Shown here: positions 1 through 48,114 of the stretch, piece after piece | Position numbering within the stretch: position 1 is the stretch's first letter | How the letters are laid out: the number at the start of each line of letters is the position of its first letter | DNA from: a phage | DNA length: 48,114 nt | Strand: one strand, 5' to 3' | Sequence record: OZ346203.1 | Position numbers and translations under genes: made by a program | Notes under the pieces: generated by a model | Told to the model about the DNA's origin: nothing | Seen by the model: only the letters and a program-made list of their open reading frames with translations | Database searches by the model: none

Positions 1-1569
1 ATGATCATATGGGAAGATTTGACGGCGGCGCAAAAGCGAGCCATTAAAGAAATCAGTGAGCATTCATTCGAAAAGATGATCAGAATCTGGTTCCAGTTAT
101 TGCAGGGGCAAAAATTCCAGAGCAACTGGCATTTTAGCTTATTGTGCAGTGAGGTAGAGAAGATCATCAATGGAGAGTCGCAGAATGTGATTTTCAACAT
201 TACGCCAGGTAGCGGTAAGACTGAGATTTTCTCGATCCACATGTCACCCTACGCGTCATTGAAAAGCCGGAAAGTGAGAAACCTTAACCTTTCGTTTAGT
301 GATGGCCTTGTCCAGCAAAACAGCAACCGGATAAAGGAGATTATTGGTTCTCCTGAGTGGCAAGAGCTATGGCCAGGAAAACTGGCAAAGGCGAGCGCCA
401 AAGATCTGATAGTCACCGAAGGCGGCAAGGTTAAATTGCAAGTTAACTCACGTTCTATTGGCGGCCAGGTAACAGGTTTGCGTGGTGGCTATATGGACGA
501 TGGTTTTACTGGTATGCTGGTTCTTGATGATCCAGACAAGCCGGATGATATGCTTTCTAAGGTAAAGCGTGAGGCTATCCACATGCGGTTAAAAAACACA
601 GTGCGATCGCGTCGAATGAAAGACACCACGCCGATTGTTATGGTGCAACAGCGACTACACGTTAATGATTCCACCTGGTTTATGCTTAATGGCGGGATGG
701 GTGGTATCGAGTTTAAAGTTGTGAGCATTCCGGCGCTGGTTACGGAAGAATACCGCGAGACGCTTCCTGATTGGTTGAAGCCTGAATTTGATCGTGATGT
801 GCTGTCAAGTAAGCCAGTGATGATAGATGGCGTTGCTCATTATTCATTTTGGCCTGCAAAGGAAAGCGCGGAGGAATTGCTTGCATTGCGCAATGCAGAT
901 CCTTACACGTTCGCCAGCCAATACCAACAGCAACCAATCGCGCTTGGCGGGAACGTGTTTAAAACAGAGTGGTTCCAGTATTACGGCAACGGCGAAAAAT
1001 GCGCGCTACCAAAACCGGATCGCTTTGAATACACATTTATTACTGGAGATACCGCGCAGAAGGCCGGAGAGCTTAACGACTATTCAGTTTTTTGTTATTG
1101 GGGGATGTATAAGAATCGCGTTTACTTCATTGATGGCATTCGCGGAAAGTGGGAAGCGCCGGATCTTGAATTAAATTTTATTGCCTTCGTTAACCAGTGT
1201 TGGAAGCGCAATAAAGAGTGTGGCAGCTTGCGACGTATCCACATTGAGGATAAGGCCAGCGGCACGGGCTTGATTCAGGGGGCCAAAAAGAAGATACCGA
1301 TTGATATAAATCCCGTTCAGCGAAGTAATGACAAGGTAACGCGCGCAATGGACGCCGCACCAGTGATGAGGGCCGGACGTGTGGCACTGCCAGAAAATCA
1401 CCCCATGCTGCCTGAGATACTGGCAGAGGTTGCAGCATTCACTTTTGATGATTCTCATCCCCATGATGATATTGTCGATAATATAGTTGATGCTGTTAAC
1501 GTCGAAATGAATTTGGCAGATGATCCGGTAGCAAGGATGAAAAAGTTGGCAGGTCTACGCAATAAATAG
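1..1569 (+). CDS. terL: terminase large subunit
   Basis: 522-aa ORF starting at ATG nt 1; Walker A-like PGSGKT and Walker B-like LVLDDPD, acidic nuclease-type C-terminal half; sits between terS (window end) and portal. Confidence 0.85.
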   Translation: MIIWEDLTAAQKRAIKEISEHSFEKMIRIWFQLLQGQKFQSNWHFSLLCSEVEKIINGESQNVIFNITPGSGKTEIFSIHMSPYASLKSRKVRNLNLSFSDGLVQQNSNRIKEIIGSPEWQELWPGKLAKASAKDLIVTEGGKVKLQVNSRSIGGQVTGLRGGYMDDGFTGMLVLDDPDKPDDMLSKVKREAIHMRLKNTVRSRRMKDTTPIVMVQQRLHVNDSTWFMLNGGMGGIEFKVVSIPALVTEEYRETLPDWLKPEFDRDVLSSKPVMIDGVAHYSFWPAKESAEELLALRNADPYTFASQYQQQPIALGGNVFKTEWFQYYGNGEKCALPKPDRFEYTFITGDTAQKAGELNDYSVFCYWGMYKNRVYFIDGIRGKWEAPDLELNFIAFVNQCWKRNKECGSLRRIHIEDKASGTGLIQGAKKKIPIDINPVQRSNDKVTRAMDAAPVMRAGRVALPENHPMLPEILAEVAAFTFDDSHPHDDIVDNIVDAVNVEMNLADDPVARMKKLAGLRNK

Positions 1570-1595
1570 CACTAATTGCTAAAAAGTTATATAAT
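1566..1595 (+). promoter_or_regulatory. degenerate copy of the conserved element plus TATAAT after terL
   Basis: ATAGCAC-TAA-TTGCTA with TATAAT only 8 bp downstream; overlaps terL stop TAG. Confidence 0.3.
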
Positions 1596-1598
1596 CAA

Positions 1599-1622
1599 GG
1601 CTGGATTTTTCCAGCCTTTTTT
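1599..1622 (+). terminator. intrinsic terminator after terL
   Basis: GGCTGGA/TCCAGCC stem followed by T6. Confidence 0.6.
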
Positions 1623-1639
1623 ATTATGGAGATTTGAAG

Positions 1640-2932
1640 ATGAGCGAAAAAACAAGGCTAGTTAAGGCCGATGGATACAACGAGATTTTCAAGGGTAGCA
1701 AGGGCAATGGGCGTGTGGAGTTGCCTTTCTTTATGCAAGGGTTCGAATACACCACGCACGCTGATTTTTACATTCGCGACGGCCTAGCAAAACGAATCAT
1801 CGACGTTGTTCCAGAAGAAATGGTGACGCCTGGATTTAATATTGACGGCGTGGAAGATGAGGAAAGTTTTAGATCTTTGTGGGATGAGAAGCGACTAAAC
1901 GATAAAATCATTGATGCGCTTTGCTGGTCGCGTCTTTTTGGTGGCGCGGCAATCGTGGCAATCGTTCAGGATGGCAGGTCGTTAAAGTCGCCTGTAGCGC
2001 CTGGTGCAACCCTTGAAGATGTTCGCGTTTACGATCGCTTTCAGGTTCGCGTAGAAAAGCGCGAAACTAATCCACGCAAGGTACGATATGGTGAGCCATT
2101 AATTTACACCATTGCGCCTGGTGCCGACTTGCCAGAATACCAGGTTCACTATTCGCGAATCTGTATTATCGACGGTGAGCGTCTACCAAATCAGCGACGT
2201 CAATCAAATGATGGGTGGGGTGAGTCGGTCCTGAATAAGCGACTTGTTGAGGCCATTTGTGATTATAACTACTGCGAAAACTTAGCAACTCAATTGTTGC
2301 GACGTAAGCAACAGGCAGTATGGAAAGCTAAAGGACTTGCCGATCTTTGTGATGATGATGATGGTGTTAACGCCGCGCGTTTGCGCCTTGCTCAAGTTGA
2401 TGATGAGGGTGGCGTAGGCCGTGCGATCGGTATTGATGCGGAAGATGAGGAATATGATGTTTTAAATTCTGATATTTCCGGCGTAGATTCATTCCTGGAA
2501 AAGAAGATGGATCGCATTGTATCTCTTTCCGGCATCCATGAAATCATCCTCAAAAACAAGAACGTTGGCGGTGTTAGTGCGAGCCAAAACACGGCGCTTG
2601 AAACCTTCTACAAGCTGATCGATCGAAAGAGAAAGGAGGAATACAAACCAATCCTTGAATTTCTGATCCCGTTCCTGATTCAAGAGGAAGAATGGAGTAT
2701 TCAGTTTGCGCCGTTAAGCGTTCCAAGTGAAAAGGACCAGGCCGAGATCTTGAACAAGAACATTGATTCTTTGAGCAAGGCTATTGACGGTCAATTCATG
2801 GACACAGAGGAGGCGCGCGACACATTGCGAGCCATTGCGCCTAACGTTAAACTAAAAGACGGCAATGACATTAAATTACCTGAGCAGGACGTAGAGCCGG
2901 AGCCAGGAACAACCGAGGGTGACGATCAATGA
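1640..2932 (+). CDS. portal protein (putative)
   Basis: 430 aa from ATG 1640 (track start 1634 is TTG) with GGAG RBS; follows terL, precedes head morphogenesis gene; acidic C-terminus. Confidence 0.7.
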   Translation: MSEKTRLVKADGYNEIFKGSKGNGRVELPFFMQGFEYTTHADFYIRDGLAKRIIDVVPEEMVTPGFNIDGVEDEESFRSLWDEKRLNDKIIDALCWSRLFGGAAIVAIVQDGRSLKSPVAPGATLEDVRVYDRFQVRVEKRETNPRKVRYGEPLIYTIAPGADLPEYQVHYSRICIIDGERLPNQRRQSNDGWGESVLNKRLVEAICDYNYCENLATQLLRRKQQAVWKAKGLADLCDDDDGVNAARLRLAQVDDEGGVGRAIGIDAEDEEYDVLNSDISGVDSFLEKKMDRIVSLSGIHEIILKNKNVGGVSASQNTALETFYKLIDRKRKEEYKPILEFLIPFLIQEEEWSIQFAPLSVPSEKDQAEILNKNIDSLSKAIDGQFMDTEEARDTLRAIAPNVKLKDGNDIKLPEQDVEPEPGTTEGDDQ

Positions 2933-3684
2933 TAGTGAAAGGCGTCGTTAAACAATGGCGCTTTCCTGAAGCAAGCGAGCGGCAATTGCGCCGCTCAATT
3001 CAGGAGGCGGTAAGGGATCTTGTTGTGCTGATGCGCAGCAAAACAAGGGAAATGAAATTTGATGCGGATACCGAAGAAATCAACGCCGCAGAGGATGAGA
3101 TTAGCAGCCTCGCGTTAAAGCTAATAGCTGGCATCGCCGCATCGCTTCCGGCTGTCGGCCTTGCTGTGTATAAATTCAACTCAAAGCAATTTATTAACGT
3201 AGCGAAATCAACGGGAGGTAAGTCAAATTCCGCCGTTATCATCCTTATGGCTATTGGGGCCAATGCGAATGAGAGTTGGTATAGGACGCTATACGGTCAA
3301 TGGCATGACATGACGATCGCATCTCTTCAAAAACTATTTGGAAACATCGTGTCTGACTGGTCAACCAATATCAGATCGGCAAACTTTCGCGGAATGAGAG
3401 ATAGTCAGGTCAATGAATTGGCTGGTAAGAGATTTGCGGTGTATAGCTCTTGGGGTAAGACCAGGGCGGAAAACATCATAGGCGCTTGGAATAGTAGACT
3501 CATGCGCCAGCGTCTTTATGATGCAAAAGTAACTCATTATTTTTGGCATGGTATGCTTGATGACAGAGAGCGATTGCAGCATGTACAATGGGAAGGTAAG
3601 CGCATTGCGCTAGATTCTGAACATGATTTTCCTGGTGAGCCTTTCGGTTGTCGTTGTTGGGCTATACCAGATTGGAATAGTTAA
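2929..3684 (+). CDS. head morphogenesis protein (Mu F-like / minor head protein, putative)
   Basis: 251 aa; ATGA start overlap with portal stop; position after portal. Confidence 0.5.
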   Translation: MIVKGVVKQWRFPEASERQLRRSIQEAVRDLVVLMRSKTREMKFDADTEEINAAEDEISSLALKLIAGIAASLPAVGLAVYKFNSKQFINVAKSTGGKSNSAVIILMAIGANANESWYRTLYGQWHDMTIASLQKLFGNIVSDWSTNIRSANFRGMRDSQVNELAGKRFAVYSSWGKTRAENIIGAWNSRLMRQRLYDAKVTHYFWHGMLDDRERLQHVQWEGKRIALDSEHDFPGEPFGCRCWAIPDWNS

Positions 3685-3694
3685 GAGGTATTAA

Positions 3695-4810
3695 ATGAAA
3701 GCAAAACAAAGATTTGATAGCGCCAAAGTAAAGGCGCACTTTGATGATAACGGGTTTTTAGTTGATCGCCCTATCGTGGCGCGAATTGGTTTACAAGTCT
3801 ATCAGACTCCTTTCGGTGAGCGCCGAGAATTTCGTCCGGCGTCCGAAGTATTCAAGGCCGACTCGCTCGCCACCTTCGCAGGGAAGCCAGTCACGGTTGG
3901 TCACGTCACGGTAACGCCAGAAAACGCCGAAAAGGTTGTGGTTGGTTCTTGTGCTGGCGCTGGTGTTCCTAACGGGATCGGCGTAGAGGTTCCGTTAAGC
4001 ATTTACTCAAAACGAGCAATCGAAAGCGCGAAGAAGCGAGACACGGCGGAAATTTCAGTTGGTTATACATCGGTTGATATTGATAAACCAGGCTGGGGCA
4101 ATAATAAAACTGGTGAGTACGTTTTCGATGAGGACGTTAGCGAAGACTGGAAACCTGATTCTCCTGATTGGGTTAAGTTTGATGCAATCCAGACTGAAAT
4201 CAAGGTAAACCACATCGCGTTAGTTTTCCGAGGTCGAGCTGGCATTGCAAAATTAAACCTTGATAGCCAGCAAGATTTTCCGTATAGTGACGACGTTATT
4301 AACAACAAAGAGGATCAAATCATGACTGTAAAAATTAAACTGGATGGCGCTGTAGAGTTTGACGTGCCGAAAGCAGTTGCGGATCACATTGAATCACTGA
4401 AAGCTGATGCCAAAGCGCAGAAAGAAAAGGCGGACGGCCTGGAAGCTGAGCGAGACGCACTGCAAACCAAAGTAGATGGCATTCAGGATCAGATTGATGC
4501 CGCAGTCAAGAAAGCCAAAGAAGATGCCGCGCAACATGCTCAATTAGTAGCGGACGCTAAAGAGTTAGGCATCAAGTGCGACGGCCTGGATGCGAAAGCA
4601 ATCAAGGTTGCATACATCAAAGAAGTTATGGGAAATGACGTTTCCGATAAAACTGATGCCTATATCGAAACAGCTTTCGACATTGCCAAAAACTCTGATA
4701 AAATGGCGGCGCAGCGTAAGAGCATTAAAGGTGACTCTTTCGCGAATGAAAAGCAGGATGACGCAGGTTCTAAGCTGAATCCTAACGCTCGTTTTGAGAA
4801 ACTGAAATAA
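3695..4810 (+). CDS. putative scaffolding / prohead-processing protein
   Basis: 371 aa; C-terminal half is charged and predicted coiled coil (LKADAKAQKEKADGLEAERDALQTK...); upstream of capsid genes. Confidence 0.45.
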   Translation: MKAKQRFDSAKVKAHFDDNGFLVDRPIVARIGLQVYQTPFGERREFRPASEVFKADSLATFAGKPVTVGHVTVTPENAEKVVVGSCAGAGVPNGIGVEVPLSIYSKRAIESAKKRDTAEISVGYTSVDIDKPGWGNNKTGEYVFDEDVSEDWKPDSPDWVKFDAIQTEIKVNHIALVFRGRAGIAKLNLDSQQDFPYSDDVINNKEDQIMTVKIKLDGAVEFDVPKAVADHIESLKADAKAQKEKADGLEAERDALQTKVDGIQDQIDAAVKKAKEDAAQHAQLVADAKELGIKCDGLDAKAIKVAYIKEVMGNDVSDKTDAYIETAFDIAKNSDKMAAQRKSIKGDSFANEKQDDAGSKLNPNARFEKLK

Positions 4811-4822
4811 GGAGTAATTAAA

Positions 4823-5332
4823 ATGGCTAAAATTGGAGCAAGTTATTTTGACACTATGGCGCGCGCTCTTCCTGGTCAGGTATCCGATACTTCGGCATAT
4901 AACATCGACGGCGCTTGTGTTCTTGACAAGGATGATGGAATCGCTATCCCCGTTGGCGTGGCGGTAAAATTAAAAGGCGTAGATTCTATGGGTAACAAAC
5001 TTATCGACGCCATCACTTCAAGCGGTGACGTTCCTTATGGCGTGGCTATCCGATCGCACTTCCAGACAACCGGAGAAAACGGTCGTATGGTTTATGAAGT
5101 TGGTGGAGGCATCAACGTCATGACAGAGGGTAGAGTTTGGATGGTCGTAGATGATTCCGATAAGGAAAAGACTCCACAATATCGCGAGCCTGTGAAAATT
5201 GATGATTCCACAGGATTTGTTAAAAGTTCTGGAGCAATTACAACGAACTGGATCTTTACTGGCGATAAAACAACTTACGGTTCTGGTCAGGATGTGATTA
5301 CATTGTTTGAAGTTCAGGTCTTCCCAAGCTAA
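4823..5332 (+). CDS. putative capsid-associated structural protein, paralog A
   Basis: 169 aa; shares YNIDG, GVA-RS, WIFTGD motifs with the next gene; followed by a terminator. Confidence 0.4.
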   Translation: MAKIGASYFDTMARALPGQVSDTSAYNIDGACVLDKDDGIAIPVGVAVKLKGVDSMGNKLIDAITSSGDVPYGVAIRSHFQTTGENGRMVYEVGGGINVMTEGRVWMVVDDSDKEKTPQYREPVKIDDSTGFVKSSGAITTNWIFTGDKTTYGSGQDVITLFEVQVFPS

Positions 5333-5338
5333 AATCAA

Positions 5339-5362
5339 GGCGCTCGCTTGAGCGCCTTTTTT
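5339..5362 (+). terminator. intrinsic terminator
   Basis: GGCGCTC/GAGCGCC stem plus T6. Confidence 0.6.
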
Positions 5363-5382
5363 ATTATGTAAGGAGAAATAAA

Positions 5383-6165
5383 ATGGCTAAAGATTATTCA
5401 TCTGTTATGGGTCTTTCTTGCCCTGGTTGTTTGGTTGATTCTACTCGCTACAATATTGATGGTACTGGCGTTTGTGGTTCTGAATCGATCATTGCTGGTA
5501 AGGTTGTTTTCTTTAAGGAGAGAATCGGCGGTTACAACATATTTGTTGACCACAAAGAGGAGGACGCTGTGGTTGCGGGTGTTGCGCTAAGGAGCAACAT
5601 AACAACGACAGTTAACGAGGAAGACGGGTATTCCGACTACAAGGAAGGAGACTCCATCAACATTTTGACAAGAGGTGTTGTATGGTGTGTAACTCAAACA
5701 ATTGAATCTCCCCCTGAGCATGGGGATCTTGTTTATGTTAACAATGATGGTTTTGTAGCAAAGAGTGATGGCGATGAAATCGTCGATGGCTGGATTTTTA
5801 CTGGTGACTTCTACAAGTTTGATGAAACAATAAACATAGTAGGAGTAAGGATAACGCCGCTTCATCATAGAAAATACCTTCTTACTGGTGCGATTATTGA
5901 GGCTGAAAATGGATACATAGAGGGCACAGAGACGATCAATAACGTTCAATTAAAGGTAACGGTTGTTCCGACTTGGGCTGATGACAAAACGGGTCAGTGG
6001 ACAATTACAAATCCACAAGATCCAAAGGTTGCCAGTGTTAGCCGCACAGGTCTTGTTGTTCCTACTGGTGTAGGAGGCAGAGTTAATGTCAACTGGACTG
6101 CTAATGATGGTTCTGGAGTTGCTGACCAGTTTGATATTGTATTTAAGAAAACCGCTGGCGCATAA
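5383..6165 (+). CDS. putative capsid-associated structural/decoration protein, paralog B with C-terminal extension
   Basis: 260 aa; N-terminal two-thirds paralogous to 4823-5332; extra beta-rich C-terminal domain. Confidence 0.4.
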   Translation: MAKDYSSVMGLSCPGCLVDSTRYNIDGTGVCGSESIIAGKVVFFKERIGGYNIFVDHKEEDAVVAGVALRSNITTTVNEEDGYSDYKEGDSINILTRGVVWCVTQTIESPPEHGDLVYVNNDGFVAKSDGDEIVDGWIFTGDFYKFDETINIVGVRITPLHHRKYLLTGAIIEAENGYIEGTETINNVQLKVTVVPTWADDKTGQWTITNPQDPKVASVSRTGLVVPTGVGGRVNVNWTANDGSGVADQFDIVFKKTAGA

Positions 6166-6192
6166 CTGATAGCATAAAAAAACATTGCACGT

Positions 6193-6209
6193 TTAACAAA
6201 AAGTGCTAT
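6193..6209 (+). promoter_or_regulatory. reverse-oriented copy of the conserved element (TTAACAAAAAGTGCTAT) upstream of major capsid gene
   Basis: same 17-mer as the early promoters but in opposite orientation to the downstream gene; followed by terminator and RBS. Confidence 0.35.
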
Positions 6210-6215
6210 CATCTA

Positions 6216-6241
6216 GGCCGTTACATTTAACGGCCTTTTTT
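6216..6241 (+). terminator. intrinsic terminator upstream of capsid gene
   Basis: GGCCGTTA/TAACGGCC stem plus T6. Confidence 0.6.
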
Positions 6242-6255
6242 ATGGAGGAAGCAAA

Positions 6256-7227
6256 ATGGCTAAAAAATATGATGAACTAGATGCTACGATTGTAGCGAAT
6301 CATTTGCAGATTCAGGGTGTTAAGTCCGACGCTTCTGATATGGGTATTTGGACCGCTCAAGAGCTACACAAGATCCGCTCTACCGCATACGAGAAAGAGT
6401 ATCCGGCAGGTTCCGCGCTTCGCGTATTCCCTGTAACAAACGAGCTTTCTGATACTGATAAGACTTTCGAGTATCAGACTTTTGATAAGGTTGGCTACGC
6501 GAAAATTATCGCCGACTACACCGATGATCTGCCGACCGTGGACGCGCTGATGACTTCTGAGTTTGGCAAAGTGTTCCGCCTGGGTAACGCTTATCTGATC
6601 TCCATTGATGAGATTAAAGCAGGTCAGCGAACTGGCAAGAGCCTGTCAACTCGCAAGGCTAACGCTGCGCAAAATGCACATGATCAGTTGATTAACTTCC
6701 TGGTGTTCAAAGGTTCCAAGCCTCATAAAATCGTTTCCGTTTTCAATCACCCTAACCTTACGAAAATTGTTTCTAAAGGGTGGATGAGCCAGGACGGCAA
6801 CACCAAGTTCCCGGAAGTGGCAAGCGATGAACTGGAGGCTGCAATCGAAACGATCGAGGAAGTAACCAAAGGTCAGCACCGCGCGACTAACATCCTGATC
6901 CCGCCGTCCATGCGTAAAGTCCTGACGGTTCGAATGGAAAATACCACTGAAAGTTATCTTGAATACTTCCAGAAGCAAAACGGCGGTATCACTATCGACT
7001 CTATCGCAGAGCTTGAGGATATTGACGGCAAAGGTACGAAAGGTTGCTTGGTTTACGAAAAAGATCCAATGAACATGAGCATTGAGATTCCAGAAGCGTT
7101 TAACATGCTTCCGGCGCAGCCAAAAGACCTACATTTCAAGGTTCCTTGCACTTCCAAGTGTACTGGCCTTACGATTTATCGTCCGTTTACGATGGTGCTT
7201 ATTACTGGCTTGAAAAAAGCTGGGTAA
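6256..7227 (+). CDS. major capsid protein (putative)
   Basis: 323 aa; strong GGAGG RBS; flanked by intrinsic terminators on both sides, typical of a highly expressed capsid gene. Confidence 0.7.
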   Translation: MAKKYDELDATIVANHLQIQGVKSDASDMGIWTAQELHKIRSTAYEKEYPAGSALRVFPVTNELSDTDKTFEYQTFDKVGYAKIIADYTDDLPTVDALMTSEFGKVFRLGNAYLISIDEIKAGQRTGKSLSTRKANAAQNAHDQLINFLVFKGSKPHKIVSVFNHPNLTKIVSKGWMSQDGNTKFPEVASDELEAAIETIEEVTKGQHRATNILIPPSMRKVLTVRMENTTESYLEYFQKQNGGITIDSIAELEDIDGKGTKGCLVYEKDPMNMSIEIPEAFNMLPAQPKDLHFKVPCTSKCTGLTIYRPFTMVLITGLKKAG

Positions 7228-7238
7228 TTAGATAACAT

Positions 7239-7268
7239 GGGGAGCCTTAAGGGTTCCCCCTTTTTTTT
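7239..7268 (+). terminator. intrinsic terminator after major capsid gene
   Basis: GGGGAGCC/GGGTTCCCC stem plus T8. Confidence 0.65.
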
Positions 7269-7286
7269 ATTTATGGAGTACACAAA

Positions 7287-7553
7287 ATGAGCAAAACTTT
7301 AAAACTTAAAGTAACTGGCGTTTGCATGATTATTATGGACGGTAAGCGTTATCATCCTGGCGATGAAATTGAAATTGAATCCGATCGCATTAATGATTCC
7401 GCAGTTGAATACCTGATCGCTCGCGGTGATGTGGAAGTTAAAGACAATTCCGAAATTAACGAGCAAATCAAGGCGAAAGCGGAGAAGAAGCGCAAAAAAG
7501 ATCCTACCGAGGGTAAGAGCCGCAAAGAGCTAGAGGATGGCGGCGAATATTAA
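7287..7553 (+). CDS. hypothetical protein (head module)
   Basis: 88 aa; GGAG RBS; lysine-rich C-terminus. Confidence 0.5.
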
Positions 7554-7599
7554 TAATTGGGGCGCTTATGCGCCCTTTGTCACATCTGGAGAAAACAAA

Positions 7600-8019
7600 A
7601 TGGTAGATGAATTTTACACAGACGCTGAAATCATGCAGCAAATCGTAAAGTTAGCCCCACCAATGCAACAAGTTGATCCCGATTTAATTGTGGCATGGAT
7701 TGAGCTTGCTAAAGAGTTTGTTTGCAAAAAACGGTTTAAAAACTCATACCCGAAAGCGGTTGCGCTTTACACTCTTCACCTTATGACCTTAGACGGGGCA
7801 ATGAAACAGGAAGGTGAAAGCGTAGAAAGCTACTCCCGCCGCGTTGCCTCGTTCACTCTGACTGGTGAGTTTAGTCAGACGTTTGATCGAATTTCTTCCG
7901 ATACAAGCGGAAAGCAGATCCGACAAACGCCGTGGGGCAAAATGTACGAAGTGTTAAACCGTAAGCACGGTGGCGGCTTTGGCCTTGTGACTGGATTGCG
8001 CCGGAGATGCTGCCGATGA
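7600..8019 (+). CDS. putative head-tail connector/adaptor protein
   Basis: 139 aa from ATG 7600 (after hairpin 7558-7576 and GGAG RBS); track start 7537 lies upstream of the hairpin. Confidence 0.4.
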
Positions 8020-8387
8020 ACTACAATGAGATTGCAAGAATGGCTACGGCTGGGATTAACTTTTTCAGCGATGCTAACGGTATGTTTAAGTGCATCACGC
8101 AGCAGGGAGGGGTTGAGATTATCGGCGGAGAGGAAGTTACCAAGCCGGAGATTTCAGTGATGATAAAGGGGCTTGTTAGATCTCCGAGGACTAGAGAGGT
8201 TGACGGTGAAACAATCCGAGTAACCGACAAGTTGGGGATATTCACCAATGAAACTGAGATCAAAAATGGTTATCAGATTGAAGTTGATGGCGAACGTTAT
8301 GTTGTCGTTGAAGCAAGACCAGTCAGGCAGACTAACATCACGGCGGCTTATCGTCCAATATTAAGGAGGATTGCTGTGCATGGCTGA
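8016..8387 (+). CDS. putative head-tail joining protein
   Basis: 123 aa; ATGA overlap with upstream stop; GGAG RBS. Confidence 0.4.
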
Positions 8388-8823
8388 TAATTATAAGATC
8401 AGGGAATTTCACGGTGATATAAGCAGGTGGATTGATTCAGTAAGCAGCGGCCTTGTTGATTGCGTTGAAATGTTCGCGACAAACGTCCACGAGGATCTTG
8501 TAAATCGCTCGCCAGTTGATACGGGCCGATATAAAGCCAACTGGCAGATAACAGCAAACAAGCCGCCGCTATATGCGCTCAACCAATACGATCGCGATGG
8601 TGGTAAAACCATTGCAGAAGGTAAGCGAGCAATATATGCAATCATGCGTGGCGGTGGCGCGGTGCGGTCAATCTATTTTTCAAACATGCTCATTTACGCC
8701 AACGCGCTTGAATACGGGCATTCAAAACAAGCGCCGTCCGGCGTACTTGGAATCGTGGCGGTAAAGCTGCGATCTTATATGGCTAAGGCAATAAAGGATT
8801 CGAGGGCAAAAAATGCACTATGA
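8380..8823 (+). CDS. putative tail completion / neck protein
   Basis: 147 aa from ATG 8380 with AAGGAGGA RBS (track start 8371 is TTG). Confidence 0.4.
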   Translation: MADNYKIREFHGDISRWIDSVSSGLVDCVEMFATNVHEDLVNRSPVDTGRYKANWQITANKPPLYALNQYDRDGGKTIAEGKRAIYAIMRGGGAVRSIYFSNMLIYANALEYGHSKQAPSGVLGIVAVKLRSYMAKAIKDSRAKNAL

Positions 8824-9214
8824 TTTAATGTTGGCGGCAAGAAAGGCGCTGGCGGCTGAATATGAATCACGATTTAAGATAGCCTATGAAAACGTTGATT
8901 TTGTGCCGCCTGGAGATGGTTCTATGTGGTTAAAATTTAACTACATGGAAGTAGACACGGATCGCATATCTCTTGATAGAAAATGTGTTTCTTATATCGG
9001 TTTGGTTCAGGTTGGGATTGTCATTCCTCCTGGCGGTGGCACTGATAAAGCGCGTTTGCTGGCTAAAGAGATTGCGAGATTTTTCTATGATGGTAGAATG
9101 TTTGAAACTGGCTATATTAGCGAGGGGGCAAACGTCCACGCATTACTAAAAAGTGAAACAGGTTGGTTCTTGCCGATCCGTTTCAGTGTTAGGCTTGACA
9201 CAAAGGAGGAATAA
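8813..9214 (+). CDS. putative tail terminator / tail completion protein
   Basis: 133 aa; overlaps upstream stop; immediately precedes major tail protein. Confidence 0.4.
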   Translation: MHYDLMLAARKALAAEYESRFKIAYENVDFVPPGDGSMWLKFNYMEVDTDRISLDRKCVSYIGLVQVGIVIPPGGGTDKARLLAKEIARFFYDGRMFETGYISEGANVHALLKSETGWFLPIRFSVRLDTKEE

Positions 9215-9216
9215 TC

Positions 9217-9879
9217 ATGCACTTGCCTAATGGTTCTCAAATTTTCATCGGCGTTAATATGGGTGAGCCAATTAGCGCGACTCAAATCAGCAATGCTGAT
9301 AATCCTGTTTTTACAACCAAAAACACTCAAAGCATCAAAAAAGGCGCTTATGTTCTTATTGAAACATCTTCTTGGGGCAAACTTGTTAGTCGAGTGCTTC
9401 GAGTTAAGGAAGTATCAGATAATGTAAGTGTTACTCTTGAGGGTGTTAGCACTAAAGATACAAACGTATTTCCAGAAGGACAGAACACAGCAACTTTCCG
9501 AGAAGTGAAATCTTGGGTAGAGGTTCCTTGCGTGCAGGATCTTGCGCAGGACGGCGGCGAGCAACAGTATTACACTTATCAGTGTTTGGCTGATGACCAA
9601 GAGCAGCAGTTGCCGACCTACAAGAGCGCCGTTTCTCTCACCTATACTTTCGCGCATGAGTATGATAATCCGATTTATCCGATCTTGCGCGAGGCTGAGG
9701 AATCCGGCGACGTTACCGCCTTGCGTATGTACGTGCCGAAAGCTAAAGAGATGCGTTGCTGGGCTGGCGTGTTGTCTTTTAATGACATTCCGCAAACCAC
9801 CATGAACGAAATTGAAACTGTTTCCCTTTCCGTATCTCTGAAAGGTCGATTCACGTTCTTACCTTCTGACGTTAAGTAA
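9217..9879 (+). CDS. major tail (tube) protein (putative)
   Basis: 220 aa; AAGGAGG RBS; followed by strong terminator; directly upstream of G/GT chaperone and tape measure. Confidence 0.7.
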   Translation: MHLPNGSQIFIGVNMGEPISATQISNADNPVFTTKNTQSIKKGAYVLIETSSWGKLVSRVLRVKEVSDNVSVTLEGVSTKDTNVFPEGQNTATFREVKSWVEVPCVQDLAQDGGEQQYYTYQCLADDQEQQLPTYKSAVSLTYTFAHEYDNPIYPILREAEESGDVTALRMYVPKAKEMRCWAGVLSFNDIPQTTMNEIETVSLSVSLKGRFTFLPSDVK

Positions 9880-9884
9880 AACAA

Positions 9885-9906
9885 GGGGCGTTGCGCCCCT
9901 TTTTTC
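9885..9906 (+). terminator. intrinsic terminator after major tail gene
   Basis: GGGGCG/CGCCCC stem plus T6. Confidence 0.65.
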
Positions 9907-9947
9907 ATTCCTGTAAAATCAATCTATCAAATAAATTAATTCCACTT

Positions 9948-9964
9948 TTAACAAAAAGTGCTAT
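9948..9964 (+). promoter_or_regulatory. reverse-oriented copy of the conserved element abutting the RBS of chaperone G
   Basis: TTAACAAAAAGTGCTAT immediately followed by AAGGAG and ATG 9979. Confidence 0.35.
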
Positions 9965-9978
9965 AAGGAGATCTTGAG

Positions 9979-10296
9979 ATGGCAAAGATGAAACTAACGT
10001 TAGGCCCACTGCCTGATTTTAAGCTGCCTGTTTCTTTCGTGCTTCCAAATGGTGATGAGCAAGTTATTGTTTTTACCGTGCGCCACAAGAAGGCAAGCGA
10101 GATTCACGAACGATACACGGCAGAAAAGCCGATGAGTGACGTAGAAATGATCACTTTCCTTGCTTCCGGTTGGGATCTGGAAGATGAATTTAACGAGGAA
10201 AACGTTGCTAAATTGCTGGATTATTACCCTTCTGCTTCATTATCGCTGACTGGTCATTATATGAAAGCACTTGCGGGGCAGCGGGTAAAAAACTAA
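9979..10296 (+). CDS. tail assembly chaperone G
   Basis: 105 aa; AAGGAG RBS; ends ...GQRVKN with slippery A_AAA_AAC at 10287-10293 just before TAA. Confidence 0.75.
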   Translation: MAKMKLTLGPLPDFKLPVSFVLPNGDEQVIVFTVRHKKASEIHERYTAEKPMSDVEMITFLASGWDLEDEFNEENVAKLLDYYPSASLSLTGHYMKALAGQRVKN

Positions 10297-10613
10297 AGCG
10301 GGCGGTTTACCTGTTTTACCTCAAGCCGCCAACTGACGCACAATTAGAGGCCGTCGGCCTATCCCGTTCAGACTACGAAGGGGAGGAGCCGCCGGAGGTA
10401 ATTTTTGATGAATCAATGTTTCAATCTTGGGATCTGTTTTGCGCTATGCAGACGCAATGGAGATCGACTAGCGGCAGTGTGTATGGGTTCGACTATAACG
10501 TTTTGCCTATGCTTTTTGACATTTACAAGATTGAGGATCGGGAGATGGCGCTAAATGATTTGCGCATCATGGAACAAAAGGCGCTAGAAATGATTCATTC
10601 AAACAAAACATAA
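9979..10613 (+). CDS. tail assembly chaperone G-T fusion via programmed -1 ribosomal frameshift
   Basis: -1 frame from 10293 is open to TAA at 10611-10613 and joins the 10416-10613 ORF; predicted product about 210 aa; canonical position between major tail and tape measure genes. Confidence 0.65.
10287..10293 (+). other. -1 programmed frameshift slippery heptamer A_AAA_AAC
   Basis: X_XXY_YYZ heptamer in frame with G, 1 nt before its TAA; -1 frame open for 106 further codons. Confidence 0.65.
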
Positions 10614-10633
10614 GCGCCGCAAGGCGCTTTTTT
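10613..10633 (+). terminator. intrinsic terminator after G-T
   Basis: AGCGCC/GGCGCT stem plus T6. Confidence 0.55.
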
Positions 10634-10652
10634 AATATCTGGAGGTTTTAAA

Positions 10653-13334
10653 ATGGCTGAGAAATACGCTGGCCTAACGCTAGGCGTTGACGTGTCGCAG
10701 GTCAATAATGCTGTTAAATCATTGCAGCAATTCAAGAAGGCAAACGACGACGCAAAAAAAAGCGTTAATGAATTTGTTGATTCTGAGGTTGTGGCCCGAC
10801 AGCAAGCAAAACAGCTTGCCGAAGAACTGGCGCGCCAGAAAGCAGAATTTAAGAAAATCCAGGAGTCAATTGATCCCACCGCATCAAAGATGGATAAGCT
10901 GCGAAAGGCAGCGACACAGCTTGATGCGCTATGGAAAAAGGGCGTTGTTCCTGATCAGACTTTTTTTGAGCTTGGGGCAATTCTTGAGACGCAGCAAAAC
11001 AAGCTGATCGCAACCAAAAAAGCGATGACAGAGGAAGGCCGCGCGGCGCTTGAGGAATCAAAGAACAAGGCGCGCGCAGCGGAAGAGGCTAGAAAATTCG
11101 TCCAGGCTTTGCGTGAGCAGGAGGAAGCAGCAGGAAAAAGCAAGTCTGAATTGCTGGAAATGAAAGCGGCACAGCTTGGAGTTAGCCAGGAAGCAGCGCC
11201 TTACATCGCAAGGCTGAAAGAGCAGGAAAAGCAGATCCAGAAACTTGGAATTTCTACGGGCCAATACAATCAAGCAATGAAGCTATTGCCAATGCAGATC
11301 ACAGACGTGGTGACTTCACTTGCTTCTGGTATGCCCGTTTGGTTGGTAGCAATCCAGCAGGGTGGACAGATTAAGGATTCTTTTGGTGGGGTGGCTAATA
11401 CATTTAAGGCACTAATGACCTTTATCACTCCTTTAAGTGCTGGAATGACTGTGTTGACTGGTGCTCTTGGATTTGCTGCATACAATGCATATAAGGCAAA
11501 TGCGCAGCTAAAGGAGATCACAAAAACAGTTGAGGATGCAACTGGTCTTTCTGGTGAGTTTGCCGAAAAGATTGCTACCGGAATCCAGGAGCTTTCCGAC
11601 AAAACAGGAGAAAGCGCCGAAGATCTGGCAAAGGCTTACATCACCACGAAAGACGGCGCGAGCGAGGCGATTAAAAAACTGGTTGACGTTGGCATGACTT
11701 ATGATGACGCAAAAAAGAAAGTCAACGAGTACAAGGGCGCGTCTAGCTTTGTTAGCTTGAATAACGAAATTGCAAACCACAAAAACAAAGTCCTTGAGTT
11801 GGGCGATTCGTGGTATGAAGTGTTGAAAGCGAAACGTGATTACGCTTCCCCGTCAGGCGGCCTGTTAGGTAAAGAGCTTGGCTATGTTAATCCTATGCTT
11901 AAGTTTGCACTTAACACTTATGAAGACATTGGAAAGGTCGTAAAAGATGCGAATAGGGATATGGCTGAGCGAGCGGAGCGAATCGACAAAGAAAACCTGT
12001 CATTAAACAGAGTGAGAGCAGCACAAGAGGCTTTAAACAAAGCCATTGAGGATCAGAAGGGTGTGGCGCGTTCTGCTGATGAAGAACTGAAAAAGCGAGC
12101 GGCTGAAAACGTGGAGTTCAGACGCAAAGAGCTTGAGGAGATCAAGAAGCAGGAGCAGAAAAAGAAAGAGGCTAAAGGCGGAATAGTTCGCGGCCCGACT
12201 GAGCAGCTTGATAAAGAGTTGTACGTTTTAAAGGCGCAACTGGAAACGCTTAAAGAGCATCGCACTGTTAATGATGTTATTTCTCGTCAGCGTAAATCTT
12301 TATGGAGCATCGAAAAGCAGATAGAGATCCTGGAGGATGCGCAGAGCAAGCGTAAATTGACCGGAGCGGAACAGGCGCTACTAAACGAGCAAAAAGCCGT
12401 TCTTGAAATGGCAAGGCAAAAAGCGGAGTTAGGGGATCAGATTGTTTTGCAGGAGCGCAAAAACAAGCTGGAGCAAGATAGCATTAAGTTTATCCGTGAA
12501 ACGCAGGCGGCTATTGATGTGCTTGGCCTTAAGCAACTTGGCTACACTGAAAAGCAGATCGAGCGCGAGCTAGAGTTACGCAAGCTGCGCACCGACTACG
12601 AGGCGCAAGGCGGAAGCGTTAGCGATGAAGTTTTTCAGCAAATGGAGGCAAAACTTAAGCTGTATTACCAGACGCAAGACGAGGCGCAAAGCAACTGGTT
12701 AGCCGGAGCAAAGAACGCATGGGAGCTATTCGCGGAAGATGCAAACAATGCCTATGGCAATGTTCAGCAGATCGCAAGCGAGGCGTTAAACGGCCTTACA
12801 AACCAACTAGCGAATTTTATCGCTACTGGCAAGGCAAACTTTAAAGACTTATCGACGGCTATCATCAAAATGATTATTCAGATGATCACGAAAATGGTTG
12901 TCTTTAATGCTTTATCTGGCCTGATGGGTGGTCAAACCTGGACGATGGGGAGCTTGCTTAAGAACATTGGCGGATTTGCTGGCGGTGGATACACTGGCGA
13001 CGGCGGGAAGTATGAGCCAGCCGGAATTGTCCATAAGGGTGAATTTGTCATGACGAAGGAGGCGACGCAGCGTATCGGGGTAGGCAACTTGTACCGCATG
13101 ATGCGAGGCTATGCTAACGGCGGCGTTGTTGGTAGTTCCGGCTATACTGGCGGTGGCGCTGTCACTGGTGGAGCACCTCAATTTAACATTGGTGGGATTG
13201 ATGTTAGCATCAATAACGGCAGCGATCCGAAGGGCATCGAAACTGGCGTTAAGATGATCTTTACTGATATGATTAAACGTTCCTGTATGCAGGGCGGGGA
13301 GGTTTACGAATTTGTTATGAGCAAGCGAGGTTGA
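10653..13334 (+). CDS. tail tape measure protein
   Basis: 893 aa; long alpha-helical/coiled-coil regions, hydrophobic segment, Gly-rich C-terminus; position after G/GT. Confidence 0.9.
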   Translation: MAEKYAGLTLGVDVSQVNNAVKSLQQFKKANDDAKKSVNEFVDSEVVARQQAKQLAEELARQKAEFKKIQESIDPTASKMDKLRKAATQLDALWKKGVVPDQTFFELGAILETQQNKLIATKKAMTEEGRAALEESKNKARAAEEARKFVQALREQEEAAGKSKSELLEMKAAQLGVSQEAAPYIARLKEQEKQIQKLGISTGQYNQAMKLLPMQITDVVTSLASGMPVWLVAIQQGGQIKDSFGGVANTFKALMTFITPLSAGMTVLTGALGFAAYNAYKANAQLKEITKTVEDATGLSGEFAEKIATGIQELSDKTGESAEDLAKAYITTKDGASEAIKKLVDVGMTYDDAKKKVNEYKGASSFVSLNNEIANHKNKVLELGDSWYEVLKAKRDYASPSGGLLGKELGYVNPMLKFALNTYEDIGKVVKDANRDMAERAERIDKENLSLNRVRAAQEALNKAIEDQKGVARSADEELKKRAAENVEFRRKELEEIKKQEQKKKEAKGGIVRGPTEQLDKELYVLKAQLETLKEHRTVNDVISRQRKSLWSIEKQIEILEDAQSKRKLTGAEQALLNEQKAVLEMARQKAELGDQIVLQERKNKLEQDSIKFIRETQAAIDVLGLKQLGYTEKQIERELELRKLRTDYEAQGGSVSDEVFQQMEAKLKLYYQTQDEAQSNWLAGAKNAWELFAEDANNAYGNVQQIASEALNGLTNQLANFIATGKANFKDLSTAIIKMIIQMITKMVVFNALSGLMGGQTWTMGSLLKNIGGFAGGGYTGDGGKYEPAGIVHKGEFVMTKEATQRIGVGNLYRMMRGYANGGVVGSSGYTGGGAVTGGAPQFNIGGIDVSINNGSDPKGIETGVKMIFTDMIKRSCMQGGEVYEFVMSKRG

Positions 13335-13336
13335 TA

Positions 13337-13687
13337 ATGAAGCTGGATCAGTTTAAGTGGTGTACGCAGGTTCAGAACGGCGGCGGGTCCATGACGTCAT
13401 CAAATAACGATCGAGAGATTGCATTCGGTAACGGATACACACAGGTAGCATCTGGAGGCTTTAACACAATCCGGCGAGAGTTTAGCATTGTTTACGCTGG
13501 GCTTGATTACAGAGATGTTGTCAAGTTCCTGAATGAGCACAGGCTAAAACCTTTCTTGTGGATCATGCCAGATGGAAGCCCTGGATTGTTTAGGGTGAAA
13601 AGCGGTAGCGTCGGGCTTACTCCGTTGTCGCCAACCGTTCAGGAAGTAAAAGCCACTTTTACGGAACAATTTACATCAATGCAGTAA
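13337..13687 (+). CDS. minor tail protein M (lambda gpM-like)
   Basis: 116 aa from ATG 13337; FGNGYTQ and FLW motifs resemble lambda gpM; follows tape measure. Confidence 0.75.
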   Translation: MKLDQFKWCTQVQNGGGSMTSSNNDREIAFGNGYTQVASGGFNTIRREFSIVYAGLDYRDVVKFLNEHRLKPFLWIMPDGSPGLFRVKSGSVGLTPLSPTVQEVKATFTEQFTSMQ

Positions 13688-13692
13688 TTTTA

Positions 13693-13716
13693 AAGCCGCC
13701 TTTGTGCGGCTTTTTT
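13693..13716 (+). terminator. intrinsic terminator after gpM-like gene
   Basis: GCCGC/GCGGC stem plus T6. Confidence 0.55.
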
Positions 13717-13750
13717 CTTGATGTTACAATGAGCAAAAAGGAGGTAGAAA

Positions 13751-14512
13751 ATGGCTAATAAAGAATCAGGTAGAGTTGAATTTGAGAACTGCCTACAAAG
13801 TTTGTACCCAGGCGAAATTATAACGCTTGTAGAGATTGACGGGACGAAGTTCGGAGCAAATATTTACCGATTTCACAATGAGAACATCTCTTATACTGCC
13901 GAAGAATTAATGCAAGCGCAGCAAACTGGAATCTTGCCGCCGAAAGATATTATTTTCCGGGGTGAGGTTTACGGGGCGCGGCCTTTCGGTGTGAGCGGGA
14001 TTAACTTCACAAGTAACGGCAGGGCAGATAAGCCTCAGCTTATATTGTCAAACCTTGACAGCAGGGTTAGCGCAATGATCAGAAATTACAATGGCATGAT
14101 GCAAGCAAAGGTGACTTTCTGGATCACGGCAAAGGAATTTATCGGAGAAGGCGGAGCAATCAAAGATGGCGCTTACAGAAAATTGGTTTATTACATTGAG
14201 CGACCAAGCCAGTATAATAGAGAGGTGGCGAAATTTGATCTGACGTCGCCTTACGATATGGATGGATTGATGATCCCGCCGCGCATCACTCAAAGCGTTT
14301 GCTATTGGGCGCAAAGGGGGTGGTACAGGAGCGGAAAGGGTTGCTCTTATAACGGATCGGCAATGTTCGATAAAGACAATAAGCCAGTAACAGATCCATC
14401 ACAAGACTATTGCGCCGGAACTGTAACGGCTTGCAAATTGAGATTCGGTCAGCAAAACGAGTTGGATTTCGGCGGTTGCGCGGTGGCGTCACTGCTACGG
14501 AGGAATCAATAA
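13751..14512 (+). CDS. minor tail protein L (lambda gpL-like)
   Basis: 253 aa; C-terminal cysteine cluster (CAGTVTAC...GGCAV) as in Fe-S-binding gpL; synteny M-L-K-I-J. Confidence 0.8.
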   Translation: MANKESGRVEFENCLQSLYPGEIITLVEIDGTKFGANIYRFHNENISYTAEELMQAQQTGILPPKDIIFRGEVYGARPFGVSGINFTSNGRADKPQLILSNLDSRVSAMIRNYNGMMQAKVTFWITAKEFIGEGGAIKDGAYRKLVYYIERPSQYNREVAKFDLTSPYDMDGLMIPPRITQSVCYWAQRGWYRSGKGCSYNGSAMFDKDNKPVTDPSQDYCAGTVTACKLRFGQQNELDFGGCAVASLLRRNQ

Positions 14513-15243
14513 TGATTAGTGCAAAAATTAAACTTGAAATAATGCAGCACGTTAAAGAGGAATACCCTAAAGAGGCTTGCGGCGTCATAACTCAAAAGTC
14601 ACGGGTACAGAAATATCACCGCATAACCAACGTGCATGACGATCCAGAAAATCATTTTGAAATGGATGCCGTAGAATACGCTGAATCGCTCGACAAAGGC
14701 GAATTAATCGCGGTGGTACATTCCCATTGCGGTGACGGTGCTAGTACGATACCGAGCGCGCACGACTCGTGTATGTGCGATGAAATGGGTGTATCGTGGA
14801 TTATAGTTTCATGGCCCGAAGGTGATATGAGAATTGTCGAGCCGCAGGAGAGGCCGCTTATCGGTCGCCCGTGGTCGCTGGGGTCGTTCGATTGCTGGGG
14901 TCTTATCATGGCATGGCATAAACAGCACGGAATAGTATTGAATGACTTCCGAAAGCCTTACGAGTGGTGGAAGTCAGAATATGGTGAAAATCTTTACCAG
15001 GATAATTATTTGAAAGAGGGATTTGTTGAAACTAACGAGCCTCCAAAACCTGGTGATATGGTGATTATGCAGCTATCATCGCCAGTCTGGAATCATGCGG
15101 GGATTTATTTGGGTAACAATCAGCTATTACATCATGCGTTTGGAAAGCTATCTCGCATCGACTTGTATTCTGGATGGTATCAGGAGCACACTGTAAAAAT
15201 TTGCCGACATAAGGATCTGAAATATGACATTGAAAGTAATTAA
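14512..15243 (+). CDS. tail assembly protein K (JAB/MPN plus NlpC/P60 domains)
   Basis: 243 aa from ATG 14512 (TAATG overlap with L); JAMM-like HSHCGDGASTIPSAHD; NlpC/P60-like Cys (SFDCWGL) and His. Confidence 0.85.
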   Translation: MISAKIKLEIMQHVKEEYPKEACGVITQKSRVQKYHRITNVHDDPENHFEMDAVEYAESLDKGELIAVVHSHCGDGASTIPSAHDSCMCDEMGVSWIIVSWPEGDMRIVEPQERPLIGRPWSLGSFDCWGLIMAWHKQHGIVLNDFRKPYEWWKSEYGENLYQDNYLKEGFVETNEPPKPGDMVIMQLSSPVWNHAGIYLGNNQLLHHAFGKLSRIDLYSGWYQEHTVKICRHKDLKYDIESN

Positions 15244-15823
15244 ACTATCTGGTTCCCTGGGTCGTAGATTTGGCGTCTTTCATAAAATGGCGGTTGACTC
15301 ATACCCCGAAGCAATACGCGCGTTATCTTCCCAAGTTGATGGGTTCAAAGACTACATGCAAAGCGAAGTAGGATCGCGTATGCGTTACGCTGTTATTGTT
15401 GACGGCAAAGAGATTAGCCAGCATGACGAACGCACTTGGAAATGCGCGAAAGAGGTCAGGATAATTCCAATTCCCACGGGGTCGAAGTCAGGAGGGCTGT
15501 TCCAATCCATACTTGGTGTTACCATTATGGCGGTGGCAGTGATTGCAAGTGGCGGCGTGGCAGCAATGATGGCTAGTTCGTTTGCATCTTCTGCTTTCCT
15601 CATGGGCGGTGCTATCGCGCTTGGCGGTGTCATGCAAATGATTTCGCCGCAGCAGGGCGGAATGAAACTGCAAAGCCAATCAGCAGAAAACAAGCCTTCT
15701 TACGCTTTCGGCGGCGCAGTAAATACCACGGCGGCAGGTTATCCGGTTCCTTTGCCATATGGATATAGGACAGTAGGCGGAGCGATCTGGTCGGCTGGAA
15801 GCTACGCAGAAGATAAAGCATAA
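15224..15823 (+). CDS. tail assembly protein I (lambda gpI-like)
   Basis: 199 aa; hydrophobic Gly/Ala-rich C-terminal half; followed by terminator. Confidence 0.7.
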   Translation: MTLKVIKLSGSLGRRFGVFHKMAVDSYPEAIRALSSQVDGFKDYMQSEVGSRMRYAVIVDGKEISQHDERTWKCAKEVRIIPIPTGSKSGGLFQSILGVTIMAVAVIASGGVAAMMASSFASSAFLMGGAIALGGVMQMISPQQGGMKLQSQSAENKPSYAFGGAVNTTAAGYPVPLPYGYRTVGGAIWSAGSYAEDKA

Positions 15824-15828
15824 AAAAA

Positions 15829-15852
15829 TACCCGCCTTGCGCGGGTTTTTTT
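15829..15852 (+). terminator. intrinsic terminator after gpI-like gene
   Basis: CCCGC/GCGGG stem plus T7. Confidence 0.6.
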
Positions 15853-15901
15853 GTGCCTTTATAATGTTCAAACCAAGAAACAGCACAAAAGGTTAAAAGT
15901 C

Positions 15902-18900
15902 ATGGCTAAACATATGATAAGCGGCAGTAAGGGCGGAAGCAAAAAGCCATACGTGCCAAAAGAGATGGAAGATAACCTGATCTCGATAAACAAGATTAAA
16001 GTTTTGCTGGCTGTATCTGATGGCGAGTGCGATCCAGATTTCACGTTGCGTGATCTTTATCTTGATGATGTTCCTGTAATTGCCAGCGATGGCACTGTTA
16101 ACTATGAGGGGGTAACGGCTGAATATAGGCCAGGCACACAGACGCAAGATTACATCCAGGGGTTTACTGACACATCAAGCGAGGTGACAGTTTCGCGAGA
16201 TATTACAGCAGACAATCCCTATATTATCTCTGTAACAAACAAAAATCTTTCCGCAATCAGAATCAAGATTCTGATGCCAACTGGCATAAAACAGGAGGAT
16301 AACGGCGATCTTGTTGGTGTAAGGGTTCAATATGCCGTAGATATGGCTGTTGATGGCGGTTCTTATAACGAGGTTATGAGAGATGTAATTGACGGCAAGA
16401 CAAGATCAGGGTATGACCGCAGCAGAAGGATTGATCTTCCTAAGTTTGAGGAGCGCGTTTTAATCAGAGTTAAGCGACTGACTCCAGATAGCACATCTTC
16501 AAAGGTGACTGATAAAATCAAACTGCAAAGTTACGCTGAGGTTGTGGATGCAAAATTCCGTTATCCTCTGACTGGACTTGTATTCGTAGAATTTGACAGC
16601 GAATTGTTTCCTACGCAAATCCCTAACATTTCTATAAAAAAGAAATGGAAGATTATTAATGTGCCAAGCAACTACGATCCAATATCAAGAGAATATCACG
16701 GGTCATGGGATGGTACTTTTAAAAAAGCGTGGTCAAATAATCCTGCATGGGTTCTTTATGATCTGGTGACGAATCAGCGTTATGGACTTGACCAGCGAGA
16801 GTTAGGAATACAGATCGACAAGTGGAGCTTATACGAGGCAGGTGTTTACTGTGATCAGAAAGTTCCAGACGGCAAGGGCGGGACAGAGCCTCGCTACCTA
16901 TGCGATGTGGTGATCCAGAATCAAGTAGAGGCTTATCAGCTAATCCGTGACATTTGCTCAATCTTTCGCGGAATGAGCTTTTGGAATGGAGAGAGCTTAT
17001 CAATCGTGATTGATAAACCGCGCGATCCATCATACGTGTTTACTAATGAAAACGTCATCAACGGTGATTTTCAGTACACAGCAGCAAGCGAAAAAAGCAT
17101 GTACACGCAATGTAATGTGACGTTTGACGACGAACAAAACATGTATCAACAGGACGTCGAGGGTGTTTTTGATACTGAGGCGGCATTACGATTTGGATAC
17201 AATCCAACAAGCATTACAGCGATCGGGTGTACACGCAGGAGCGAAGCGAATCGTCGCGGTCGGTGGGTTTTGAAAACAAACCTTAGAAGCACTACTGTAA
17301 ACTTTGCTACTGGACTGGAGGGGATGATTCCATCAATAGGTGATGTGATTGCTATCGCTGATAATTTTCAGAGCAGCAACCTAACGTTAAACCTATCGGG
17401 CCGAGTGATGGAAGTTTCAGGATTGCAGGTTTTCGTTCCGTTTAAGGTTGATGCTCGTCCTGGTGATTTTATTATCATCAACAAGCCGGACGGCAAGCCA
17501 GTTAAGCGAACGATCTCAAAGGTGAGCGCAGACGGAAAAACCATTGAGTTAAATATTGGATTTGGTTTTGATGTTAAGCCTGATACTGTTTTTGCGATTG
17601 ACCGTACTGACCTTGCGTTGCAGCAATACGTTGTGACAACTATCAGCAAGGGTGATGACGAAAACGAGTTTACCTTTTCAATCACGGCTGTGGAGTACGA
17701 TCCGAACAAATACGACGAGATTGATTATGGCGTAAACATTGATGACAGGCCAACTTCAATTGTTCAGCCTGACGTGATGGTAGCGCCTGAGAACGTGCAG
17801 ATCTCTTCTTATTCTCGCGTCGTGCAGGGTGTAAGCGTTGAAACTATGGTTGTGTCGTGGGATAAAGTGCCTTATGCATCGCTGTATGAAATGCAGTGGC
17901 GTAAAGGTGATGGAAACTGGCTGAATACACCACAGACCGCAAACAAAGAAGTTGAGGTTGAAGGTATTTATTCAGGTAACTACCAAGTAAGGGTGAGATC
18001 TGTTTCTGCTTCCGGTTCTACGTCGCCGTGGTCAAAGATTGCAACCGCCACCCTGACAGGTAAAGTTGGCGAGCCAGGAGCGCCGATTAATCTTACAGCT
18101 TCTGATAATGAAGTTTTTGGCATTCGTGTTAAATGGGGTATGCCGGAAGGATCAGGCGATACGGCTTACATTGAGCTTCACCAATCGCCGGATGGGACGG
18201 TGGAAAACTCAAGTTTGCTTACGCTGATCCCGTATCCTCAATATGAGTATTGGCATAGCACGTTACCAGCGGGTCAAGTTGTATGGTATAGAATCCGTAG
18301 CGTTGACAGGATCGGCAACGTTTCCGGCTGGACTGACTTTGTTCGCGGCATGGCGTCAGATGATGTTGAATCTGTTTTAGGCGACATTCTGGACAAGATT
18401 TTTGATACCGAAGCGGGTCAAGAAATCAAAGAGAACGCCATAGACAGTGCAAACAAAATCAAAGACCAGGCGCAATCAATCATCCAGAACGCATTGGCAA
18501 ACGATGCCGATGTGAAGTGGACGCGAGTACAAAACGGAAAGCGTAAGGCTGAATATGGTCATGCACTGGAGCTTATTGCTACCGAAACGGAGGCGCGAGT
18601 AACTCAAATCGAAGAGTTAAAGGCGTCAATTGATGAAGATATAGTTTCAAGTATCAAAACCGTTCAGGAAGCGATTGCCAACGAATCAGAGACGCGAGCT
18701 ACTCAAGTGCAGCAGCTTGATTCTAAATTTACGAAGGAAATAGACGGCGTAAAACGAGATACGGCTGCAAGTATTGGCGAGGTAAGGCAAACAATTGCCA
18801 ATGAATCAGAAGCGCGCGCCCAGGCAGTTCAGCAGCTTGACGCCAAGTTTACGAAAGAGATAAACGACCTTGACGAAGTTATCAAGACCGAAGTCGAGGC

Positions 18901-19480
18901 TAACATCTCAGAAGTGAAACAGGCGATCGCTAATGAGACAGAGGCGAGGGTTCAGGCTGACCAGGCTTTAACAGCCAAATTCGGAGACGTTGAATCAGCA
19001 CTAGCCGAAAAACTTGATTCGTGGGCTAACGTTGATTCGGTTGGCGCTAAGTACGCTATGAAATTGGGCCTTACTTACAAGGGACAGAAGTACAGCGCAG
19101 GAATGATCATGCAGTTGTCGCAATCTTCTCAAGGCTTGATCTCGCAAATCTTGTTTGATGCTAACAGGTTCGCGATCATGACTAGCTCTACTGGCGGAAC
19201 GTTTACTTTGCCTTTCGTTGTTGAAAACAACCAGGTTTTCATTAACAGCCTGCTAGTGAAAAACGGGTCCATTACTAACGCAATGATTGGTAACGTGATT
19301 CAGTCAAATAACTTTGTTCAGAATCAGCAAGGATGGAGGCTTGATAAAAATGGTAACTTTGAGAACTACGGAACGAGAGCGGGGGAAGGTGCTACAAAAT
19401 TCACTAACGAAGGATTAAAGGTGAAAGATGCAAATGGACAATTGAGGGTTGAAATAGGGAGAATAACCGGAAGTTGGTAA
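15902..19480 (+). CDS. central tail fibre / host specificity protein J
   Basis: 1192 aa from ATG 15902; N-terminus resembles lambda J; fibronectin-III-like region; imperfect C-terminal repeats. Confidence 0.85.
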   Translation: MAKHMISGSKGGSKKPYVPKEMEDNLISINKIKVLLAVSDGECDPDFTLRDLYLDDVPVIASDGTVNYEGVTAEYRPGTQTQDYIQGFTDTSSEVTVSRDITADNPYIISVTNKNLSAIRIKILMPTGIKQEDNGDLVGVRVQYAVDMAVDGGSYNEVMRDVIDGKTRSGYDRSRRIDLPKFEERVLIRVKRLTPDSTSSKVTDKIKLQSYAEVVDAKFRYPLTGLVFVEFDSELFPTQIPNISIKKKWKIINVPSNYDPISREYHGSWDGTFKKAWSNNPAWVLYDLVTNQRYGLDQRELGIQIDKWSLYEAGVYCDQKVPDGKGGTEPRYLCDVVIQNQVEAYQLIRDICSIFRGMSFWNGESLSIVIDKPRDPSYVFTNENVINGDFQYTAASEKSMYTQCNVTFDDEQNMYQQDVEGVFDTEAALRFGYNPTSITAIGCTRRSEANRRGRWVLKTNLRSTTVNFATGLEGMIPSIGDVIAIADNFQSSNLTLNLSGRVMEVSGLQVFVPFKVDARPGDFIIINKPDGKPVKRTISKVSADGKTIELNIGFGFDVKPDTVFAIDRTDLALQQYVVTTISKGDDENEFTFSITAVEYDPNKYDEIDYGVNIDDRPTSIVQPDVMVAPENVQISSYSRVVQGVSVETMVVSWDKVPYASLYEMQWRKGDGNWLNTPQTANKEVEVEGIYSGNYQVRVRSVSASGSTSPWSKIATATLTGKVGEPGAPINLTASDNEVFGIRVKWGMPEGSGDTAYIELHQSPDGTVENSSLLTLIPYPQYEYWHSTLPAGQVVWYRIRSVDRIGNVSGWTDFVRGMASDDVESVLGDILDKIFDTEAGQEIKENAIDSANKIKDQAQSIIQNALANDADVKWTRVQNGKRKAEYGHALELIATETEARVTQIEELKASIDEDIVSSIKTVQEAIANESETRATQVQQLDSKFTKEIDGVKRDTAASIGEVRQTIANESEARAQAVQQLDAKFTKEINDLDEVIKTEVEANISEVKQAIANETEARVQADQALTAKFGDVESALAEKLDSWANVDSVGAKYAMKLGLTYKGQKYSAGMIMQLSQSSQGLISQILFDANRFAIMTSSTGGTFTLPFVVENNQVFINSLLVKNGSITNAMIGNVIQSNNFVQNQQGWRLDKNGNFENYGTRAGEGATKFTNEGLKVKDANGQLRVEIGRITGSW
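18600..19020 (+). repeat. imperfect in-frame repeats in J C-terminal region
   Basis: recurring IANESE(T/A)RA.QVQQLD.KFTKEI units at protein level. Confidence 0.5.
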
Positions 19481-19510
19481 AAAAAAGGGGGCATAGCCCC
19501 CTTTAATTTT
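19479..19510. terminator. bidirectional terminator between convergent J and minus-strand operon
   Basis: GGGGGC/GCCCCC hairpin flanked by A8 upstream and T-rich downstream. Confidence 0.6.
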
Positions 19511-20123
19511 AATCATAGTGTGATGAATTTATAACCAAAACAGATGAAGCCGTGTAAATACCAACAGGACCAGAAGTTTGCGCAACCTGCCTAGATAAAG
19601 AATATACCCCGTTGCCATACGCGGCAGCTTGAGACTCAAATATCATGAATCCACCTAAAGACGGATTACGCACAGAGTTTAAAGCTGTTAGTGATGGCAT
19701 GATGGCGCAAGGGTATCCCAAGTTAACGTCAAAAGTGATCCCGCTTACAGATACAAGTTTTGCATCCAAAGGCTTCATCTTTCCATGATAAACCATCTCA
19801 CCATTAGCATTATAAAAAGCTATTCCGTGACTACCAGGAGGAGTAACCATATTGCTAAAAGCATAAACAAATACCTCACCTTGATTGTCGGACTTTTCTA
19901 TCTTTATTGCGTGCTTCCCACCATTATTAAACTGATTAAATGCTATGTATGATTTTGATGTTAACCTTACAAAAAAGAAGCACGGCCTATTTATTGGTAT
20001 AGAAGTATTAAAAACGGTTCCTGTTTTTGCTGATATTTTACCTTTATCTATAAGGTTAACAGGAGTGAAATCTGGACTTAACCACAATGATCCGTCTGGT
20101 TTTTTTATGCTCATCCCGTACAT
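19509..20123 (-). CDS. hypothetical protein (cor operon, distal gene)
   Basis: 204 aa from ATG 20123 (track start 20135 is TTG); ATG lies 2 nt after the TAA of the upstream gene; convergent with J. Confidence 0.5.
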   Translation of the reverse strand: MYGMSIKKPDGSLWLSPDFTPVNLIDKGKISAKTGTVFNTSIPINRPCFFFVRLTSKSYIAFNQFNNGGKHAIKIEKSDNQGEVFVYAFSNMVTPPGSHGIAFYNANGEMVYHGKMKPLDAKLVSVSGITFDVNLGYPCAIMPSLTALNSVRNPSLGGFMIFESQAAAYGNGVYSLSRQVAQTSGPVGIYTASSVLVINSSHYD

Positions 20124-20125
20124 TA

Positions 20126-20404
20126 TTACCCCCAAAAAGTATATATATATCTTGAGTCAGATCCAGAAAGTCCGCTCCATGTAACAGTATCACCGCTTAC
20201 ACCTAAACTTGGAGCGCCAGGATCTCCTCCGCGCCACGAATTCATTCCAACATATATTGCTTTCAACGACTTACCTGGCGGCCTGTTTGAGTAGGTCTTA
20301 CTGCCAGATGATTGAGTAAATTTATCCAAGAAAAAAACTGGAGTTAAAAGGCCAGTAACATTTCTACCTTGCTCATCATATATTGCATACCCATATTCAG
20401 CCAT
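20126..20404 (-). CDS. hypothetical protein (cor operon, middle gene)
   Basis: 92 aa; GAGGTG RBS; overlaps the cor stop by 8 nt. Confidence 0.5.
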   Translation of the reverse strand: MAEYGYAIYDEQGRNVTGLLTPVFFLDKFTQSSGSKTYSNRPPGKSLKAIYVGMNSWRGGDPGAPSLGVSGDTVTWSGLSGSDSRYIYTFWG

Positions 20405-20672
20405 TTTTGCACCTCAAATCAATGAATTTTCTTTCATCTTGCCAACGGTTGATAAATTTAACTTCTTTATTGTCAACGCTCAACCTGTATTGCTTTTGGC
20501 TGAATCTGTTTTCGCGGACAGCATTAATTTTAACCTCATGGAATCCGTTAACAGGGAATGTTTTAACGTTAAATTTTGCCGTGCAATCGATCTCCTTGAA
20601 GTTGCCAGTAGGCGAAGAAGAACATCCGGTCAGAGCGGCTACGGTGGCTATAACTGCGATTAATTTTTTCAT
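20397..20672 (-). CDS. cor: Cor-like superinfection-exclusion lipoprotein (putative)
   Basis: 91 aa from ATG 20672 with AGGAG RBS; signal peptide plus lipobox (AALTGC); small lipoprotein next to the J region as in T1/phi80-type phages. Confidence 0.55.
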   Translation of the reverse strand: MKKLIAVIATVAALTGCSSSPTGNFKEIDCTAKFNVKTFPVNGFHEVKINAVRENRFSQKQYRLSVDNKEVKFINRWQDERKFIDLRCKNG

Positions 20673-20703
20673 CTTCAATACTCCTTAGTTGTTGTTGGCT
20701 GTA

Positions 20704-20746
20704 ACTATACACGATCCGACAAGCTGGGTTTAGCAAAAAGTGCTAC
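20704..20746 (-). promoter_or_regulatory. promoter-like module upstream of cor operon (element variant GTAGCAC-TTT-TTGCTA, 21-bp spacer, TATAGT)
   Basis: TATAGT 20704-20709 on the minus strand, 31 nt upstream of cor ATG. Confidence 0.5.
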
Positions 20747-21116
20747 ATGTTATTTTTTGTTTTACAGTGTTATCTGATTTAAGACGGCGTAAATTTAGCG
20801 CAAATTTTATCCAACATAAGGGCAATAAACAATCAATAAAATAGATATATACATATAAAATCAATAGTTTATTTATGTATGTATGTATATTTGTTTTTTC
20901 TTGTTATCTGTGTTTCTTGTGGTTTTGGTTGTTTGTGGTGATTTTTCTTTCTGAGTATCTGTATGTGCCATCATTCATGTGTATGTATATAATCCGGCGT
21001 ATCTGAGAGAACAAGGGAACAAGAAAAATAACACATATTAATCATTAACTTACGTGTCAGATTTGTTTTCTTGCCATCTGAGAACGTTTAGAAAACAGAA
21101 AAAAACAAAACAACTA

Positions 21117-21144
21117 TTGACTAAATCAACCAAATGGCTACAAT
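21117..21144 (+). promoter_or_regulatory. sigma70-type promoter (TTGACT, 16 bp, TACAAT) for exo-erf-ssb operon
   Basis: near-consensus hexamers; ATG at 21175. Confidence 0.6.
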
Positions 21145-21174
21145 GCACGCACAAAGCAACTAGGAGCATTAAAG

Positions 21175-22230
21175 ATGAGTGATTTTAACGCCTACACTAG
21201 CGAAGAAATGAGCAATGAGCTTTATCATGATCCTAACGCGTGGACGGCTGAATACGTCAGCGGTTCCAGCTTGGCGGAGATTTACAGCACGTGCCCGGCG
21301 TACTGGAAGTACAAGCCTCGCCAGGAAACTAAGGCACTTGTTTTCGGTACGCAGTCGCATACCAATTTTGAAAGCAAGGAGTTATTCGAAAAAACATATC
21401 GCCGCGCACCGTCGCAGGATGATTTTAAAGATCTGATCACAAGTCAAACGGCGTTGGCCTCAAAGCTGAAATCTTTTGGCCTGAAAGGTACAACTGGTAA
21501 GCAATACCCCGAATTGCTGGAAATGCTGTACAAGTGCGGTGAGGATCTCAATGTATGGTGGCTTATCGAAATGATGGCAGAATGCCAGGCCGCAGCGGAC
21601 GGCGTGCAGCTAATCGACGCGAAAGATTATGATGCCTGTGTAGCGATGCGGCGAGTACTTGAGGCAATACCTGAGCATAATGCTTGCATGAATAGCCCAA
21701 CCGCGCAGCGTGAAATGTCAATATTCGGGATCATCAATGGCGTAAAAGTTAAAGTGCGCCTTGATCACGTTGACGTAAACAAGGATGTAAAGGCCACAAT
21801 CATTAACGGTTACGACGAAAAAGGCCGACCGATTTATGAAGAAGTCATCTATCCAGAAGCTGTGATTATCACTGACTATAAAACAACGGTTAGCGCAAAT
21901 CCGGTTGACTTCCAGCGCCTGGCTTACAATCACGGCTATTATCTCAAAATGGCTTTGCAGCATGATTTATTTAAAAAGGCGTATCCAGACGAGGAAAGGC
22001 CAGTAATTGTGAGATTGCTTGCTCAAGAGAAGAAAGAGCCTTACTTGCCGCTCGCATTCCGAATGAACATTGAGCAATTGAAGATCGGTCGCATCCAGTA
22101 CATGAGCGTGATCAACAAGTTCAACGTTTGCCAACAGTTAGATGAATGGCCTTCGTATGCAAACGGGCAACCAGAAATTGATCTTGATACTCCTGATTGG
22201 GTACGCGCTCAATTCAGGCAGTATCTATGA
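21175..22230 (+). CDS. PD-(D/E)XK-type recombination exonuclease (RecE/RecB-nuclease-like)
   Basis: 351 aa; D...ITDYKT nuclease motif; first gene of the exo-erf-ssb operon behind a near-consensus sigma70 promoter. Confidence 0.6.
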   Translation: MSDFNAYTSEEMSNELYHDPNAWTAEYVSGSSLAEIYSTCPAYWKYKPRQETKALVFGTQSHTNFESKELFEKTYRRAPSQDDFKDLITSQTALASKLKSFGLKGTTGKQYPELLEMLYKCGEDLNVWWLIEMMAECQAAADGVQLIDAKDYDACVAMRRVLEAIPEHNACMNSPTAQREMSIFGIINGVKVKVRLDHVDVNKDVKATIINGYDEKGRPIYEEVIYPEAVIITDYKTTVSANPVDFQRLAYNHGYYLKMALQHDLFKKAYPDEERPVIVRLLAQEKKEPYLPLAFRMNIEQLKIGRIQYMSVINKFNVCQQLDEWPSYANGQPEIDLDTPDWVRAQFRQYL

Positions 22231-22291
22231 CAAACCAAATAAATAGCTAAACTTTTATAATGGTTGGTGATATAATTCGCCAACCAGATAA

Positions 22292-22960
<669 letters not shown>

Positions 22961-22965
22961 TAAAC

Positions 22966-22985
22966 GGGGCGCTTGCGCCCCTTTT
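22966..22985 (+). terminator. intrinsic terminator after erf
   Basis: GGGGCGC/GCGCCCC stem plus T4; same stem family as 9885 and 7558 hairpins. Confidence 0.5.
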
Positions 22986-23003
22986 GTCATAGGAGAAAAC
23001 AAA

Positions 23004-23456
23004 ATGCACGTTATTACAGGTGAGATCCGAAAAGAGCCAAAAGTAAAGCAAATGCCTAACGGCAGCACGCTATATGTTGTTGAGCTTTCCGAACGATATA
23101 AAGACCGTGAAGGCAATTGGCAGTATACAAACTATGTATTTTTCTTTAACGCGAAAACAGACGGCCTGAATGGTTGGTATGCTGAGGCGTTCCAGGTAGG
23201 CAAGGTTATTTCTGTTTCCTGCGATACCTTGCGAGTTGAAACGCGAGAATACAACGGAAAGATTTACAGCACCGTGCAGCCTGGCGGATTTGCAAACCTG
23301 CTATTTAGCCAGCGCGGAGAAAGCCAGCAACAATATCAGCAGCGAACACAAGGAGGCTGGGGGCAACCACAGCAGCAACAGCAACAAAACACTCAACAGC
23401 AGCCACAGCAAAGCAATCAGCCTCCGATTGACTTTGACGACGATATACCATTCTGA
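23004..23456 (+). CDS. ssb: single-stranded DNA-binding protein
   Basis: 150 aa from ATG 23004 (track start 22953 is TTG inside a terminator); OB-fold-like N-terminus, Gln/Gly-rich linker, acidic tip DFDDDIPF. Confidence 0.85.
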   Translation: MHVITGEIRKEPKVKQMPNGSTLYVVELSERYKDREGNWQYTNYVFFFNAKTDGLNGWYAEAFQVGKVISVSCDTLRVETREYNGKIYSTVQPGGFANLLFSQRGESQQQYQQRTQGGWGQPQQQQQQNTQQQPQQSNQPPIDFDDDIPF

Positions 23457-23460
23457 TAAC

Positions 23461-23491
23461 AAAAAGCCCCGCATGTGCGGGGCATTTTTTT
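23461..23491. terminator. bidirectional terminator between ssb and tail fibre gene
   Basis: GCCCCGCA/TGCGGGGC hairpin with A5 upstream and T7 downstream. Confidence 0.65.
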
Positions 23492-26120
23492 AGTTAAGAG
23501 TAGTAGGATTGTTGATTAGCTTTGACAGTAAATCTTTTAATTCTGCAACCTCATTTTCAAGTTTGCTTATGCGATCATCACTTTCACGGCATACTTTCAC
23601 AAGCAATCCAGTAACAGCACCATAATCAACAGATAAGAATCTTTCCTCGCCAACTAACTGATTTCCATCCTTAGTTGGACCAGCAAGATCCGTGTACTGA
23701 GTGAATCCGCCAACAGCTTCCGGTATTGCCTCCATTACTTCTTGAGCAATTACCCCAGCATAAGGTAAACCATTCTCCTTAAGCGTGTAAGTGTATCCGC
23801 TCATTTTGCGCAATGATTCAGTCGCGTTTTCAATCTCCTCAATGTTGTCCTTAAGATCTCTGTCAGATACTTGATTGAATGCCGTCGCATTTACAGGGCC
23901 GTTAACTTGAAGATGCTTTGAGTTATCTTTATTTAACTGACCGTAAAAAATCCACCCAGGGCCGTTATCGAAAGCCCACTCAATAACAGACGGTCTATCT
24001 GACCCGTTCCCCCACAATTTGAAACTTGCAGGGTGTGATGAGTTTCCGTCGTTCTGCATATTGAAATACTTACCACTCGGTCGGTCTATCTCTAAACTCG
24101 CCGCCTGTACATATGCTTTTCCCGCAAAGTCTTTCGTACCTAACACAACCCCAGAATCGATAAGTTCAACCTTGCTTTTCGTTATGTCATTTAGAAATAA
24201 CGCACTCGTTCCAGTATCTTTACCTAAAAACCAAAGACGTGTGCCTGCGGAGTTGTACCCTGTTACGTGCAGCGGTTGGTTGTTTGTTGATGCTGTTCCG
24301 TCGATACGAAAACCGCCATTAGCGGTTGTAACTTTAATGCTTGGTACGGTCATAGCGAATGTGCCACTGGCCGCAAGGCCGTTATACGCGATCAGCTTGT
24401 TGTCATACGAAAGGCCGCCATCATCACGCAGCTGTAGCACTTTCTGCGACGTGCGGTTGCGAATGCCAACATCCGTGCCTCCTACAAACATTTCGACGAT
24501 TCGATCACCGCTTTTAGCTCTCACGTAAGCGTTATATTCCGGCGACGACCCCGCGTTATACAACTCGTACCATTTAGACCAGATGCCAGTAGTCGCGTTA
24601 CTAAGCCATCGCATAAAGCGACGCCCGCTATTGTATCCTGTAAACGTCTGTATGCAGCTTTTAGGATCGTTAGCGCCAGTGCGCTGAACAAGTAGACAAC
24701 CTGCTTCCTGAACGGGATAATTACGCTCCGGCGTTGCGTTGGCAGATAAGCTAGTATAATAAAATCCAGCCTTATCACCCTGAAGGATGTTAAGGTCTTC
24801 ACTAACCAACGTTGCCCGGCGCTCATGCATGACCTGAAGGTTTGCGCGCGCTCCCTGGTCGTTCGATGCTCCTGTCCCGCCGTCACCGATCGCCACGTCA
24901 CCATTAGCACCCAGCTTCGCCAGTTCAATGGCACCCACATTTCCAGATGAGCCGTTAATCGCGGCATTGTTTCCAGCGAAAACCTTCACGCGAGAGGTCA
25001 GGTAGTCAACGTTAAACGCAAAAAATGTGTCACCAGCACCCCCGCACACCCCAGGACCATATTTGAACGGCGTCATCTCGCCCGAAGGGAACTGAGAAAT
25101 ATCATCAACGCGCCAAAAGCCGCCTTTGACCGAATCGCGCAACCGCTTGAGCATATCCCTTACGCCAGTCGGCGCAGGTAATGTTACACCCGCATACGGC
25201 ACTCTATTTTGAGCTTCTGAACTTTCAGCAGCAGCCGCTGCGCGATCAGCCTCTGTTTTAGCCTTGTTTGCACTGTTTGCAGCATTAGTTTCCGATGTTT
25301 TAGCGTTTGTTTCAGAAGTCTTCGCGGCACTAGCCGAGTTAGCAGCATTAGTTTCCGATGTTTTAGCCGCATTCTTACTTGCATTAGCTGCATTTTCAGA
25401 TGCTTTGGCATTAGTTTCCGCTGTTTTAGCGTTTGTTTCAGAAGTCTTCGCGGCACTAGCCGAGTTAGCAGCATTAGTTTCCGATGTTTTAGCCGCATTC
25501 TTACTTGCATTAGCTGCATTTTCAGATGCTTTGGCATTAGTTTCCGATGTTTTAGCGTTTGTTTCAGAAGTCTTCGCGGCACTAGCCGAGTTAGCAGCAT
25601 TAGTTTCCGATGTTTTAGCCGCATTCTTACTTGCATTAGCTGCATTTTCAGATGCTTTGGCATTAGTTTCCGATGTTTTAGCGTTTGTTTCAGAAGTCTT
25701 TGCAGCACTAGCGCTCTGTTTTGCTGATTCAGCGCCTTGTTTCACCTGATTCACAAGATCTTTCAACCCATCAAGATCGAAATCTCTAAAAAATTCAAGC
25801 GCGTCAGCAATCTCCGTTTCCTTGCTTTGATAGTAACGCAGTGTTTCCGCTACGTCCTGCGCCAGCCCGTCAACCGTCAACGAGTCATGAAGCAAGATCA
25901 GGTAATTTGTCTTCTGGACTACCGCGCCGCCAGTAGTAATTGCGCGAATGCTTGTATCGCTAATCACCTCTGTAATCACAGCAGCTTGCAAAGGTTGAGT
26001 AAGAAAGAAAATAGTTGCACCTGGGCGAATCAATGTTAATTGCTCACGCCATTTTGTATCGTAACCAGTTACATAACCTTGCGCGTCCATAGACGCTTGG
26101 CCTTGTCTGTAAATCGCCAT
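23490..26120 (-). CDS. tail fibre protein (Stf-like) with C-terminal intramolecular chaperone (peptidase S74-type) domain
   Basis: 876 aa from ATG 26120 with AGGAGG RBS (track start 26144 is GTG inside the conserved element); SETNAK-type repeats; C-terminal S74-type chaperone segment. Confidence 0.8.
25270..25700. repeat. 126-bp tandem repeat (about 3.3 copies, 63-bp sub-period) inside tail fibre gene
   Basis: near-identical units starting about 25318, 25444, 25570; encode 42-aa repeats rich in [20 protein letters not shown]. Confidence 0.85.
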
Positions 26121-26137
26121 TTGTAAAATCCTCCTAA

Positions 26138-26153
26138 ATAGCACTTTTTGCTA
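26138..26153 (-). promoter_or_regulatory. copy of the conserved element abutting the RBS of the tail fibre gene
   Basis: minus-strand TTAGCAAAAAGTGCTAT then AGGAGG and ATG 26120. Confidence 0.35.
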
Positions 26154-26185
26154 ATGACAATGCAGATAATAGCATTTTCAAGTGC

Positions 26186-26210
26186 AAAAAAAAACCCCGC
26201 ATAAGCGGGG
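26186..26210 (-). terminator. intrinsic terminator after primase
   Basis: minus-strand CCCCGC/GCGGGG hairpin followed by T8. Confidence 0.6.
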
Positions 26211-26226
26211 CAATACTAGCGGAGTT

Positions 26227-27156
26227 TTATAGCAGTGATTCGGGCTTGTAGAGTTTTCTTTCTACGCCCTGTTTAAAATTATCGTTAACAGGCATCATTA
26301 TGTCAAGACCTCTTTCCTCTGCCGCGATTATCACATCACGATCATCTTTCCGGCAGACTACGCGCATTCTTCTTTCTCCTTTATATCTATGCGCAACCAT
26401 TTCAAGATTTGAAGGAGTAAAACAGGCCCACACCTCTTGACCAGTTGATAAATGAACGTGTTGGGAGTCAACCCAATCAAGGCACAAATAGATCGTCTTA
26501 TCCGTGCTACCTGTTTTAACAACAGATCCGCGCGTGTAGTCGCGAGCTAAAAACCAATCCTTTCCATCCTCATCAATGAAAAGCACGTTACACATTTCAT
26601 CATCCAGCCCGTCATCATGCACCAGGTGACAAGGTAGCGCGTGAATGTATCGACCATCCTTGACGCCGCAATCATAATGACAATCTTCCGGCGGATATAT
26701 CCCCTCATAAACGCTTAAAGGTGTGCGATCGAATTTTAATGTTTTTGCCATCACTTTTTCGCAGCATTCATGACTTGCCTGTTTCCCGAACGAGTAGCCA
26801 GAAGAACGTGAAGCGCGTTTGTTTGCTCTGATCCTGTAATCTTGTGGCACTTTGCCGAGGAAGCGGCCCAAAATGTTGATGGCCTCGCTGTAAGGTTCGC
26901 CAGTCAATTTCATTAACCAACCGATTCCAGTGTCGTTACCGCACACGTTGCAGATCGCGCCGCCGTCGCCCTCTTCGTTTAGCTTATCAGTCCATCTAAA
27001 ACGATCCTTACCGCCGCAGTGTGGGCAAGGCTGATGCTTTTTGTTGAAAACATCGCTATGCAGTCCGCAAATGCTTTGTAATGCTTCACGCCATAACCCC
27101 TTCATATATGGCAAAACGTCTTCTTTCTGATAGGTCATAAAGTTTTCAGTATTCAT
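26227..27156 (-). CDS. DNA primase (zinc-binding, putative)
   Basis: 309 aa from ATG 27156 with GAGGT RBS; Zn-ribbon CPHCGGKDRF...CNVCGN; followed by terminator. Confidence 0.6.
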   Translation of the reverse strand: MNTENFMTYQKEDVLPYMKGLWREALQSICGLHSDVFNKKHQPCPHCGGKDRFRWTDKLNEEGDGGAICNVCGNDTGIGWLMKLTGEPYSEAINILGRFLGKVPQDYRIRANKRASRSSGYSFGKQASHECCEKVMAKTLKFDRTPLSVYEGIYPPEDCHYDCGVKDGRYIHALPCHLVHDDGLDDEMCNVLFIDEDGKDWFLARDYTRGSVVKTGSTDKTIYLCLDWVDSQHVHLSTGQEVWACFTPSNLEMVAHRYKGERRMRVVCRKDDRDVIIAAEERGLDIMMPVNDNFKQGVERKLYKPESLL

Positions 27157-27166
27157 AGCAACCTCA

Positions 27167-27203
27167 ATAAAAAAGCCCAGCAAATATTATCATTTCGCTG
27201 GGC
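27167..27203 (-). terminator. putative terminator after HTH gene
   Basis: minus-strand GCCCAGC/GCTGGGC stem with long loop, followed by T-rich run. Confidence 0.4.
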
Positions 27204-27210
27204 CTTATCA

Positions 27211-27687
27211 TTAGCTATTCGTGCTGTTATCACCTTTGTAGAATCGTCCGCCTGGTTCGTAGTCTGAATTTTTGACTACGCGCAACATTTCGTATTTGTC
27301 GCAACGGGTAGTAAGGGGCTTACCGTTAGAGTCAAACCGCAGGTCTGGACGACAAAACGAGGCGCGGTATCCTTTGCATCCATTATATTTGTAGTCGTTA
27401 TGCACTTTTTGTGCTCCGGCGGCTGAAATCATACCACGCTTTCGCCATTGGTTAACTACTTGCTGAGATACGCGCAGACGTCGAGCCATAGCAGGAACAC
27501 CGCCGTAATACTCGATCAGAATGTCAAGGCGAGATTTCAGGCTTGCTTTTACCTCATCTCGCAGGATAAGAAATCCGGTTCGGTGTTTTCGTGGCTTTTT
27601 GTCTTTACCTCGTCGCGTTCCGTTGTTACCGTTAATAGTGCGCTTGTCGATCTCACCCGTAGACACTGCAATTCGTGCATCTTTCAT
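27211..27687 (-). CDS. putative HTH DNA-binding protein (Cro/YdaS-like)
   Basis: 158 aa; GAGGTG RBS; basic N-terminus; HTH-like MARRLRVSQQVVNQWRKRG; divergent from helicase. Confidence 0.45.
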   Translation of the reverse strand: MKDARIAVSTGEIDKRTINGNNGTRRGKDKKPRKHRTGFLILRDEVKASLKSRLDILIEYYGGVPAMARRLRVSQQVVNQWRKRGMISAAGAQKVHNDYKYNGCKGYRASFCRPDLRFDSNGKPLTTRCDKYEMLRVVKNSDYEPGGRFYKGDNSTNS

Positions 27688-27698
27688 CTAGTCACCTC

Positions 27699-27742
27699 AT
27701 AGCATTTTTTGTTAAAACAGTTTATTGTAATGAGTCTATTAT
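27699..27742 (+). promoter_or_regulatory. long-spacer promoter-like module (ATAGCAT-TTT-TTGTTA, 22 bp, TATTAT) upstream of helicase
   Basis: conserved element 27699-27714; -10-like TATTAT 27737-27742; ATG 32 nt downstream. Confidence 0.55.
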
Positions 27743-27774
27743 ATACTCCAAATGGCATTTTTTAAAGGTTTAAG

Positions 27775-29772
27775 ATGATTCCAAATATCGAAAAACAAAT
27801 ATCGGCGTTAGGCGAAGCAGTAATAAAAAGCATCCAAGAGCGATTCACGGTTGGCAATATAGTGCCTTATCCTTATCAGTGCGTTGCGTATGCCGAGATC
27901 GCAAAGCGCATGAAAAACTATGAACATCCTTTCTTTGTTAAGGCTTCTGTGTCGGCTGGCAAAACATTGATGTTTGCGATGGTTGCGGCGCAATGCCGCA
28001 AAATGGGATTGAAAATGATGGTGCTTGCTCGCCAGGCTGAAATTGTTGATCAGGATTCGGAAGAGATCAGCAATCTTGGCGTGCCAAACTCAATCTATTG
28101 CGCCGGACTGAAAACAAAAAGCGCATACTTTCCGATCGTAGTCGGTTCTGAGGGCACTGTAGTAAACGGATTGTTTAAGTCGTTAGGTGATTATGTTCCG
28201 CACGTTATCGGTATTGATGAATGTCACCAGGTGGATTGGGAGGATCTCGCGGACGCGATAGAAAATAATGAATCTTACCAGCAGATGACCACTAAGAAGG
28301 ATTTGCCTGTACTGATTGGAGAAGAACAGCAATTTGATTCCAATGGCGATCCAATGTTCGGAACAGGGCGCACACAGTACACCGTAATAATCATGGAAAT
28401 GATGCGCAGGTGTCGCGAGGCATACGGGCACGAATTGCGAATATTCGGTATGACTGGATCTGAGTTTCGCGGCGTGGTTCCAATACTGGTTGAAGATAAG
28501 AACAAAAAGGGATTCTGGCGTGAGCAGGTGACTAACATAGACACAAACTACTTAATCAAATTTGGTTCGGTAGTGCCAACAAATTTCGGCGACGTAGGCG
28601 ACCTGGGGTATGACCTTTCAGAGTTCGAAGCCAGTAGCGAGGATGGCGTTTCAGACTTTGACTCTAAAACATTGCGCAAGATGGAAGAAAAGATCCATCA
28701 AGACGCAACAATGACACAGAAAATCATGGCTAAAGTCCATGAGATATGCAAAGACAGGAACGGAGTTTTAGTTACATGCGCAGGGGAAAGGCACTGCAAG
28801 GAGGCCGCCGCCGCACTGCCGCCAGGCGTTGAATACAGGATCATAACTGGCAAGACTGGAGATAATCAGCGTAAAGAGTGGCTAAGGGAGGCATACGAGG
28901 GAAAAGTAAAATACATCTTCCAGGTACAGGCGCTTACCACTGGCGTTAACGTTCCGTTTTGGGATACTTCGGTAATACTGAGAAAGATAGGATCTCTAAC
29001 ATTGCTTATCCAGCTTTTGGGGCGCGGTATGCGACTGCTTAAGCAATGGCACATTGAGCAGGGATTCAAGAAAAAAGATCATCTTGTATTGGATTTTGCA
29101 GGCACTATGGATGAGTTAGGGGATTTGTATTTCGATCCAATTCTTGAGCAAGCGCAATTTCAAAAGAGATTTACAAACGGGAAAGAGCCTAAGACTTGCC
29201 CGATATGTGGAACACTAAACAGCTTTTACGCTCGCCGATGTATGCACGTAGACGATAACGGGAAACGATGCGAGCATTTTTGGACTTACAGAATTTGCGA
29301 GGACCAGGTAGATCCGAGAACGAAAAAGATAATCAAGCGCGGTTGCGGAACAAAAAACGACGTGGTGGCGAGGGTGTGCCGTTGTTGCGATATTTCTCTT
29401 GTCGATCCTAACGAGAAGTTAAGCGGCAAGCACTACACCAAAAACGATTGGTGCAACGTTAAATCTTTCCGCGTTGATATGACGAAAAACCAAAAAGGAA
29501 TTGTTTTTTGCTATGAGCTTGAGGCCAACGGCGACACGTTCAAGGCATACGAAAGATTTTTCCCTGAGTCAGAAAGCAACATTTGCCGGACGATATGGAG
29601 AAAAATAGCATTGCAGCACATACCGGATCGTAAGATTGCTGGTATGGTGGCGAGCTATAGAAATGCGCGTAAAATAATGTCATACGCTCATCACATCATG
29701 CCGCCTGTACGCGTAACGCATCGCAAAAACGGCAAAGGTGAGGATAACATTGCAAAACGGGAGTTTGTTTAA
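27775..29772 (+). CDS. SF2 DEAD/DEAH-box helicase with C-terminal zinc ribbon
   Basis: 665 aa; Walker A SAGKT, DECH box (GIDECHQ), paired CxxC motifs in C-terminus. Confidence 0.8.
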   Translation: MIPNIEKQISALGEAVIKSIQERFTVGNIVPYPYQCVAYAEIAKRMKNYEHPFFVKASVSAGKTLMFAMVAAQCRKMGLKMMVLARQAEIVDQDSEEISNLGVPNSIYCAGLKTKSAYFPIVVGSEGTVVNGLFKSLGDYVPHVIGIDECHQVDWEDLADAIENNESYQQMTTKKDLPVLIGEEQQFDSNGDPMFGTGRTQYTVIIMEMMRRCREAYGHELRIFGMTGSEFRGVVPILVEDKNKKGFWREQVTNIDTNYLIKFGSVVPTNFGDVGDLGYDLSEFEASSEDGVSDFDSKTLRKMEEKIHQDATMTQKIMAKVHEICKDRNGVLVTCAGERHCKEAAAALPPGVEYRIITGKTGDNQRKEWLREAYEGKVKYIFQVQALTTGVNVPFWDTSVILRKIGSLTLLIQLLGRGMRLLKQWHIEQGFKKKDHLVLDFAGTMDELGDLYFDPILEQAQFQKRFTNGKEPKTCPICGTLNSFYARRCMHVDDNGKRCEHFWTYRICEDQVDPRTKKIIKRGCGTKNDVVARVCRCCDISLVDPNEKLSGKHYTKNDWCNVKSFRVDMTKNQKGIVFCYELEANGDTFKAYERFFPESESNICRTIWRKIALQHIPDRKIAGMVASYRNARKIMSYAHHIMPPVRVTHRKNGKGEDNIAKREFV

Positions 29773-30191
29773 TGGCTATAACTGATAAAGGAGATTATCT
29801 TGAGTTTTACGAAAGAGATCCAACCGACACAAGAAGGGAGGTTAATCACCAGATAGATAGTTTTCAGTGGTTGACTTATGCTCATCCTTACTTGCTGGCG
29901 TGGCATACGGTAAACGAGAATGAGAAGTCTAAAGTAACGGCTATGATTGATCAGCAGTCCGGCTTGGTTAAGGGAGTAAGCGATTTCATCATCCTGATTG
30001 GTTTAAACGGAAAATACCCCTTTGCAGCGATTGAGATCAAACGAGTGAATAAATCAGGCAAGGGGAAAGCATCACCAGTCAGCGATGAGCAAAAGGCTTT
30101 TTTGCGTCGCGTTCGCAGCTTAGGAGGATTCGCTGCGGTAGCCTACGGATTCAATCAGTTTAAGTTGGCTATTGAATACATGCTTAAATAG
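29772..30191 (+). CDS. VRR-NUC domain nuclease (putative)
   Basis: 139 aa; PD-(D/E)XK-like D...E.K core (SDFIILI...AIEIKR); TAATG overlap with helicase. Confidence 0.6.
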   Translation: MAITDKGDYLEFYERDPTDTRREVNHQIDSFQWLTYAHPYLLAWHTVNENEKSKVTAMIDQQSGLVKGVSDFIILIGLNGKYPFAAIEIKRVNKSGKGKASPVSDEQKAFLRRVRSLGGFAAVAYGFNQFKLAIEYMLK

Positions 30192-30231
30192 CACTTTTTG
30201 TTAAAACTGGCGCAATGGATTGCGCCATAAT
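30188..30231 (+). promoter_or_regulatory. long-spacer promoter-like module upstream of dam
   Basis: ATAGCAC 30188-30194 (contains stop TAG), TTGTTA 30198-30203, 22-bp spacer with inverted repeat GGCGCAAT/ATTGCGCC, CATAAT 30226-30231, ATG 39 nt downstream. Confidence 0.55.
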
Positions 30232-30270
30232 TCAATAACACGAGATTGCTTTTAATAGCGGAGAAATGAA

Positions 30271-30996
30271 ATGGCTAAAGATATTTTAGATAAAGACACC
30301 CATGACGCATTCGTTAGCTTTGAGCAGTTGGAGAGAGAAACGTTTATAGGGAATGCCCTTGCAACTGGAGGCCATTACCAGGCAGTAAAGCCAAATCAAT
30401 ATTATAAGGTAAGCGGCAACCGATACGCTGGAAGCACCACGCCTGACGTTGTGCGCGATATGTGGAGCACGCCTCAAGAGATCGTGGAGTGGATGGAATC
30501 AGAATTTGGTGAATACGATCTCGACGCGGCAGCAAGCCAGGAAAACGCAGTTTGCGAGAAGTTCTATAGCAAGGAAACAAACTGCTTAAAGCGTTGGTGG
30601 GGTAGCAACAAGCACGTATGGCTTAACCCGCCGTACAGCAACCCAACTCCATTTATCAAGAAAGCAATTGAGCAAATGGAGCACAACAACCAAATTGATG
30701 TTTTGTTGCCAGCCGACAACTCTACAGCATGGTTTTATGAGGCACAGAAAAACGCGGCTGAAATCATCTGGATCACTGGCGAGGTTTACGAAGAGGGTGG
30801 AGTAGAATACTCCCGCACCGGAAGAATAGCCTTTGTGTCTGGATTGACTGGCGAGCCTGTGCAGGGCAACAATAAGGGAAGCGTGATTTTTGTCATGCGC
30901 AAACTTAAAGAAGGCGAGGAGCAGAAAACGCGATACGTTAAGATCAGCGATATTTGCCCTTCTGTAACCGAACGCCGCGCGCGCAAACGGAGCTAA
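30271..30996 (+). CDS. dam: DNA N6-adenine methyltransferase (phage Dam family)
   Basis: 241 aa; catalytic NPPY motif (WLNPPYSN), DLDAAAS SAM-binding-like motif. Confidence 0.8.
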   Translation: MAKDILDKDTHDAFVSFEQLERETFIGNALATGGHYQAVKPNQYYKVSGNRYAGSTTPDVVRDMWSTPQEIVEWMESEFGEYDLDAAASQENAVCEKFYSKETNCLKRWWGSNKHVWLNPPYSNPTPFIKKAIEQMEHNNQIDVLLPADNSTAWFYEAQKNAAEIIWITGEVYEEGGVEYSRTGRIAFVSGLTGEPVQGNNKGSVIFVMRKLKEGEEQKTRYVKISDICPSVTERRARKRS

Positions 30997-31000
30997 CACG

Positions 31001-31258
31001 ATGAAAAAAGAGAGAAGCGTTTATTTAAATGAAACTGGCGAATGGTTGTTATTTCGCGCTATGGTGTGCGATGCACTTGATAAAAATCCTAACGTGAAAA
31101 AGATGATTGATTGCGATCCGTGGGAATTTTCAAGCGCATTAGATATGAGCTTTGAGGAGACAAGAAAACTCCCGCTTGAAAAATGGCACGAACAAATCAG
31201 AAATGACATGCAAGAGTTTGTCGATTCGTGGAATTTTCAGCACGGAATGATCCACTAA
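31001..31258 (+). CDS. hypothetical protein
   Basis: 85 aa; its stop is embedded in the conserved element TAATAGCAC. Confidence 0.5.
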   Translation: MKKERSVYLNETGEWLLFRAMVCDALDKNPNVKKMIDCDPWEFSSALDMSFEETRKLPLEKWHEQIRNDMQEFVDSWNFQHGMIH

Positions 31259-31301
31259 TAGCACTTTTTGTTAAAACGCCCGGCCTAGTGTCGGGCATAA
31301 T
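31258..31301 (+). promoter_or_regulatory. long-spacer promoter-like module upstream of 31334 operon
   Basis: ATAGCAC 31258-31264, TTGTTA 31268-31273, spacer with inverted repeat, CATAAT 31296-31301. Confidence 0.55.
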
Positions 31302-31333
31302 TATTTCAACGAAGCAAACATGAGGAAATAAAA

Positions 31334-31513
31334 ATGGTGGTATTCGATAAACGCGCTTTTAATCTTGCTCAAGAAGTAGCAAAAGGTTCAGTAGAGGGCG
31401 GTTCAAAGGAAGGATTCCAGTTTGATTGGGGCATCGCGATGTTTTTACTGAAAGTTGCATACGGTCACGCGCCAATTGAACAAGCGGAGACATATTATAA
31501 GCATGAAGGTTGA
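31334..31513 (+). CDS. hypothetical small protein (below the ORF-track length cutoff)
   Basis: 59 aa; GAGGAA RBS; 32 nt downstream of promoter-like element 31258-31301; ATGA-coupled to the next gene. Confidence 0.5.
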   Translation: MVVFDKRAFNLAQEVAKGSVEGGSKEGFQFDWGIAMFLLKVAYGHAPIEQAETYYKHEG

Positions 31514-31745
31514 GCAAGGAAGAGATGCAGTATGGAATCACGCTAAAGAATGCGGAATAGCCGACGATATAAAGAAGATCGCGCAATACTTTGATATTGC
31601 AGATGTGAGCATAATTAGCGGCGACAAGATGACTTTCCTCAAGGAAAGGCCGCGAAAAATGGTAAGAGTTCCAGCAGTTCCAACAAAAATTGATTTCAAA
31701 GAGGCAATGGCTAAAATCCGAGAGCCTCGCAAATATTATAAATGA
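31503..31745 (+). CDS. hypothetical protein
   Basis: 80 aa from ATG 31503 (internal Met of track ORF 31455-31745), coupled to upstream stop. Confidence 0.45.
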   Translation: MKVEQGRDAVWNHAKECGIADDIKKIAQYFDIADVSIISGDKMTFLKERPRKMVRVPAVPTKIDFKEAMAKIREPRKYYK

Positions 31746-31839
31746 GGATAGTTATCATGTGGCGCTTGTTTGTTCTACCGTTACCCGTTATCATCGCTGT
31801 TACAGTTATGTACCATATAGTGATGAGATAGGTAGCAGA

Positions 31840-32955
31840 ATGAAAAATGTAAAAATTACAGATGAGCAATTCAAGATCGAACGGGCGGCAGGTAAGACAT
31901 ATAAACAGATCGCTCAAGAGTACGGAATGAATGTGAGAAGCGTCGAGCGTCGCGCGGCGCGTCTTGCAAAGCAAGGGCAGTTATCGACCATCGGGGCGCC
32001 TGGTTTTGGTGTTCATGGTGAGTCAGTAATGACTGACAAAGAAGGAAATATAATCCTCAAGTGGACCAAAACCAGCAAGGATAAAGAGCAATTAGAGGCA
32101 CTGATGCGCGCAGCAATGGAGGCATTTAGCGAGGAAGTGCCGCGATTAGATCCAGTTCCATTGCAGGAGCGTAACTATAATGAAACGCTTTCATTGTATC
32201 CGATCTTTGACATGCACTTAGGCGCTATGGCCCATAAGCACGAATGCGGCGAAAATTGGGATACTGCGACGGCAGAGCGCGTTATGAATAACTTTATCGA
32301 CTATGCTTTGATGTGCGCACCGGACAGCGAAAAGGCTGTTATCCTGATTGGTGGCGATATGCTGCATAGCGACGGCCTGGAGGCGGTGACACCTGCAAGC
32401 GGTCACGTACTTGATCAAGATAGCCGATATGCAAAATTGGTTTACGTTGCAATACGTGCAGTGCGCCGCGCAATTAATAAAATGCTGTTAAAGCATAAAC
32501 ATGTTGAGGTCCAGGTCGTAGAGGGTAATCACGACCAATCAGGAATGATTTGGCTACGCGCAGCAATGGCGGCAGCATATGAGAACGAGCCGCGCGTTTA
32601 CGTTGATGTTTCTCCTCGCGTTGTTCACCACACGCAATACGGAAAAACTTTCCTTGCGTACCATCACGGGCACACAGTGCGCAAACCTGAGACTTTGCTA
32701 ATGATGTGCGCGTCAGATTGGCGGGAGGACTTCGGAAACTCAAAAACTATGTATGCGCACGTAGGGCACTGGCATCACCAGACTGTGACGGAAACGTCGC
32801 TTGGCATCGTTGAGGTGCATAGCACCCTGGCGGCAAAAGACGCATACGCCGCGCGCGGTGGCTGGAGATCTCGACGCCGTGCAGCGGTTATCATTTACGA
32901 CAAAGAGCATGGAGAAGTGGGGCGATTTGTTCACTATCCAGAAATGATGAATTGA
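31840..32955 (+). CDS. metallophosphoesterase (Mre11/SbcD-like motifs) with N-terminal HTH-like domain
   Basis: about 371 aa from ATG 31840 (31847 alternative); motifs DMHLG, GGDMLHSDG, GNHDQ, HHGH, GHWHH; N-terminal HTH-like stretch. Confidence 0.5.
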   Translation: MKNVKITDEQFKIERAAGKTYKQIAQEYGMNVRSVERRAARLAKQGQLSTIGAPGFGVHGESVMTDKEGNIILKWTKTSKDKEQLEALMRAAMEAFSEEVPRLDPVPLQERNYNETLSLYPIFDMHLGAMAHKHECGENWDTATAERVMNNFIDYALMCAPDSEKAVILIGGDMLHSDGLEAVTPASGHVLDQDSRYAKLVYVAIRAVRRAINKMLLKHKHVEVQVVEGNHDQSGMIWLRAAMAAAYENEPRVYVDVSPRVVHHTQYGKTFLAYHHGHTVRKPETLLMMCASDWREDFGNSKTMYAHVGHWHHQTVTETSLGIVEVHSTLAAKDAYAARGGWRSRRRAAVIIYDKEHGEVGRFVHYPEMMN

Positions 32956-33002
32956 TGAATTTTTATTTAAATCAATGACAAATTAAATCAAAAACTTGCA
33001 AA

Positions 33003-33030
33003 GGGGCGGCGTTTGTCGCCTCTTTTTTTT
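33003..33030 (+). terminator. putative terminator after metallophosphoesterase gene
   Basis: imperfect GC hairpin (G-U wobbles) plus T8. Confidence 0.45.
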
Positions 33031-33100
33031 GTTTAATTTTTTACCATGTAAGTTTATCATTCGGTCAATATATTGACTTTAATTAATATGGAGAATAAAA

Positions 33101-33316
33101 ATGAAAGATTTTATTAACGCAGCTACCGCCGGATCTGGCGGTTCATCTATCGCAAGCGCAGCTACAGGGCAGTTAACCATTGCTATTGCCAGCTTTGTTT
33201 TAATGGCTGCATTCGGTGCATGGGGCGCTTACCTTCGCTGGCGTGATAGTAAAAAATTCCACGAGGCGATCGAAAAAGGTGATATTCAAAAAGCTATTGA
33301 AATCAGGGGCAAGTAA
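33101..33316 (+). CDS. holin (putative)
   Basis: 71 aa; one strong TMD, charged C-terminus; immediately upstream of lysozyme. Confidence 0.65.
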
Positions 33317-33807
33317 TGAGCATAAAGAACAAGGTAGCGGCTGCGGCCTTTGGCGTTGCGGTTGCCTTGACTTCTCCACTTCTTGAAGAGATCGAAGGGG
33401 TAAGATACAAGCCATACAAAGATATTGCGGGAGTATGGACTGTTTGCGCAGGAATAACCGGACCAGATGTTATCCTGGGGAAAACGTACACTAAAAAAGA
33501 GTGTGATGCTTTGTTGGCTAAACATATCCAGGTTGCTAAAAAAGAAGTTGACAAGCAAGTTAAGGTTGACATTCCTGATAGTATGCGTGCAGCAATGTAC
33601 TCATTCACTTATAATGCAGGAGTTGGAGCTTTCAGAAATTCAACAATGCTGAAACTCATCAACCAGGGGAAATTAAACGAGGCTTGCGATCAGCTTTATC
33701 GTTGGACGTATTACCATAACCCCAAAACAGGAAAGCGCGAGAAGTCTAAAGGCTTACTTAACAGGCGCAAGGTCGAATACAAATATTGCACAATGGATCT
33801 GAAATGA
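33316..33807 (+). CDS. endolysin (lysozyme, GH24-like)
   Basis: 163 aa; N-terminal [10 protein letters not shown]...[10 protein letters not shown] catalytic region typical of lambda R/T4 E-type lysozymes. Confidence 0.85.
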
Positions 33808-34199
33808 TGAAGAAATTTTTACTTACACCAATCGCAATGGCGGTGATCTTGTCTGGATGTTCAAGCGTTACGCCACTGACCGGATTAATCGGCAGTAAGC
33901 CGGAAATAACAGCACAGGCTGGCGCGGAGAACGTGAAGCAGACAGTTGGCATTACAGCAAAGCAGGACGCCAGCACAAAACAGAAAACCACAATAAAGGA
34001 ATCTGCGGTTGACAAGGTGGACACGTCCAGCAAGAAGGATTTCACAACATCAACCATTCAGGCCAATACCATCAAGGCAGACAAAATTCAGGTCGTGCAG
34101 GGTAATAACGGCAGATGGTACGATCCAGTAATCATATGCGTGGTTGTGTTAATTGTGCTGATTTGTCTTTACTGGAGAGAAAAGAAAAAGGAGGCTTAA
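33804..34199 (+). CDS. unimolecular spanin (u-spanin, T1 gp11-like)
   Basis: 131 aa from ATG 33804; N-terminal lipoprotein signal (ILSGCSS) plus C-terminal TMD ([16 protein letters not shown]); last lysis-cassette gene. Confidence 0.7.
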
Positions 34200-34218
34200 T
34201 GCCTCCTTTATTTTTATG
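34181..34218. terminator. bidirectional terminator between spanin and minus-strand gene 34214-34438
   Basis: GGAGGC/GCCTCC hairpin with A-run upstream and T-run downstream. Confidence 0.55.
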
Positions 34219-34438
34219 CGTCGGGCCACATATGAGTTTCGTTTGTTGGCTTGTTCGATTCGTCGTACTGCCTTACTTCAATGCTGAAAGTGTCGCCGTA
34301 CAGTTCTGCAATCTTGCGCTCATTTTCAACCGCCGATTGCTCACTCCATCCAAAATCCCTGTCGTAAATTGTCGGGATTTCAGCAGAAGATCCGTTGTCA
34401 TGATTATATACGCGAACTACTAAAAACTTGCTGGACAT
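34214..34438 (-). CDS. hypothetical protein
   Basis: 74 aa; own copy of the promoter-like element upstream (34475-34518). Confidence 0.5.
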   Translation of the reverse strand: MSSKFLVVRVYNHDNGSSAEIPTIYDRDFGWSEQSAVENERKIAELYGDTFSIEVRQYDESNKPTNETHMWPDA

Positions 34439-34474
34439 AATTTTACCTTTTGGTTGTTTCGTTTCGATGAAACA

Positions 34475-34518
34475 AATATACCCGACACTAGGCCGGGCGT
34501 TTTAACAAAAAATGCTAT
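34475..34518 (-). promoter_or_regulatory. long-spacer promoter-like module upstream of 34438 gene
   Basis: minus-strand ATAGCAT-TTT-TTGTTA, 22 bp, TATATT; shares an identical 31-nt stretch with the 31258 copy. Confidence 0.55.
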
Positions 34519-34635
34519 TCCATACGCTTTACCGTAACCAGTAATACACCATCATCATTGCATAAAACATGTTCAGTGGTGCTAAAAGCGCGCATATCTG
34601 AATAAAGTAGCGTAAGTAAAGCATGAATAAAATCC

Positions 34636-35031
34636 TCATGTGATATTGAATTTACGGCGCAGTGCTTCAAGATCTTGTCTATTAGCTTTTGCCTGGAACA
34701 ATTCATCATCGCCCATCTCCCCTATTCTCGCCATATCCCTGATCCAGTCGTTGCGCATACCATCCAGGCTATACAATTCGAATCCGAAAGGCCGCTTTGA
34801 CGATCCTTTGGACCAGTATTTTCCGCAGACCCCATCTATATAACCAGCCGTCATCATTCTTGCGCAAAATTCCTTAGATGCAAGGCTGGCGAACATTCGC
34901 GGCGTAAGTCCGGCGGCCCGTGCGAGCCGCTCACATTCTCTATGCTGATAGATAAATTTGGCTATGTGCTGCCTGTTAAACCAGTCGTATGACTCACACC
35001 ATTTATACAGATCAAGCAAAAACATAATCAT
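34636..35031 (-). CDS. hypothetical protein
   Basis: 131 aa; ATGA start overlap with stop of the 526-aa gene. Confidence 0.45.
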   Translation of the reverse strand: MIMFLLDLYKWCESYDWFNRQHIAKFIYQHRECERLARAAGLTPRMFASLASKEFCARMMTAGYIDGVCGKYWSKGSSKRPFGFELYSLDGMRNDWIRDMARIGEMGDDELFQAKANRQDLEALRRKFNIT

Positions 35032-36608
35032 CCCAGCAGTATTGGATTGACAAAAATAACACCATTAATCACACAAACATAATTTCTTTCTTCCAGCATT
35101 GGCAGCAAGTGCCCTTCTATCCTCTTCATTACGCCAGCCTGACCAACGAAAGGTTTTACCTTTCTCGCCGATTCGTACAGGGCGCGAATATTCAGGATAC
35201 CTTTGTTAGCCTTGCCGTGCCTCGTGATCAATTCAATCAATTTACCCATTTCAGCATCATCACCAGCATAACCAGAAGCATTGGCGGCGCTAATGTATGT
35301 TTTGCTCAATTCCTGAAACATGATCAACGCCTCTTGCATTGTTTCCACGTCGATCTCTTTCGACTTCTGCGGGTATCCGGCAGGATTAAACCAGTTACGG
35401 ATAACATGCAGGACGGAAGCAAGCCTGATCACCTGTTTATCCATTTTACCCAGCGCACCGCGTAACATTGTATGAGAATACTTTCCGCCGTCTGCAAGAT
35501 GCGGTTCCATATCCTGGCGAGCAATGTTGAGCACTCGCATAGCTGAGCGGCTTATTTTCAGCGATATATTTGATTCGCTCATGATGTTATGCACCAATTG
35601 ATAATATTGGGCTTTCAATTCAGAATCCACCGCCTCATAGGTAGAATCACCATTTTCATCAATGAATGAGCGACGGCCTAAGAATGATTCTTCGCGGACC
35701 AACAAAAAGCGCTCACTCACACCGATACCGCGCGATCCAGCGTCCATGATACCGCTTATCGTTTCATCCTGTGCTATAACGCTCATGCATCCAAGCGCGC
35801 GAAAACTCATATTATTGTCAGCATTAGCACGGGCAATTGATACGTGACCATTATCCCACGCCTTAAGCACTAGCTCACTGTTAGTCTTCCTTTCGCTATT
35901 TGCATAGGTCAAGCCTAACAGGCTATTAATACTTGTTGCTTCGTCAGATATTACGGCAAAGTTACCTTGCTTGTTGTTGATTTTCGCCAAGCCTTCTGGA
36001 GTTGTATCTGAAACAGGAAAAGTTATATCACACATTTTTTCCAGCTTTTCCTCCAGATCCTCTTTTTCCTGGTATAGAGATTCCATATCAGCGCCGGATC
36101 TTTCGCTTTTCATCTCCTTTGCAAGACCTGCCAGCTTTGCCTGTATTTTCTTTCTTTCCTTGCGGCGTTGCTCGTTGATCTTCTCAACTTCCGCAATCAT
36201 CGGAGCAATAGCCATACTGTTGATCGCAGATTTACCAGTTGACGGCGGCTGGCTTGTAACGACGTAAAGCGCAGTCGGCTGATCGGTTCCGTGATAGTCA
36301 ACCGTAAAGCGTCCAAGCATAGCGGCAGAAATGCAGCCGATAAAGTGCATGTAAGCCGATGATTCAGGGAATTGAACGGATCGCGCAATGCTGCGTGATA
36401 ACTTGCCTACAACATCAATATCATTACCAAGAGAAATAACGGGGTAGCGATCGTGACCGCTATTCACATCCTTTACGTCGCCCCAAAAGCTGGACGACTG
36501 GCGATAGCCGTTAGCCTGAATTGATACGCGAACTGGCGAAAGGTTCTGGCTTTCAGCCATAGCGATTATTTGCTGTGGAGTTAATTTGTTCGTTTCTAAT
36601 GAAAACAT
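35028..36608 (-). CDS. large early protein, putative replication-associated ATPase (DUF3987-like?)
   Basis: 526 aa; AGGAG RBS; P-loop-like QPPSTGKSA; first gene behind promoter-like element 36637-36680. Confidence 0.35.
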   Translation of the reverse strand: MFSLETNKLTPQQIIAMAESQNLSPVRVSIQANGYRQSSSFWGDVKDVNSGHDRYPVISLGNDIDVVGKLSRSIARSVQFPESSAYMHFIGCISAAMLGRFTVDYHGTDQPTALYVVTSQPPSTGKSAINSMAIAPMIAEVEKINEQRRKERKKIQAKLAGLAKEMKSERSGADMESLYQEKEDLEEKLEKMCDITFPVSDTTPEGLAKINNKQGNFAVISDEATSINSLLGLTYANSERKTNSELVLKAWDNGHVSIARANADNNMSFRALGCMSVIAQDETISGIMDAGSRGIGVSERFLLVREESFLGRRSFIDENGDSTYEAVDSELKAQYYQLVHNIMSESNISLKISRSAMRVLNIARQDMEPHLADGGKYSHTMLRGALGKMDKQVIRLASVLHVIRNWFNPAGYPQKSKEIDVETMQEALIMFQELSKTYISAANASGYAGDDAEMGKLIELITRHGKANKGILNIRALYESARKVKPFVGQAGVMKRIEGHLLPMLEERNYVCVINGVIFVNPILLG

Positions 36609-36636
36609 TCGTTAGCTTCTCCTTTGTGGGCCGTAA

Positions 36637-36680
36637 ATTTTAACGGCCCAATACTACCCCGTTTTGTCAAAAAGTGCTAT
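36637..36680 (-). promoter_or_regulatory. long-spacer promoter-like module upstream of the 526-aa gene
   Basis: ATAGCAC-TTT-TTGACA, 22-bp spacer containing hairpin GGGCCGT/ACGGCCC, TAAAAT. Confidence 0.5.
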
Positions 36681-36898
36681 TTGATCCGCTCTATTGCAAC
36701 CAGAAGTCGATCAGGCTGGCGGTCGCTGTAGCATTCTCCTGTAATCCCATCCTTAAACGTAAAGTAAAGCGCCTTATGATATGAAAAACCAATCAGCCAA
36801 CCTACCGCCGTTTTTTTGATGGGCCTGACTATATCGCCAGGCTTGAAAGTCTTTGTGGTAGAATGCGTTACTTTGTAACGGTTTTCACTGTTTATCAC
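36677..36898 (-). CDS. hypothetical protein
   Basis: 73 aa; GTG start overlapping upstream stop (GTGA); no internal Met. Confidence 0.4.
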   Translation of the reverse strand: MINSENRYKVTHSTTKTFKPGDIVRPIKKTAVGWLIGFSYHKALYFTFKDGITGECYSDRQPDRLLVAIERIK

Positions 36899-37281
36899 AG
36901 ATATTTTCCCTCAAAAAGATAACAGCCGCCAGCAGAGAATCCGACCTCTTCACGGTACAGGTTCCAGCGGTCGCCGCACTCATCAAAAACATAACCCGCA
37001 ACGCTTCCAAGCGGTCGCCCTTTCTCGATCTGGTATCGCTTGCCCTGCTTAAAGTGCTTTTTGCACGGCATGTTATGATCTACAAACGTGCAAAGAACGG
37101 TTTTTGTGTTAATGGCGCGGTAATCATCTCGGTTTGCTGGAAGCCAGCGGCTACCCTTAACAAGCGTCTTAACTTGGAACTCTTCCACCTCGATCACATC
37201 ATTACTTCCTGCAATCTTCTGATAAACCGTTTTAAAACGGCCTTTCATCAATACGTTGGTTTCATTACAGATAACATTCAT
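36895..37281 (-). CDS. hypothetical protein
   Basis: 128 aa; AGGAG RBS; downstream of promoter-like element 37311-37354. Confidence 0.5.
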   Translation of the reverse strand: MNVICNETNVLMKGRFKTVYQKIAGSNDVIEVEEFQVKTLVKGSRWLPANRDDYRAINTKTVLCTFVDHNMPCKKHFKQGKRYQIEKGRPLGSVAGYVFDECGDRWNLYREEVGFSAGGCYLFEGKYL

Positions 37282-37310
37282 GATCAGATCTCCTTTGTTT
37301 GTTCGATGTG

Positions 37311-37354
37311 ATTATGCCAGGTTTTTACACCTGGCTTTTAACAAAAAGTGCTAT
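37311..37354 (-). promoter_or_regulatory. long-spacer promoter-like module upstream of 37281 gene
   Basis: ATAGCAC-TTT-TTGTTA, 22-bp spacer with hairpin CCAGGTG/CACCTGG, CATAAT. Confidence 0.55.
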
Positions 37355-38061
37355 TTTGAGTTTGACTCAAAGACGGCGCGAGCAAAGCCGCGCGGAGTGA
37401 GGGAGCGGATCATCTTTGTGCGCGATGACTTGCCGCCAGTTTTGGCCCATCCTGGATTATCTTTGTCTTCCTCTTTCGGCAGGATTAAAGCGCGTGGAGG
37501 AATAACAAAGCCGTTGCCAGTCCAGAGGCACGTTTTCTTAAAGTAGCGATCCCGCGCCGGAATAATATCAGGGAAGTCGGGATGTTTATCATCTTCCGGC
37601 AGATAGCCAGCGTAATCGCACGGATGGAACGTATAATCAGGCTTTCGCCATAACGTTGACAACTTGCCAACCGGATTTTCGATCATGTAAGGAACACCGA
37701 AATAATCAGCTATATCAGCCGCGATCCTGCAAGTGTCGGCGGCCTCATCCTGGAACGATGGATTCTCAAGGCGTTTTTTGGCCCAATGGCGAGATCCGCT
37801 ATTTGCAAGGTCGGTGCATGGTGGAAATGCCATAATAAAGTCAGGAATGCCCCATTCCTCCCAGCGCGCGCGGTGGTAAAATCTTTCATCAATCCAGACG
37901 TTAACGTATTCGATATTCTCATGCTGTATGCGCACTGACTGGTAATCACCGTGATCGCCGCCGTCAGCATTAAAGCAAATGCACTTATAGCCATTATCAG
38001 CCCAATCTTTAACGGCTTTACCAGATCCATCAAATAGGGAGAATATTAAACCTTTATACAT
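37351..38061 (-). CDS. putative DNA (cytosine-5) methyltransferase-like protein
   Basis: 236 aa from ATG 38061 with GAGGT RBS (track start 38130 overlaps the upstream gene); motifs in C5-MTase order: FSLFDGSG, FPPCTDLANSG, ENPVG. Confidence 0.45.
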   Translation of the reverse strand: MYKGLIFSLFDGSGKAVKDWADNGYKCICFNADGGDHGDYQSVRIQHENIEYVNVWIDERFYHRARWEEWGIPDFIMAFPPCTDLANSGSRHWAKKRLENPSFQDEAADTCRIAADIADYFGVPYMIENPVGKLSTLWRKPDYTFHPCDYAGYLPEDDKHPDFPDIIPARDRYFKKTCLWTGNGFVIPPRALILPKEEDKDNPGWAKTGGKSSRTKMIRSLTPRGFARAVFESNSK

Positions 38062-38071
38062 CGTAATTACC

Positions 38072-38296
38072 TCAAAACGGAAAACAGCGCGCACAACCAG
38101 GATCGAAATCGCATCCACAATCATTAACAATCATGGTGGGATCTGCAAATATTGCGCTTGATTCAAGATCCATATCCATATCACCTAAAGCCTCATCAAG
38201 AGTCTTAATTTTATATGCCACTTCAAGCGCTGCCTCTTTATTTAGTCCGGCATCTTCTGCCATTTGAAGGCGTTCAAAAAATCCGTCTTGACTCAT
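38072..38296 (-). CDS. hypothetical acidic protein with C-terminal Cys cluster
   Basis: 74 aa; strongly acidic; CGCDFDPGCARC motif. Confidence 0.5.
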   Translation of the reverse strand: MSQDGFFERLQMAEDAGLNKEAALEVAYKIKTLDEALGDMDMDLESSAIFADPTMIVNDCGCDFDPGCARCFPF

Positions 38297-38409
38297 CGCA
38301 TAATCTCCTTAATAACAACCAAGATAATAGCCAGGCCAGCAGCAGTAACCAAAAAGCCAGCCGCGCCAATAATCGAATAAAAAAAGAAATCAATAGCTTT
38401 ATCCATCAT
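38293..38409 (-). CDS. small hydrophobic membrane protein (below the ORF-track length cutoff)
   Basis: 38 aa MMDKAIDFFFYSIIGAAGFLVTAAGLAIILVVIKEIMR; GAGGTG RBS; stop overlaps next start (ATGCGATGA). Confidence 0.45.
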   Translation of the reverse strand: MMDKAIDFFFYSIIGAAGFLVTAAGLAIILVVIKEIMR

Positions 38410-38451
38410 TTTTCACCTCATTTAAAAGGCGGCAAAACGCCGCCAGATTAA

Positions 38452-38679
38452 TTAAAGAGCGCGCCAACTTTGAATATAGAAAGCGTTTTCTTCCAGTAAT
38501 TCTTTTACCTGATCTTTATTGTATTTGCGCACCTTGCCGCCTGGATGGATGCCAATAAGATAGCCGCCTTTGCCCTCGGTGATAGTGATTTGGCTAATTC
38601 CGCAAGACTTATCAAGTTTTACAGCCACGCGGTGATGAGCGTCAATAGTTGCCATAATGTTTAAAACTTTTGCTTTCAT
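38452..38679 (-). CDS. hypothetical protein
   Basis: 75 aa; followed by a hairpin at about 38428-38444. Confidence 0.5.
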   Translation of the reverse strand: MKAKVLNIMATIDAHHRVAVKLDKSCGISQITITEGKGGYLIGIHPGGKVRKYNKDQVKELLEENAFYIQSWRAL

Positions 38680-38787
38680 TTAAATATCCTCAATTGAAAT
38701 ATGAATGACGTGGCGCTCTTTTCCCGTCGCCGCCGTAATGGTCATTTGCAACCGCCACCATCCAGGTATTTTTGAAAATAAATAGCA

Positions 38788-39000
38788 TCATTTCTTATTT
38801 TTCATCTTAAATTTATGGCCTGGAACACCAGCGCCAATATAGCCATCGTTGTATTCCATTAAATAAAGGTGAAGACCATTGTCTGAAATTACATGGGGAT
38901 CTTCTTTGAGATTTCCCATTAGTGGATATTCTTTTCCGCGCGTAAATCTCCAAGTTGAGTTATAAGTTTCTACGCATTTAAGTTTTAATTGCTTTGCCAT
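38788..39000 (-). CDS. hypothetical protein
   Basis: 70 aa; coupled to upstream gene. Confidence 0.5.
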   Translation of the reverse strand: MAKQLKLKCVETYNSTWRFTRGKEYPLMGNLKEDPHVISDNGLHLYLMEYNDGYIGAGVPGHKFKMKNKK

Positions 39001-39197
39001 TAAATGATCTCCATTACGGTTTCAAAGCCAGCCAACTTGAAATGATATTCGTTAACCTTAACAACCTTCCATTCCAAGCCTGAATGGTAAGCAACCATAT
39101 CATCAAGATCGATGGTAATTTCAGTGCCTTTCTTGAATAAGCCTTTTTCGTGAGACTTGTCGCGAATAATTACTTTAACATCAACTTGATTTTCCAT
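39000..39197 (-). CDS. hypothetical protein
   Basis: 65 aa from ATG 39197 with GAGGA RBS (track start 39248 lies inside the promoter element). Confidence 0.5.
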   Translation of the reverse strand: MENQVDVKVIIRDKSHEKGLFKKGTEITIDLDDMVAYHSGLEWKVVKVNEYHFKLAGFETVMEII

Positions 39198-39228
39198 CTT
39201 TAAATCCTCGTTTGTTGTCGATGGGTGT

Positions 39229-39272
39229 AATATACCATTCAGGAGCACATCGTTTTTAACAAAAAGTGCTAT
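39229..39272 (-). promoter_or_regulatory. long-spacer promoter-like module upstream of 39197 gene
   Basis: ATAGCAC-TTT-TTGTTA, 22 bp, TATATT, then conserved leader ACACCCATCGACAAC...GAGGATTT. Confidence 0.55.
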
Positions 39273-39559
39273 TCAACAACTTTTCCAGTTAAAGAGATAA
39301 GTTGCCTTGTAATCTTGTGGCGTCGATACTTACGCGCAACAACCGGAAGGTTTTCACCGCTTTGATGACCAAAACAGATCGGCAATTCACCTTCAAGCGA
39401 ACGGAAGCCGCCAAATTCAAGATCCCGCACTGGCTTCGCGCGCCAGGCTTCAATAAATCCGCGTTCGTCACGAGTGATATAGCGGTATATGTTCGGGAGG
39501 GGCAATTGTATCCCCTCAAAATCCACGGTATCGGTATAGCTATAAAACTTAGAACTCAT
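39269..39559 (-). CDS. hypothetical protein
   Basis: 96 aa from ATG 39559 (GGAG RBS); alternative start 39610; stop TAG embedded in the conserved element. Confidence 0.45.
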   Translation of the reverse strand: MSSKFYSYTDTVDFEGIQLPLPNIYRYITRDERGFIEAWRAKPVRDLEFGGFRSLEGELPICFGHQSGENLPVVARKYRRHKITRQLISLTGKVVE

Positions 39560-39701
39560 AGTCAACAACTCCAAACTCGTTAACGATTTGCGCCTTGTAG
39601 AAGCCGCCATTTTTAGCCAGGTTGTAACAAGCGGCTACGGTTTCAAATTCGCGCGCTTCCGGCTGGCTGTTTTCGTGTTCCCAGGTAATCAGAGTAACCA
39701 T
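39549..39701 (-). CDS. hypothetical small protein (below the ORF-track length cutoff)
   Basis: 50 aa; GAGGA RBS; first ORF behind promoter-like element 39735-39778. Confidence 0.45.
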   Translation of the reverse strand: MVTLITWEHENSQPEAREFETVAACYNLAKNGGFYKAQIVNEFGVVDYEF

Positions 39702-39734
39702 TTTCAAATCCTCACATTCGTTGTCGATGCGTGT

Positions 39735-39778
39735 AATGTACAGGAATGCGAGGATTGAGTTTTAACAAAAAGTGCTAT
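39735..39778 (-). promoter_or_regulatory. long-spacer promoter-like module upstream of 39701 ORF
   Basis: ATAGCAC-TTT-TTGTTA, 22 bp, TACATT, then conserved leader ACACGCATCGACAAC...GAGGATTT. Confidence 0.55.
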
Positions 39779-40042
39779 TTAGTCCAGAAATTCGATTTCA
39801 CGCTCGCCAGTTAACGGATCTACAAGCCAGAATCCGAGAGGTTCGCCATAAACACCGCCATAGAATCCAAGCGCCGCCAGATCTTCACCTTTAACGAATA
39901 CCAGGTTCCCGCTACGGCTTACGTGAGACACGTTAACGATAACCGGAAATGTGCGATCCTTAAATGCGGGCCGCAGGGCGTAACATCCGTTATTAAGCAA
40001 ACGTGCTTTGCGCTTAACTGGAATAGGTGCATTAATTTTCAT
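39779..40042 (-). CDS. hypothetical protein
   Basis: 87 aa; AGGAG RBS; stop TAA abuts the conserved element. Confidence 0.5.
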   Translation of the reverse strand: MKINAPIPVKRKARLLNNGCYALRPAFKDRTFPVIVNVSHVSRSGNLVFVKGEDLAALGFYGGVYGEPLGFWLVDPLTGEREIEFLD

Positions 40043-40054
40043 GGTTATTACTCC

Positions 40055-40282
40055 TTATCGTAAAGATTTAAAGACGTATAGTTTATTGCGGTAACTATAT
40101 ATCCGCATTGTTATTTCTCGCAATGCAATATATTCCTTCCTGTTTTCCGGCATCCTGGCGAGCAATAACAGGCAGTATTTATAAGCGCGGTCAAGATTCC
40201 TTTCCGTGCCCCTGCAATATCCCTTGTTGCGCCTGGAGCGGTACAGCCATAACAATTTCTTGAACATTTCAGATACGCCCAT
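40055..40282 (-). CDS. hypothetical basic protein
   Basis: about 75 aa from ATG 40282 (40267 alternative); full-length track ORF would overlap the upstream gene by 116 nt. Confidence 0.35.
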   Translation of the reverse strand: MGVSEMFKKLLWLYRSRRNKGYCRGTERNLDRAYKYCLLLLARMPENRKEYIALREITMRIYSYRNKLYVFKSLR

Positions 40283-40478
40283 ACAGATCGCAAACCTCGT
40301 TGATAAAACAGCGTTGAGACTCTTTATTGTCACGCTCAAAAATTGCGCGGCATTCAAACTTAAGATTATGCACGATGACAACAACCATATTTTCAGGCAT
40401 TGAGCGGTTATAGCGTCGCGCGTCAGTGATTAAAACATCCATACCCATCTCATGTGCTTTCTTGATCACATCCAACAT
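40269..40478 (-). CDS. hypothetical protein
   Basis: 69 aa from ATG 40478 with GGAGAAG RBS (track start 40502 is TTG). Confidence 0.45.
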   Translation of the reverse strand: MLDVIKKAHEMGMDVLITDARRYNRSMPENMVVVIVHNLKFECRAIFERDNKESQRCFINEVCDLYGRI

Positions 40479-40732
40479 TTTTTCTTCTCCTGCAATAAGC
40501 AAACATCATTGATAAAATCAGCACGGCCCTTAATGTTGCTGATGTGGAACGTCTTTTCAGCGTACAGGCCATCACCTTCAATCACGATCATTACGCGAGT
40601 CGGTTTATTCACGGGCGCACATGAAAAGAGTGGGCGCACCGGAAGAAATTTAGTAGCCACATCCAGGTTAGCCCTGGCGGCCCTGCAAAATGCCTCCGCC
40701 AGATCCAAATCATTTTCGGTAATCACCGCCAT
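40466..40732 (-). CDS. hypothetical protein
   Basis: 88 aa; translationally coupled to upstream gene. Confidence 0.45.
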   Translation of the reverse strand: MAVITENDLDLAEAFCRAARANLDVATKFLPVRPLFSCAPVNKPTRVMIVIEGDGLYAEKTFHISNIKGRADFINDVCLLQEKKKCWM

Positions 40733-41004
40733 TACTTCTTGATCTCCTCACTGATAAATTTCAGCACCTGACGCAAGAAAACTTCGTTGTTGATAGTCGC
40801 TGGCAATTCTTCCTTCACTTCTTGCGGCAGATAGATATTGCCGTGCCAGGTCAAGCAATCGTAGTTGATACGATAAGAGCAAAGCCACTCACAATCGTTA
40901 TCTGCTTCCCAAATACAGAGTTGCAGAACATCGCCAAAATCTTCAACAGTCAGATCCAGACCGTGACGCTTAGCGAAGTTGAAAGTGGTTTTGCTGATGT
41001 TCAT
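40732..41004 (-). CDS. hypothetical protein (first gene of leftward early operon)
   Basis: 90 aa; AGGAG RBS; 34 nt downstream of promoter-like element 41039-41082. Confidence 0.5.
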   Translation of the reverse strand: MNISKTTFNFAKRHGLDLTVEDFGDVLQLCIWEADNDCEWLCSYRINYDCLTWHGNIYLPQEVKEELPATINNEVFLRQVLKFISEEIKK

Positions 41005-41038
41005 TGCTATCTCCTGAGCGGTTCGTTTTGATGTGTGT

Positions 41039-41082
41039 AATGTACCCGATCAGACGGCCTGAGTTTTAACAAAAAGTGCTAT
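41039..41082 (-). promoter_or_regulatory. long-spacer promoter-like module upstream of leftward early operon
   Basis: ATAGCAC-TTT-TTGTTA, 22 bp, TACATT; ATG of 41004 gene 34 nt downstream. Confidence 0.55.
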
Positions 41083-41112
41083 TTGACGGTTAGCACCAGG
41101 ATTGTGATCGAA

Positions 41113-41201
41113 ATAATCAAAAGTAATCATTCGTAATCAAATCACGTCAAAATGATGATTTCCTTTGCAAATTTGATGAGAAAAGTAATCACGTTTAATC
41201 A
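41113..41201. repeat. phased TAATCA iteron-like array (5 direct copies at 10-bp phasing in two clusters, plus inverted TGATT copies)
   Basis: NTAATCA at about 41113, 41123, 41133, 41185, 41195; within the largest noncoding region. Confidence 0.5.
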
Positions 41202-41637
41202 TTGGTTGCAGGGGAGATAGTGAAACCTTCCCCTCTTGCCTCACTTTTCCGCCTGGCTGTCAGTGGTTGTTGTCTTTTGTTCACCCCTGTTACCGATTTC
41301 AGGCGGCGTGTTTCCGCGCGGTTTTCCGGTGTAGCGAAAACGGAAAAAACAAAAAAAATCCTATATAATACATTGAAAATAAAGATTATTTATTTATATA
41401 TATCTATAATGTTTTCTTTTTGTTCTCACTGTTACAGTGCTTTTTGTTGGTTATGGTGTGGTTGTGTGTGGGTATATATGGATAGTTGCGCGCGCTGCGG
41501 ATTGCATATGTATATATACTTTTTCCGGCGGATTGCGTTAACAGCGTGAACAGAAAAATAACAGCCCTGAAATCAACAACTTGCGCATGATTTTGTAGTT
41601 TTTCGATATTGGTAACGTTTTGAATACAACAAAAACA

Positions 41638-41665
41638 TTGACACGCACCAAATAGCTTTTATAAT
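41638..41665 (+). promoter_or_regulatory. sigma70-type promoter (TTGACA, 16 bp, TATAAT) for rightward early operon
   Basis: consensus -35 and -10; ATG at 41697. Confidence 0.65.
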
Positions 41666-41696
41666 GCGCCAACAGTCAACAACTGGAGGAAAGGAA

Positions 41697-42161
41697 ATGG
41701 AACAGAAGACCACTAAGGACTATTGCGATTGGCTTCGCGAGCTTGGTCGCCGCCTGGCTAGTGGCGATATTGAAGAGTATAAAATGTCACTAATTGACCT
41801 GGCCGGAATGTTAAGCGGTGATGACTGCTACAAGATCACGCGCAGTTCATCCTACAGCCGGACCATTATCAACCGCGTTCCAGAAGTAAGGGCCGCAGGT
41901 CGGGTAAGTATCAAGGTCGAGGAAACGGAAGATGATAAATTTTACGTTTTCCGCATGGTCCGAGAATCGAAAAGGAAAATCATCACGCCCGAAGAATTGC
42001 CAGCCATCAAGGCAAGGGCGATCAAAAAGTTTGCCGATCGCTTACTGGCAGCAATCCCGAACATCGTTGACCTGGAAGGGGATAAACTGGCTGGAGCTTG
42101 TGAGGGCGTAAGCCGCTACCAGGATATGATCCGCGAAATCATCAAAGAGGAGGAGCAATAA
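41697..42161 (+). CDS. hypothetical protein (first gene of rightward early operon)
   Basis: 154 aa from ATG 41697 with GGAGGAAAGG RBS; downstream of TTGACA-16-TATAAT promoter. Confidence 0.5.
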   Translation: MEQKTTKDYCDWLRELGRRLASGDIEEYKMSLIDLAGMLSGDDCYKITRSSSYSRTIINRVPEVRAAGRVSIKVEETEDDKFYVFRMVRESKRKIITPEELPAIKARAIKKFADRLLAAIPNIVDLEGDKLAGACEGVSRYQDMIREIIKEEEQ

Positions 42162-42700
42162 TGAAAAAATACACTTTCGAACTGTGGGGCAAGAAGTACG
42201 AATTAATCACCAGCAAGCCGATTGTTATCGTTGATCTGGATGGCACACTATCGGACGGATCGCATCGCTTGCACTTGTTGCCAACTGAAAACTTGCACCT
42301 TACCGAATCGTGGAGCGAATTTAACAGGGCCGCCGCCGGAGATTCGCCGATTAAAAGCACGATCGCAGTTATTAACGGTTTGTGGGTGTCAGGATTTGCC
42401 ATCGTCATCTTGACCGGACGCAGCGACGAGGTGCGCTACGAAACCTGCAAATGGCTTAACGAGAACGGCGTGAAGTTTGACGAAATCATCATGCGCCGCC
42501 AGGAGGACAACCGAAAGGATACGGTTATTAAAGAAGAAGCCTTGCGCGCTATTGGCCTGGACAACATTGTTTGCGCCTTTGACGATTCGCCGAACGTGGT
42601 TAAGCACTTCCGCAGCTTGGGGATCACAACCTATCAGGTCACGGAATACGACAAGCCACACGCTCACCTGCAATCTCACGGCGTGGAGTGTTTAAAATGA
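42161..42700 (+). CDS. HAD-superfamily phosphatase (nucleotidase / Pnk-phosphatase-like)
   Basis: 179 aa; HAD motif I DLDGTLSDG; TAATG overlap with upstream gene. Confidence 0.6.
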   Translation: MKKYTFELWGKKYELITSKPIVIVDLDGTLSDGSHRLHLLPTENLHLTESWSEFNRAAAGDSPIKSTIAVINGLWVSGFAIVILTGRSDEVRYETCKWLNENGVKFDEIIMRRQEDNRKDTVIKEEALRAIGLDNIVCAFDDSPNVVKHFRSLGITTYQVTEYDKPHAHLQSHGVECLK

Positions 42701-42858
42701 CTTGGTTGCTTTTAATCTTTGTCACAAGTTACAACTCCGCAGCTATTGAGTCGCAGGAGTTCCACGGCGAATCAAGATGCCAGGAAGCGCGAAAGCAAGT
42801 TATTCTCCACATGTCAGATAGCGGGAAGGATGTAACAGCGTTATGCGTTCGTAAATAG
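42697..42858 (+). CDS. small protein with signal-peptide-like N-terminus (below the ORF-track length cutoff)
   Basis: 53 aa MTWLLLIFVTSYNSAA...; ATGA overlap with upstream stop; GGAG RBS; stop TAG inside the conserved element. Confidence 0.45.
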   Translation: MTWLLLIFVTSYNSAAIESQEFHGESRCQEARKQVILHMSDSGKDVTALCVRK

Positions 42859-42897
42859 CACTTTTGCAAAAACAGATTATCGGGCTTGCGGTATAGT
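42855..42897 (+). promoter_or_regulatory. long-spacer promoter-like module upstream of 42929 gene
   Basis: ATAGCAC-TT-TTGCAA, 22-bp spacer with hairpin GGGCTT/AAGCCC, TATAGT 42892-42897. Confidence 0.5.
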
Positions 42898-42928
42898 AAG
42901 CCCATCAACAACGAACGAGGATTAAATC

Positions 42929-43192
42929 ATGGCTAACAAGATCGAGTTTTTTAAAGCGGTAGACATTATCGACGGCGCGCCTAGCTTCTTCGCTATCCAT
43001 TCTATTGACGGCAAGGATATTGGGTACAACGTCATTCGTCGAGATGGAATCTCAAAACTTAGCGACCTGGTAGGTTTTGTTGTGTCAAACGGGAAATGTG
43101 CATGGCGCGATTCGCCACGAGAGCCGCGCCGCCGCGACATGATTGATCCTGAATTACTTTACACGCTGGTAGTTGAAGGAGAAAATAAATGA
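42929..43192 (+). CDS. hypothetical protein
   Basis: 87 aa; GAGGA RBS; 31 nt downstream of promoter-like element 42855-42897. Confidence 0.5.
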   Translation: MANKIEFFKAVDIIDGAPSFFAIHSIDGKDIGYNVIRRDGISKLSDLVGFVVSNGKCAWRDSPREPRRRDMIDPELLYTLVVEGENK

Positions 43193-43374
43193 TTTGGTTA
43201 CTTGCTTTTTTGGTTGTTTTTCTTTACATTTCAGGCTTATTCACGTTCCGCGCGTTGGTGAAATATTCTGACGCGACAGACAAAGACGATAAAATCGTTC
43301 TCGCTTTCTGGTTTGTTTGGGTGTGGTTAGCAATTTACGAGATCATCAGAGACAAACATAAATTTGAGTGGTGA
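43189..43374 (+). CDS. small membrane protein
   Basis: 61 aa; two predicted TMDs; ATGA overlap. Confidence 0.5.
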   Translation: MIWLLAFLVVFLYISGLFTFRALVKYSDATDKDDKIVLAFWFVWVWLAIYEIIRDKHKFEW

Positions 43375-43430
43375 TTCTTGCTATGGCGCATTCATGAAGT
43401 GCGCCATTTTGAGAAAACCTAAAGGGGGAA

Positions 43431-43583
43431 ATGATGCGTAACTTTGAAAAAATCATTACCAAAAAGAAGCGTCGCGGGTACGATGAGCATGTGGAGCTTG
43501 TGAAAAAGCAACGCAAGAAGCGCAACGAAGACAAGAAGCGCGGGAAAAAATTTAATGCGATTTTTCGCTATGGAGATCATTAA
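43431..43583 (+). CDS. small highly basic protein (below the ORF-track length cutoff)
   Basis: 50 aa, about 40% Lys/Arg; AAAGGGGGAA RBS; preceded by hairpin; ends 2 nt before the kinase ATG. Confidence 0.45.
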   Translation: MMRNFEKIITKKKRRGYDEHVELVKKQRKKRNEDKKRGKKFNAIFRYGDH

Positions 43584-43585
43584 TC

Positions 43586-44176
43586 ATGAAACGAGACATT
43601 ATCATCCTTAATGGGCCGCCAGGTTGCGGGAAGGACACTATTGCAGCTTACCTAACGGGCCATCGTTACCCAGCGGTTAAGGCATCATTCAAGCAACCTA
43701 TGTTCGACATTGCTTTTTCTATGCTTGGCCCGACTCGATACGATGAATTTATGGGCCTATACAACGACCGAGAGCAAAAAGAAAAGCCTCAAGTTATCTT
43801 AGGTGGCAAGTCGCCTCGACAATTCATGATCTGGATTAGCGAGGATGTAATGAAGCCAGTTTTTGGAGATCACTATTTCGGGCGTCGAATGGTTGAAGAG
43901 ATTCACGAGATGTACCGAGATTTGTCGGTTGTGATCAGTGATGGCGGATTCCCCGAAGAAATCAAGCCGCTCGTTAAGGCGGGGCATGAGGTGCATATTT
44001 GCCGATTGCATCGCGACGGCTTCACGTTTGCTGGCGATTCGAGAGATTATATTGACCTGAGCGGTTATCACTATCGAATCCATCACTATGATTTCCACTT
44101 GCAGGACGGCAAGCCGGAACTGGCTGTAAGCGAGATCGTCAATGCAGTCAAATGGAAGCACACACAGATTAAATAG
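43586..44176 (+). CDS. P-loop nucleotide kinase (T4 gp1 dNMP-kinase-like)
   Basis: 196 aa; Walker A GPPGCGKDT at N-terminus; architecture resembles T4 deoxynucleoside monophosphate kinase. Confidence 0.65.
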   Translation: MKRDIIILNGPPGCGKDTIAAYLTGHRYPAVKASFKQPMFDIAFSMLGPTRYDEFMGLYNDREQKEKPQVILGGKSPRQFMIWISEDVMKPVFGDHYFGRRMVEEIHEMYRDLSVVISDGGFPEEIKPLVKAGHEVHICRLHRDGFTFAGDSRDYIDLSGYHYRIHHYDFHLQDGKPELAVSEIVNAVKWKHTQIK

Positions 44177-44216
44177 CACGAATTGCTAAACGCGGGGTTA
44201 TCGGCCCCGCTATAAT
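44173..44216 (+). promoter_or_regulatory. long-spacer promoter-like module upstream of 44247 gene
   Basis: ATAGCAC-GAA-TTGCTA, 22-bp spacer with hairpin GCGGGG/CCCCGC, consensus TATAAT 44211-44216. Confidence 0.55.
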
Positions 44217-44246
44217 GCTCACATCAACAAGCAAGAGGAAATCGCA

Positions 44247-44627
44247 ATGGTTAACATCAGAAAAATTCGCGTCGGCACTAAATTCTTAGTTACTTACGCA
44301 ATTCCAGATAGCGGAATGAAGAAGGGGCAGATTGTTAAGGTTGATAGCAAAAGATTCGGAATCCCTGGTATCAATGGCTATCTAATCAATAAAGATCTTG
44401 GATTCGACGGATTCGCTATCCGTGCGCTTGAGGGTATTGTTGCCACTCTTAAACGAATCACTAATCATCGCGGTTGTCCAATCAAGACGATTAAAGCGCC
44501 AGTAAATTACGGCAAACTGGATAATCGTCGAATCCGCCGCCTGGCGCGTAACGCGTTAAAATTCCGTGGCGTAGGCGATGATTTCTACTATGGATACAAG
44601 AGGATTGCGCGCAATGCTGGGAAATAA
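44247..44627 (+). CDS. hypothetical protein
   Basis: 126 aa; 30 nt downstream of promoter-like element 44173-44216 with TATAAT. Confidence 0.5.
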   Translation: MVNIRKIRVGTKFLVTYAIPDSGMKKGQIVKVDSKRFGIPGINGYLINKDLGFDGFAIRALEGIVATLKRITNHRGCPIKTIKAPVNYGKLDNRRIRRLARNALKFRGVGDDFYYGYKRIARNAGK

Positions 44628-44726
44628 CAATAACGCAACGAATCCTAAGCCACCTTTTGATTTTCATTCCGCAATGATTGCGGTATTATCAATGCTACTT
44701 TTTCTTTATAGCACGAGGGCGCTACT

Positions 44727-44975
44727 ATGGTTTTTAACGCATTGAAACGACTGTTTAAGCCGGAATACCGGATCGTATTTTGCCGCGACTGTTCTACTTA
44801 TCATGTGCAGCGACGCAGCTTAGGCGGCAATTGGCACTATGTTACAGATGACTTTTTCGGCATCATTGCCACTGAATTTAAGTATTACAGTGATGCCTAT
44901 ATGTACGTCAAGAAGCGCCACCGCTTACGCAAGTGTCGTTTTTCCGTACTGATTCACGTTAATGATTGTTACTGA
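44727..44975 (+). CDS. hypothetical Cys-containing protein
   Basis: 82 aa; CRDC...H..C pattern suggests a possible small Zn-binding protein. Confidence 0.45.
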   Translation: MVFNALKRLFKPEYRIVFCRDCSTYHVQRRSLGGNWHYVTDDFFGIIATEFKYYSDAYMYVKKRHRLRKCRFSVLIHVNDCY

Positions 44976-44982
44976 GGTGAAA

Positions 44983-45165
44983 ATGAAGACTGGTATTATT
45001 ATTCTTTTCCTGATCCTTTTCGGCAGCCATTTAACCATTAACTATGAGGGCATTATGGCCTTTTGGGGCAACTTGATGATGTTTGCCGCTGGTTCAATTG
45101 CTGGCTACTCTGACGGGAAAAAGGATGGCGTGCGCAAGATGCTGATGGGACTTAAACAAAAATAA
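44983..45165 (+). CDS. small membrane protein
   Basis: 60 aa from ATG 44983 with GAGGTG RBS; two hydrophobic segments. Confidence 0.5.
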   Translation: MKTGIIILFLILFGSHLTINYEGIMAFWGNLMMFAAGSIAGYSDGKKDGVRKMLMGLKQK

Positions 45166-45176
45166 GGGGATCTAAA

Positions 45177-45467
45177 ATGGCAAACAAAACTTACCGCAAA
45201 CTACTGGTTAACGCTTTTGAAAACATCGCGCAGTGTAACAAGTGGAACGACTCTAAACACTCGCCAGTCACAATGAAGCGCGCCGGATTCAAAAATGCTC
45301 GTTCATGGGCGCGAGCTTTCGCAGCTTGCTATATGCCGGATGGTGGACTAGGAGCGATGAACGACTTCTTGATCAACATGATAGAGGAAGCGGCGCGAGA
45401 GGATCGACCGCTGACACAGCGAGATTTTGACGACTTCGCGCGCGATGAGCTTTACTATCTGAGCTAA
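45177..45467 (+). CDS. hypothetical protein
   Basis: 96 aa; stop TAA fused to the conserved element. Confidence 0.5.
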   Translation: MANKTYRKLLVNAFENIAQCNKWNDSKHSPVTMKRAGFKNARSWARAFAACYMPDGGLGAMNDFLINMIEEAAREDRPLTQRDFDDFARDELYYLS

Positions 45468-45510
45468 TAGCACTTTTTGTTAAAACTTCCGCAAGGGCAT
45501 TTGATAAAGT
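45467..45510 (+). promoter_or_regulatory. long-spacer promoter-like module upstream of 45543 operon
   Basis: ATAGCAC 45467-45473 fused to stop TAA, TTGTTA 45477-45482, 22-bp spacer with hairpin AAGGGCA/TGCCCTT, TAAAGT. Confidence 0.5.
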
Positions 45511-45542
45511 GCCCTTATTGAAGCGAAACAGAGGAAAGCGCA

Positions 45543-45755
45543 ATGAAAATCAAAATCACCAAAATCGACACTATCAACGGCGACGGATCAATCACTCTTG
45601 AGCAATGCGGTTTGGTTGTTGGTGATGTGCTGGAAGTTGACGGTCATTTCAGTGACGGATCTTATTGTGTTATTGCGCCGCGTAACAGCGAGTTTATCAA
45701 GGCTGGCGACAATATTAGTGTTAACCATGACGAATGCGAGGTAGTAGAAGAATGA
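45543..45755 (+). CDS. hypothetical protein
   Basis: 70 aa; 32 nt downstream of promoter-like element 45467-45510. Confidence 0.5.
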   Translation: MKIKITKIDTINGDGSITLEQCGLVVGDVLEVDGHFSDGSYCVIAPRNSEFIKAGDNISVNHDECEVVEE

Positions 45756-46015
45756 TCACGATTAACCTGTCAGAGCAGCAAGCGCGCATTATGTTAGCGG
45801 CCTTTGGCTGGCGAGATGATGACGGTATTCAGGCAACGGTTAAAATCCCTGAGACGGTAGCGCGTGAAGTTTTTAACCAGCTTGAACACGCATTTGTTCC
45901 TGTTGGCACTGATCAGGCAGAAACAGCGGCTTGGTTCGGAGAGAACGGATACAGAGATCAGCAAGTCGAAAACTGGAAGCGCATAAACGAGACTGCGGAG
46001 GAATCAGGACTATGA
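45752..46015 (+). CDS. hypothetical protein
   Basis: 87 aa from ATG 45752 (ATGA overlap); track start 45734 is non-ATG. Confidence 0.45.
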   Translation: MITINLSEQQARIMLAAFGWRDDDGIQATVKIPETVAREVFNQLEHAFVPVGTDQAETAAWFGENGYRDQQVENWKRINETAEESGL

Positions 46016-46335
46016 TTTATATTCACTACTACAAGATCGGAACTAACGAAAACAAGCAGGAGCGTCGCGCAATTTGTGACACGCTTGATGAGGCTAAAAA
46101 GCGTCAACAGGTTTTAGGTGGGTGCATTCAGGGTTTTGAGTGCGTGGAGAACATCGAACAAACCAACGAACTTGTTGTCGACGAGGTGAGCCAATTGATT
46201 GACGATCTAATTAGCGAAGAATTGGGATCGCCCAGGAGCATGAATTTCACCACTGAGCAGTGGAACGAGTACAAGCACAACTCACTGGAAAACATCAAGT
46301 GCATAATGCGCGGAGAATTTAACGAAAATGAATAG
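46012..46335 (+). CDS. hypothetical protein
   Basis: 107 aa from ATG 46012 (ATGA overlap). Confidence 0.45.
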   Translation: MIYIHYYKIGTNENKQERRAICDTLDEAKKRQQVLGGCIQGFECVENIEQTNELVVDEVSQLIDDLISEELGSPRSMNFTTEQWNEYKHNSLENIKCIMRGEFNENE

Positions 46336-46391
46336 CCATAGGAGCGCATAAATCTCATTCTAACGATGAATTTTTTAATTAAGGTGATTCA

Positions 46392-46520
46392 ATGGATAAC
46401 TACATAAAACCGTCGCAGTGGTGCGCACAGAAGCAAGAGGAAGCATTAGAGCGAGGCGACACTGAAACAGCAATGCACTATTTCGAAATGTACAACTTGT
46501 GGAAGGGTAGAGGTCTGTAA
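46392..46520 (+). CDS. hypothetical small protein (below the ORF-track length cutoff)
   Basis: 42 aa; AAGGTG RBS; TAATG coupling to next gene. Confidence 0.4.
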   Translation: MDNYIKPSQWCAQKQEEALERGDTETAMHYFEMYNLWKGRGL

Positions 46521-46750
46521 TGTTTGGAATGAACGAGGCGCAATTCAACGCAGCTAAACGCCAGGCTAAAAAGTGCGGCGAGGCGATGAAAGCGGATGTG
46601 GAAAAGCGCGGGAAGTATGTTGATGAAGTAATGAAGGGCATCATTGCAGAACACTACCAGCCAATCGCGCCAATGTTGACGATCACTCAATTCATTTGGC
46701 TATGTGGTTACTTGCGCGGACGTTGGGGGAACGCTTTCGACAGGGAATGA
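46520..46750 (+). CDS. hypothetical protein
   Basis: 76 aa; coupled to upstream small ORF. Confidence 0.5.
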   Translation: MFGMNEAQFNAAKRQAKKCGEAMKADVEKRGKYVDEVMKGIIAEHYQPIAPMLTITQFIWLCGYLRGRWGNAFDRE

Positions 46751-46779
46751 TTGACAACTCTTTCCTGATTGGTTAGCAT
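46751..46779 (+). promoter_or_regulatory. sigma70-like promoter (TTGACA, 17 bp, TAGCAT), putative
   Basis: consensus -35 directly after stop of 46520-46750; weaker -10. Confidence 0.4.
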
Positions 46780-46912
46780 GGCGTCGTTTACATAAGAGCG
46801 GCTTAGTCCGAACGCGTGACGCGATAGTCACACAGCAACGGCGATATGCAGGAGGTTTTTGCAATGCAAGATAATCCGTAAGACGTATCGCCTTTTTTAA
46901 TGGAGATTCAAA

Positions 46913-47146
46913 ATGATTAAATACAAATTAACCGTTTCTTTCCGTGATACCGTTATTCATCCTTTCTACAATAGCTTTGTTAACAGCTTTACAGTAGAAG
47001 CTACAGAGGATCAGCTAGACGGTGACGAAACTTGCATTTCTATCGGTAATGTTGCTTACCCGATTCACAACATTACCAGCATTAAGCGTGAGGTTGTCGC
47101 TGATGAATTACAAAGTGAAGATGACGATCCGGCGAATGGGGCGTAA
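46913..47146 (+). CDS. hypothetical acidic protein
   Basis: 77 aa; GGAG RBS; downstream of TTGACA-17-TAGCAT promoter-like sequence and a long inverted repeat. Confidence 0.5.
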   Translation: MIKYKLTVSFRDTVIHPFYNSFVNSFTVEATEDQLDGDETCISIGNVAYPIHNITSIKREVVADELQSEDDDPANGA

Positions 47147-47288
47147 TTGCCAATCATGCAAACAGGAATATGAATGCGTAGTTGATGCTCTTGATGAACT
47201 GGAAGCAGTAGCAAAAGCAAAAGAGCAATCTGGCGCTAATCCTGAAACACATCAATTTTCAATTAACCTTGTGAGGGCTTTACAATGA
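47136..47288 (+). CDS. hypothetical small Cys-containing protein (low confidence)
   Basis: 50 aa from ATG 47136; overlaps upstream gene end by 11 nt; weak RBS. Confidence 0.3.
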   Translation: MGRNCQSCKQEYECVVDALDELEAVAKAKEQSGANPETHQFSINLVRALQ

Positions 47289-47509
47289 TCGCATTATCTT
47301 TCTGCATTGGTTTTATCATGGCTATCATTATCTTTTCCGTTGTCATGCGCTTTGCTTATAAGTTCGTGATTAATAAAGGTTGGTACGCTTCTGCAATCTG
47401 GAGCGAAAAACAAAAGAAATGGCTTGTCCGTGGTCAATACCTGATGATCGGTAGCAAGATCCTAAATTCCATTCGAGCCAAAGATGGAAAAGTAAAATAT
47501 ACAGCTTAA
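47285..47509 (+). CDS. small membrane protein
   Basis: 74 aa; N-terminal TMD; ATGA overlap; followed by strong terminator. Confidence 0.5.
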   Translation: MIALSFCIGFIMAIIIFSVVMRFAYKFVINKGWYASAIWSEKQKKWLVRGQYLMIGSKILNSIRAKDGKVKYTA

Positions 47510-47515
47510 AAATCA

Positions 47516-47537
47516 CCCGCCGAACGGCGGGTTTTTT
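47516..47537 (+). terminator. intrinsic terminator upstream of terS promoter
   Basis: CCCGCCG/CGGCGGG stem plus T6. Confidence 0.65.
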
Positions 47538-47550
47538 ATTGCCCGTTGTC

Positions 47551-47559
47551 TGGTATAAT
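47551..47559 (+). promoter_or_regulatory. extended -10 promoter (TGgTATAAT) upstream of terS
   Basis: TGnTATAAT directly after terminator 47516-47537; no obvious -35. Confidence 0.45.
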
Positions 47560-47587
47560 CAGGAATCTAACAAAAGGAGGATTAACA

Positions 47588-48114
47588 ATGGCTAAAAACG
47601 TTGAGCCTGCTGTAAAGGCATTAAATTTCAAAGAGTTATACAATAAAACTTATGGCGATATTGTTACGCTAAACAACCGCCACAAGTACACGCCGGAACA
47701 GGTTTTTGATATGGCGATCCGCTATTTCACTTGGGCCGAAGAGAATCACATTCAGGCGGCTGAAACTGCTTCCTTTCAGGGTGACGTGTACGAGAGCAGA
47801 GTTTACAAGCCTCGCGTTTTCACGGTAAACGGATTCAGCTTGTATCTCGGCGTGACTGAGGCGGCTGTAAGCAAATGGCGTAAAGAGCCTGGATTCTGCG
47901 ATGTGATGGAGTTTGTTGATAAAGTAATTTACGAGCAAAAATTCCAGCTTGCGGCAAATAACATGATTAACGCTGGATTTATCGGTAAAGAGATCGGAGT
48001 AGAGAAGCCAGCAACAGTGAGCGTTGAAGCGAGCGCGGCAGCTAATGCAAGCATTGACGCAGTAACTGCCGATGAGGTGAAAGAGGCTGTGATTGATATT
48101 CTGGAGCAACTTTA
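47588..48114 (+). CDS. terS: terminase small subunit (putative), 3' end completed by wrap-around to nt 1
   Basis: AAAGGAGG RBS; open through window end for 175 codons; last two bases 'ta' plus nt 1 'a' give TAA overlapping terL ATG. Confidence 0.6.
   Translation, partial: MAKNVEPAVKALNFKELYNKTYGDIVTLNNRHKYTPEQVFDMAIRYFTWAEENHIQAAETASFQGDVYESRVYKPRVFTVNGFSLYLGVTEAAVSKWRKEPGFCDVMEFVDKVIYEQKFQLAANNMINAGFIGKEIGVEKPATVSVEASAAANASIDAVTADEVKEAVIDILEQL

Follow-up and report, generated by a model that had tools for sequence, protein, structure and literature searches.

A 17-base element recurs along the DNA of the phage in sequence record OZ346203.1, a T1-like phage (Drexlerviridae, Warwickvirus) of which the whole stretch of 48,114 nucleotides, hereafter the window, was analysed. 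Most copies accompany early promoters, but a first-pass annotation had noticed that those before the capsid, chaperone and tail-fibre genes point the other way. What protein, if any, does this element bind, and what would it do when turned around in front of late structural genes?

Copies of the element

A sequence check of the window located the element exactly (TTAACAAAAAGTGCTAT) at 6193-6209 and 9948-9964 on the plus strand and with one mismatch (TTAGCAAAAAGTGCTAT) at 26138-26154 on the minus strand. The three reported copies are hence genuine and lie where they had been placed, except that the third, correctly started at 26138, ends at 26154 and not at 26153. When matches to the 17-base element with up to three mismatches were counted, the window held 15 copies against 0.32 expected (maximum of 2 in 100 shuffles), and the strong copies were all intergenic or at the ends of genes. 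The reversal of the capsid, chaperone and tail-fibre copies relative to approximately 11 early-promoter copies was also confirmed, and a fourth reversed copy (27699-27715, minus strand) was found to abut the Shine-Dalgarno sequence of a gene for a Cro-like regulator. Two other copies in the late region are nonetheless forward, namely those at 1566-1585 before the portal gene and at 15880-15899 before the J-like tail-tip gene; reversal in front of late genes is therefore no universal rule, and early copies cannot be told from late ones by orientation alone. In the literature, the element is known as the "21-nt intergenic repeat" of phage TLS, the function of which was left open there (German et al. 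2024, PMC11447400).

Match to the E. coli marbox

Extended by three bases (ATAGCACtttTTGyTAAAAc), the element fits the consensus of the E. coli marbox at every specified position, which is a new result. The marbox is an asymmetric 20-bp site to which the host stress regulators MarA, SoxS or Rob, of the AraC/XylS type, bind as monomers; RamA is the corresponding regulator in Klebsiella and Salmonella. The ChIP-derived consensus, gcannwwntgnnaaa (PMC12052159), is matched exactly 15 times in the window, where 1.38 matches are expected (maximum of 4), and all 15 are copies of the element; in T1, TLS, Rtp, KP36 and FritzSarasin it has 14-21 matches against 0.3-0.6 expected. Compared with the 20-bp consensus, A(notG)RGCACRWWNNRYYAAA(notG)N (quoted in PMC2453137), the copies in the window show 0-2 mismatches. 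Across 77 phage promoters, furthermore, the varying positions are the degenerate positions of the marbox, and its W and Y constraints are respected: positions 9-10 are W in 76-77 of the 77, position 14 is C in 39 and T in 36, and GCA, G13 and AAA are almost invariant. Against a perfect correspondence, position 8, which is R in the 2002 marbox consensus, is T in the most frequent phage variant, whose second recognition element is TAAA (the type of the mar marbox) instead of the CAAA of micF.

A phmmer search with MarA and Rob of the six-frame ORFs of five phage genomes gave no phage MarA-like protein (nothing below E = 0.7), which makes host Rob, MarA or SoxS the likely binders of these putative marboxes. 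The marbox match, together with a differing geometry at late genes described below, which also varies among the capsid, chaperone and tail-fibre copies, supports the earlier suggestion of a protein-binding site reused in late regulation.

The gene start of a Cro-like HTH protein (27211-27687, minus strand; T1 gp23 family) adjoins a copy, and that protein could bind instead. The element would then be the operator of a phage DNA-binding protein, most plausibly this regulator, activating early and middle promoters from about -42 and repressing late promoters and its own gene, with the likeness to a marbox being coincidence or mimicry. Indeed, the protein carries a Cro/YdaS-type HTH and is kept in T1, TLS, Rtp and KP36, in all of which the Shine-Dalgarno sequence abuts a copy, a typical autoregulatory layout; in the TTGCTA variant, TAGCA-N5-TGCTA also makes an inverted repeat of 5 bp whose half-sites are spaced by one helical turn. 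The same pseudo-symmetry is seen, however, in the mar marbox of E. coli. Position 14 varies (C39/T36 of 77) with no compensating change at its dyad partner, the invariant G4, and the invariant C7 and T11 are not symmetric, so that a monomeric asymmetric site fits and a symmetric dimer does not. A Cro-like operator would also leave unexplained both the marbox match at every position and a distance to the -10 identical to that in micF, and we regard it as unlikely.

Early promoters

At approximately 11 early promoters, the marbox lies forward over an absent -35, centred at about -40/-41 and 18 nt from the -10. These promoters read ATAGCACTTTTTGTTAAAAC, 18 nt, TAnAnT; the distance of 18 nt holds in 75 of 92 scored cases, and the mean number of -35 matches is 1.56. 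Class II sites in the literature are likewise forward and centred at about -41/-41.5, in promoters without a -35 (mean of 1.9 matches). The putative class II marboxes in the window are as follows.

20727-20746, minus strand: marbox of a class II type promoter, -10 TATAGT at 17 nt
30188-30207, plus strand: early marbox, CATAAT at 18 nt; includes the stop codon of the upstream gene
31258-31277, plus strand: early marbox, CATAAT at 18 nt
34499-34518, minus strand: early marbox, TATATT at 18 nt
36661-36680, minus strand: early marbox, TAAAAT at 18 nt
37335-37354, minus strand: early marbox, CATAAT at 18 nt
39253-39272, minus strand: early marbox, TG and TATATT at 18 nt
39759-39778, minus strand: early marbox, TACATT at 18 nt
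41063-41082, minus strand: early marbox, TACATT at 18 nt
44173-44192, plus strand: early marbox, GAA variant ATAGCACGAATTGCTAAACG with 0 mismatches to both consensus forms, TATAAT at 18 nt
45467-45486, plus strand: early marbox, TG and TAAAGT at 18 nt

A dedicated factor might not be needed if the element were an intrinsic RNA-polymerase module (a UP-like enhancer plus TTGnTA) that had multiplied as promoter cassettes were duplicated; its reversed late copies would then be by-products, giving a TGnTAT extended -10 by chance, or neutral remnants. UP-like enhancement was named as a possibility by German et al. 2024 (PMC11447400). Some basal activity of the early promoters is plausible, given that 44% of them have an extended -10 TG and that their -10 hexamers are good (mean of 4.8/6), and the capsid copy does contribute a TG and part of a -10. 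TTGnTA at 22 nt from the -10 is, however, half a turn out of register for sigma region 4, and the sequence of the element is unlike the A/T-rich UP consensus. Also, distant relatives retain its part in the capsid spacer (TTTAAC/TTTAGC), a stretch where sigma-70 requires no particular sequence, and the reversed chaperone and tail-fibre copies are conserved while giving no usable promoter element. Such a module is thus, in our estimate, quite improbable.

The capsid gene

6190-6209, minus strand: 20-bp capsid marbox (ATAGCACTTTTTGTTAAACG), backward relative to the capsid gene and including the 17-mer at 6193-6209
6185-6212, plus strand: forward sigma-70 capsid promoter, -35 TTGCAC (6185-90), 16-nt spacer, TG (6204-05), -10 TATCAT (6207-12)
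6215-6236, plus strand: hairpin and T-run between the capsid promoter and the Shine-Dalgarno sequence (-13.5 kcal/mol, z = -3.4)

The capsid marbox matches gcannwwntgnnaaa exactly and the 20-bp consensus with one mismatch. Its position and orientation are kept in all 69 distinct upstream regions; the match is strict in 43, but the copy is degenerate (ATATCACGAATCGTTAAGCC) in the other 26. It occupies the promoter spacer and the first -10 bases, its GCAC lying on the TG motif. The -35, spacing and -10 are conserved, the -35 being TTGCAC, TTGAAC, TTGACC or TTGACG in relatives down to 54% capsid identity, and a promoter is annotated at the homologous site in KP36; the capsid promoter scores 8/12, under the threshold of a simple promoter scanner. 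Transcription would start at about 6219, which falls inside the 5' arm of the hairpin at 6215-6236. This hairpin with its T-run is the terminator that had been noted after the capsid copy. An extended -10 had been proposed for all three reversed copies, and it stands here (GTGCTATCAT, with TG and TATCAT), although the conserved -35 (TTGCAC, 6185-90) had been overlooked, but fails at the chaperone and tail-fibre copies.

The chaperone gene and a putative antisense promoter

9945-9964, minus strand: 20-bp chaperone marbox (ATAGCACTTTTTGTTAAAAG), backward relative to the chaperone gene, at +20 to +39 of the late promoter
9891-9919, plus strand: forward late promoter of the chaperone and tape-measure genes, -35 TTGCGC (9891-96), 17 nt, -10 TAAAAT (9914-19)
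9921-9926, minus strand: backward class II -10 hexamer TAGATT, 18 nt from the marbox and 1 nt from the forward -10
9872-9914, minus strand: predicted antisense RNA of approximately 40 nt, ending at a bidirectional terminator (9883-9901)

As had been described, the chaperone copy adjoins AAGGAG (Shine-Dalgarno sequence, 9965-70), followed by the ATG at 9979; T1 has it too, as do 11 of 19 distinct relatives. The forward promoter, TTGCGY-17-TAnnAT, is kept in 17 of the 19 with or without a marbox; its -35 is part of the major-tail terminator (loop and 3' arm), and its start is predicted at about 9926.

On the minus strand, TTGTTA, 22 nt and TAGATT are present, as the first-pass annotation had it. 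The 22-nt gap as a long -35/-10 spacer is rejected, since it corresponds to the 18-nt marbox-to--10 distance of class II Mar/Sox/Rob promoters. The antisense promoter that had been suspected here, with a putative start at about 9914, is backed by conservation: TAnnnT stands at the fixed distance in all 11 distinct marbox-bearing relatives, as seven different hexamers, with TAAGAT in T1 in addition, and is absent at that distance in relatives without the marbox. The terminator at 9883-9901 was called on both strands (-15.6 kcal/mol, z = -3.3).

Tail-fibre, regulator, portal and tail-tip genes

26138-26157, plus strand: 20-bp tail-fibre marbox (ATAGCACTTTTTGCTAATGA), backward relative to the minus-strand tail-fibre gene, at about +2 to +21
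26166-26174, minus strand: extended -10 promoter of the tail-fibre gene (TGCTATTAT), just past the primase terminator (26211-26194)
27699-27718, plus strand: marbox common to two interlocked promoters, forward class II for the helicase and backward for the Cro-like regulator
27737-27742, plus strand: -10 TATTAT of the helicase promoter, with the ATG at 27775
27751-27724, minus strand: promoter of the Cro-like regulator, TTGGAG (27751-46), 16 nt, TACAAT (27729-24), with the marbox at +1 to +20
1566-1585, plus strand: forward marbox of the portal gene, 4 nt 5' of TATAAT (1590-95), at about -36 to -17
15880-15899, plus strand: forward marbox-like site (ACAGCACAAAAGGTTAAAAG) in the 5' UTR of the J-like tail-tip gene, including the Shine-Dalgarno sequence; ATG at 15902

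The tail-fibre copy adjoins AGGAGG (Shine-Dalgarno sequence at 26135-30, 2 nt away; ATG at 26120), in agreement with the earlier description, and of 70 distinct relatives, 22 carry it, belonging to several lineages with T1 and Rtp among them; TGnTAnAAT is conserved at the tail-fibre promoter site across relatives. The marbox at 27699-27718 is conserved in T1, TLS, Rtp and KP36. The portal-gene marbox includes the terL stop codon and is followed by a hairpin at 1597-1619. The tail-tip site lies at +9 to +28 of a promoter (TTGCGC 15837-42, 17 nt, TATAAT 15860-65) and is conserved in FritzSarasin, T1 and TLS.

Might each reversed copy simply provide an extended -10 late promoter (TGCTATnnn) for the gene directly downstream? 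This is true at the capsid gene, where TG and TATCAT follow a conserved -35 at 16 nt. The corresponding sequences at 9948 (TGCTATAAG) and 26138 (TGCTATTTA) are poor: their hexamers, TATAAG and TATTTA, have no T at -7 and vary among relatives (TATCAA, TATTTA, TATCAC), no -35 is conserved, and transcription would start inside the Shine-Dalgarno sequence or beyond it. The chaperone and tail-fibre genes, furthermore, have their own conserved promoters further upstream (9891-9919; 26174-26166, minus strand), and as a general account this idea is very improbable. We give equally little credence to the reversed copies working as RNA, with UUAACAAAAAGUGCUAU in the 5' UTR as a translational operator or enhancer. 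At the chaperone, tail-fibre and regulator genes, the element does lie between the predicted start and the Shine-Dalgarno sequence, ending 0-2 nt before it in the window, and this abutment is retained in many relatives. The capsid copy, however, is 5' of the predicted start, and its own promoter would not transcribe it; RNA from the early copies would be the complementary strand, the distance from element to Shine-Dalgarno sequence ranges from 0 to 13 nt among relatives, and no conserved RNA structure includes the element.

Proposed regulation

On balance, we lean somewhat towards the element being a marbox for host MarA, SoxS or Rob, through which early promoters would be activated and late promoters damped. 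The basis is the marbox sequence identity, geometry, conservation and the lack of a phage MarA-like gene in the search above, from which we infer binding and regulatory effects. Host Rob, MarA or SoxS bound to forward marboxes would switch the early promoters on, while at late genes, where the marbox is on or just past ordinary sigma-70 promoters, the bound protein should hinder the polymerase. The backward marbox between the -35 and extended -10 of the capsid promoter would repress it in a rob-like layout; in rob repression, a backward marbox reportedly lies between the -35 and the -10. At the tail-fibre and Cro-like regulator genes, the backward marbox right after the transcription start would act as a block. 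The chaperone marbox would also build a full class II promoter firing backwards, and with the two -10 hexamers 1 nt apart, this promoter, once activated, would exclude polymerase from the late promoter and yield a short antisense RNA stopping at the bidirectional terminator. The late block might be lifted by titration of the factor on replicating genomes with approximately 17 sites each.

MarA and SoxS are scarce in cells that are not under stress, and most of the Rob protein is then in inactive aggregates; T1-like phages grow well on laboratory K-12 despite this. A marbox in a spacer is, moreover, not always repressive, given that MarA activates flgBP2 (sigma-28) from -16 to -30. A literature search turned up neither transcription-start nor RNA-seq data for T1-like phages.

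Comparison with known systems

A close parallel is the E. coli micF promoter (ACAGCACTGAATGTCAAAAC, 18 nt, TAGAAT), a class II promoter dependent on MarA/SoxS/Rob/RamA, of which cryo-EM complexes with SoxS, Rob and RamA are known. Like the phage promoters, it lacks a -35 and has a forward 20-bp marbox that is centred at about -41 and lies 18 nt from the -10; 15 of the 20 bases of this marbox agree with the phage consensus. While micF is a single chromosomal stress-response promoter, this virulent phage has at least 11 such promoters in 48 kb, at early genes; their marboxes are nearer to the consensus than that of micF, and their activator dependence is putative.

For the capsid copy, the counterpart is the E. 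coli rob promoter, which according to a citing paper is repressed by MarA and SoxS (Schneiders & Levy 2006). Both rob and the capsid gene have a backward marbox-like sequence with its ATAGCA end fused to an extended -10 (...AGCAAAAAATGCTATTAT in rob and TTAACAAAAAGTGCTATCAT in the capsid promoter), but the capsid marbox is much better (1 versus 4 mismatches in the 20-mer) and its repression is putative. In Webervirus-like relatives, the capsid site is degenerate.

In T4 middle promoters, the MotA box replaces the -35 with its centre at -30, and T4 provides MotA and AsiA. The phage studied here similarly has a putative activator box in place of the -35 at a fixed distance from a sigma-70 -10 in many promoters; unlike in T4, the box belongs to a host regulator, and the search above detected no phage-encoded activator of the corresponding family. 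Many asymmetric copies in short intergenic regions with an orientation bias also recall the stoperators of mycobacteriophage L5 (a comparison raised in PMC11447400), but those serve the repressor of a temperate phage and block elongation anywhere, whereas here the distance to the -10 is fixed and the phage is virulent. The 21-nt intergenic direct repeat is known from TLS, T1, Rtp and Rogue1, with intergenic copies all pointing with transcription and a stoperator, enhancer site or UP element offered as its role (German et al. 2024, PMC11447400); the present analysis adds that there are reversed copies at late genes, that a -10 lies at a fixed distance of 18 nt and that the repeat is identical with the marbox.

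Copies of the element in the window and in related phages

Over 7 kb, the window was 94-96% identical to the Escherichia phages Poky, FritzSarasin and tonnikala, which are T1-like virulent siphophages of the genus Warwickvirus (Drexlerviridae, Tempevirinae). By the annotation of FritzSarasin, the structural genes occupy the plus strand from 1 to ~19.5 kb, and the remaining genes are those for replication, methylase and lysis and many small early genes; comparison with the same annotation gave the position of the tail-fibre gene:

23490-26120, minus strand: tail-fibre gene

The first-pass annotation had described a repeated element lying reversed before three late genes. Indeed, TTAACAAAAAGTGCTAT was found as exact plus-strand copies at 6193-6209 and 9948-9964, while the third copy (26138-26154, minus strand) was present with one mismatch to TTAACAAAAAGTGCTAT. 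The contexts described for these copies, namely a terminator-like hairpin, abutting Shine-Dalgarno sequences and TTGTTA-22-TAGATT, were all recovered, and the three late copies do point opposite to the early copies. At up to three mismatches, the window has 15 copies of the element against 0.32 expected. A fourth reversed copy (27699-27715) adjoins the Shine-Dalgarno sequence of the Cro-like regulator gene, and two further copies in the late region (1566 and 15880) are forward. In a scan of six genomes from four subfamilies or genera (the window, FritzSarasin, T1, TLS, Rtp and KP36), 17-23 copies were found per genome; among viral contigs, furthermore, multi-copy carriers of the exact pattern were essentially only the ~50-kb contigs of the T1-like family.

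The repeat itself has already been published. TLS carries a 21-nt direct repeat, aaATAGCACnnnTTGnTAAAA, with the same sequence as the element, in 21 copies, 18 of which are intergenic and run along the direction of transcription ~76 nt 5' of start codons; it also occurs in T1, Rtp and Rogue1 (German et al. 2024, PMC11447400). That study, in which only three sigma-70-like promoters were found in TLS, did not settle what the repeat does and put forward a stoperator, enhancer site and UP element as candidate roles. All copies in the window match aaATAGCACnnnTTGnTAAAA in sequence, and the early copies also match in direction and distance, whereas the three late copies face the other way, at a distance of 0-46 nt from the start codon; reversed copies go unmentioned by German et al. 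2024.

Other readings of the element

The reading of the reversed copies as extended -10 promoters was examined by the criteria of TG at -15/-14, A at -11, T at -7 and a start 5' of the Shine-Dalgarno sequence. It held for the capsid copy but not for the copies at 9948 (TATAAG) and 26138 (TATTTA), which have no T at -7 and for which the start would fall within or after the Shine-Dalgarno sequence; the forward hexamer at 9948 is, moreover, variable among relatives. TTGnTA as a -35 with a 22-nt spacer is half a turn out of register, and it now corresponds to positions 11-16 of the marbox described below. The likeness of TAGCAC-N3-TTGC to a sigma-54 -24/-12 promoter (TGGCAC-N5-TTGC) is superficial: neither the GG/GC dinucleotides nor the spacing agree, and a conserved sigma-70 -10 follows. 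By eye, none of the IHF, Fis, Lrp, DnaA, CRP and ArcA consensus sequences fits. The consensus of an UP element is A/T-rich, spans -59 to -38 and reads nnAAAWWTWTTTTnnAAAAnnn; the aligned phage promoters, on inspection, do not fit it, as invariant GCAC takes the place of its T-runs and the bases from -59 to -51 belong to coding sequence that is not conserved. A stoperator of the L5 type is a site of a prophage repressor that is effective anywhere within transcription units; here, the phage family is virulent, the only candidate protein present is a Cro-like HTH protein, and the sites are fixed 18 nt from the -10 instead of standing at arbitrary positions. Alternatively, this Cro-like HTH protein of the phage might itself bind the element, but the C/T polymorphism at position 14 is uncompensated, which argues against a symmetric dimer site for such a protein; a symmetric dimer operator was rejected as the primary reading on the same ground.

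Match to the marbox

The element together with three further bases forms a 20-mer, ATAGCACTTTTTGTTAAAAC, that fits both published forms of the Escherichia coli marbox, the site for the host regulators MarA, SoxS and Rob (RamA in Klebsiella and Salmonella): namely, the core derived from ChIP-seq, gcannwwntgnnaaa (PMC12052159), and the asymmetric 20-bp consensus, A(notG)RGCACRWWNNRYYAAA(notG)N (2002 consensus, quoted in PMC2453137). The former pattern comes from E. coli and is independent of the phage. Exact matches to it number 15 in the window, where 1.38 would be expected (at most 4 in 100 shuffles), and all 15 are copies of the element; each of the other five genomes has 14-21, against 0.3-0.6 expected. 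The tail-fibre and J-gene copies have one mismatch to it. To the 20-bp consensus, the strong copies have 0-2 mismatches. In 77 class II-type promoters drawn from five non-duplicate genomes, the specified positions are near-invariant (GCA in 77/77, G13 in 76/77 and AAA in 74-76/77), and the degenerate ones vary within the allowed classes: positions 9-10 are TT or AA (W in 76-77/77), and position 14 is C in 39 and T in 36. The sole departure from the 2002 consensus is T at position 8, where the consensus has R; it is found in 48/77 and belongs to the commonest phage variant.

By sequence and geometry, identification of the element as a marbox is well supported as a prediction, and a monomer of MarA, SoxS or Rob would be its binder. 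A search of five phage genomes for a MarA- or Rob-like protein gave none (phmmer --max, best E = 0.7), so that the binder would have to be the host's. In full-text literature searches, we found no link of a marbox to the repeat or to any T1-like promoter; what is new here is the proposed reading of the repeat as a marbox.

Single exact matches to ATAGCACNNNTTGNTAAAAC were also noticed in five viral contigs of 60-175 kb (L198, L216, L218, L232 and L248), a size unlike that of T1; these may be due to chance or be isolated marbox promoters of other phages.

Early promoters

In class II promoters of the Mar/Sox/Rob regulon, a forward marbox covers the -35 position, with its centre near -41/-41.5 and without a recognisable -35. 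The early copies, as well as that of the helicase promoter, have this geometry. On the gene strand, the early layout is the element, a variable stretch, TAnAnT, ~5 nt, cATCGAAACGAAAC, a Shine-Dalgarno sequence and ATG. The distance from the 20-bp unit to the -10 hexamer was 18 nt in 75 of 92 scored cases, and was also 18 nt where the hexamer is CATAAT. In the 77 class II-type promoters, the -35 position has a mean of 1.56 matches to TTGACA (reported class II promoters: 1.9 on average), the -10 hexamer a mean quality of 4.8/6, and an extended -10 TG is found in 34. The early promoters are, therefore, class II-type as judged from their sequence, and their dependence on an activator is predicted. 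For the copy at 9945-9964, the class II geometry exists only on the minus strand and faces away from the chaperone gene, and the capsid and tail-fibre copies have it in neither direction.

Several further features of these promoters were noticed. Very often, the upstream gene stops at the TAG of ATAGCAC or at a TAA whose last base is the first A of the marbox, so that the end of a gene and the activator site of the next promoter systematically overlap. In 33 of the 77 promoters (~43%), the -10 hexamer is bracketed by an inverted repeat of 5-8 bp (e.g., GGGGTA-tcttgcTATAGT-TACCCC), and transcripts from these would start with the conserved cATCGAAACGAAAC leader before the Shine-Dalgarno sequence. 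At other copies, the 18 nt of the spacer form a G+C hairpin, which reaches as far as the -10 and resembles the terminator of the upstream gene. The inverted repeat or hairpin could be a signal for the mRNA 3' end or processing, or an aid to promoter melting.

1567-1569, 30189-30191, 37351-37353, 39269-39271 and others, window: stop codon inside or at the marbox
39190-39272, minus strand, window: inverted repeat around the -10
44173-44246, plus strand, window: inverted repeat around the -10
1450-1530 and 2269-2340, T1 (L105): inverted repeat around the -10

Also, the early copy at 42855-42871 (minus strand) has one T fewer in its T-run than its counterpart in FritzSarasin (L001, 46472-46491; ATAGCACTTTTGCAAAA vs ATAGCACTTTTTGCAAAA). 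The loss of this T puts the two recognition elements out of register, and the copy may be a naturally disabled marbox before an intact -10 and leader.

Late promoters

A simple promoter scanner (threshold 9/12) returned nothing in the three late regions, and our calls of late promoters hence rest on conservation:

6185-6212, plus strand: capsid promoter (-35 6185-90, TG 6204-05, -10 6207-12, inferred start ~6219)
9891-9919, plus strand: forward chaperone promoter (-35 9891-96, -10 9914-19, inferred start ~9926), conserved among relatives
26174-26166, minus strand: tail-fibre promoter TGCTATTAT (predicted start ~26158), directly after the primase terminator

The capsid copy (6190-6209) keeps its place and its reversed orientation in 79 related loci (capsid identity of 54-98%), always inside a forward sigma-70 promoter with a -35 of TTGCAC, TTGAAC, TTGACC or TTGACG, a 16-nt spacer, TG, and a -10 of TATCAT, TATATT or TATTCT; in the GenBank entry for KP36, a promoter is also recorded at the corresponding site. 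The spacer is taken up by the marbox, with its GCAC on the TG motif and its ATA as the start of the -10. It lies backward at about -29 to -10 of TTGCAC-16-TATCAT and is thus inside the core promoter, as in rob and pbpG. Since sigma-70 has no need of a particular sequence in the spacer, conservation of TTTAAC/TTTAGC, the part of the site that lies there, points to selection acting on the marbox. A degenerate form of the site, ATATCACGAATCGTTAAGCC, occurs in 26 of the 69 distinct relatives, most of them Webervirus-like. In the early direction, neither a conserved -10 nor a TAnnnT at 18 nt was found in the window or its relatives, so that the capsid copy is not a backward promoter.

In the chaperone region, the forward promoter, TTGCGY-17-TAnnAT, persists whether or not the element is present (17 of 19 distinct regions), and its TTGCGY sits in the loop of the major-tail terminator. 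The marbox (9945-9964) covers +20 to +39 of this promoter and adjoins the Shine-Dalgarno sequence. Read on the minus strand, it is by sequence a complete class II promoter: TAnnnT stands exactly 18 nt from the marbox in 11 of 11 marbox-bearing regions (TATATT, TAGATT, TATCAT, TAGCAT, TATCTT, TAGAGT or TACAGT) as well as in T1 (TAAGAT), and is absent at this position from marbox-less relatives. A single nucleotide always separates the forward and backward -10 hexamers, and the start inferred for either promoter falls within the -10 of the other. Two polymerases therefore cannot bind this site together. The backward transcript would start at 9914 and run for ~40 nt, to 9872, into the terminator, for which there are calls on both strands. 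In Rtp (L107), the site after the major-tail terminator has a forward marbox (16303-16322) that forms a full class II promoter and serves an extra small gene, rtp34 (16380-16766); at this same intergenic site, the marbox is reversed in the window and in T1.

In 70 distinct relatives, the tail-fibre gene is preceded by the conserved extended -10 promoter TGnTAnAAT. A backward marbox at about +2 to +21, reaching up to the Shine-Dalgarno sequence, was found in 22 of these 70 regions, the carriers belonging to several lineages, T1 and Rtp included; in the other direction, neither a -10 nor a TAnnnT at 18 nt was found in the window or its relatives. The marbox between the regulator and helicase genes provides the helicase promoter with its class II box and also covers +1 to +20 of the overlapping, opposite promoter of the Cro-like regulator. 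This arrangement is kept in all genomes examined and appears, from sequence, to follow the same logic as that of the chaperone site. A forward marbox lies across -36 to -17 of the portal promoter, and the J-gene leader has one that includes the Shine-Dalgarno sequence. Predicted starts are 15872 (plus strand) for the J gene, 27717 (minus strand) for the regulator gene and 27749 (plus strand) for the helicase gene, and early transcripts would begin ~7 nt past each early -10.

Some late promoters are nested in terminators (9883-9919 and 15830-15865; also 1590-1623 and 6207-6236). For the chaperone and J genes, the -35 TTGCGC is in the terminator loop and the -10 exactly 17 nt downstream. For the portal and capsid genes, the inferred start is in the 5' arm of the hairpin, and the full hairpin would hence form only in read-through transcripts; the terminator at the capsid gene (hairpin 6215-6236) would accordingly not be formed by the promoter's own transcripts. 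Also, a weaker marbox, ACAGCACGAATAGCTAATGA, was noticed at the 3' end of the Cro-like regulator gene (27211-27230, minus strand), with counterparts in T1 (35976), TLS (35221) and KP36 (36028). After this marbox, shortly ahead of the primase gene, comes a hairpin with a -10-like hexamer inside it and a T-run at its end; at this place, a class II-type promoter seems to overlie a terminator. Separately, the GenBank record of KP36 notes a Sigma70_r4_2 Pfam match in gp63, the homologue of T1 gp16, annotated as "DNA repair exonuclease":

31690-32955, window: homologue of T1 gp16 and KP36 gp63

A possible host-dependent programme

A monomer of the MarA/SoxS/Rob type from the host, if bound to the forward marboxes, would bring polymerase to the early promoters through the class II mechanism, which is structurally solved for micF. 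The same protein at marboxes on or just after late core promoters would hinder those promoters, and at two sites it would also activate the interlocked opposing promoter. The late promoters might be released when replicating genomes, each with ~17-20 predicted high-affinity sites, titrate the limited host factor, or else by the Cro-like regulator; both are conjecture. By such a mechanism, the reversal that the first-pass annotation had pointed out would reflect the known code of orientation and position in this regulon. At the phage sites, position would outweigh orientation.

Taken together, host Rob, MarA, SoxS or RamA might turn on every early promoter, hold off, either by occlusion or through an interlocked promoter that fires backward, those of the capsid, tail-chaperone, tail-fibre and Cro-like regulator genes, and yield to a late switch by titration, the whole temporal programme being run in this way; we regard this joint reading as rather unlikely in its entirety. 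A weak point of the proposal is the host factor, given that unstressed cells contain little MarA and SoxS and have most of their Rob in aggregates. A literature search for start-site or RNA-seq data on T1-like phages gave nothing relevant, its one match concerning only T5-like phages. The marbox reading makes the question of the repeat directly testable with purified Rob, MarA and SoxS and with rob marA soxS mutants, and existing inducers (salicylate, paraquat, dipyridyl and bile salts) can be used. It would also explain the near-absence of sigma-70 promoters in conventional searches of these genomes. If the proposal is true, early expression in a whole family of virulent coliphages hangs on a host regulator of antibiotic and oxidative stress, and phage growth would be tied to the physiological and antibiotic-exposure state of the host, with a bearing on phage therapy combined with mar/sox-inducing drugs; titration would, as a side effect, disarm the Mar/Sox/Rob response of the host. 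The phage would then be a natural case of one asymmetric site acting as an on- or off-switch purely by position and orientation.

Comparison with E. coli promoters

The phage promoters would belong to known classes, namely class II and marbox-repressed promoters. For the former, micF of E. coli K-12 reads ACAGCACTGAATGTCAAAAC, 18 nt, TAGAAT, 7 nt and +1. Its 20-mer is identical to that of the phage early promoters at 15 of 20 positions, the 18 nt are common to both, and the -35 is missing in both; indeed, the phage copies are nearer to the consensus than the marbox of micF itself. fumC has a forward marbox and an ambiguous -10.

In the region upstream of rob (L191, E. coli K-12, 4635311-4635521), a forward marbox-like 20-mer, AAAACACTGAATGCTAAAAC, in which ACAC replaces GCAC, was also noticed directly 5' of the backward site.

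As for repression, rob is repressed by MarA and SoxS, reportedly through a backward marbox between the -35 and the -10 (Schneiders and Levy 2006). A marbox in the spacer of pbpG likewise represses, although that of flgBP2 activates and is a counter-example to equating a spacer marbox with repression. In the E. coli rob promoter, the marbox-like sequence is fused to the -10 (...AGCAAAAAATGCTATTAT). This fusion is common to rob and the capsid promoter, and the likeness to rob and pbpG predicts that the capsid promoter would be repressed by MarA, SoxS or Rob.

What the first reader, a model, noticed from the sequence alone, without database searches (positions are those of the whole stretch)
9979..10613. 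Programmed -1 frameshift in the tail assembly chaperone (G/GT) at A_AAA_AAC
The G ORF ends with GTA AAA AAC TAA; the heptamer A_AAA_AAC (10287-10293) is a canonical slippery site. The -1 frame is open from 10293 to 10613 with no stop and joins the annotated 10416-10613 ORF, predicting a fusion of about 210 aa. This matches the conserved G/GT arrangement of long-tailed phages between the major tail and tape measure genes; the apparent 120-nt gap and the separate 65-aa ORF are explained by it.
Basis: partly seen in the sequence, partly recalled or inferred. Interest (0 to 1): 0.5.

Follow-up and report, generated by a model that had tools for sequence, protein, structure and literature searches.

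The report
Tail chaperone G/GT -1 frameshift site
This is the standard programmed -1 ribosomal frameshift that lets a long-tailed phage (here a T1-like E. coli phage) make a short and a long tail-assembly chaperone from one mRNA; it is real and strongly conserved, but already annotated in sister phages, so it is ordinary.

Summary
The window is a T1-like coliphage (Drexlerviridae, Warwickvirus-like). The 105-codon ORF 9979-10296 (Pfam Phage_TAC_4) lies between the tail-tube and tape-measure genes and ends GTA AAA AAC TAA, so A_AAA_AAC (10287-10293) is in X_XXY_YYZ register. The -1 frame is open 10212-10613 and has no ATG/GTG/TTG before 10416. From 10293 it encodes a 106-aa DUF1799 domain whose homology starts upstream of the annotated ATG.

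The heptamer plus adjacent stop is identical in 74 of 89 related loci. The codon phase of sequence variation switches from the G frame to the -1 frame exactly at the heptamer. PHROG 17368, a 213-position profile, matches G at 1-107 and the extension at 109-211.

The best explanation is a low-level -1 ribosomal frameshift making a 211-aa GT fusion, as in lambda G/GT. An 8-bp hairpin 7 nt downstream and the adjacent stop may help, but neither is proven.

It is not new. GenBank records of Citrobacter phage Stevie and Klebsiella phage Sparks annotate this joined product, and a genome note states it for T1-like phages. The four Warwickvirus records I inspected lack the join, so this is only an annotation fix. 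I found no experimental proof in this family. Interest is low.

The parts
9217..9879 (+). Tail tube (major tail) protein gene, the upstream neighbour that fixes the G/GT position
   Evidence: Pfam Phage_tail_3, E 2.9e-62. Annotated as major tail protein in relatives.
9883..9908 (+). Terminator-like hairpin plus T-run between the tube gene and G
   Evidence: Pattern scan found an 8-bp stem with 6 GC pairs followed by TTTTCATT. A terminator is annotated in the corresponding gap (between the tube gene and G) in Citrobacter phage Stevie. Function is inferred.
9965..9970 (+). Shine-Dalgarno AAGGAG, 8 nt before the G start codon
   Evidence: Read from the sequence.
9979..10296 (+). Gene G: tail assembly (tape-measure) chaperone, 105 aa, the zero-frame product
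   Evidence: ORF list. Pfam Phage_TAC_4, E 5.2e-31, covering profile positions 1-124 of 124. phrog_17368 positions 1-107.
10287..10293 (+). Slippery heptamer A_AAA_AAC in X_XXY_YYZ register (zero frame GTA AAA AAC)
   Evidence: Sequence. Identical in 74 of 89 related loci, including the 4-fold-degenerate A of GTA/GCA.
10294..10296 (+). Zero-frame stop TAA immediately 3' of the heptamer, overlapping the invariant -1-frame Leu codon CTA
   Evidence: Of the loci that carry the heptamer, the 8 checked all have TAA. Of the 66 tabulated, 64 have TAA and 2 have TGA. A TAA to TGA change keeps both the stop and the Leu codon (CTA to CTG). The Leu third position is never T or C.
10301..10330 (+). Candidate 3' stimulatory hairpin: GGCGGUUU (10301-10308) pairs with AAGCCGCC (10323-10330), 14-nt loop, 7-nt spacer after the heptamer
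   Evidence: MFE -13.2 kcal/mol, z -1.66, 14 of 200 shuffles fold as well. About two thirds of unique relatives have a hairpin here more than 1 SD below the local background, but Rtp-like and NBD2-like phages do not. 83% of cells are paired, covariation is little, and RNAalifold gives no consensus structure. Unproven.
10293..10613 (+). -1-frame extension ('T' part): 106 codons plus stop, translated only after the shift. Joined to 9979-10293 it gives GT of 211 aa.
   Evidence: Translation. Pfam DUF1799, E 1.5e-12, residues 23-101. phrog_17368 positions 109-211, E 1.8e-52. tblastn hits start at residue 1 in the rows listed, and 1113 of 1138 records cover at least 80% of the query. L1 and A4 are invariant in distant relatives.
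10416..10613 (+). The 65-aa ORF that GenBank records annotate as a separate gene; it is the C-terminal 65 residues of the T part
   Evidence: Its ATG is 17 nt from the nearest GGAGG (10394-10398), and the Met is not conserved outside close relatives.
10612..10636 (+). Terminator-like hairpin plus T-run overlapping the T stop, before the tape-measure gene
   Evidence: Pattern scan. A terminator is annotated in the corresponding gap (between T and the tape-measure gene) in Stevie.
10653..13334 (+). Tape measure protein gene, the downstream neighbour
   Evidence: Pfam TMP_2, E 6.9e-35, and Tape_meas_lam_C, E 6.7e-22.

Best explanation
Gene G (9979-10296) encodes the tail assembly (tape-measure) chaperone of a T1-like siphophage. 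Most ribosomes terminate at TAA 10294-10296 and make the 105-aa G protein.

A small fraction slip one base backwards on A_AAA_AAC (10287-10293). In the usual model, tRNA-Lys re-pairs from AAA to AAA and tRNA-Asn from AAC to AAA. Those ribosomes then read CTA AAG CGG... in the -1 frame to TAA 10611-10613. The product is a 211-aa GT fusion, the G domain followed by a 106-aa DUF1799 'T' domain.

By analogy with lambda, G and the G part of GT coat the tape-measure protein. The T part recruits the tail-tube protein. The slip frequency sets the G:GT ratio, and neither protein ends up in the virion.

What is shown and what is inferred:
- Shown by sequence and comparison: the site and its register; the lack of any start codon for the conserved -1-frame codons; selection on the heptamer; and selection on the -1 frame immediately after it.
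- Inferred: that the shift is ribosomal and of low efficiency.
- Inferred: that the hairpin 10301-10330 (7-nt spacer) and/or the adjacent stop codon raise the slip frequency.
- Inferred: the lambda-like division of labour between G and T.
For: 1. Anatomy: zero frame GTA AAA AAC TAA. The -1 frame is open 10212-10613, and its first ATG/GTG/TTG is at 10416.

2. Gene order is tube, G, T, tape measure. G is Phage_TAC_4 (E 5e-31). The -1 extension is DUF1799 starting at its residue 23, which is 19 codons upstream of the annotated ATG.

3. phrog_17368 (213 positions) matches G at 1-107 (E 1.6e-39) and the extension at 109-211 (E 1.8e-52). The two parts are therefore contiguous in a family profile that spans both parts.

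4. The heptamer plus stop is identical in Tempevirinae, Tunavirinae (T1), Braunvirinae (Rtp), Vilniusvirus and Nouzillyvirus. It is also identical in non-Drexlerviridae phages (Dhillonvirus SO-1, phiES15) whose T part is only 32-38% identical. In total 74 of 89 loci carry it.

5. In 64 unique sequences the most variable codon phase is the zero-frame third position upstream of the heptamer (1.6-1.8 bits against 0.4-1.0). Immediately downstream it is the -1-frame third position (1.0-1.4 bits against 0.3-0.8). The heptamer and 5 following bases are nearly invariant.

6. The first residues after the slip, L-K-R-A-V, are kept through synonymous -1-frame changes (AAG/AAA; CGG/AGG/CGA).

7. The start codons that annotators chose for 'T' differ between phages: ATG at the 10416 equivalent, GTG at the Val of LKRAV in Rtp, and ATG in NBD2. 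In 318 database representatives the domain is truncated at arbitrary N-termini.

8. A_AAA_AAC is a proven low-level -1 site in E. coli (IS1) and shifts at more than 0.1% without stimulators (PMC4066793). Lambda needs only about 1 GT per 30 G (PMC5009743).

9. Curated GenBank records of relatives carry a joined 'frameshift product' CDS here (Stevie, Sparks). A genome note says the same for T1-like phages (PMC6763657).

10. Internal control: an in-frame A_AAA_AAA heptamer in the tape-measure gene (10754-10760) is present in only 2 of 76 relatives.
Against: - I found no protein-level or reporter evidence for this phage or for any Drexlerviridae.
- A_AAA_AAC is a poor shifter in E. coli, so efficiency may depend on stimulators that are not established. 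The hairpin is weak here (z -1.66), absent from Rtp-like and NBD2-like relatives, and largely made of conserved Arg-Ala-Val and Pro-Pro codons.
- No in-frame natural G-T fusion was seen among the 150 best representatives of the T domain.
- G and T show no detectable sequence similarity to lambda G and T, so the functional roles are transferred by analogy only.
- Sequence alone cannot separate ribosomal from transcriptional slippage on the A6 run.
Confidence: 0.9

Rival explanations
1. T is a separate small protein started at ATG 10416 (65 aa), and 10297-10415 is a non-coding spacer, as most GenBank records of near-identical phages annotate it.
For: ATG 10416 opens the only canonical ORF in that frame. 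JLBYU26, Poky, Henu8 and others annotate it this way. The Met is conserved among core Drexlerviridae ('FDESM').
Against: - The 'spacer' shows -1-frame codon periodicity and conserved amino acids from its first codon.
- DUF1799 and phrog_680 homology extends upstream of the ATG.
- The nearest GGAGG (10394-10398) is 17 nt away.
- The Met is absent in Webervirus, SO-1, phiES15 and HBM00.
- This reading would not explain why the heptamer and its register are invariant.
- Minor internal initiation in addition to GT cannot be excluded.
Confidence: 0.04
2. GT arises by transcriptional slippage. RNA polymerase adds one A in the A6 run (10287-10292), and standard translation of the A7 mRNA gives G fused to T with a ...VKK-LKR... 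junction.
For: There is a homopolymer of six A at the junction, and seven A in SO-1 and phiES15. The product would be nearly the same as the frameshift product. Sequence comparison cannot distinguish the two routes.
Against: - Efficient slippage by bacterial RNA polymerase is documented for runs of about 9 A or T, and short runs need special context (PMC5009743).
- Relatives with the same T domain manage with only four A: Webervirus GCA AAA GTY, and HBM00 CAA AAG. These fit tRNA-Lys slippage, not polymerase slippage.
- The register of the run relative to the G frame is strictly kept.
- The same heptamer is a proven ribosomal site in IS1.
Confidence: 0.05
3. Termination-reinitiation: ribosomes finishing G at TAA 10294 restart nearby in the -1 frame and make a free T protein rather than a fusion.
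For: Some relatives have a start codon just after the G stop (GTG 8 nt downstream in Rtp, ATG 17 nt downstream in NBD2), and these are annotated as T starts.
Against: - In this window there is no ATG/GTG/TTG in the -1 frame before 10416.
- Those start codons are not conserved, whereas the residues upstream of them (L-K-R-A) are.
- Homology to the T part begins at the first codon after the slip in the records listed.
Confidence: 0.01

Closest known systems
Phage lambda gpG / gpGT programmed -1 frameshift (Levin, Hendrix & Casjens 1993; Xu, Hendrix & Duda 2004, 2013, 2014, as summarised in PMC5009743)
   Same: - Two ORFs lie between the major tail gene and the tape-measure gene.
- The second ORF is in the -1 frame and has no start codon of its own.
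- A slippery heptamer sits at the end of G.
- The expected outcome is a short abundant chaperone plus a rare long fusion.
   Different: - Lambda uses G_GGA_AAG followed by five more sense codons before the G stop. Here the site is A_AAA_AAC with the stop directly adjacent.
- There is no detectable sequence similarity to lambda G (BLASTP finds nothing) or to lambda T (hhalign probability 1.3%).
- Lambda's frameshift is experimentally proven; this one is not.
Annotated GT 'frameshift product' of T1-like phages: Citrobacter phage Stevie (KM236241, CPT_Stevie16), Klebsiella phage Sparks (PQ358943), Klebsiella phage Skenny (PMC6763657); PHROG 17368
   Same: Homologous G and T proteins; the T part is about 78-80% identical in Stevie. 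Stevie has the same GTA AAA AAC TAA site in the same gene order. The fused family profile aligns to this window's G plus extension over positions 1-211 of 213.
   Different: - The Warwickvirus records nearest to this window (JLBYU26, tunus, Poky, mar001J1) do not annotate the join, and some omit T altogether.
- Webervirus members (Sparks) use GCA AAA GTY TAA instead of the heptamer.
IS1 insA-insB' -1 frameshift at A_AAA_AAC in E. coli (cluster A_AAA_AAC_1 in PMC4066793)
   Same: The identical heptamer in the same host translation system; low efficiency; no established stimulator; it produces a rare fusion protein whose amount matters.
   Different: It is a transposase, not a phage tail chaperone, and the proteins are unrelated. 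The flanking context in IS1 was not compared here.
g-t frameshift of haloarchaeal siphovirus HCTV-2 (cited in PMC5009743)
   Same: A_AAA_AAC is used as the G/GT shift site.
   Different: Archaeal host and translation apparatus. Homology to this window was not tested.

Membership tests
Long-tailed-phage tail assembly chaperone G/GT frameshift arrangement | Two ORFs located between the major tail (tube) gene and the tape-measure gene | tested here: met
   The order is tube 9217-9879 (Phage_tail_3), G 9979-10296, T frame to 10613, tape measure 10653-13334 (TMP_2).
Long-tailed-phage tail assembly chaperone G/GT frameshift arrangement | The second ORF overlaps the end of the first in the -1 frame and has no start codon or Shine-Dalgarno of its own for its conserved N-terminal part | tested here: met
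   The -1 frame is open 10212-10613. The first ATG/GTG/TTG is at 10416. The nearest GGAGG is 17 nt upstream of that ATG.
Long-tailed-phage tail assembly chaperone G/GT frameshift arrangement | A slippery sequence in the overlap, in X_XXY_YYZ register with the upstream frame | tested here: met
   A_AAA_AAC at 10287-10293, zero frame GTA AAA AAC.
Long-tailed-phage tail assembly chaperone G/GT frameshift arrangement | Slippery site and -1 reading frame conserved among diverged relatives | tested here: met
   74 of 89 loci have the identical heptamer plus stop. The codon phase of variation switches at the site.
Long-tailed-phage tail assembly chaperone G/GT frameshift arrangement | Two proteins, G and GT, made from one mRNA at a fixed ratio, both needed for tail assembly and absent from virions | not testable with these tools
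   Needs immunoblot or mass spectrometry of infected cells and genetics. Known for lambda only (PMC5009743).
Lambda gpG / gpT sequence families | Detectable sequence homology to lambda G and T | tested here: not met
   BLASTP of G against lambda G gave no alignment at E up to 100. hhalign of the T alignment against lambda T gave probability 1.3%. The window works like lambda G/GT but belongs to other protein families.
Pfam PF08748 Phage_TAC_4 | Score above the curated gathering cut-off over the full domain | tested here: met
   107.9 bits against a cut-off of 21.1, profile positions 1-124 of 124.
Pfam PF08809 DUF1799 (the T part) | Score above the curated gathering cut-off | tested here: met
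   48.0 bits against a cut-off of 26, profile positions 3-80 of 80, residues 23-101 of the -1 extension.
PHROG 17368 (fused GT of T1-like phages) | G and the -1 extension align contiguously to one profile | tested here: met
   G aligns to positions 1-107 and the extension to 109-211 of 213.
Tail assembly chaperone fold (solved TAC structures) | Predicted structure of G matches a solved TAC structure | tested here: inconclusive
   The single-sequence AlphaFold model had mean pLDDT 43.6 and was not usable. A PDB sequence search of GT found nothing relevant.
-1 PRF cassette with 3' RNA stimulator | A conserved stable structure 5-9 nt downstream of the heptamer, supported by covariation | tested here: inconclusive
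   A hairpin with a 7-nt spacer folds at -13.2 kcal/mol, z -1.66. About two thirds of relatives have a hairpin stronger than the local background, while Braunvirinae and others have none. 83% of cells are paired, compensatory changes are few, and there is no RNAalifold consensus.

The most novel reading that the evidence does not exclude
The invariably adjacent stop codon may be a working part of the signal. The zero-frame stop (UAA, or UGA in two relatives) always overlaps the -1-frame Leu codon, whose third base is never U or C. Slow termination with tRNA-Asn on AAC in the P site would drive the -1 slip. The Drexlerviridae GT site would then be a minimal, stop-stimulated, structure-independent -1 frameshift cassette. 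That would explain how lineages without any downstream hairpin (Rtp-like, NBD2-like) still make GT from a heptamer that is weak in E. coli.
Probability: 0.3. Interest if true: 0.3.

Novelty: already known. Interest (0 to 1): 0.12.

Why it matters
The practical value is small but real. The four Warwickvirus records I inspected (and other related Drexlerviridae records) list a truncated 65-aa 'hypothetical protein', or nothing at all, where a 211-aa GT chaperone should be annotated with a join at 10293.

Scientifically the site adds nothing new in kind, since G/GT frameshifting is textbook phage biology. The dense sampling of this family does offer a clean natural series for asking what makes a weak heptamer work in E. 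coli. The series includes A_AAA_AAC with a stop and with or without a hairpin, and A_AAA_G or A_AAG variants carrying the same T domain.

Tried and rejected
- **Upstream Shine-Dalgarno-like stimulator** (GGGG at 10275-10278, about 8 nt before the heptamer). Rejected: those G's include zero-frame third positions that vary almost maximally in relatives (1.97 bits).
- **Alternative slip at G_GGG (10275-10278)** inside the overlap. Rejected for the same reason.
- **Rfam search of 9850-10700.** Nothing at the site. The only hits are sub-threshold sRNA models over the terminator at 9872-9956.
- **Consensus RNA structure over 49 relatives.** RNAalifold predicts none.
- **Structure prediction.** The single-sequence model of G was too poor to search with.
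- **The search for homologous proteins with the fused GT.** It returned only three T-frame ORFs of 123-136 aa and no fusions, because the word index limits its reach.
- **PDB sequence search.** No relevant hit.
- **Homology to lambda G and T.** None found.
- **P0041**, a 2059-aa protein with ten 'matches' to the T part. It is an acidic-repeat surface protein matching the EGEEPPE stretch, so the hit is spurious.
- **Xu et al. 2004 (Mol Cell).** The paper could not be read in the held library, so I cannot say whether T1 was in their table.

Full report
**What the window is.** A 1.5-kb query around the finding matches 83 phage records. The best are 98% identical E. coli siphophages of Drexlerviridae, Tempevirinae, genus Warwickvirus, such as JLBYU26, tunus and Poky. 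The local gene order is tail-tube gene 9217-9879 (Pfam Phage_tail_3), a 105-codon ORF 9979-10296, a 119-nt apparently empty stretch, a 65-codon ORF 10416-10613, and the tape-measure gene 10653-13334 (TMP_2, Tape_meas_lam_C). These are followed by lambda-like minor tail genes.

**Check of the observation.**
- G ends CAG CGG GTA AAA AAC TAA, so A_AAA_AAC (10287-10293) is in X_XXY_YYZ register, and the stop is at 10294-10296.
- The -1 frame is open from 10212 to TAA 10611-10613. Read from 10293 it gives LKRAVYLFYLKPP... and runs into the annotated 65-aa ORF.
- The predicted fusion is 105 + 106 = 211 aa.
- There is no ATG, GTG or TTG in the -1 frame between 10212 and 10415.
- G has a good Shine-Dalgarno (AAGGAG 9965-9970, 8-nt spacer). 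ATG 10416 has none at a usable distance, since GGAGG 10394-10398 is 17 nt away.
- A 106-codon open -1 frame is unusual here. The mean is 14 codons, and 2% of positions reach 106.

**What the two parts are.**
- G is a full-length match to Pfam Phage_TAC_4 (E 5.2e-31).
- The -1-frame extension matches DUF1799 (E 1.5e-12) from its residue 23, which is 19 codons upstream of the annotated ATG.
- In PHROGs, one 213-position family (phrog_17368) matches G at positions 1-107 and the extension at 109-211. The two pieces are therefore neighbours in a profile that spans both parts, with the seam where the heptamer predicts it.
- tblastn with the extension finds 1138 phage records. 1113 of them cover at least 80% of the query, and in almost all listed rows the hit starts at residue 1, down to about 30% identity.

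**Comparative evidence.** I read this region in 89 related loci: 9 from GenBank records and 80 from IMG/VR.
- GTA/GCA AAA AAC followed directly by a stop is present in 74 of them. They span Tempevirinae, T1 itself, Rtp, Vilniusvirus and Nouzillyvirus. It is also present in the non-Drexlerviridae phages SO-1 and phiES15 (GAA AAA AAC TAA).
- Two loci have TGA instead of TAA. This change keeps both the zero-frame stop and the -1-frame Leu (CTA to CTG).
- In 64 unique sequences the most variable codon phase upstream of the heptamer is the G-frame third position (1.6-1.8 bits against 0.4-1.0).
- From the heptamer onward it is the -1-frame third position (1.0-1.4 bits against 0.3-0.8).
- The heptamer itself is invariant within this set, which was selected for carrying it. 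That includes the 4-fold-degenerate A of GTA/GCA, whose neighbouring third positions vary at 1.5-2.0 bits. The five bases that follow it, which were not selected on, are nearly invariant.
- The first residues after the slip are held by synonymous -1-frame changes, and L1 and A4 are invariant even in 28-38% identical relatives.
- By contrast, the start codons that annotators picked for 'T' differ from phage to phage. In 318 database representatives the domain begins at arbitrary points.
- An in-frame A_AAA_AAA heptamer in the tape-measure gene of this window (10754-10760) serves as a control. It is found in only 2 of 76 relatives.

**How it most likely works.** A minority of ribosomes slip -1 on A_AAA_AAC and make GT.
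- In E. coli this heptamer is a low-efficiency shifter. It shifts at more than 0.1% without stimulators and is much weaker than A_AAA_AAG. It is nevertheless a proven programmed site in IS1 (PMC4066793; PMC5009743).
- A low rate is what the system needs, since lambda makes about 30 G per GT.
- The first possible enhancer is an 8-bp hairpin (10301-10308 with 10323-10330) that starts 7 nt after the heptamer. It folds at -13.2 kcal/mol, with z -1.66.
- Most Tempevirinae and Tunavirinae have a stronger version (-14 to -20 kcal/mol against a local background of about -6). Webervirus and SO-1 have different hairpins at the same place. Rtp-like and NBD2-like phages have none.
- Covariation is slight and confounded by conserved Arg-Ala-Val and Pro-Pro codons, and RNAalifold gives no family-wide structure.
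- The second possible enhancer is the adjacent stop codon. Its position is conserved beyond what the Leu codon alone requires, since the third base is A or G and never T or C. Neither enhancer is demonstrated.
- The junction may be VKN-LKR (tandem slip or tRNA-Asn P-site slip) or VKK-LKR (tRNA-Lys P-site slip).
- The roles of the domains are taken from lambda by analogy: G binds the tape measure and T binds the tube protein. The proteins share no detectable sequence similarity with lambda G or T. In lambda, the stop lies five codons after G_GGA_AAG rather than adjacent to it.

**Rivals.**
- Independent initiation at ATG 10416 does not explain the conserved, correctly phased 41 codons upstream of it.
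- Reinitiation after the G stop has no start codon to use in this phage.
- Transcriptional slippage on six A's cannot be excluded from sequence alone. It is unlikely because efficient bacterial slippage is documented for runs of about nine. Relatives with the same T domain also manage with only four A's in a tRNA-Lys-slip context: Webervirus GCA AAA GTY and HBM00 CAA AAG.

**Novelty.** The arrangement is the classic G/GT frameshift.
- In this very family it is already annotated as a joined CDS in Citrobacter phage Stevie, which has the identical heptamer, and in Klebsiella phage Sparks.
- It is stated in the Skenny genome note for T1-like phages (PMC6763657).
- It is embodied in PHROG 17368.
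- The nearest Warwickvirus records inspected do not annotate it, and one omits T altogether. The finding therefore amounts to an annotation correction.
- I found no experimental demonstration for any Drexlerviridae in the searchable literature. Xu et al. 2004 could not be read.

**Verdict.** The kind of feature is already known, and interest is low.

Noticed in passing
window 9883-9908 and 10612-10636: G and T are bracketed by two terminator-like GC hairpins with T-runs, one after the tube gene and one overlapping the T stop. Both score on both strands. Stevie's record annotates terminators in the corresponding gaps, after the tube gene and after T. Leaky termination may step down expression from the tube gene to the chaperones to the tape measure. 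A sub-threshold Rfam hit (STnc50, 33.8 bits against a cut-off of 55) at 9872-9956 on the minus strand is probably just this hairpin.
   Followed up: partly
L085-L095, L012 (Webervirus-like) and L015 (Klebsiella phage HBM00): Phages with the same DUF1799 T domain use other slip motifs. Webervirus has GCA AAA GTY/GCC TAA (A_AAA_G type, only four A's). HBM00 has CAA AAG CAC TAA (the A_AAG tetramer). In both, the zero-frame stop still overlaps the invariant -1-frame Leu codon CTA.
   Followed up: partly
L050, L051, L070, L082 at about position 1195-1200: Four of 89 relatives have five A's instead of six at the slip site. That puts T in the +1 frame relative to G. Three of them also have other frame breaks in G or T nearby, so these are probably homopolymer sequencing errors. 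L051 has only the A5 change, which leaves open a real variant needing a +1 slip on AAA_A.
   Followed up: partly
window 10754-10761: A run of eight A's forms an in-frame A_AAA_AAA heptamer at codons 34-36 of the tape-measure gene (GCA AAA AAA AGC). A -1 shift there would stop after two codons. It is present in only 2 of 76 relatives, so it is probably incidental, but it is a potential slippage hotspot for both ribosomes and RNA polymerase.
   Followed up: yes
window 10394-10554: GGAGG (10394-10398) followed 9 nt later by ATG 10408 opens a 48-codon ORF (listed from TTG 10405 as 49 aa). It lies in the G reading frame (+1 relative to T), nested inside the T coding sequence. The motif is forced by the conserved T residues PPEVIFDE, so it is probably meaningless. 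Not examined further.
   Followed up: no
L013 (Sodalis phage SO-1) 705-745: A distant relative, with a T part 32% identical, has the same A_AAA_AAC TAA site. It is followed at the same 7-8 nt spacing by a much stronger and differently sequenced hairpin (-22 kcal/mol against a local background of -8.7). This suggests that a 3' stem-loop is maintained independently of the protein sequence in some lineages.
   Followed up: partly

What the first reader, a model, noticed from the sequence alone, without database searches (positions are those of the whole stretch)
23490..26120. Tail fibre gene in the early region: Stf-like repeats, 126-bp tandem DNA repeats and S74-type chaperone domain
An 876-aa minus-strand gene between ssb and primase encodes a fibre with SETNAK-type repeats. 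At DNA level there are about 3.3 near-identical 126-bp tandem units (about 25270-25700), a likely hotspot for length variation by slipped recombination. The C-terminus carries an S74-type intramolecular chaperone segment that is normally auto-cleaved after trimerisation. The gene is physically separate from the tail module and sits behind a reverse-oriented conserved element and the primase terminator.
Basis: partly seen in the sequence, partly recalled or inferred. Interest (0 to 1): 0.5.

Follow-up and report, generated by a model that had tools for sequence, protein, structure and literature searches.

The report
T1-like phage side tail fibre gene
This is the ordinary side tail fibre gene of a T1-like coliphage, in its usual place among the replication genes; its one individual feature is a recently expanded in-frame 126-bp repeat that lengthens the fibre's coiled-coil shaft.

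Summary
An 876-aa minus-strand gene (23490-26120) lies between ssb and primase. It carries 3.4 copies of a 126-bp in-frame repeat (25282-25712, 98% identical) and a C-terminal Peptidase_S74 chaperone domain with the canonical Ser752/Lys757 pair.

The window is a Warwickvirus-like member of the Drexlerviridae. The gene is that family's lateral tail fibre. Its position between recombination and primase/helicase genes is the family norm and is already published.

The repeat encodes 42-aa units, each of six heptads. Ala is invariant at heptad position 4 and Ser nearly so at position 7. The units lie inside one predicted 184-residue helix, most likely a triple coiled-coil shaft.

Relatives with the same flanks carry 1, 2, 3, 4 or 7 blocks of 21 aa. 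The hybrid block in the window is what unequal crossover in a JLBYU41-like ancestor would produce. So the "length-variation hotspot" idea is supported by comparison. What the variation does for the phage is not known.

The "reverse-oriented conserved element" is the known 21-nt Drexlerviridae intergenic repeat, here inverted.

Verdict: a new allele of a known kind, of low to moderate interest.

The parts
23490..26120 (-). Lateral (side) tail fibre gene: 876 codons plus stop. The precursor is 93.2 kDa.
   Evidence: ORF list, translation, PHROG tail-fibre hits and syntenic annotated homologues in Poky, JLBYU26, JLBYU41 and damhaus.
26130..26135 (-). Shine-Dalgarno AGGAGG, 9 nt upstream of the ATG at 26120.
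   Evidence: Read directly from the sequence.
26135..26156 (+). One copy of the Drexlerviridae 21-nt intergenic repeat (consensus aaATAGCACnnnTTGnTAAAA). It reads on the + strand, so it is inverted relative to the fibre gene, and it lies between the putative promoter and the RBS.
   Evidence: The motif scan found 15 copies against 0.07 expected. The consensus is published for phage TLS (PMC11447400). The copy is conserved at this position in T1, Warwickvirus and other relatives.
26166..26174 (-). Putative extended -10 promoter TGCTATTAT for the fibre gene. This is an inference.
   Evidence: Read from the sequence. The same AATGCTATTAT is kept in Warwickvirus and Hanrivervirus relatives, and T1 has TTGCAA-N17-TAAAAT at the equivalent place. 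The tool's two-hexamer scan did not call it.
26194..26211 (-). Intrinsic terminator of the upstream primase gene: a 7-bp GC stem followed by T9.
   Evidence: Terminator scan.
23466..23483 (.). Bidirectional intrinsic terminator shared by ssb (+) and the fibre gene (-).
   Evidence: The terminator scan called it on both strands.
25893..26120 (-). N-terminal beta domain (aa 1-76), the presumed virion anchor. It is followed by a helix at aa 83-113 (25782-25874).
   Evidence: AF2 model. Residues 1-130 are conserved in 892 phage records. The domain is homologous to the N-terminus of HK633 Stf and of RAD2 DpK2, PDB 7LZJ.
25224..25775 (-). One continuous predicted alpha-helix (aa 116-299), inferred to be a triple coiled-coil shaft.
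   Evidence: In the AF2 model the ten-residue blocks covering aa 121-280 have mean pLDDT 82-93. Ala is at heptad position 4 in 21 of 21 heptads and Ser at position 7 in 20 of 21. The homologous DpK2 N-terminus is a triple helical bundle by cryo-EM (PMC8552709).
25282..25712 (-). Tandem array: 3.4 copies of 126 bp, which is 42 aa or 6 heptads per copy. The 63-bp blocks are ordered A1-B-A2-B-A2'-B-A3 (aa 137-280).
   Evidence: TRF, register and differences between copies, block comparison with relatives.
24834..24887 (-). [18 protein letters not shown] junction motif (aa 412-429), a module boundary shared with a lambdoid Stf.
   Evidence: BLASTP against HK633 Stf gives 45% identity at E=5e-7. 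It is nearly invariant in the 58-sequence alignment.
23868..24833 (-). Beta-rich distal region (aa 430-751), the presumed receptor-binding part. It is exchanged between Drexlerviridae and Dhillonvirus phages.
23493..23867 (-). Peptidase_S74 / intramolecular chaperone auto-processing domain (aa 752-876, 13.8 kDa). The Ser752 codon is at 23865-23867 and the Lys757 codon at 23850-23852. A C-terminal helix spans aa 833-869.

Best explanation
The gene encodes the lateral (side) tail fibre of a T1-like siphovirus of the Drexlerviridae, close to the genus Warwickvirus. It sits at the family's standard locus between the recombination genes and the primase/helicase genes. It is its own transcription unit: the primase terminator lies upstream, it has its own promoter-like site and RBS, and a bidirectional terminator lies downstream.

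The protein is a modular homotrimer with five parts:
- An N-terminal beta domain anchors it to the tail tip.
- A roughly 184-residue helix forms a three-stranded coiled-coil shaft.
- A proximal beta region ends in a conserved GDGGTGA..ARANL junction.
- A beta-rich distal region binds a surface glycan of the host. By analogy this is O-antigen or LPS; the receptor is not known.
- A C-terminal S74 chaperone domain drives trimer folding and then cuts itself off before Ser752, using Ser752 and Lys757. This leaves a 79.5-kDa mature fibre and a 13.8-kDa fragment.

The 126-bp array lies wholly within the shaft. It arose by unequal homologous recombination or replication slippage between 63/126-bp periodic repeats. 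Each change adds or removes whole multiples of three heptads, so the frame and the heptad register are kept and only shaft length changes. One 42-aa unit adds about 6 nm, assuming 0.15 nm rise per residue.

Shown here: gene identity, synteny, domain map, repeat structure, copy-number differences among relatives, and conservation of Ser and Lys. Inferred: trimeric coiled coil, cleavage, glycan receptor, promoter, and any effect of shaft length on fitness.
For: Identity and synteny:
- 14-38 kb of the window is 96% identical to Warwickvirus genomes.
- Annotated homologues occupy the same slot in Poky, JLBYU26, JLBYU41 and damhaus.
- The BASEL paper describes this locus as fully syntenic across Drexlerviridae, with only the 5' end of the fibre gene conserved (PMC8594841).

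Domains:
- PHROG tail-fibre families match and Pfam finds S74.
- The N-terminal region is conserved in 892 phage records.
- PDB 7LZJ matches residues 1-173 at E=4e-61. Its N-terminus is a triple helical bundle by cryo-EM.
- AF2 predicts a single helix at 116-299, and the Ala/Ser heptad positions are regular.
- Ser752 is invariant and Lys757 at least 90% conserved in 58 homologues. Both align to the SDxxxK of S16 gp37 and MyRF.

Repeat dynamics:
- Relatives with the same flanks have repeat tracts of 40, 61, 82, 103 and 166 aa, in steps of 21 aa.
- JLBYU41 is A-B-A3 and the window is A1-B-A2-B-A2'-B-A3. Block A2 is a hybrid of the 5' part of A3 and the 3' part of A1.
- Copies inside the window are 98-99% identical, against 96.8% to the best copy in 50,697 phage records. 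No record there has more than two places matching the unit.

Function in relatives:
- A Drexlerviridae homologue with an ICA domain sets O-antigen-dependent host range (PMC12090712).
- TLS virions contain a 78-kDa structural protein attributed to the homologous Gp55 (PMC11447400).
Against: - No experiment bears on this particular protein. Cleavage, trimerisation, virion presence and the receptor are all inferred from relatives.
- The structure models are monomers of an obligate trimer. The chaperone region has low confidence (ten-residue blocks with mean pLDDT 41-63), and the Foldseek search on the whole model gave only meaningless OspA-like matches.
- The promoter was not called by the consensus scan.
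- A 431-bp array of near-identical units is longer than a short sequencing read, so the copy number in this assembly could be wrong.
- Copy-number differences were seen between related but distinct phages, not within one population. The rate of change is therefore unknown.
- BASEL notes that the glycan-binding role of Drexlerviridae lateral fibres has never been demonstrated directly.
Confidence: 0.85

Rival explanations
1. The 3.4-copy array is an assembly artefact. The real phage has fewer or more 126-bp units, for example the 1.4 copies seen in JLBYU41, and the assembler mis-resolved near-identical repeats.
For: The array is 431 bp at 98-99% identity, longer than typical short reads. No deposited phage has more than two places matching the unit.
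Against: - The copies are not identical. Three copy-specific substitutions are placed consistently.
- The array stays in frame and in heptad register.
- Independent assemblies carry seven-block tracts of the same total length, including one built only of A/B-type blocks (P0044).
Confidence: 0.08
2. The repeat tract is neutral, recombination-prone filler. Copy number drifts with no effect on infection, and the shaft simply tolerates any whole number of 21-aa blocks.
For: Tract lengths of 40 to 166 aa all occur with the same anchor and similar distal domains. Several of these phages were isolated on the same K-12 host.
Against: Only in-register lengths are seen. No 5- or 6-block form occurs in the sample, while the 7-block length recurs with three different internal sequences. 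That hints at preferred lengths. The sample is small and not independent.
Confidence: 0.4
3. The protein is a glycan-degrading tailspike (depolymerase), not a simple binding fibre, as in the Klebsiella Drexlerviridae that share the N-terminus.
Confidence: 0.07

Closest known systems
Lateral tail fibres of Drexlerviridae (T1, TLS Gp55, Poky gp30, JLBYU26 gp83, BASEL Bas01-13, Cronobacter phage CRES7/9 gp28)
   Same: It has the same genomic slot between ssb/recombination genes and primase. The N-terminal anchor is the same: residues 1-125 (the N-terminal segment) are 100% identical to Poky and JLBYU26 and 60% to T1. The architecture is the same, with a coiled coil, a beta-rich distal part and a C-terminal ICA domain.
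   Different: No relative matches along the whole length. It is a mosaic: the anchor resembles Poky/JLBYU26, residues 411-560 resemble JLBYU26, and the chaperone resembles Henu8/P0006. It carries the largest array of the 126-bp unit among 50,697 deposited phages.
Intramolecular chaperone (Peptidase_S74 / ICA) domains of K1F endosialidase, T5 pb1 L-shaped fibre, S16 gp37, GA-1 neck appendage and MyRF
   Different: Cleavage has not been shown here. The fibre body upstream is unrelated in sequence to those proteins.
Side tail fibre Stf of lambdoid phages (HK633 / phi80 type)
   Same: The N-terminal anchor domain is homologous (35% identity over 80 aa, E=3e-11) and so is the GDGGTGA..ARxNL junction (E=5e-7).
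   Different: In that Stf the two modules are about 20 residues apart. Here about 290 residues lie between them, including the repeat shaft. Pfam Phage_fiber_2 is not matched. There is no separate Tfa assembly chaperone gene, and an ICA domain is used instead.
Klebsiella phage RAD2 depolymerase DpK2 (PDB 7LZJ)
   Same: The N-terminal 173 residues are homologous, including the start of the heptad tract (E=4e-61). That region is an extended triple helical bundle by cryo-EM.
   Different: DpK2 continues into a catalytic beta-helix. This protein continues into a fibre-type distal region and an ICA domain.

Membership tests
Peptidase_S74 / intramolecular chaperone auto-processing domain | Match to Pfam PF13884 above the curated gathering score | tested here: met
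   51.3 bits against a cut-off of 22, E=1.5e-13, residues 752-803, profile positions 1-57 of 58.
Peptidase_S74 / intramolecular chaperone auto-processing domain | Nucleophilic Ser at the cleavage site with Lys five residues downstream (S-x4-K). The residue numbers in K1F, T5 and MyRF are recalled from the literature. | tested here: met
   Ser752 and Lys757 sit in ...NQV|SDRDLKDNI. Ser is invariant and Lys at least 90% conserved in 58 homologues. The motif aligns to SDRRIK of S16 gp37 and to the corresponding ADLRAK stretch of the MyRF ICA structure 7DC3.
Peptidase_S74 / intramolecular chaperone auto-processing domain | Fold resembling solved chaperone domains, ending in a long C-terminal helix | tested here: inconclusive
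Peptidase_S74 / intramolecular chaperone auto-processing domain | Autoproteolytic release after trimerisation | not testable with these tools
   This needs SDS-PAGE or mass spectrometry of the expressed protein or of virions, with S752A and K757A controls.
Drexlerviridae lateral tail fibre | Conserved N-terminal anchor domain | tested here: met
   Residues 1-130 match 892 phage records. Of these, 836 cover at least 80% of the query, and the match to JLBYU26 is 100% identical.
Drexlerviridae lateral tail fibre | Locus between recombination genes (exonuclease, Erf, SSB) and primase/helicase genes | tested here: met
   Pfam on the neighbouring genes, annotated relatives, and the published synteny (PMC8594841).
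Drexlerviridae lateral tail fibre | Structural component of the virion | not testable with these tools
   The only support is indirect: a 78-kDa structural protein in TLS attributed to the homologous Gp55 (PMC11447400).
Lambda-type side tail fibre (Stf) | Homologous N-terminal attachment domain | tested here: met
   BLASTP against HK633 Stf aligns aa 18-97 with 16-95 at 35% identity, E=3e-11. tblastn also hits several lambdoid Stf genes.
Lambda-type side tail fibre (Stf) | Pfam Phage_fiber_2 repeats | tested here: not met
   No such hit in residues 1-307 even at E up to 10.
Lambda-type side tail fibre (Stf) | Separate downstream tail-fibre assembly chaperone (Tfa) | tested here: not met
   Only 33 nt, holding a terminator, separate the fibre stop codon (23490) from the end of the convergent ssb gene (23456). 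An ICA domain is present instead.
Phase-variable contingency locus (slippage-driven on/off switching) | Repeat unit not divisible by three, so that copy changes shift the reading frame | tested here: not met
   The units are 63 and 126 bp. All observed variants stay in frame.

The most novel reading that the evidence does not exclude
The inverted copy of the 21-nt Drexlerviridae repeat, lying between the fibre gene's promoter and its RBS, acts as an operator or 'stoperator'. Under this reading the same unknown factor uses co-oriented copies, which sit a fixed 22 nt upstream of -10-like hexamers, at the promoters of the replication and accessory genes. It holds the fibre gene off until late. 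That would explain how a structural gene can sit inside the replication module. It would also give a function to a repeat that T1 specialists list as an open question.

A second, related possibility concerns the 21-aa blocks. They may act as a selectable length ruler that tunes fibre reach to the thickness of the host's surface glycan layer.
Probability: 0.1. Interest if true: 0.5.

Novelty: new member of a known kind. Interest (0 to 1): 0.22.

Why it matters
Lateral tail fibres set the first, reversible step of host recognition, so their alleles matter when phages are chosen or engineered for therapy. This allele adds a clean natural series: 1, 2, 3, 4 and 7 blocks of 21 aa on otherwise similar fibres. 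The series could be used to test whether shaft length affects adsorption through O-antigen or capsule. It also shows that fibre length in T1-like phages can change by simple unequal crossover without touching the anchor or the receptor-binding tip. Beyond that the gene is ordinary. Its position, architecture and self-cleaving chaperone are already described for the family.

Tried and rejected
- Pfam found nothing in residues 1-307 or 294-751 even at E up to 10.
- A second homologue search with residues 1-310 returned mostly short or partial proteins and did not enlarge the copy-number sample.
- Rfam and the tRNA scan found nothing in the window.
- The GTG start at 26144 was rejected. It has no RBS, and the relatives start at the ATG.
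- The ORFs that overlap the array (25184-25708 minus strand, 25264-25749 plus strand) are by-products of the repeat, not genes.
- The two-hexamer promoter scan found no site for the fibre gene. The extended -10 site was proposed by eye and by conservation.
- A reading as a + strand promoter for the inverted repeat copy was rejected. It lacks the -10-like hexamer that 9 of the 12 co-oriented copies carry 22 nt downstream.

Full report
**What is there**

The window is an almost complete genome of a T1-like siphovirus. Its 14-38 kb stretch is 96-97% identical to Escherichia phages Poky and tonijn. Poky is classified in the record retrieved here as Drexlerviridae, Tempevirinae, genus Warwickvirus.

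The gene in the finding is real. The minus-strand ORF runs to an upstream GTG at 26144. The ATG at 26120 has an AGGAGG Shine-Dalgarno 9 nt upstream and is the start used in every relative.

The neighbours are as stated:
- An Erf recombinase gene is at 22307-22960.
- An SSB gene ends at 23456. Its product ends in DFDDDIPF, and relatives annotate it as SSB.
- A primase with a zinc ribbon is at 26227-27183.
- The GpJ-like tail tip is at 15851-19480, 4 kb away on the other strand.

The gene is bracketed by two terminators. The primase terminator is at 26211-26194. A bidirectional terminator at 23466-23483 is shared with ssb.

**The repeat**

Tandem Repeats Finder gives period 126, 3.4 copies, 25282-25712, 98% matches, no indels and score 841. 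An underlying 63-bp sub-period is about 68% matched.

The array is in frame. Each unit encodes 42 aa, which is six heptads ([42 protein letters not shown]). The three full copies differ at three nucleotides, two synonymous and one Ser to Ala.

Across 21 heptads, position 4 is Ala 21 times and position 7 is Ser 20 times. That is an a/d-type spacing of small residues.

An AlphaFold2 model of residues 1-310 has three elements:
- a small beta domain at residues 1-76;
- a helix at 83-113;
- one uninterrupted helix from 116 to 299, in which the ten-residue blocks covering 121-280 have mean pLDDT 82-93.

The N-terminal 173 residues, including the start of the heptad tract, match the depolymerase DpK2 of Klebsiella phage RAD2 (PDB 7LZJ) at E=4e-61. 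Cryo-EM of DpK2 showed an extended N-terminal triple helical bundle (PMC8552709). I therefore read the repeat tract as a three-stranded coiled-coil shaft. This is an inference, because the model is a single chain.

**Copy number among relatives**

Fibres that share the lead sequence [10 protein letters not shown] and the cap [11 protein letters not shown] have repeat tracts of 40, 61, 82, 103 or 166 aa. That corresponds to 1, 2, 3, 4 or 7 blocks of 21 aa.

At the DNA level:
- Poky and A16a are A-B'.
- JLBYU41 is A-B-A3.
- The window is A1-B-A2-B-A2'-B-A3.

Block A2 has the 5' end of A3 and the 3' end of A1. An unequal crossover between A1 and A3 of a JLBYU41-like gene would create exactly that hybrid. 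Two such steps give 3, then 5, then 7 blocks. The one-block forms are the reciprocal deletion.

Only 5 of 50,697 deposited phage genomes contain the 126-bp unit, and none has more than two places matching it. The best outside copy is 96.8% identical, against 98-99% between copies inside the window. The expansion is therefore recent and specific to this lineage, or else the copies are being homogenised.

Three caveats apply:
- These are differences between related phages, not within one population.
- The sample is small.
- A 431-bp near-perfect array can be miscounted by short-read assembly.

**The rest of the protein**

PHROG families annotated as tail fibre match at E down to 6e-117.

Residues 1-130 are conserved in 892 phage records, which include Drexlerviridae and Dhillonvirus and, more weakly, lambdoid side tail fibres. 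Against HK633 Stf the anchor aligns at 35% identity (E=3e-11) and the GDGGTGA..ARxNL junction at 45% (E=5e-7). In that Stf the two modules are nearly adjacent and there is no heptad tract. Pfam Phage_fiber_2 is not matched. So 'Stf-like' holds for the anchor and the junction, not for the repeats.

The protein is a mosaic, and no relative matches throughout. The anchor is 100% identical to Poky and JLBYU26. Residues 411-560 are 99% identical to JLBYU26. The first part of the chaperone domain is 100% identical to Henu8 and P0006. The central body is shared at 82-84% nucleotide identity with Dhillonvirus fibres that have a different N-terminus.

**The C-terminal chaperone**

Pfam Peptidase_S74 matches residues 752-803 (51.3 bits, cut-off 22). 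The domain begins at Ser752 in NQV|SDRDLKDNI, with Lys757 five residues on. Ser is invariant and Lys at least 90% conserved in 58 homologues. The stretch aligns to the same motif in S16 gp37 and the MyRF ICA domain.

Cleavage before Ser752 would give a 79.5-kDa fibre and a 13.8-kDa fragment. Two published observations on relatives fit. A Drexlerviridae homologue with this domain determines O-antigen-dependent host range (PMC12090712). TLS virions contain a 78-kDa structural protein attributed to the homologous Gp55 (PMC11447400). Cleavage of this particular protein remains inferred.

**Is the position unusual?**

It is not. The BASEL study describes the lateral tail fibre locus of Drexlerviridae as flanked by conserved, fully syntenic recombination and primase/helicase genes, with only the 5' end of the fibre gene conserved (PMC8594841). 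The same order is annotated in Poky, JLBYU26, JLBYU41 and damhaus.

**The 'reverse-oriented conserved element'**

The motif TTAACAAAAAGTGCTATT occurs 15 times in the window against 0.07 expected. It is the reverse complement of the 21-nt repeat aaATAGCACnnnTTGnTAAAA reported in TLS, T1 and Rtp. That repeat is said to lie in the direction of transcription upstream of start codons, and its function is listed as an open question (PMC11447400).

In the window, 12 copies are co-oriented with the local genes. Nine of these have a -10-like hexamer exactly 22 nt after TTGnTA. Three copies are inverted: one before the likely major capsid gene (6193), one before the gene at 9979, and the one at 26135-26156 just upstream of the fibre RBS.

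The fibre-proximal inverted copy is kept in T1, in Warwickvirus and in several metagenomic relatives, but not in the Hanrivervirus-type upstream region. It lies downstream of a conserved extended -10-like site, TGCTATTAT at 26166-26174. T1 has TTGCAA-N17-TAAAAT at the equivalent place. It could therefore act as an operator. That is speculation, and I give it about 10%.

**Verdict**

What was found is a new mosaic allele of a well-known gene class at its normal locus. Its individual feature is a recent, in-register expansion of a coiled-coil repeat. Interest is low to moderate.

Noticed in passing
window 1565, 6193, 9948, 20730, 26137, 27698, 30187, 31257, 34502, 36664, 37338, 39256, 39762, 41066, 45466 (18-nt cores): There are fifteen intergenic copies of the Drexlerviridae 21-nt repeat (aaATAGCACnnnTTGnTAAAA), against 0.07 expected by chance. 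In 9 of the 12 copies co-oriented with the local genes, a -10-like hexamer (CATAAT, TATATT, TACATT, TATTAT or TAAAAT) lies exactly 22 nt after TTGnTA. The spacer often contains a GC hairpin. Three copies (6193, 9948, 26137) are inverted and sit just upstream of structural genes. The function of the repeat is an open question in the literature.
   Followed up: partly
window 31257-31318 and 34458-34519: A 62-nt inverted repeat, 89% complementary, brackets a 3.1-kb block of plus-strand genes (about 31.3-34.5 kb). Each arm holds a 21-nt repeat copy plus the same hairpin. It may simply be two copies of one promoter or terminator cassette facing each other.
   Followed up: no
relatives P0006, P0013, P0025, P0028, P0044, P0055, L036 (JLBYU26) and window 25245-25742: Eight fibres have a repeat tract in the same seven-block length class (166 aa by the composition measure; 163 for P0055) but three different internal sequences. 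These are pure A/B blocks as in the window, a different A/B order in P0044, and a form with a unique TDAQRYRYESENF... insert of three blocks. No 5- or 6-block form was seen. This could reflect a preferred shaft length, gene conversion, or chance.
   Followed up: partly
window 18669-18746 and 18789-18866: Two 78-nt direct repeats, 74% identical and 120 nt apart, lie inside the GpJ-like tail tip gene near its C-terminal receptor-binding part.
   Followed up: no
window 23369-23410: A 9-bp periodic CAG/CAA-rich tract encodes the Gln-rich linker of the SSB, just before its DFDDDIPF tail. Pfam does not recognise this SSB.
   Followed up: no
L038 (JLBYU41) 174-1754 and L039 (damhaus) 6830-8654: Hanrivervirus relatives carry four extra small genes between the fibre gene and ssb. 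These genes are absent from the window and from Warwickvirus relatives, and the GenBank record of damhaus already marks repeat regions inside its fibre gene.
   Followed up: no
window 35028-36608 (-): A 526-aa protein with a DUF3987 domain (E=2e-44) lies in the minus-strand block and has a co-oriented 21-nt repeat 56 nt upstream of its start.
   Followed up: no

What the first reader, a model, noticed from the sequence alone, without database searches (positions are those of the whole stretch)
30204..30231. GC-rich inverted repeats embedded in the 22-bp promoter spacers, with the -10-like hexamer in or just after the loop
In at least 8 promoter-like modules the spacer between TTGNTA and the -10 hexamer holds a different perfect inverted repeat each time: GGCGCAAT/ATTGCGCC (30204-30225), CCCGGC/GTCGGG (31274-31295 and 34481-34502), GGGCTT/AAGCCC around TATAGT (42876-42900), AAGGGCA/TGCCCTT around TAAAGT (45490-45514), GCGGGG/CCCCGC (44191-44210), CCAGGTG/CACCTGG (37317-37338), GGGCCGT/ACGGCCC around TAAAAT (36628-36650). 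The sequences differ but the position is conserved, so this looks like a structural rather than sequence-specific requirement. Possibilities: cruciform extrusion shortening the effective -35/-10 distance, RNA hairpins ending upstream transcripts without a U-tract, or processing sites.
Basis: partly seen in the sequence, partly recalled or inferred. Interest (0 to 1): 0.6.

Follow-up and report, generated by a model that had tools for sequence, protein, structure and literature searches.

The report
RNA hairpins nested in phage promoters
In this T1-like coliphage, most of the repeated promoter modules that follow another gene carry a small GC-rich stem-loop squeezed between the conserved promoter elements; comparative evidence indicates it is selected as an RNA structure at the end of the upstream gene's message, not as part of the promoter.

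Summary
The window is a Drexlerviridae (Warwickvirus, 98% to phage tiwna) genome. The "modules" are the known 21-nt repeat aaATAGCACnnnTTGnTAAAA, described in phage TLS with unknown function.

Across 223 modules from relatives, a -10 hexamer sits exactly 22 bp after TTGnTA. It comes with a conserved G at -14, an A at +1 and a conserved leader.

In 103 non-redundant modules, 59% fold at or below -5 kcal/mol, against 5.5% after column permutation. Stems covary at orthologous sites with complete sequence turnover.

Pairing is strand-specific. G·T outnumbers A·C 36 to 11, sense RNA is more stable than antisense, and GNRA/UUCG loops occur only on the sense strand.

Hairpins track position, not promoter identity. 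They occur in 26 of 31 orthologous modules that follow a co-directional gene, against 2 of 15 at divergent operon heads. In Klebsiella phage 1513 the counts are 12/12 against 0/2.

They occupy only the unconstrained positions: class A spans -30 to -12; class B spans -24 to -1 with the -10 in the loop.

Best reading: terminator-like RNA stem-loops without a U-tract, marking or protecting upstream mRNA 3' ends. Cruciform "spacer shortening" is not supported. No transcript map exists, so the function remains inferred.

The parts
30188..30206 (+). 21-nt-repeat core (ATAGCACTTTTTGTTAAAA), at -50 to -32 of the module upstream of the dam-like methylase gene. The TAG inside it is the stop codon of the upstream VRR-NUC gene.
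   Evidence: ORF list; annotation of tiwna
30208..30227 (+). Class A hairpin: 8 pairs, 4-nt loop. It fills the spacer and its 3' arm runs into the first bases of the hexamer CATAAT (30226-30231). Predicted +1 near 30238.
   Evidence: (-12.4 kcal/mol, z -3.4)
31258..31276 (+). Repeat core of the next module. It overlaps the TAA stop of ORF 31001-31258.
31278..31296 (+). Class A hairpin GCCCGGC-CTAGT-GTCGGGC with one G·U pair, followed by ATAATTATTT. It is one of only two window hairpins scored terminator-like on the sense strand.
   Evidence: -13.0; five orthologues, all hairpins, compensatory C-G to A-U change
34480..34498 (-). The same hairpin in the inverted copy of the module (core 34500-34518, hexamer TATATT 34475-34480), followed by ATATTTGTTT.
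36627..36650 (-). Class B hairpin (8 pairs) with the hexamer TAAAAT (36637-36642) in its loop. The module core is 36662-36680, upstream of the 526-aa helicase gene.
   Evidence: -15.6; six orthologues all have hairpins with unrelated stems; 7 of 9 pairs show double changes.
37316..37335 (-). Class A hairpin GCCAGGT-GTAAAA-ACCTGGC. Its last base is the first base of CATAAT (37311-37316). Module core 37336-37354.
   Evidence: (-14.0, z -5.4)
42882..42903 (+). Class B hairpin GGGCTTGC/GTAAGCCC with one G·U pair, with TATAGT (42892-42897) in the loop and 3' arm. The stem ends one base before the predicted +1 A (42904). The module core 42855-42872 has a 1-nt deletion.
   Evidence: -14.9, z -4.8
44192..44210 (+). 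Class A hairpin GCGGGG(UU)/(GG)CCCCGC directly before TATAAT (44211-44216). Module core 44173-44191, GAA subtype.
   Evidence: -14.2
45493..45516 (+). Class B hairpin AAGGGCA/TGCCCTT plus extension, with T35 G36 and TAAAGT (45505-45510) in the loop. The stem ends at -1. An outer helix CTTC/GAAG pairs -31..-28 with +4..+7. Module core 45467-45485.
   Evidence: -14.2, z -3.7; covariation
1566..1624 (+). Variant module: the repeat core is followed not by a -10 element but by a canonical intrinsic terminator (GGCTGGA-TTTT-TCCAGCC plus T6) in the same position as the hairpins.
   Evidence: -15.3, z -4.8
27699..27748 (+). Hairpin-less module at a divergent operon head (helicase gene). It serves as a natural control.
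   Evidence: z +0.4; 10 of 12 orthologues lack a stable hairpin, i.e. RNA energy above -9 kcal/mol
20697..20746 (-). Hairpin-less module at a divergent operon head.
41033..41082 (-). Hairpin-less module at a divergent operon head.
39223..39272 (-). Tandem module without a hairpin in this phage. Orthologues in other phages do carry one.
39729..39778 (-). Tandem module without a hairpin in this phage. One of three orthologues carries one.

Best explanation
The hairpins are RNA stem-loops that belong to the transcript arriving from the upstream gene, not to the promoter. In these phages genes are packed so tightly that the stop codon of the upstream gene lies inside the promoter's conserved upstream element. 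The whole 75-nt intergenic space is then taken up by the promoter module, its leader and the ribosome-binding site.

A terminator-like, GC-rich stem-loop for the upstream message can therefore only be written into positions the promoter leaves free:
- Class A uses the spacer. The stem spans about -30 to -12 and often turns the hexamer into CATAAT.
- Class B uses the spacer plus the discriminator. The stem spans about -24 to -1, with the -10 hexamer in the loop.

Once transcribed by read-through polymerase, the stem-loop defines or protects the 3' end of the upstream mRNA. It would act as a barrier to 3' exonucleases after processing, and at best as a weak attenuator, because a U-tract is generally missing.

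Shown here: the structure is selected, it is sense-strand specific, and it depends on an upstream co-directional gene. Inferred: the molecular role (3'-end stabiliser or attenuator) and that the modules are active promoters.
For: 1. Enrichment: 59% of 103 non-redundant modules fold at or below -5 kcal/mol, against 5.5% after column permutation.
2. Covariation in a class B sub-family of 17 sequences: 96.3% of cells paired against 81% shuffled and at most 48% slid; 6 pairs and 24 cells with double changes.
3. Six helicase-promoter orthologues have unrelated stems, and 7 of 9 pairs are compensatory.
4. Strand specificity: a strand-symmetric stem finder gives 36 internal G·T against 11 A·C (p = 3.5e-4; permuted control 1171:1386). 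By my reading of the listing, most of the A·C cases come from extension into the conserved AAAAC/CATAAT flanks.
5. Sense RNA is 1.6 kcal/mol more stable than antisense (p = 9e-5; permuted control +0.45 +/- 0.21).
6. Six of 9 tetraloops are GNRA or UUCG on the sense strand; none is the antisense equivalent.
7. Positional dependence by ORF context: hairpins in 45 of 63 modules preceded by a co-directional ORF against 9 of 24 without (p = 0.006).
8. Positional dependence by orthologous position: 26 of 31 tandem against 2 of 15 divergent (p = 6.5e-6).
9. In annotated Klebsiella phage 1513 (a different genus): 12 of 12 tandem against 0 of 2 divergent.
10. In the window: 9 of 11 against 0 of 6 (p = 0.002).
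11. The TAG within ATAGCAC is the upstream stop codon in 40 of 63 modules, so the hairpin starts about 17-20 nt after the stop.
12. The same slot holds true terminators in some modules: window 1566, and TLS T62 after DR12 and T57 after DR10.
13. Stem 3' ends are bimodal, at position 38 (-12) and position 49 (-1), which are the edges of the conserved blocks.
Against: - There are no transcript data. No TSS map, Term-seq or RNA-seq for any Drexlerviridae was found in the searchable literature, so neither promoter activity nor 3' ends are demonstrated.
- The T content after the stems is low: 3.6 of 10 for class A and 1.8 of 10 for class B. Only 2 of 8 window hairpins score as terminators, so efficient intrinsic termination is unlikely and the exact role is open.
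- G·T is also the most tolerated mismatch in single-stranded DNA, so a non-template-strand DNA hairpin is not strictly excluded.
- 9 of 24 modules without a long upstream ORF still have hairpins, and two tandem modules in the window have none.
Confidence: 0.55

Rival explanations
1. This is a DNA-level promoter element. The inverted repeat extrudes as a cruciform or hairpin on supercoiled phage DNA and is needed for, or tunes, initiation. It would do so by changing the effective -35/-10 distance, or by presenting the -10 element single-stranded, in the manner of N4 virion-polymerase hairpin promoters.
For: - The hairpins overlap the core promoter at sharply defined positions, with the -10 hexamer in the loop in class B.
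- Class A imposes a C at hexamer position 1 in 16 of 28 modules, against 6 of 31 without a hairpin.
- The TTGnTA element lies at a non-canonical 22 bp.
Against: - Two different registers relative to +1, and about 40% of modules with none, do not fit a fixed structural requirement.
- Operon-head promoters of the same architecture lack hairpins.
- Pairing is asymmetric between strands: G·T 36 against A·C 11. A cruciform needs both strands to pair.
- The arms are only 6-9 bp with loops up to 10 nt.
- Extruding class A would leave 3-4 bp between the hexamers, and extruding class B would remove the -10 element (geometry read).
- The TLS authors reported no evidence of a phage RNA polymerase or sigma gene in that relative's genome. 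This was not checked in the window.
Confidence: 0.1
2. The hairpins are terminators for antisense transcription. Read on the opposite strand, a class A stem is followed by GTTTTAAC, the complement of the conserved TAAAAC, which could stop polymerases entering the upstream gene from the wrong direction.
For: - Class A stems start at positions 19-21, directly against TAAAAC.
- The 34480-34498 hairpin lies where rightward and leftward units meet.
Against: - The G·U asymmetry, the energy difference and the GNRA/UUCG loops all favour the sense strand.
- Class B hairpins have no T-run on either strand.
- The antisense T-run is only 4 T long.
- The terminator scan did not flag these sites on the antisense strand.
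- The correlation is with a co-directional upstream gene.
Confidence: 0.05
3. The hairpins are a regulatory RNA signal acting on the transcribing polymerase. Conserved linear motif plus hairpin would act like a nut or put site. Alternatively, the nascent hairpin would cooperate with a sigma70-dependent pause at the -10-like hexamer to force U-tract-independent termination and re-initiation at every module.
For: - In read-through RNA a conserved 20-nt sequence is followed by a stem-loop and then a -10-like element.
- There is sense-strand RNA selection.
- There are very few canonical terminators or sigma70 promoters in the early regions (TLS paper).
Against: - Loop and stem sequences are not conserved, unlike boxB.
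- The distance between hairpin and hexamer differs between classes.
- The motif also occurs without a hairpin at operon heads, where a DNA promoter role suffices.
- No antiterminator homologue was looked for.
Confidence: 0.12
4. The hairpins are RNase processing sites. The stem-loop next to the A/U-rich motif directs endonucleolytic cutting (RNase E type) that separates the cistrons.
For: - An A/U-rich single-stranded segment (CUUUUUGUUAAAAC) lies directly 5' of a stable stem.
- The positional dependence is the same as for the main explanation.
Against: - The stems are too short for RNase III, at 6-9 bp.
- No cleavage data exist.
- This largely overlaps the main explanation, since processing plus a 3' barrier are two steps of one pathway.
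Confidence: 0.13

Closest known systems
21-nt intergenic direct repeats of T1-like phages (aaATAGCACnnnTTGnTAAAA; phage TLS, PMC11447400)
   Same: The consensus, copy number (about 17 here, 18 intergenic in TLS), orientation with transcription, and distance to the start codon (72-83 nt here, about 76 in TLS) all match.
   Different: That paper does not report the fixed -10 hexamer, G-14, +1 or leader downstream of the repeat, nor the hairpins. It lists the repeat's function as an open question. Two of its predicted terminators (T62, T57) are in fact hairpins in this slot.
Intrinsic (Rho-independent) terminators
   Same: Both have a GC-rich 6-9 bp stem and GNRA/UUCG tetraloops, lie about 20 nt after a stop codon, and are sense-strand specific. 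In some modules a full terminator occupies the same slot.
   Different: There is no U-tract: on average 3.6 (class A) or 1.8 (class B) T in the 10 nt after the stem. Only 2 of 8 in the window pass a simple terminator scan.
Intercistronic mRNA-stabilising stem-loops (for example REP hairpins in malEFG; 3' ends of Rho-dependent transcripts trimmed back to a stem-loop). This comparison rests on established knowledge, not on a test made here.
   Same: Both are stem-loops without a U-tract, downstream of a cistron in a multi-gene transcript.
   Different: Here each hairpin has a unique sequence and is superimposed on a promoter core, including the -10 hexamer in its loop.
Phage N4 early promoters (DNA hairpins recognised by virion RNA polymerase). 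This comparison rests on established knowledge.
   Same: Both are short stems of variable sequence at promoters.
   Different: The TLS authors reported no phage RNA polymerase gene in that relative. Hairpin position is not fixed and hairpins are absent from about 40% of modules. The asymmetry favours the non-template or RNA strand.
Lambda nut sites (boxA plus boxB)
   Same: Both have a conserved linear motif followed by a small hairpin in the RNA.
   Different: boxB loops are conserved and protein-specific; here loops and stems vary freely. The module has promoter hallmarks.

Membership tests
Drexlerviridae 21-nt direct repeat module | Consensus aaATAGCACnnnTTGnTAAAA in many copies | tested here: met
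   13 copies with at most 3 mismatches against 0.01 expected; 17 modules with relaxed matching.
Drexlerviridae 21-nt direct repeat module | Intergenic, oriented with transcription, about 76 nt upstream of a start codon | tested here: met
   Distances are 72-83 nt. 14 of 17 are oriented with the downstream gene; 3 are antisense to the surrounding late genes.
Sigma70 promoter | -10 hexamer TAnnnT at a fixed place | tested here: met
   Positions 38-43: T148 A199 T170 A149 A120 T195 of 223. A at +1 in 187 of 223.
Sigma70 promoter | -35 hexamer 16-18 bp upstream of the -10 | tested here: not met
   TTGnTA lies 22 bp upstream, and the sequence at the canonical place is AAAACn. The consensus scan does not pick the modules.
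Extended -10 promoter | TG at -15/-14 | tested here: inconclusive
   G at -14 in 185 of 223, but T at -15 in only 100 of 223.
Sigma70 promoter | Mapped transcription start | not testable with these tools
   No transcript map was found.
Intrinsic terminator | GC-rich stem-loop downstream of a gene on the sense strand | tested here: met
Intrinsic terminator | U-tract directly after the stem | tested here: not met
   Mean 3.6 of 10 T (class A) and 1.8 of 10 T (class B). Only 31278-31296(+) and 34498-34480(-) pass the scan. Window 1566 is a true exception.
Cruciform-forming inverted repeat | Pairing equally good on both strands | tested here: not met
   G·T 36 against A·C 11. Sense RNA is more stable than antisense, against the compositional expectation.
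Cruciform-forming inverted repeat | Extrusion on supercoiled DNA | not testable with these tools
   This needs nuclease probing.
N4-type hairpin promoter | Hairpin at one fixed position in every promoter | tested here: not met
   There are two registers (3' ends at -12 or -1), and 31 of 103 modules have no stable hairpin.
nut-like antitermination site | Conserved hairpin loop sequence | tested here: not met
   Loops and stems differ in every module.
Rfam RNA families | Match at gathering score | tested here: not met
   No matches in the whole window.

The most novel reading that the evidence does not exclude
Each module is a combined stop-and-restart device. The nascent hairpin from a read-through polymerase, together with the -10-like hexamer just downstream (a sigma70-dependent pause signal) and the weak A/U-rich hybrid, causes termination without a U-tract exactly on top of the next promoter. 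Every small gene would then become an insulated 'transcripton' whose output is set by its own promoter.
Probability: 0.1. Interest if true: 0.75.

Novelty: new variant of a known kind. Interest (0 to 1): 0.5.

Why it matters
The function of the 21-nt repeats is an explicitly stated open question for T1-like phages (PMC11447400).

This analysis adds a precise module anatomy:
- upstream element at -50 to -32;
- G at -14;
- -10 hexamer at a fixed 22 bp;
- A at +1;
- a conserved leader.

It also shows that a second, independent signal is overlaid on the module: a covarying sense-strand stem-loop tied to upstream transcription.

If confirmed, this would be a clear example of how extreme genome compaction forces an mRNA 3'-end element and a promoter core to share the same 30 bp. 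It also gives testable predictions for transcript maps of a very common family of therapeutic coliphages and Klebsiella phages. Practically, annotators should stop calling these hairpins terminators or ignoring them, and promoter predictors should not expect a 17-bp spacer here.

Tried and rejected
- Chance or composition is rejected. Dinucleotide shuffles and column permutations do not reproduce the hairpins, the strand bias or the G·T excess.
- Cruciform shortening of the spacer is rejected on geometry and strand asymmetry.
- Antisense terminator is rejected on strand evidence.
- Canonical intrinsic terminator is not met for most hairpins.
- Rfam found nothing.
- Literature searches for transcript maps, or for the motif, in Drexlerviridae found only the TLS paper.
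- RNAalifold on the 31258-type orthologues gave no structure, because a 1-nt register shift was not gapped by MAFFT. The individual folds are the evidence for that site.
- 44708 (ATAGCAC) is a chance heptamer, not a module.
- The IMG/VR pattern scan returned many single chance hits in unrelated contigs. Only loci with at least 2 motif copies were used.
- The candidate motif-binding protein (27211-27687, minus strand) gave only sub-threshold Cro/YdaS-like HTH hits. This was not pursued.

Full report
**Identity of the window.** Megablast of 28000-36000 gives 98% identity over 100% of the query to Escherichia phage tiwna and relatives, with 492 matching records. The taxonomy is Drexlerviridae, Tempevirinae, Warwickvirus. 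The window is therefore a T1-like virulent siphophage genome.

**What the "promoter modules" are.** The pattern ATAGCACTTTTTGTTAAAAC occurs 13 times with at most 3 mismatches, against 0.01 expected. With relaxed matching there are 17 modules.

This is the 21-nt direct repeat aaATAGCACnnnTTGnTAAAA described in phage TLS. There it has 18 intergenic copies, is oriented with transcription and lies about 76 nt upstream of start codons. Its function is unknown: the authors suggest a stoperator, an enhancer site or an UP element, and list it as an open question (PMC11447400). That paper does not mention a downstream -10 element or hairpins. Two of its predicted terminators (T62 after DR12, T57 after DR10) sit directly after repeats.

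**Anatomy of the module.** I collected modules from IMG/VR contigs that hold at least two copies, from tiwna and from the window. This gave 223 unique sequences. Position 0 is the A of ATAGCAC. The family conserves the following:
- G at position 36 in 185 of 223;
- the hexamer T-A-T-A-A-T at positions 38-43 (A39 in 199, T43 in 195);
- C49 and A50 (187 of 223), which I take as +1;
- a leader cATCgAAAC.

However, TTGnTA then lies at -40 to -35, and the canonical -35 place reads AAAACn. The conserved G at -14 suggests an extended -10-like promoter, with an upstream element (-50 to -32) read by the alpha-CTD or by a phage factor. That recognition step is inference.

A consensus sigma70 scan does not pick up the modules. 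It finds only one perfect promoter, at 41638-41665. Distances from position 0 to the ATG are 72-83 nt.

**Checking the observation in the window.** All eight hairpins exist. Folded as RNA, positions 16-55 give -10.9 to -15.6 kcal/mol, with z-scores from -1.5 to -5.4 against dinucleotide shuffles. Six other modules are indistinguishable from shuffles.

- 31274 and 34481 are one sequence, present as a 62-nt inverted duplication.
- Two of the quoted repeats are not perfect.
- Three hairpins use the discriminator rather than only the spacer.

**More than chance, family-wide.** In 103 non-redundant modules (under 75% identity over positions 19-56), 59% have a DNA folding energy at or below -5 kcal/mol. 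After permuting each alignment column among modules, which keeps position-specific composition, the figure is 5.5% (maximum 10.7%). At -7 kcal/mol the figures are 31% against 0.8%.

The stems fall into two registers:
- Class A fills the spacer. The 5' arm starts at positions 19-21 and the 3' end peaks at position 38, the first hexamer base.
- Class B has its 5' arm at positions 26-35, holds the hexamer in the loop, and has a 3' end peaking at position 49, which is -1.

Class A modules have C as the first hexamer base in 16 of 28, against 6 of 31 in hairpin-less modules.

**Selection for pairing.**
- In a sub-family of class B modules (the 45467 type, 17 distinct sequences), 96.3% of cells form standard pairs. 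The shuffled control gives 81% and slid partners at most 48%. Six pairs and 24 cells carry double changes.
- At the orthologous promoter of the 526-aa helicase, six phages (70-100% protein identity) all carry a class B hairpin of -14 to -19 kcal/mol with unrelated stem sequences. RNAalifold finds 9 pairs, 7 with compensatory changes.
- The 31258-type site has five orthologues. All are hairpins, and they include a C-G to A-U compensatory change and GAAA/GAGA loops.

**Which strand, RNA or DNA.**
- A stem finder that treats G·T and A·C alike, and is therefore strand-symmetric, finds 36 internal G·T and 11 A·C (binomial p = 3.5e-4). Column-permuted controls give 1171:1386. By my reading of the listing, most of the A·C cases arise from extension into the conserved AAAAC/CATAAT flanks.
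- Sense RNA folds 1.6 kcal/mol better than antisense (Wilcoxon p = 9e-5). The permuted control goes the other way (+0.45 +/- 0.21).
- Six of nine tetraloops are GNRA or UUCG on the sense strand, and none is the antisense equivalent.

The structure is therefore selected on the sense strand. It would be present only in RNA that arrives from upstream, because the predicted start lies downstream of, or at the 3' edge of, the stems.

**Dependence on upstream transcription.**
- The TAG inside ATAGCAC is the stop codon of a co-directional ORF of at least 60 codons in 40 of 63 modules.
- Hairpins occur in 45 of 63 such modules, against 9 of 24 without a long upstream ORF (Fisher p = 0.006).
- By orthologous position, 26 of 31 tandem modules have RNA energy at or below -9 kcal/mol, against 2 of 15 at divergent operon heads (p = 6.5e-6). 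The helicase-gene promoter in the divergent region (27699 type) lacks a stable hairpin (RNA energy above -9 kcal/mol) in 10 of 12 orthologues.
- In the annotated genome of Klebsiella phage 1513 (genus Webervirus), all 12 tandem modules have hairpins (-7.2 to -16.4 kcal/mol), the 2 divergent ones do not (-1.9 and -1.6), and one module is followed by a true terminator.
- In the window the counts are 9 of 11 against 0 of 6 for GC-rich hairpins (p = 0.002).

**Not canonical terminators.** The 10 nt after the stems hold on average 3.6 T (class A) or 1.8 T (class B). Only 31278-31296(+) and 34498-34480(-) pass a simple terminator scan, on the sense strand. In a few modules, such as window 1566, the same slot holds a full terminator with a T-run and no -10 element.

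**Interpretation.** The simplest model that fits all of this is as follows. The intergenic space is fully occupied by the promoter module. A terminator-like RNA stem-loop belonging to the upstream cistron is written into the only unconstrained positions, namely the spacer (or the spacer plus the discriminator). This explains:
- the two sharp registers;
- the variable sequences;
- the sense-strand signature;
- the absence at operon heads.

Its probable role is to define or protect the 3' end of the upstream mRNA, as an exonuclease barrier after processing, with weak attenuation at best. That role is inferred; no transcript map of any Drexlerviridae was found.

**Rivals.**
- Cruciform shortening of the spacer fails on geometry. 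Class A extrusion would leave 3-4 bp between the hexamers, and class B extrusion would remove the -10 element. It also fails on strand asymmetry and on the 30-40% of modules without hairpins.
- An antisense terminator (stem plus GTTTTAAC) is contradicted by the strand evidence.
- A nut-like signal, or a pause-coupled termination device, is not excluded but has no specific support.
- RNase processing is compatible with the main model and partly overlaps it.

**Novelty.** The repeat itself is known. Two things are not described in the literature I could search: the fixed promoter anatomy downstream of the repeat, and the covarying, sense-specific hairpins that depend on upstream transcription. 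The kind of element, a terminator-like intercistronic RNA hairpin, is known. Its systematic nesting inside a promoter core, with the -10 hexamer in the loop, is a new variant.

Noticed in passing
31257-31318 and 34458-34519: A 62-nt inverted repeat (89% complementary) made of two copies of the same promoter module plus hairpin, facing each other. They bracket 3.1 kb that holds small ORFs, the phosphoesterase, the holin, endolysin and spanin genes, and one minus-strand ORF. It could be a recombination or module-exchange boundary.
   Followed up: partly
6190-6209(-), 9945-9964(-), 26138-26157(+), 27699-27718(+): Four repeat copies lie on the strand opposite to an adjacent gene and end within about 12 nt of that gene's ribosome-binding site. 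The genes are a late gene at 6256, the tape-measure chaperone at 9979, the tail fibre at 26144 and the HTH regulator at 27687. The reverse complement of the motif would then be in, or just before, those 5' leaders.
   Followed up: no
9882-9964(-): The antisense-oriented module at 9964(-) has a good TGaTAGATT element at the canonical distance. It would fire straight into the bidirectional terminator after the major tail gene, giving an RNA of about 40 nt. Its spacer also folds into a 15-bp A/U plus G·U RNA hairpin (z -6.7) that is not stable as DNA.
   Followed up: partly
module position 1-3, e.g. 30189-30191, 44174-44176, 42856-42858, 36677-36679(-): The TAG inside the conserved ATAGCAC is used as the stop codon of the upstream gene, in 40 of 63 family modules. 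In a few, the variable triplet (TAA) is the stop instead.
   Followed up: yes
module positions 49-60, e.g. 37295-37305(-), 42903-42915(+): There is a conserved initial transcribed sequence, cATCgAAAC(g)A, starting at the predicted +1 in most modules across the family. Its function is unknown; it could affect the leader, translation or promoter escape.
   Followed up: no
41638-41665(+): This is the only perfect sigma70 consensus promoter (TTGACA-16-TATAAT) in 28000-47900. It lies at the head of the rightward small-gene block and is probably the immediate-early promoter.
   Followed up: no
1566-1624(+): A repeat core is followed by TATAAT only 8 bp after TTGCTA, and then by a canonical terminator in place of the usual -10 element. 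This is a motif-plus-terminator variant, also seen in TLS (DR10/T57) and in Klebsiella phage 1513 (40073+).
   Followed up: partly
27211-27687(-): The annotated 'transcriptional regulator' (158 aa) gives only sub-threshold Cro/YdaS-like helix-turn-helix hits. It sits in the divergent region next to a repeat copy and is a candidate binder of the 21-nt element.
   Followed up: partly

What the first reader, a model, noticed from the sequence alone, without database searches (positions are those of the whole stretch)
41005..41696. Largest noncoding region: phased TAATCA iteron-like array, structured GC segment, AT-rich tract and consensus promoter
About 690 bp without a credible ORF lie between divergent early operons. 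It contains five direct NTAATCA copies at exact 10-bp phasing in two clusters (41113-41139 and 41185-41201) with inverted TGATT copies between them, nested inverted repeats (GGGGA/TCCCC about 41211-41233, CCGCCTG/CAGGCGG about 41253-41309, TTTTCCG/CGGAAAA about 41318-41345), an AT-rich tract (about 41345-41420) and a near-consensus sigma70 promoter (41638-41665). Iterons plus an adjacent AT-rich, easily melted region is the classic layout of a replication origin; an operator array or a structured ncRNA are alternatives.
Basis: partly seen in the sequence, partly recalled or inferred. Interest (0 to 1): 0.6.

Follow-up and report, generated by a model that had tools for sequence, protein, structure and literature searches.

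The report
T1-like phage packaging and early-control region
This 690-bp gene-free stretch is the conserved control hub of a T1-like coliphage; its phased TAATCA repeats sit where relatives start packaging their DNA, so they more likely mark the packaging (pac) site than a replication origin.

Summary
Five TAATCA copies (41114, 41124, 41134, 41186, 41196) form the strongest hexamer cluster in the genome, and 0 of 200 genome shuffles match it. The region is non-coding, the AT tract is 88% AT, and 41638-41665 is the genome's only perfect sigma-70 promoter.

The window is a complete Warwickvirus (Drexlerviridae) genome, and the region is a composite:
- a promoter of the family's 21-nt-repeat class for the leftward operon;
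- a short-repeat zone (TAATCA here);
- a ~400-bp module of phased TGTT/AACA triplets, a TATATA tract, an IHF site and the strong promoter, duplicated at 20.7-21.15 kb.

The AT tract therefore exists without TAATCA, which breaks the proposed "iteron + AT-rich" unit.

Genome ends of relatives all fall in the homologous short-repeat zone, at window-equivalent ~41150-41250. These are the T1 terminal repeat, TLS restriction mapping, MSK and SU57 read-based termini, and the Rtp record start. A TGATT/AATCA core is enriched there in the other lineages.

Best reading: pac recognition array beside the packaging cut (~0.45). Rivals: operator array (~0.28), origin iterons (~0.12), ncRNA (~0.03). Nothing was measured in this phage. 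An origin role for the duplicated module is not excluded.

The parts
41039..41082 (-). Leftward promoter of the Drexlerviridae 21-nt-repeat (DR) class: DR core ATAGCACTTTTTGTTAAAA at 41064-41082, -10-like TACATT at 41039-41044, inferred start near 41032. It drives the operon beginning at ATG 41004.
   Evidence: Exact match to the published TLS consensus. There are 18 DR matches in the window against 2.4 expected. A -10-like hexamer lies 19+-1 nt after the repeat in 83 of 94 copies in five genomes, against about 17% in random controls.
41114..41139 (+). Left TAATCA cluster: three direct copies at exact 10-bp phase. This is the lineage-specific DR-proximal array position.
   Evidence: The same position holds TATTCC/GGAATA in T1, MatMar, pSf-1, BEK7, aalborv and STSR3; TAGACCGATTGGTC x2 in TLS; and ATTGCA/TGCAAT in MSK, SU57 and Rtp.
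41140..41185 (.). Spacer between the clusters, with AATCA (41140), TGATGATT (41153-60), TTGATGAG and a relaxed IHF-like match (41148-41160, minus strand). T1 record position 1 aligns here, at about 41155-41167.
   Evidence: Local alignment of the T1 junction to the window. T1 terminal repeat is annotated from base 1. IHF-like scan.
41186..41201 (+). Right TAATCA cluster: two direct copies at 10 bp. It corresponds to the TAATCA/TGATTA-type site kept just before the G-rich hairpin in Hanrivervirus and MatMar.
   Evidence: AATCA/TGATT is the most enriched of 512 pentamer pairs in the pac-proximal 200 bp when five lineages are pooled (24 observed vs 5.4 expected). It ranks second when the window is left out (17 vs 4.4).
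41150..41250 (+). Inferred packaging-initiation (pac cleavage) zone; packaging would proceed rightward.
   Evidence: Projected from relatives. T1 position 1 maps to about 41155-41167. TLS position 1 (restriction-mapped zone) maps to about 41200. The MSK PhageTerm start at 36,862 maps to about 41220-41232. The SU57 terminus lies 20 nt further right. The XY3 record (98% identical) is opened at 41219/41220. Rtp is opened in the same array zone. Not measured in this phage.
41210..41234 (.). G-rich hairpin AGGGGA/TCCCCT, conserved mainly as sequence in Tempevirinae and T1.
   Evidence: There is no clear covariation, and the fold z-score of the surrounding 150 nt is unremarkable.
41268..41291 (+). 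TGTT triplet A (41268, 41278, 41288), 10-bp phased, flanked by CCGCCTG/CAGGCGG. This is the first element of the duplicated module.
   Evidence: There are 5 phased TGTT triplets in the genome against 0.08 expected, and 4 of them lie in the two modules. MatMar and pSf-1 show the same at both loci. Position relative to the strong promoter is fixed at about -370/-360/-350.
41345..41420 (.). AT-rich TATATA tract (88% AT), the most AT-rich spot in the genome.
   Evidence: A paralogous tract lies at 20820-20895. TATATA peaks at both loci in all five genomes examined. It is conserved at 80-85% in distant genera.
41410..41476 (+). TGTT triplet B (41410, 41421, 41430), followed by a G/T-rich stretch (33 of 37 bases are G or T) and a small hairpin at 41427-41439.
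41540..41583 (+). AACA triplet C (41540, 41549, 41560), inverted relative to triplets A and B, then a full IHF consensus AATCAACAACTTG at 41571-41583.
   Evidence: inverted repeat I1; one of 5 IHF consensus sites in the genome. An IHF-like element lies at -66 to -80 from the -35 hexamer in 8 of 15 module copies.
41638..41696 (+). Consensus sigma-70 promoter TTGACA-16-TATAAT (41638-41665) with an A-rich upstream stretch, then the leader and ribosome-binding site for the first rightward gene (ATG 41697, DUF7174).
   Evidence: Equivalent strong promoters are found in all relatives and in the paralogous module (TTGACT-16-TACAAT at 21117-21144).
20690..21175 (.). Paralogous copy of the module in a second divergent intergenic region (lipoprotein gene leftward, exonuclease VIII gene rightward): minus-strand DR at 20728-46, TGTT triplets at 20748/58/68 and 20892/902/911, a TATATA tract, AACA repeats and a strong promoter.

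Best explanation
The region is the conserved 'left-end' control hub of T1-like phages. It has three juxtaposed functions.

1. At its left edge, a promoter of the family-specific 21-nt-repeat class fires leftward.

2. Next comes the packaging-initiation (pac) zone. The five TAATCA hexamers are spaced one helical turn apart in a 3+2 arrangement. They are most likely the recognition array on which the P22-gp3-type small terminase oligomer (47588 to the window end) assembles. That assembly would position the large terminase to make the first cut of a concatemer somewhere in about 41150-41250. Headful packaging would then run rightward through the early genes.

3. The right two-thirds is a separate ~400-bp module: phased TGTT/AACA triplets, the genome's most AT-rich tract, an IHF site and the strongest sigma-70 promoter. 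It drives the rightward early operon and is duplicated upstream of the recombination genes.

Shown: the repeats and their non-randomness; the composite, duplicated architecture; the positions of mapped genome ends in relatives.

Inferred: that the ends fall at the same place in this phage; that TerS is the protein reading TAATCA; the cutting mechanism.
For: The array is non-random.

Five independent placements of genome ends or pac in relatives fall in the homologous short-repeat zone, between the 21-nt repeat and the AT tract:
- T1: the record is opened 162 bp right of the leftward ATG, with terminal repeat 1-2800.
- TLS: a pac-HindIII fragment of about 5.88 kb, with a HindIII site at 5876.
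- MSK: PhageTerm start at 36,862, forward, p=1.6e-9. This is 222 bp right of the leftward ATG.
- SU57: PhageTerm plus a coverage step, 20 nt from the MSK position.
- Rtp: the record is opened in the same array.

XY3, which is 98% identical here, is opened at 41219/41220.

AATCA/TGATT is the top pentamer pair of 512 in this zone across lineages, and second when the window is excluded. The copies flank the mapped end in T1 (-28, -4, +26, +47). In MSK there are three before and two after the cut.

The layout parallels the P1 pac site, which has seven TGATCA/G hexamers split 4+3 around an IHF site and the cut.

TerS belongs to the GP3_package family of headful terminases.

The neighbouring genes do not track the array, so a local regulator encoded next door is unlikely.
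Against: - No terminus data exist for this phage or any TAATCA-type relative. The XY3 start may be arbitrary.
- The basis for T1 position 1 could not be read because the paper is not held. TLS position 1 was chosen by motif inside a restriction-mapped zone. The MSK record is flagged UNVERIFIED.
- TerS identity and its putative helix-turn-helix segment follow phylogeny and do not co-vary with the array type. T1, pSf-1 and MatMar share TATTCC/GGAATA but differ in that segment.
- The core motif is on the opposite strand in the window (AATCA) compared with T1, TLS and MSK (TGATT).
- In MatMar and pSf-1 the core enrichment is weak, 6 observed vs 2.2 expected.
- The left cluster sits at about -82 to -107 from the inferred leftward transcription start, a position that also suits a transcription factor.
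Confidence: 0.45

Rival explanations
1. Operator or enhancer array. The TAATCA hexamers bind a phage or host transcription factor that times the divergent promoters, activating or shutting off the leftward 21-nt-repeat promoter and/or early rightward transcription. Packaging would be initiated nearby through other sequences.
For: The left cluster lies directly upstream (about -82 to -107) of the inferred leftward start. DR-proximal arrays are lineage-specific cassettes of dyad or direct repeats, typical of regulator sites. A conserved Cro/YdaS-like regulator exists at 27214-27687. TerS does not co-vary with array type.
Against: No protein co-varies with array type in six genomes, including the Cro-like regulator and both adjacent genes. 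The other roughly 15 repeat-class promoters have no such arrays. The array does not overlap any core promoter element. Mapped genome ends coincide with this zone.
Confidence: 0.28
2. Replication origin. TAATCA copies are iterons for a phage initiator, and the nearby AT-rich tract is the unwinding element.
For: The repeats are phased and direct. The most AT-rich DNA of the genome lies within 155 bp, between divergent promoters that would drive negative supercoiling. No origin is known for T1-like phages.
Against: The AT tract is part of a module duplicated at 20.8 kb without any TAATCA array, and it has its own flanking TGTT repeats. The array is replaced by unrelated motifs in sister lineages although the replication proteins are conserved. 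There are no DnaA boxes. No Rep/O-type origin-binding initiator domain was detected in the proteins scanned. A GC-rich 140-bp segment separates the array from the tract.
Confidence: 0.12
3. Structured non-coding RNA transcribed from the GC-rich, inverted-repeat segment (about 41200-41575).
For: Nested inverted repeats and a 25-nt long-range complementarity, 41410-34 with 41539-63.
Against: There is no Rfam match at gathering score or at E<=1 apart from two chance snoRNA hits. Fold z-scores are -0.32, -1.28, -1.52 and -1.60. The long-range complementarity is explained by inverted TGTT/AACA site triplets that recur as motifs, not as compensatory pairs. No canonical sigma-70 match of at least 10/12 lies upstream of the segment; only a weak 9/12 match at 41090-41117 does.
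Confidence: 0.03

Closest known systems
pac region of coliphage T1 and relatives (TLS, Rtp, MSK, SU57)
   Same: Same genomic position: the large intergenic region between the divergent leftward and rightward small-gene operons. Same order of elements: 21-nt repeat, short-repeat zone, G-rich hairpin, AT-rich tract, strong promoter. The TGATT/AATCA core is enriched around the mapped ends. The terminase is of the same P22-gp3 type.
   Different: The hexamer here is TAATCA, as direct repeats on the opposite strand. It also occupies the DR-proximal array position, where T1 has TATTCC/GGAATA, TLS has TAGACCGATTGGTC and Rtp-like phages have ATTGCA/TGCAAT. In the literature I could reach, the recognition sequence of a T1-like pac is assigned only by motif: TLS by resemblance to the P22 pac, and T1 as 'ATATA repeats' at second hand.
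Bacteriophage P1 pac site
   Same: Short hexamers (TGATCA/G in P1, TAATCA here, one base different) lie in two clusters (4+3 in P1, 3+2 here), around or beside the cleavage zone, with an IHF site between the clusters in P1. A relaxed IHF-like match lies between the clusters here.
   Different: The hexamers here have no GATC, so Dam-methylation control as in P1 is not possible. The site is intergenic, not inside a terminase gene. The terminase is unrelated (P22 gp3 type rather than PacA/PacB). The IHF match is relaxed only.
Iteron-type origins (lambda ori, plasmid iteron origins, P4 ori/crr)
   Same: Phased short direct repeats near an AT-rich tract. The duplicated module (two copies about 20 kb apart) recalls the two-site P4 ori/crr arrangement (P4 details are from memory, not verified here).
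   Different: No Rep/O-type initiator was identified. The TAATCA array and the AT tract are separable units. The P4 iteron TGTTCACC occurs only twice in the genome. There are no DnaA boxes.
Drexlerviridae 21-nt intergenic direct repeat (TLS paper, PMC11447400)
   Same: The copy at 41064-41082(-) matches the published consensus exactly and lies upstream of a start codon in the direction of transcription.
   Different: The paper leaves its function open. Here a -10-like hexamer at a fixed 19-nt distance marks it as a promoter class.

Membership tests
Headful pac site (terminase recognition plus first-cut region) | Coincides with the unique end of the first headful in virion DNA | tested here: inconclusive
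   Met in relatives at the homologous position: T1 record and terminal repeat, TLS restriction map, MSK and SU57 read-based termini, Rtp record start. No reads or terminus data exist for this phage.
Headful pac site (terminase recognition plus first-cut region) | The genome encodes a headful-type small and large terminase | tested here: met
   TerS at 47588 to the window end hits Pfam GP3_package at E=4e-11. TerL starts at base 1. Orthologues are annotated as terminase in T1, TLS, atuna and MatMar.
Headful pac site (terminase recognition plus first-cut region) | Small terminase binds the repeats specifically | not testable with these tools
   The indirect co-variation test was negative: TerS follows phylogeny, not array type.
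Headful pac site (terminase recognition plus first-cut region) | The fragment is sufficient to direct packaging or transduction of foreign DNA | not testable with these tools
   Requires a plasmid transduction assay.
P1-type pac site | Two clusters of a repeated hexamer around or beside the cleavage zone | tested here: inconclusive
   The 3+2 TAATCA clusters are 46 bp apart. Only the T1-projected end (about 41155-41167) falls between them. The TLS, MSK, SU57 and XY3 projections (about 41200-41250) fall at or to the right of the right cluster.
P1-type pac site | Hexamers contain GATC, so cleavage is Dam-regulated | tested here: not met
   TAATCA has no GATC. Only two GATC sites lie in the whole region, at 41048 and 41106.
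P1-type pac site | IHF site between the clusters | tested here: inconclusive
   Only a relaxed match (AATCATCATTTTG, 41148-41160, minus strand) is present. The full consensus site lies elsewhere, at 41571-83.
Iteron-type replication origin | Iterons directly adjoin an AT-rich unwinding element and act with it as one unit | tested here: not met
   For TAATCA: the tract is 155 bp away across a GC-rich segment, and it recurs at 20.8 kb without TAATCA. The TGTT triplets, by contrast, do flank the tract at both loci.
Iteron-type replication origin | A cognate initiator protein is encoded by the replicon | tested here: inconclusive
   Only a primase (Zn_Ribbon_Prim), a DUF3987 helicase and an SF2-type helicase were found. 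No Rep/O-like initiator was recognised. The TLS paper also reports none.
Iteron-type replication origin | Host initiator sites (DnaA boxes) | tested here: not met
   No TTWTNCACA or relaxed match in 41005-41696.
Iteron-type replication origin | Supports initiation of replication in vivo | not testable with these tools
   Needs marker-frequency or plasmid amplification assays.
Sigma-70 promoter | TTGACA and TATAAT hexamers separated by 16-18 bp, upstream of a gene | tested here: met
   12/12 match with a 16-bp spacer at 41638-41665, 32 nt before ATG 41697. It is unique in the genome and conserved in relatives.
Drexlerviridae 21-nt intergenic repeat | Match to aaATAGCACnnnTTGnTAAAA, oriented with transcription, upstream of a start codon | tested here: met
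   Exact match at 41064-41082(-), with its proximal end 60 nt upstream of ATG 41004.
Known RNA families (Rfam 15) | Covariance-model match at gathering score | tested here: not met
   No hit in the window. Only two chance-level snoRNA matches at E 0.35-0.6 in the region.

The most novel reading that the evidence does not exclude
The ~400-bp module is the long-sought replication origin of T1-like phages. It consists of 10-bp-phased TGTT triplets flanking the genome's two most AT-rich tracts, an inverted AACA triplet, a positionally conserved IHF site and an outward-firing strong promoter. It is present twice per genome, at 41.26-41.67 kb and 20.74-21.15 kb. It would work by factor binding at the TGTT sites plus transcription-driven negative supercoiling between divergent promoters. 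One copy would be fused to the pac site, so that replication initiation, early transcription and packaging initiation share one hub.
Probability: 0.22. Interest if true: 0.65.

Novelty: new member of a known kind. Interest (0 to 1): 0.42.

Why it matters
T1-like phages (Drexlerviridae) are ubiquitous laboratory and industrial contaminants, generalized transducers and therapy candidates. Their pac recognition sequence and replication origin are still undefined. The 2024 TLS paper assigns pac only by resemblance to P22, reports no iterons, and lists the 21-nt repeat as an open question.

This analysis does three things:
- It narrows pac to a zone of about 100 bp with a concrete candidate motif (the AATCA/TGATT core, TAATCA x5 here) that can be tested with one plasmid-transduction experiment.
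- It shows that the proposed 'origin' is really a separable, duplicated module with its own phased repeats.
- It gives the 21-nt repeat a promoter-like signature.

A defined pac signal would allow phagemid or packaging-signal engineering, and prediction of transduction, for this family.

Tried and rejected
1. Phylogenetic profiling for a protein that co-varies with array type. I used six whole genomes (window, atuna | MatMar, pSf-1, T1 | TLS). There was no clean candidate. The one hit, a 297-aa ORF, is also present in the TAATCA-type phage FritzSarasin. TerS and the Cro-like regulator simply follow phylogeny.

2. P4 alpha-type iterons. An exact TGTTCACC at 41278 looked suggestive, but the octamer occurs only twice in the genome. 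The P4 motif could not be verified in the literature, so I dropped it.

3. TGTTAY as a specific 6-mer site. It is not concentrated in the modules except in pSf-1. Only the phased TGTT core is significant.

4. Structured RNA. Rfam and folding z-scores were negative.

5. Small proteins. Some GenBank records annotate 3 to 5 small ORFs here, but none has coding signatures.

6. Host-factor sites. No DnaA boxes and no GATC enrichment.

7. IMG/VR search with the flanking protein returned only 2 loci, so the comparative work used GenBank phages.

8. The T1 (Roberts 2004) and Rtp (Wietzorrek 2006) genome papers are not held. How T1 position 1 was fixed, and the 'five ATATA repeats' pac proposal, are therefore known only at second hand.

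9. No paper on XY3 was found to explain its record start.

10. No transcriptome or origin-mapping study of a T1-like phage was found.
Full report
**What the window is.** The 48,114-bp window is a complete, circularly closed genome of a T1-like coliphage (Drexlerviridae, Tempevirinae, Warwickvirus). The region plus its flanks is 98-99% identical to JLBYU19, SECphi27, FritzSarasin (Bas04), tonijn and others. TerL begins at base 1, and a P22-gp3-type TerS (Pfam GP3_package) runs from 47588 into the window end. The finding lies between the first gene of a leftward operon (ATG 41004) and the first gene of a rightward operon (ATG 41697, DUF7174).

**Check of the observation.**
- TAATCA occurs on the + strand at 41114, 41124, 41134, 41186 and 41196.
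- It is the highest-ranking cluster of any hexamer in the genome. None of 200 dinucleotide-preserving genome shuffles produced any hexamer with 5 copies in 100 bp and three exact 10-bp spacings.
- The inverted repeats are at the stated places.
- The 41345-41420 tract is 88% AT and contains the most AT-rich 60-bp window of the genome.
- TTGACA-16-TATAAT at 41638-41665 is the only 12/12 sigma-70 match in the genome.
- The region is non-coding. Its ORFs hit no PHROG family. Nearly all indels against MatMar and atuna are not multiples of three, and substitutions are evenly spread over codon positions.

**The region is a composite, not one element.** Three observations change the picture.

First, its left edge carries a minus-strand copy (41064-41082) of the 21-nt intergenic repeat described for TLS and T1, aaATAGCACnnnTTGnTAAAA. 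In five genomes, 83 of 94 copies are followed at a fixed 19+-1 nt by a -10-like hexamer, against about 17% in random controls. The repeat therefore behaves as a promoter class with a 22-nt spacing, too long for a normal -35/-10 pair. Here it would start the leftward operon near 41032.

Second, the right two-thirds (about 41260-41665) has a paralogue at about 20740-21150, in the other large divergent intergenic region, between a lipoprotein gene and exonuclease VIII. Both copies share a fixed geometry relative to a strong promoter:
- a TGTT triplet at 10-bp phase (41268/78/88; 20748/58/68);
- a TATATA tract;
- a second TGTT triplet (41410/21/30; 20892/902/911);
- a G/T-rich stretch and a second TATATA run;
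- an inverted AACA triplet (41540/49/60);
- an IHF-like site;
- an A-rich stretch and the promoter.

Phased TGTT triplets number 5 in the genome against 0.08 expected, and 4 of them lie in the two modules. MatMar and pSf-1 show the same at both loci. The two modules hold the two most AT-rich windows of the genome. Hence the AT tract does not need the TAATCA array.

Third, the short-repeat zone between the 21-nt repeat and the G-rich hairpin differs by lineage:
- TAATCA x3 in 61 Warwickvirus records, all at least 94% identical;
- TATTCC...GGAATA in T1, Hanrivervirus, STSR3 and even the congeneric MatMar;
- TAGACCGATTGGTC x2 in TLS;
- ATTGCA/TGCAAT in MSK, SU57 and Rtp.

A TAATCA/TGATTA-type site just before the hairpin, and more generally a TGATT/AATCA core, is shared.

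**Where genomes of relatives begin.**
- The T1 RefSeq record is opened inside the homologous region, 162 bp right of the leftward ATG, and annotates 1-2800 as the terminal repeat. A local alignment anchored on the 21-nt repeat, AATAATCA, TGCAA-TTGATG-GA and the G-rich hairpin puts T1 base 1 at about window 41155.
- The TLS paper mapped pac by restriction analysis to about 5,882 bp from a HindIII site. The record has HindIII at 5876 and starts 195 bp right of the leftward ATG, in a TGATT/GATTT-rich run. The exact base was picked by resemblance to the P22 pac.
- For the Rtp-like phage MSK, PhageTerm gave a forward headful start at 36,862. In the sequence this is 222 bp right of the leftward ATG, 156 bp right of the repeat core and about 133 bp left of the AT tract. 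That corresponds to window 41220-41232.
- The SU57 terminus, chosen from PhageTerm plus an abrupt coverage change, lies 20 nt from the MSK position in the aligned sequence.
- Rtp is opened in the same array, 90 nt to the left.
- XY3, 98% identical to the window here, is opened at 41219/41220.

All of these project onto 41150-41250, beside or between the TAATCA clusters.

**The motif across lineages.** In the 200 bp right of the 21-nt repeat, AATCA/TGATT is the most enriched of 512 pentamer pairs when five lineages are pooled (24 observed vs 5.4 expected). It ranks second without the window (17 vs 4.4) and first in T1+TLS. The copies flank the mapped ends in T1 (-28, -4, +26, +47). In MSK three precede and two follow the cut. 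The window's array is therefore an extreme, regularised form of a family-wide feature of the pac zone. Its layout parallels P1 pac, which has seven TGATCA/G hexamers in a 4+3 arrangement around an IHF site and the cut. Unlike P1, the hexamer here has no GATC.

**Most likely mechanism (inferred).** A TerS oligomer binds the hexamers, which all face one side of the helix. TerL makes the series-initiating cut within roughly 41150-41250. Headful packaging then proceeds rightward, as in T1 and MSK. I put about 0.8 on pac lying in this region and about 0.45 on TAATCA being its recognition element.

Weak points:
- There are no terminus data for this lineage.
- The T1 and TLS start bases are imprecise or chosen by motif.
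- TerS and its putative helix-turn-helix segment do not co-vary with array type.
- The motif orientation is reversed relative to T1, TLS and MSK.
- The left cluster is also well placed (-82 to -107) to act on the leftward promoter.

**Rivals.**
- An operator or enhancer array (about 0.28) fits the lineage-specific cassettes and the position upstream of the leftward promoter. But no regulator co-varies, and the other repeat-class promoters lack such arrays.
- A structured RNA (about 0.03) has no support.

**What is not excluded.** The duplicated module itself could be an origin. It has phased repeats flanking the most meltable DNA, an IHF site and divergent transcription. The literature reports no origin or iterons for T1-like phages. 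Equally, it may be only an upstream promoter or bending region. I give the origin reading about 0.22.

**Verdict.** The origin interpretation is not supported for the TAATCA array. The best reading is the pac zone of a T1-like phage next to a duplicated early-promoter module. This is a new member of a known kind, of moderate interest because it makes the undefined T1-family pac signal, and possibly the origin, directly testable.

Noticed in passing
window-wide: 1566(+), 6191(-), 9946(-), 20728(-), 26138(+), 27699(+), 30188(+), 31258(+), 34500(-), 36662(-), 37336(-), 39254(-), 39760(-), 41064(-), 44173(+), 45467(+): The Drexlerviridae 21-nt repeat is followed at a fixed 19+-1 nt by a -10-like hexamer in 83 of 94 copies across five genomes (control about 17%). 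The spacer is often a GC-rich palindrome. This marks it as a promoter class with a non-canonical 22-nt spacing, probably dependent on a phage factor. The TLS paper lists its function as an open question.
   Followed up: partly
window 20690-21175: A second large divergent intergenic region carries a paralogue of the 41260-41665 module: phased TGTT triplets, a TATATA tract, AACA repeats, an IHF-like site and the promoter TTGACT-16-TACAAT upstream of exonuclease VIII. It is conserved in Warwickvirus, Hanrivervirus and Tlsvirus, with an AT-rich counterpart in T1.
   Followed up: partly
window 6191-6209(-) and 9946-9964(-): Two copies of the 21-nt repeat lie antisense to the + strand structural-gene block. 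The reported rule is that the repeats point in the direction of transcription. They could be antisense promoters or decayed copies.
   Followed up: no
window 41697-42161: The first rightward gene (DUF7174, phrog_4841) is only 29% identical in atuna, which is otherwise 95-100% identical genome-wide. The intergenic DNA right of about 41450 is swapped along with it, which indicates a recombination boundary inside the region.
   Followed up: partly
window 47588-48114 and 1-1569: The window is a complete circularised genome. The TerS stop overlaps the TerL start across the window ends (TAATG). A terminator-like hairpin and a TATAAT box lie just upstream of TerS, around 47510-47560.
   Followed up: partly
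L025 (tunus MN850638) 385-687; also SLUR29: Some close relatives carry an extra 303-nt leftward gene (VOG7190) inserted between the region and the homologue of gene 40732-41004. This accounts for the 388-bp length difference in the BLAST hits.
   Followed up: partly
window about 42160-43600 vs L001 11081-11974, MatMar 42961-43854, pSf-1 18262-19155: The window lacks an 894-nt early gene (297 aa, unknown function) that FritzSarasin, MatMar and pSf-1 carry. This probably accounts for part of why this genome is about 3 kb shorter than its relatives.
   Followed up: no
MatMar 41089-41722 (L014); also vB_Eco-B1.2, KMB46, tunus OR912983: Several GenBank records annotate three to five 'hypothetical proteins' inside this intergenic region. 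Codon-position and indel analysis indicates these are over-predictions.
   Followed up: yes
L004 (T1) 121-150, 190-215, 400-430: The T1 version of the region holds further short tandem families (GATTACGATTACG; AAATTACGCC x2; CGATTAACA x3 with a 9-nt period) and a second minus-strand 21-nt repeat at 104-120, to the right of record position 1.
   Followed up: no
window 41571-41583; relaxed copies in 8 of 15 module sequences: A full IHF consensus (AATCAACAACTTG), one of five in the genome, lies 55-67 bp upstream of the -35 of the strong promoter. It is positionally conserved in orthologous and paralogous modules.
   Followed up: partly
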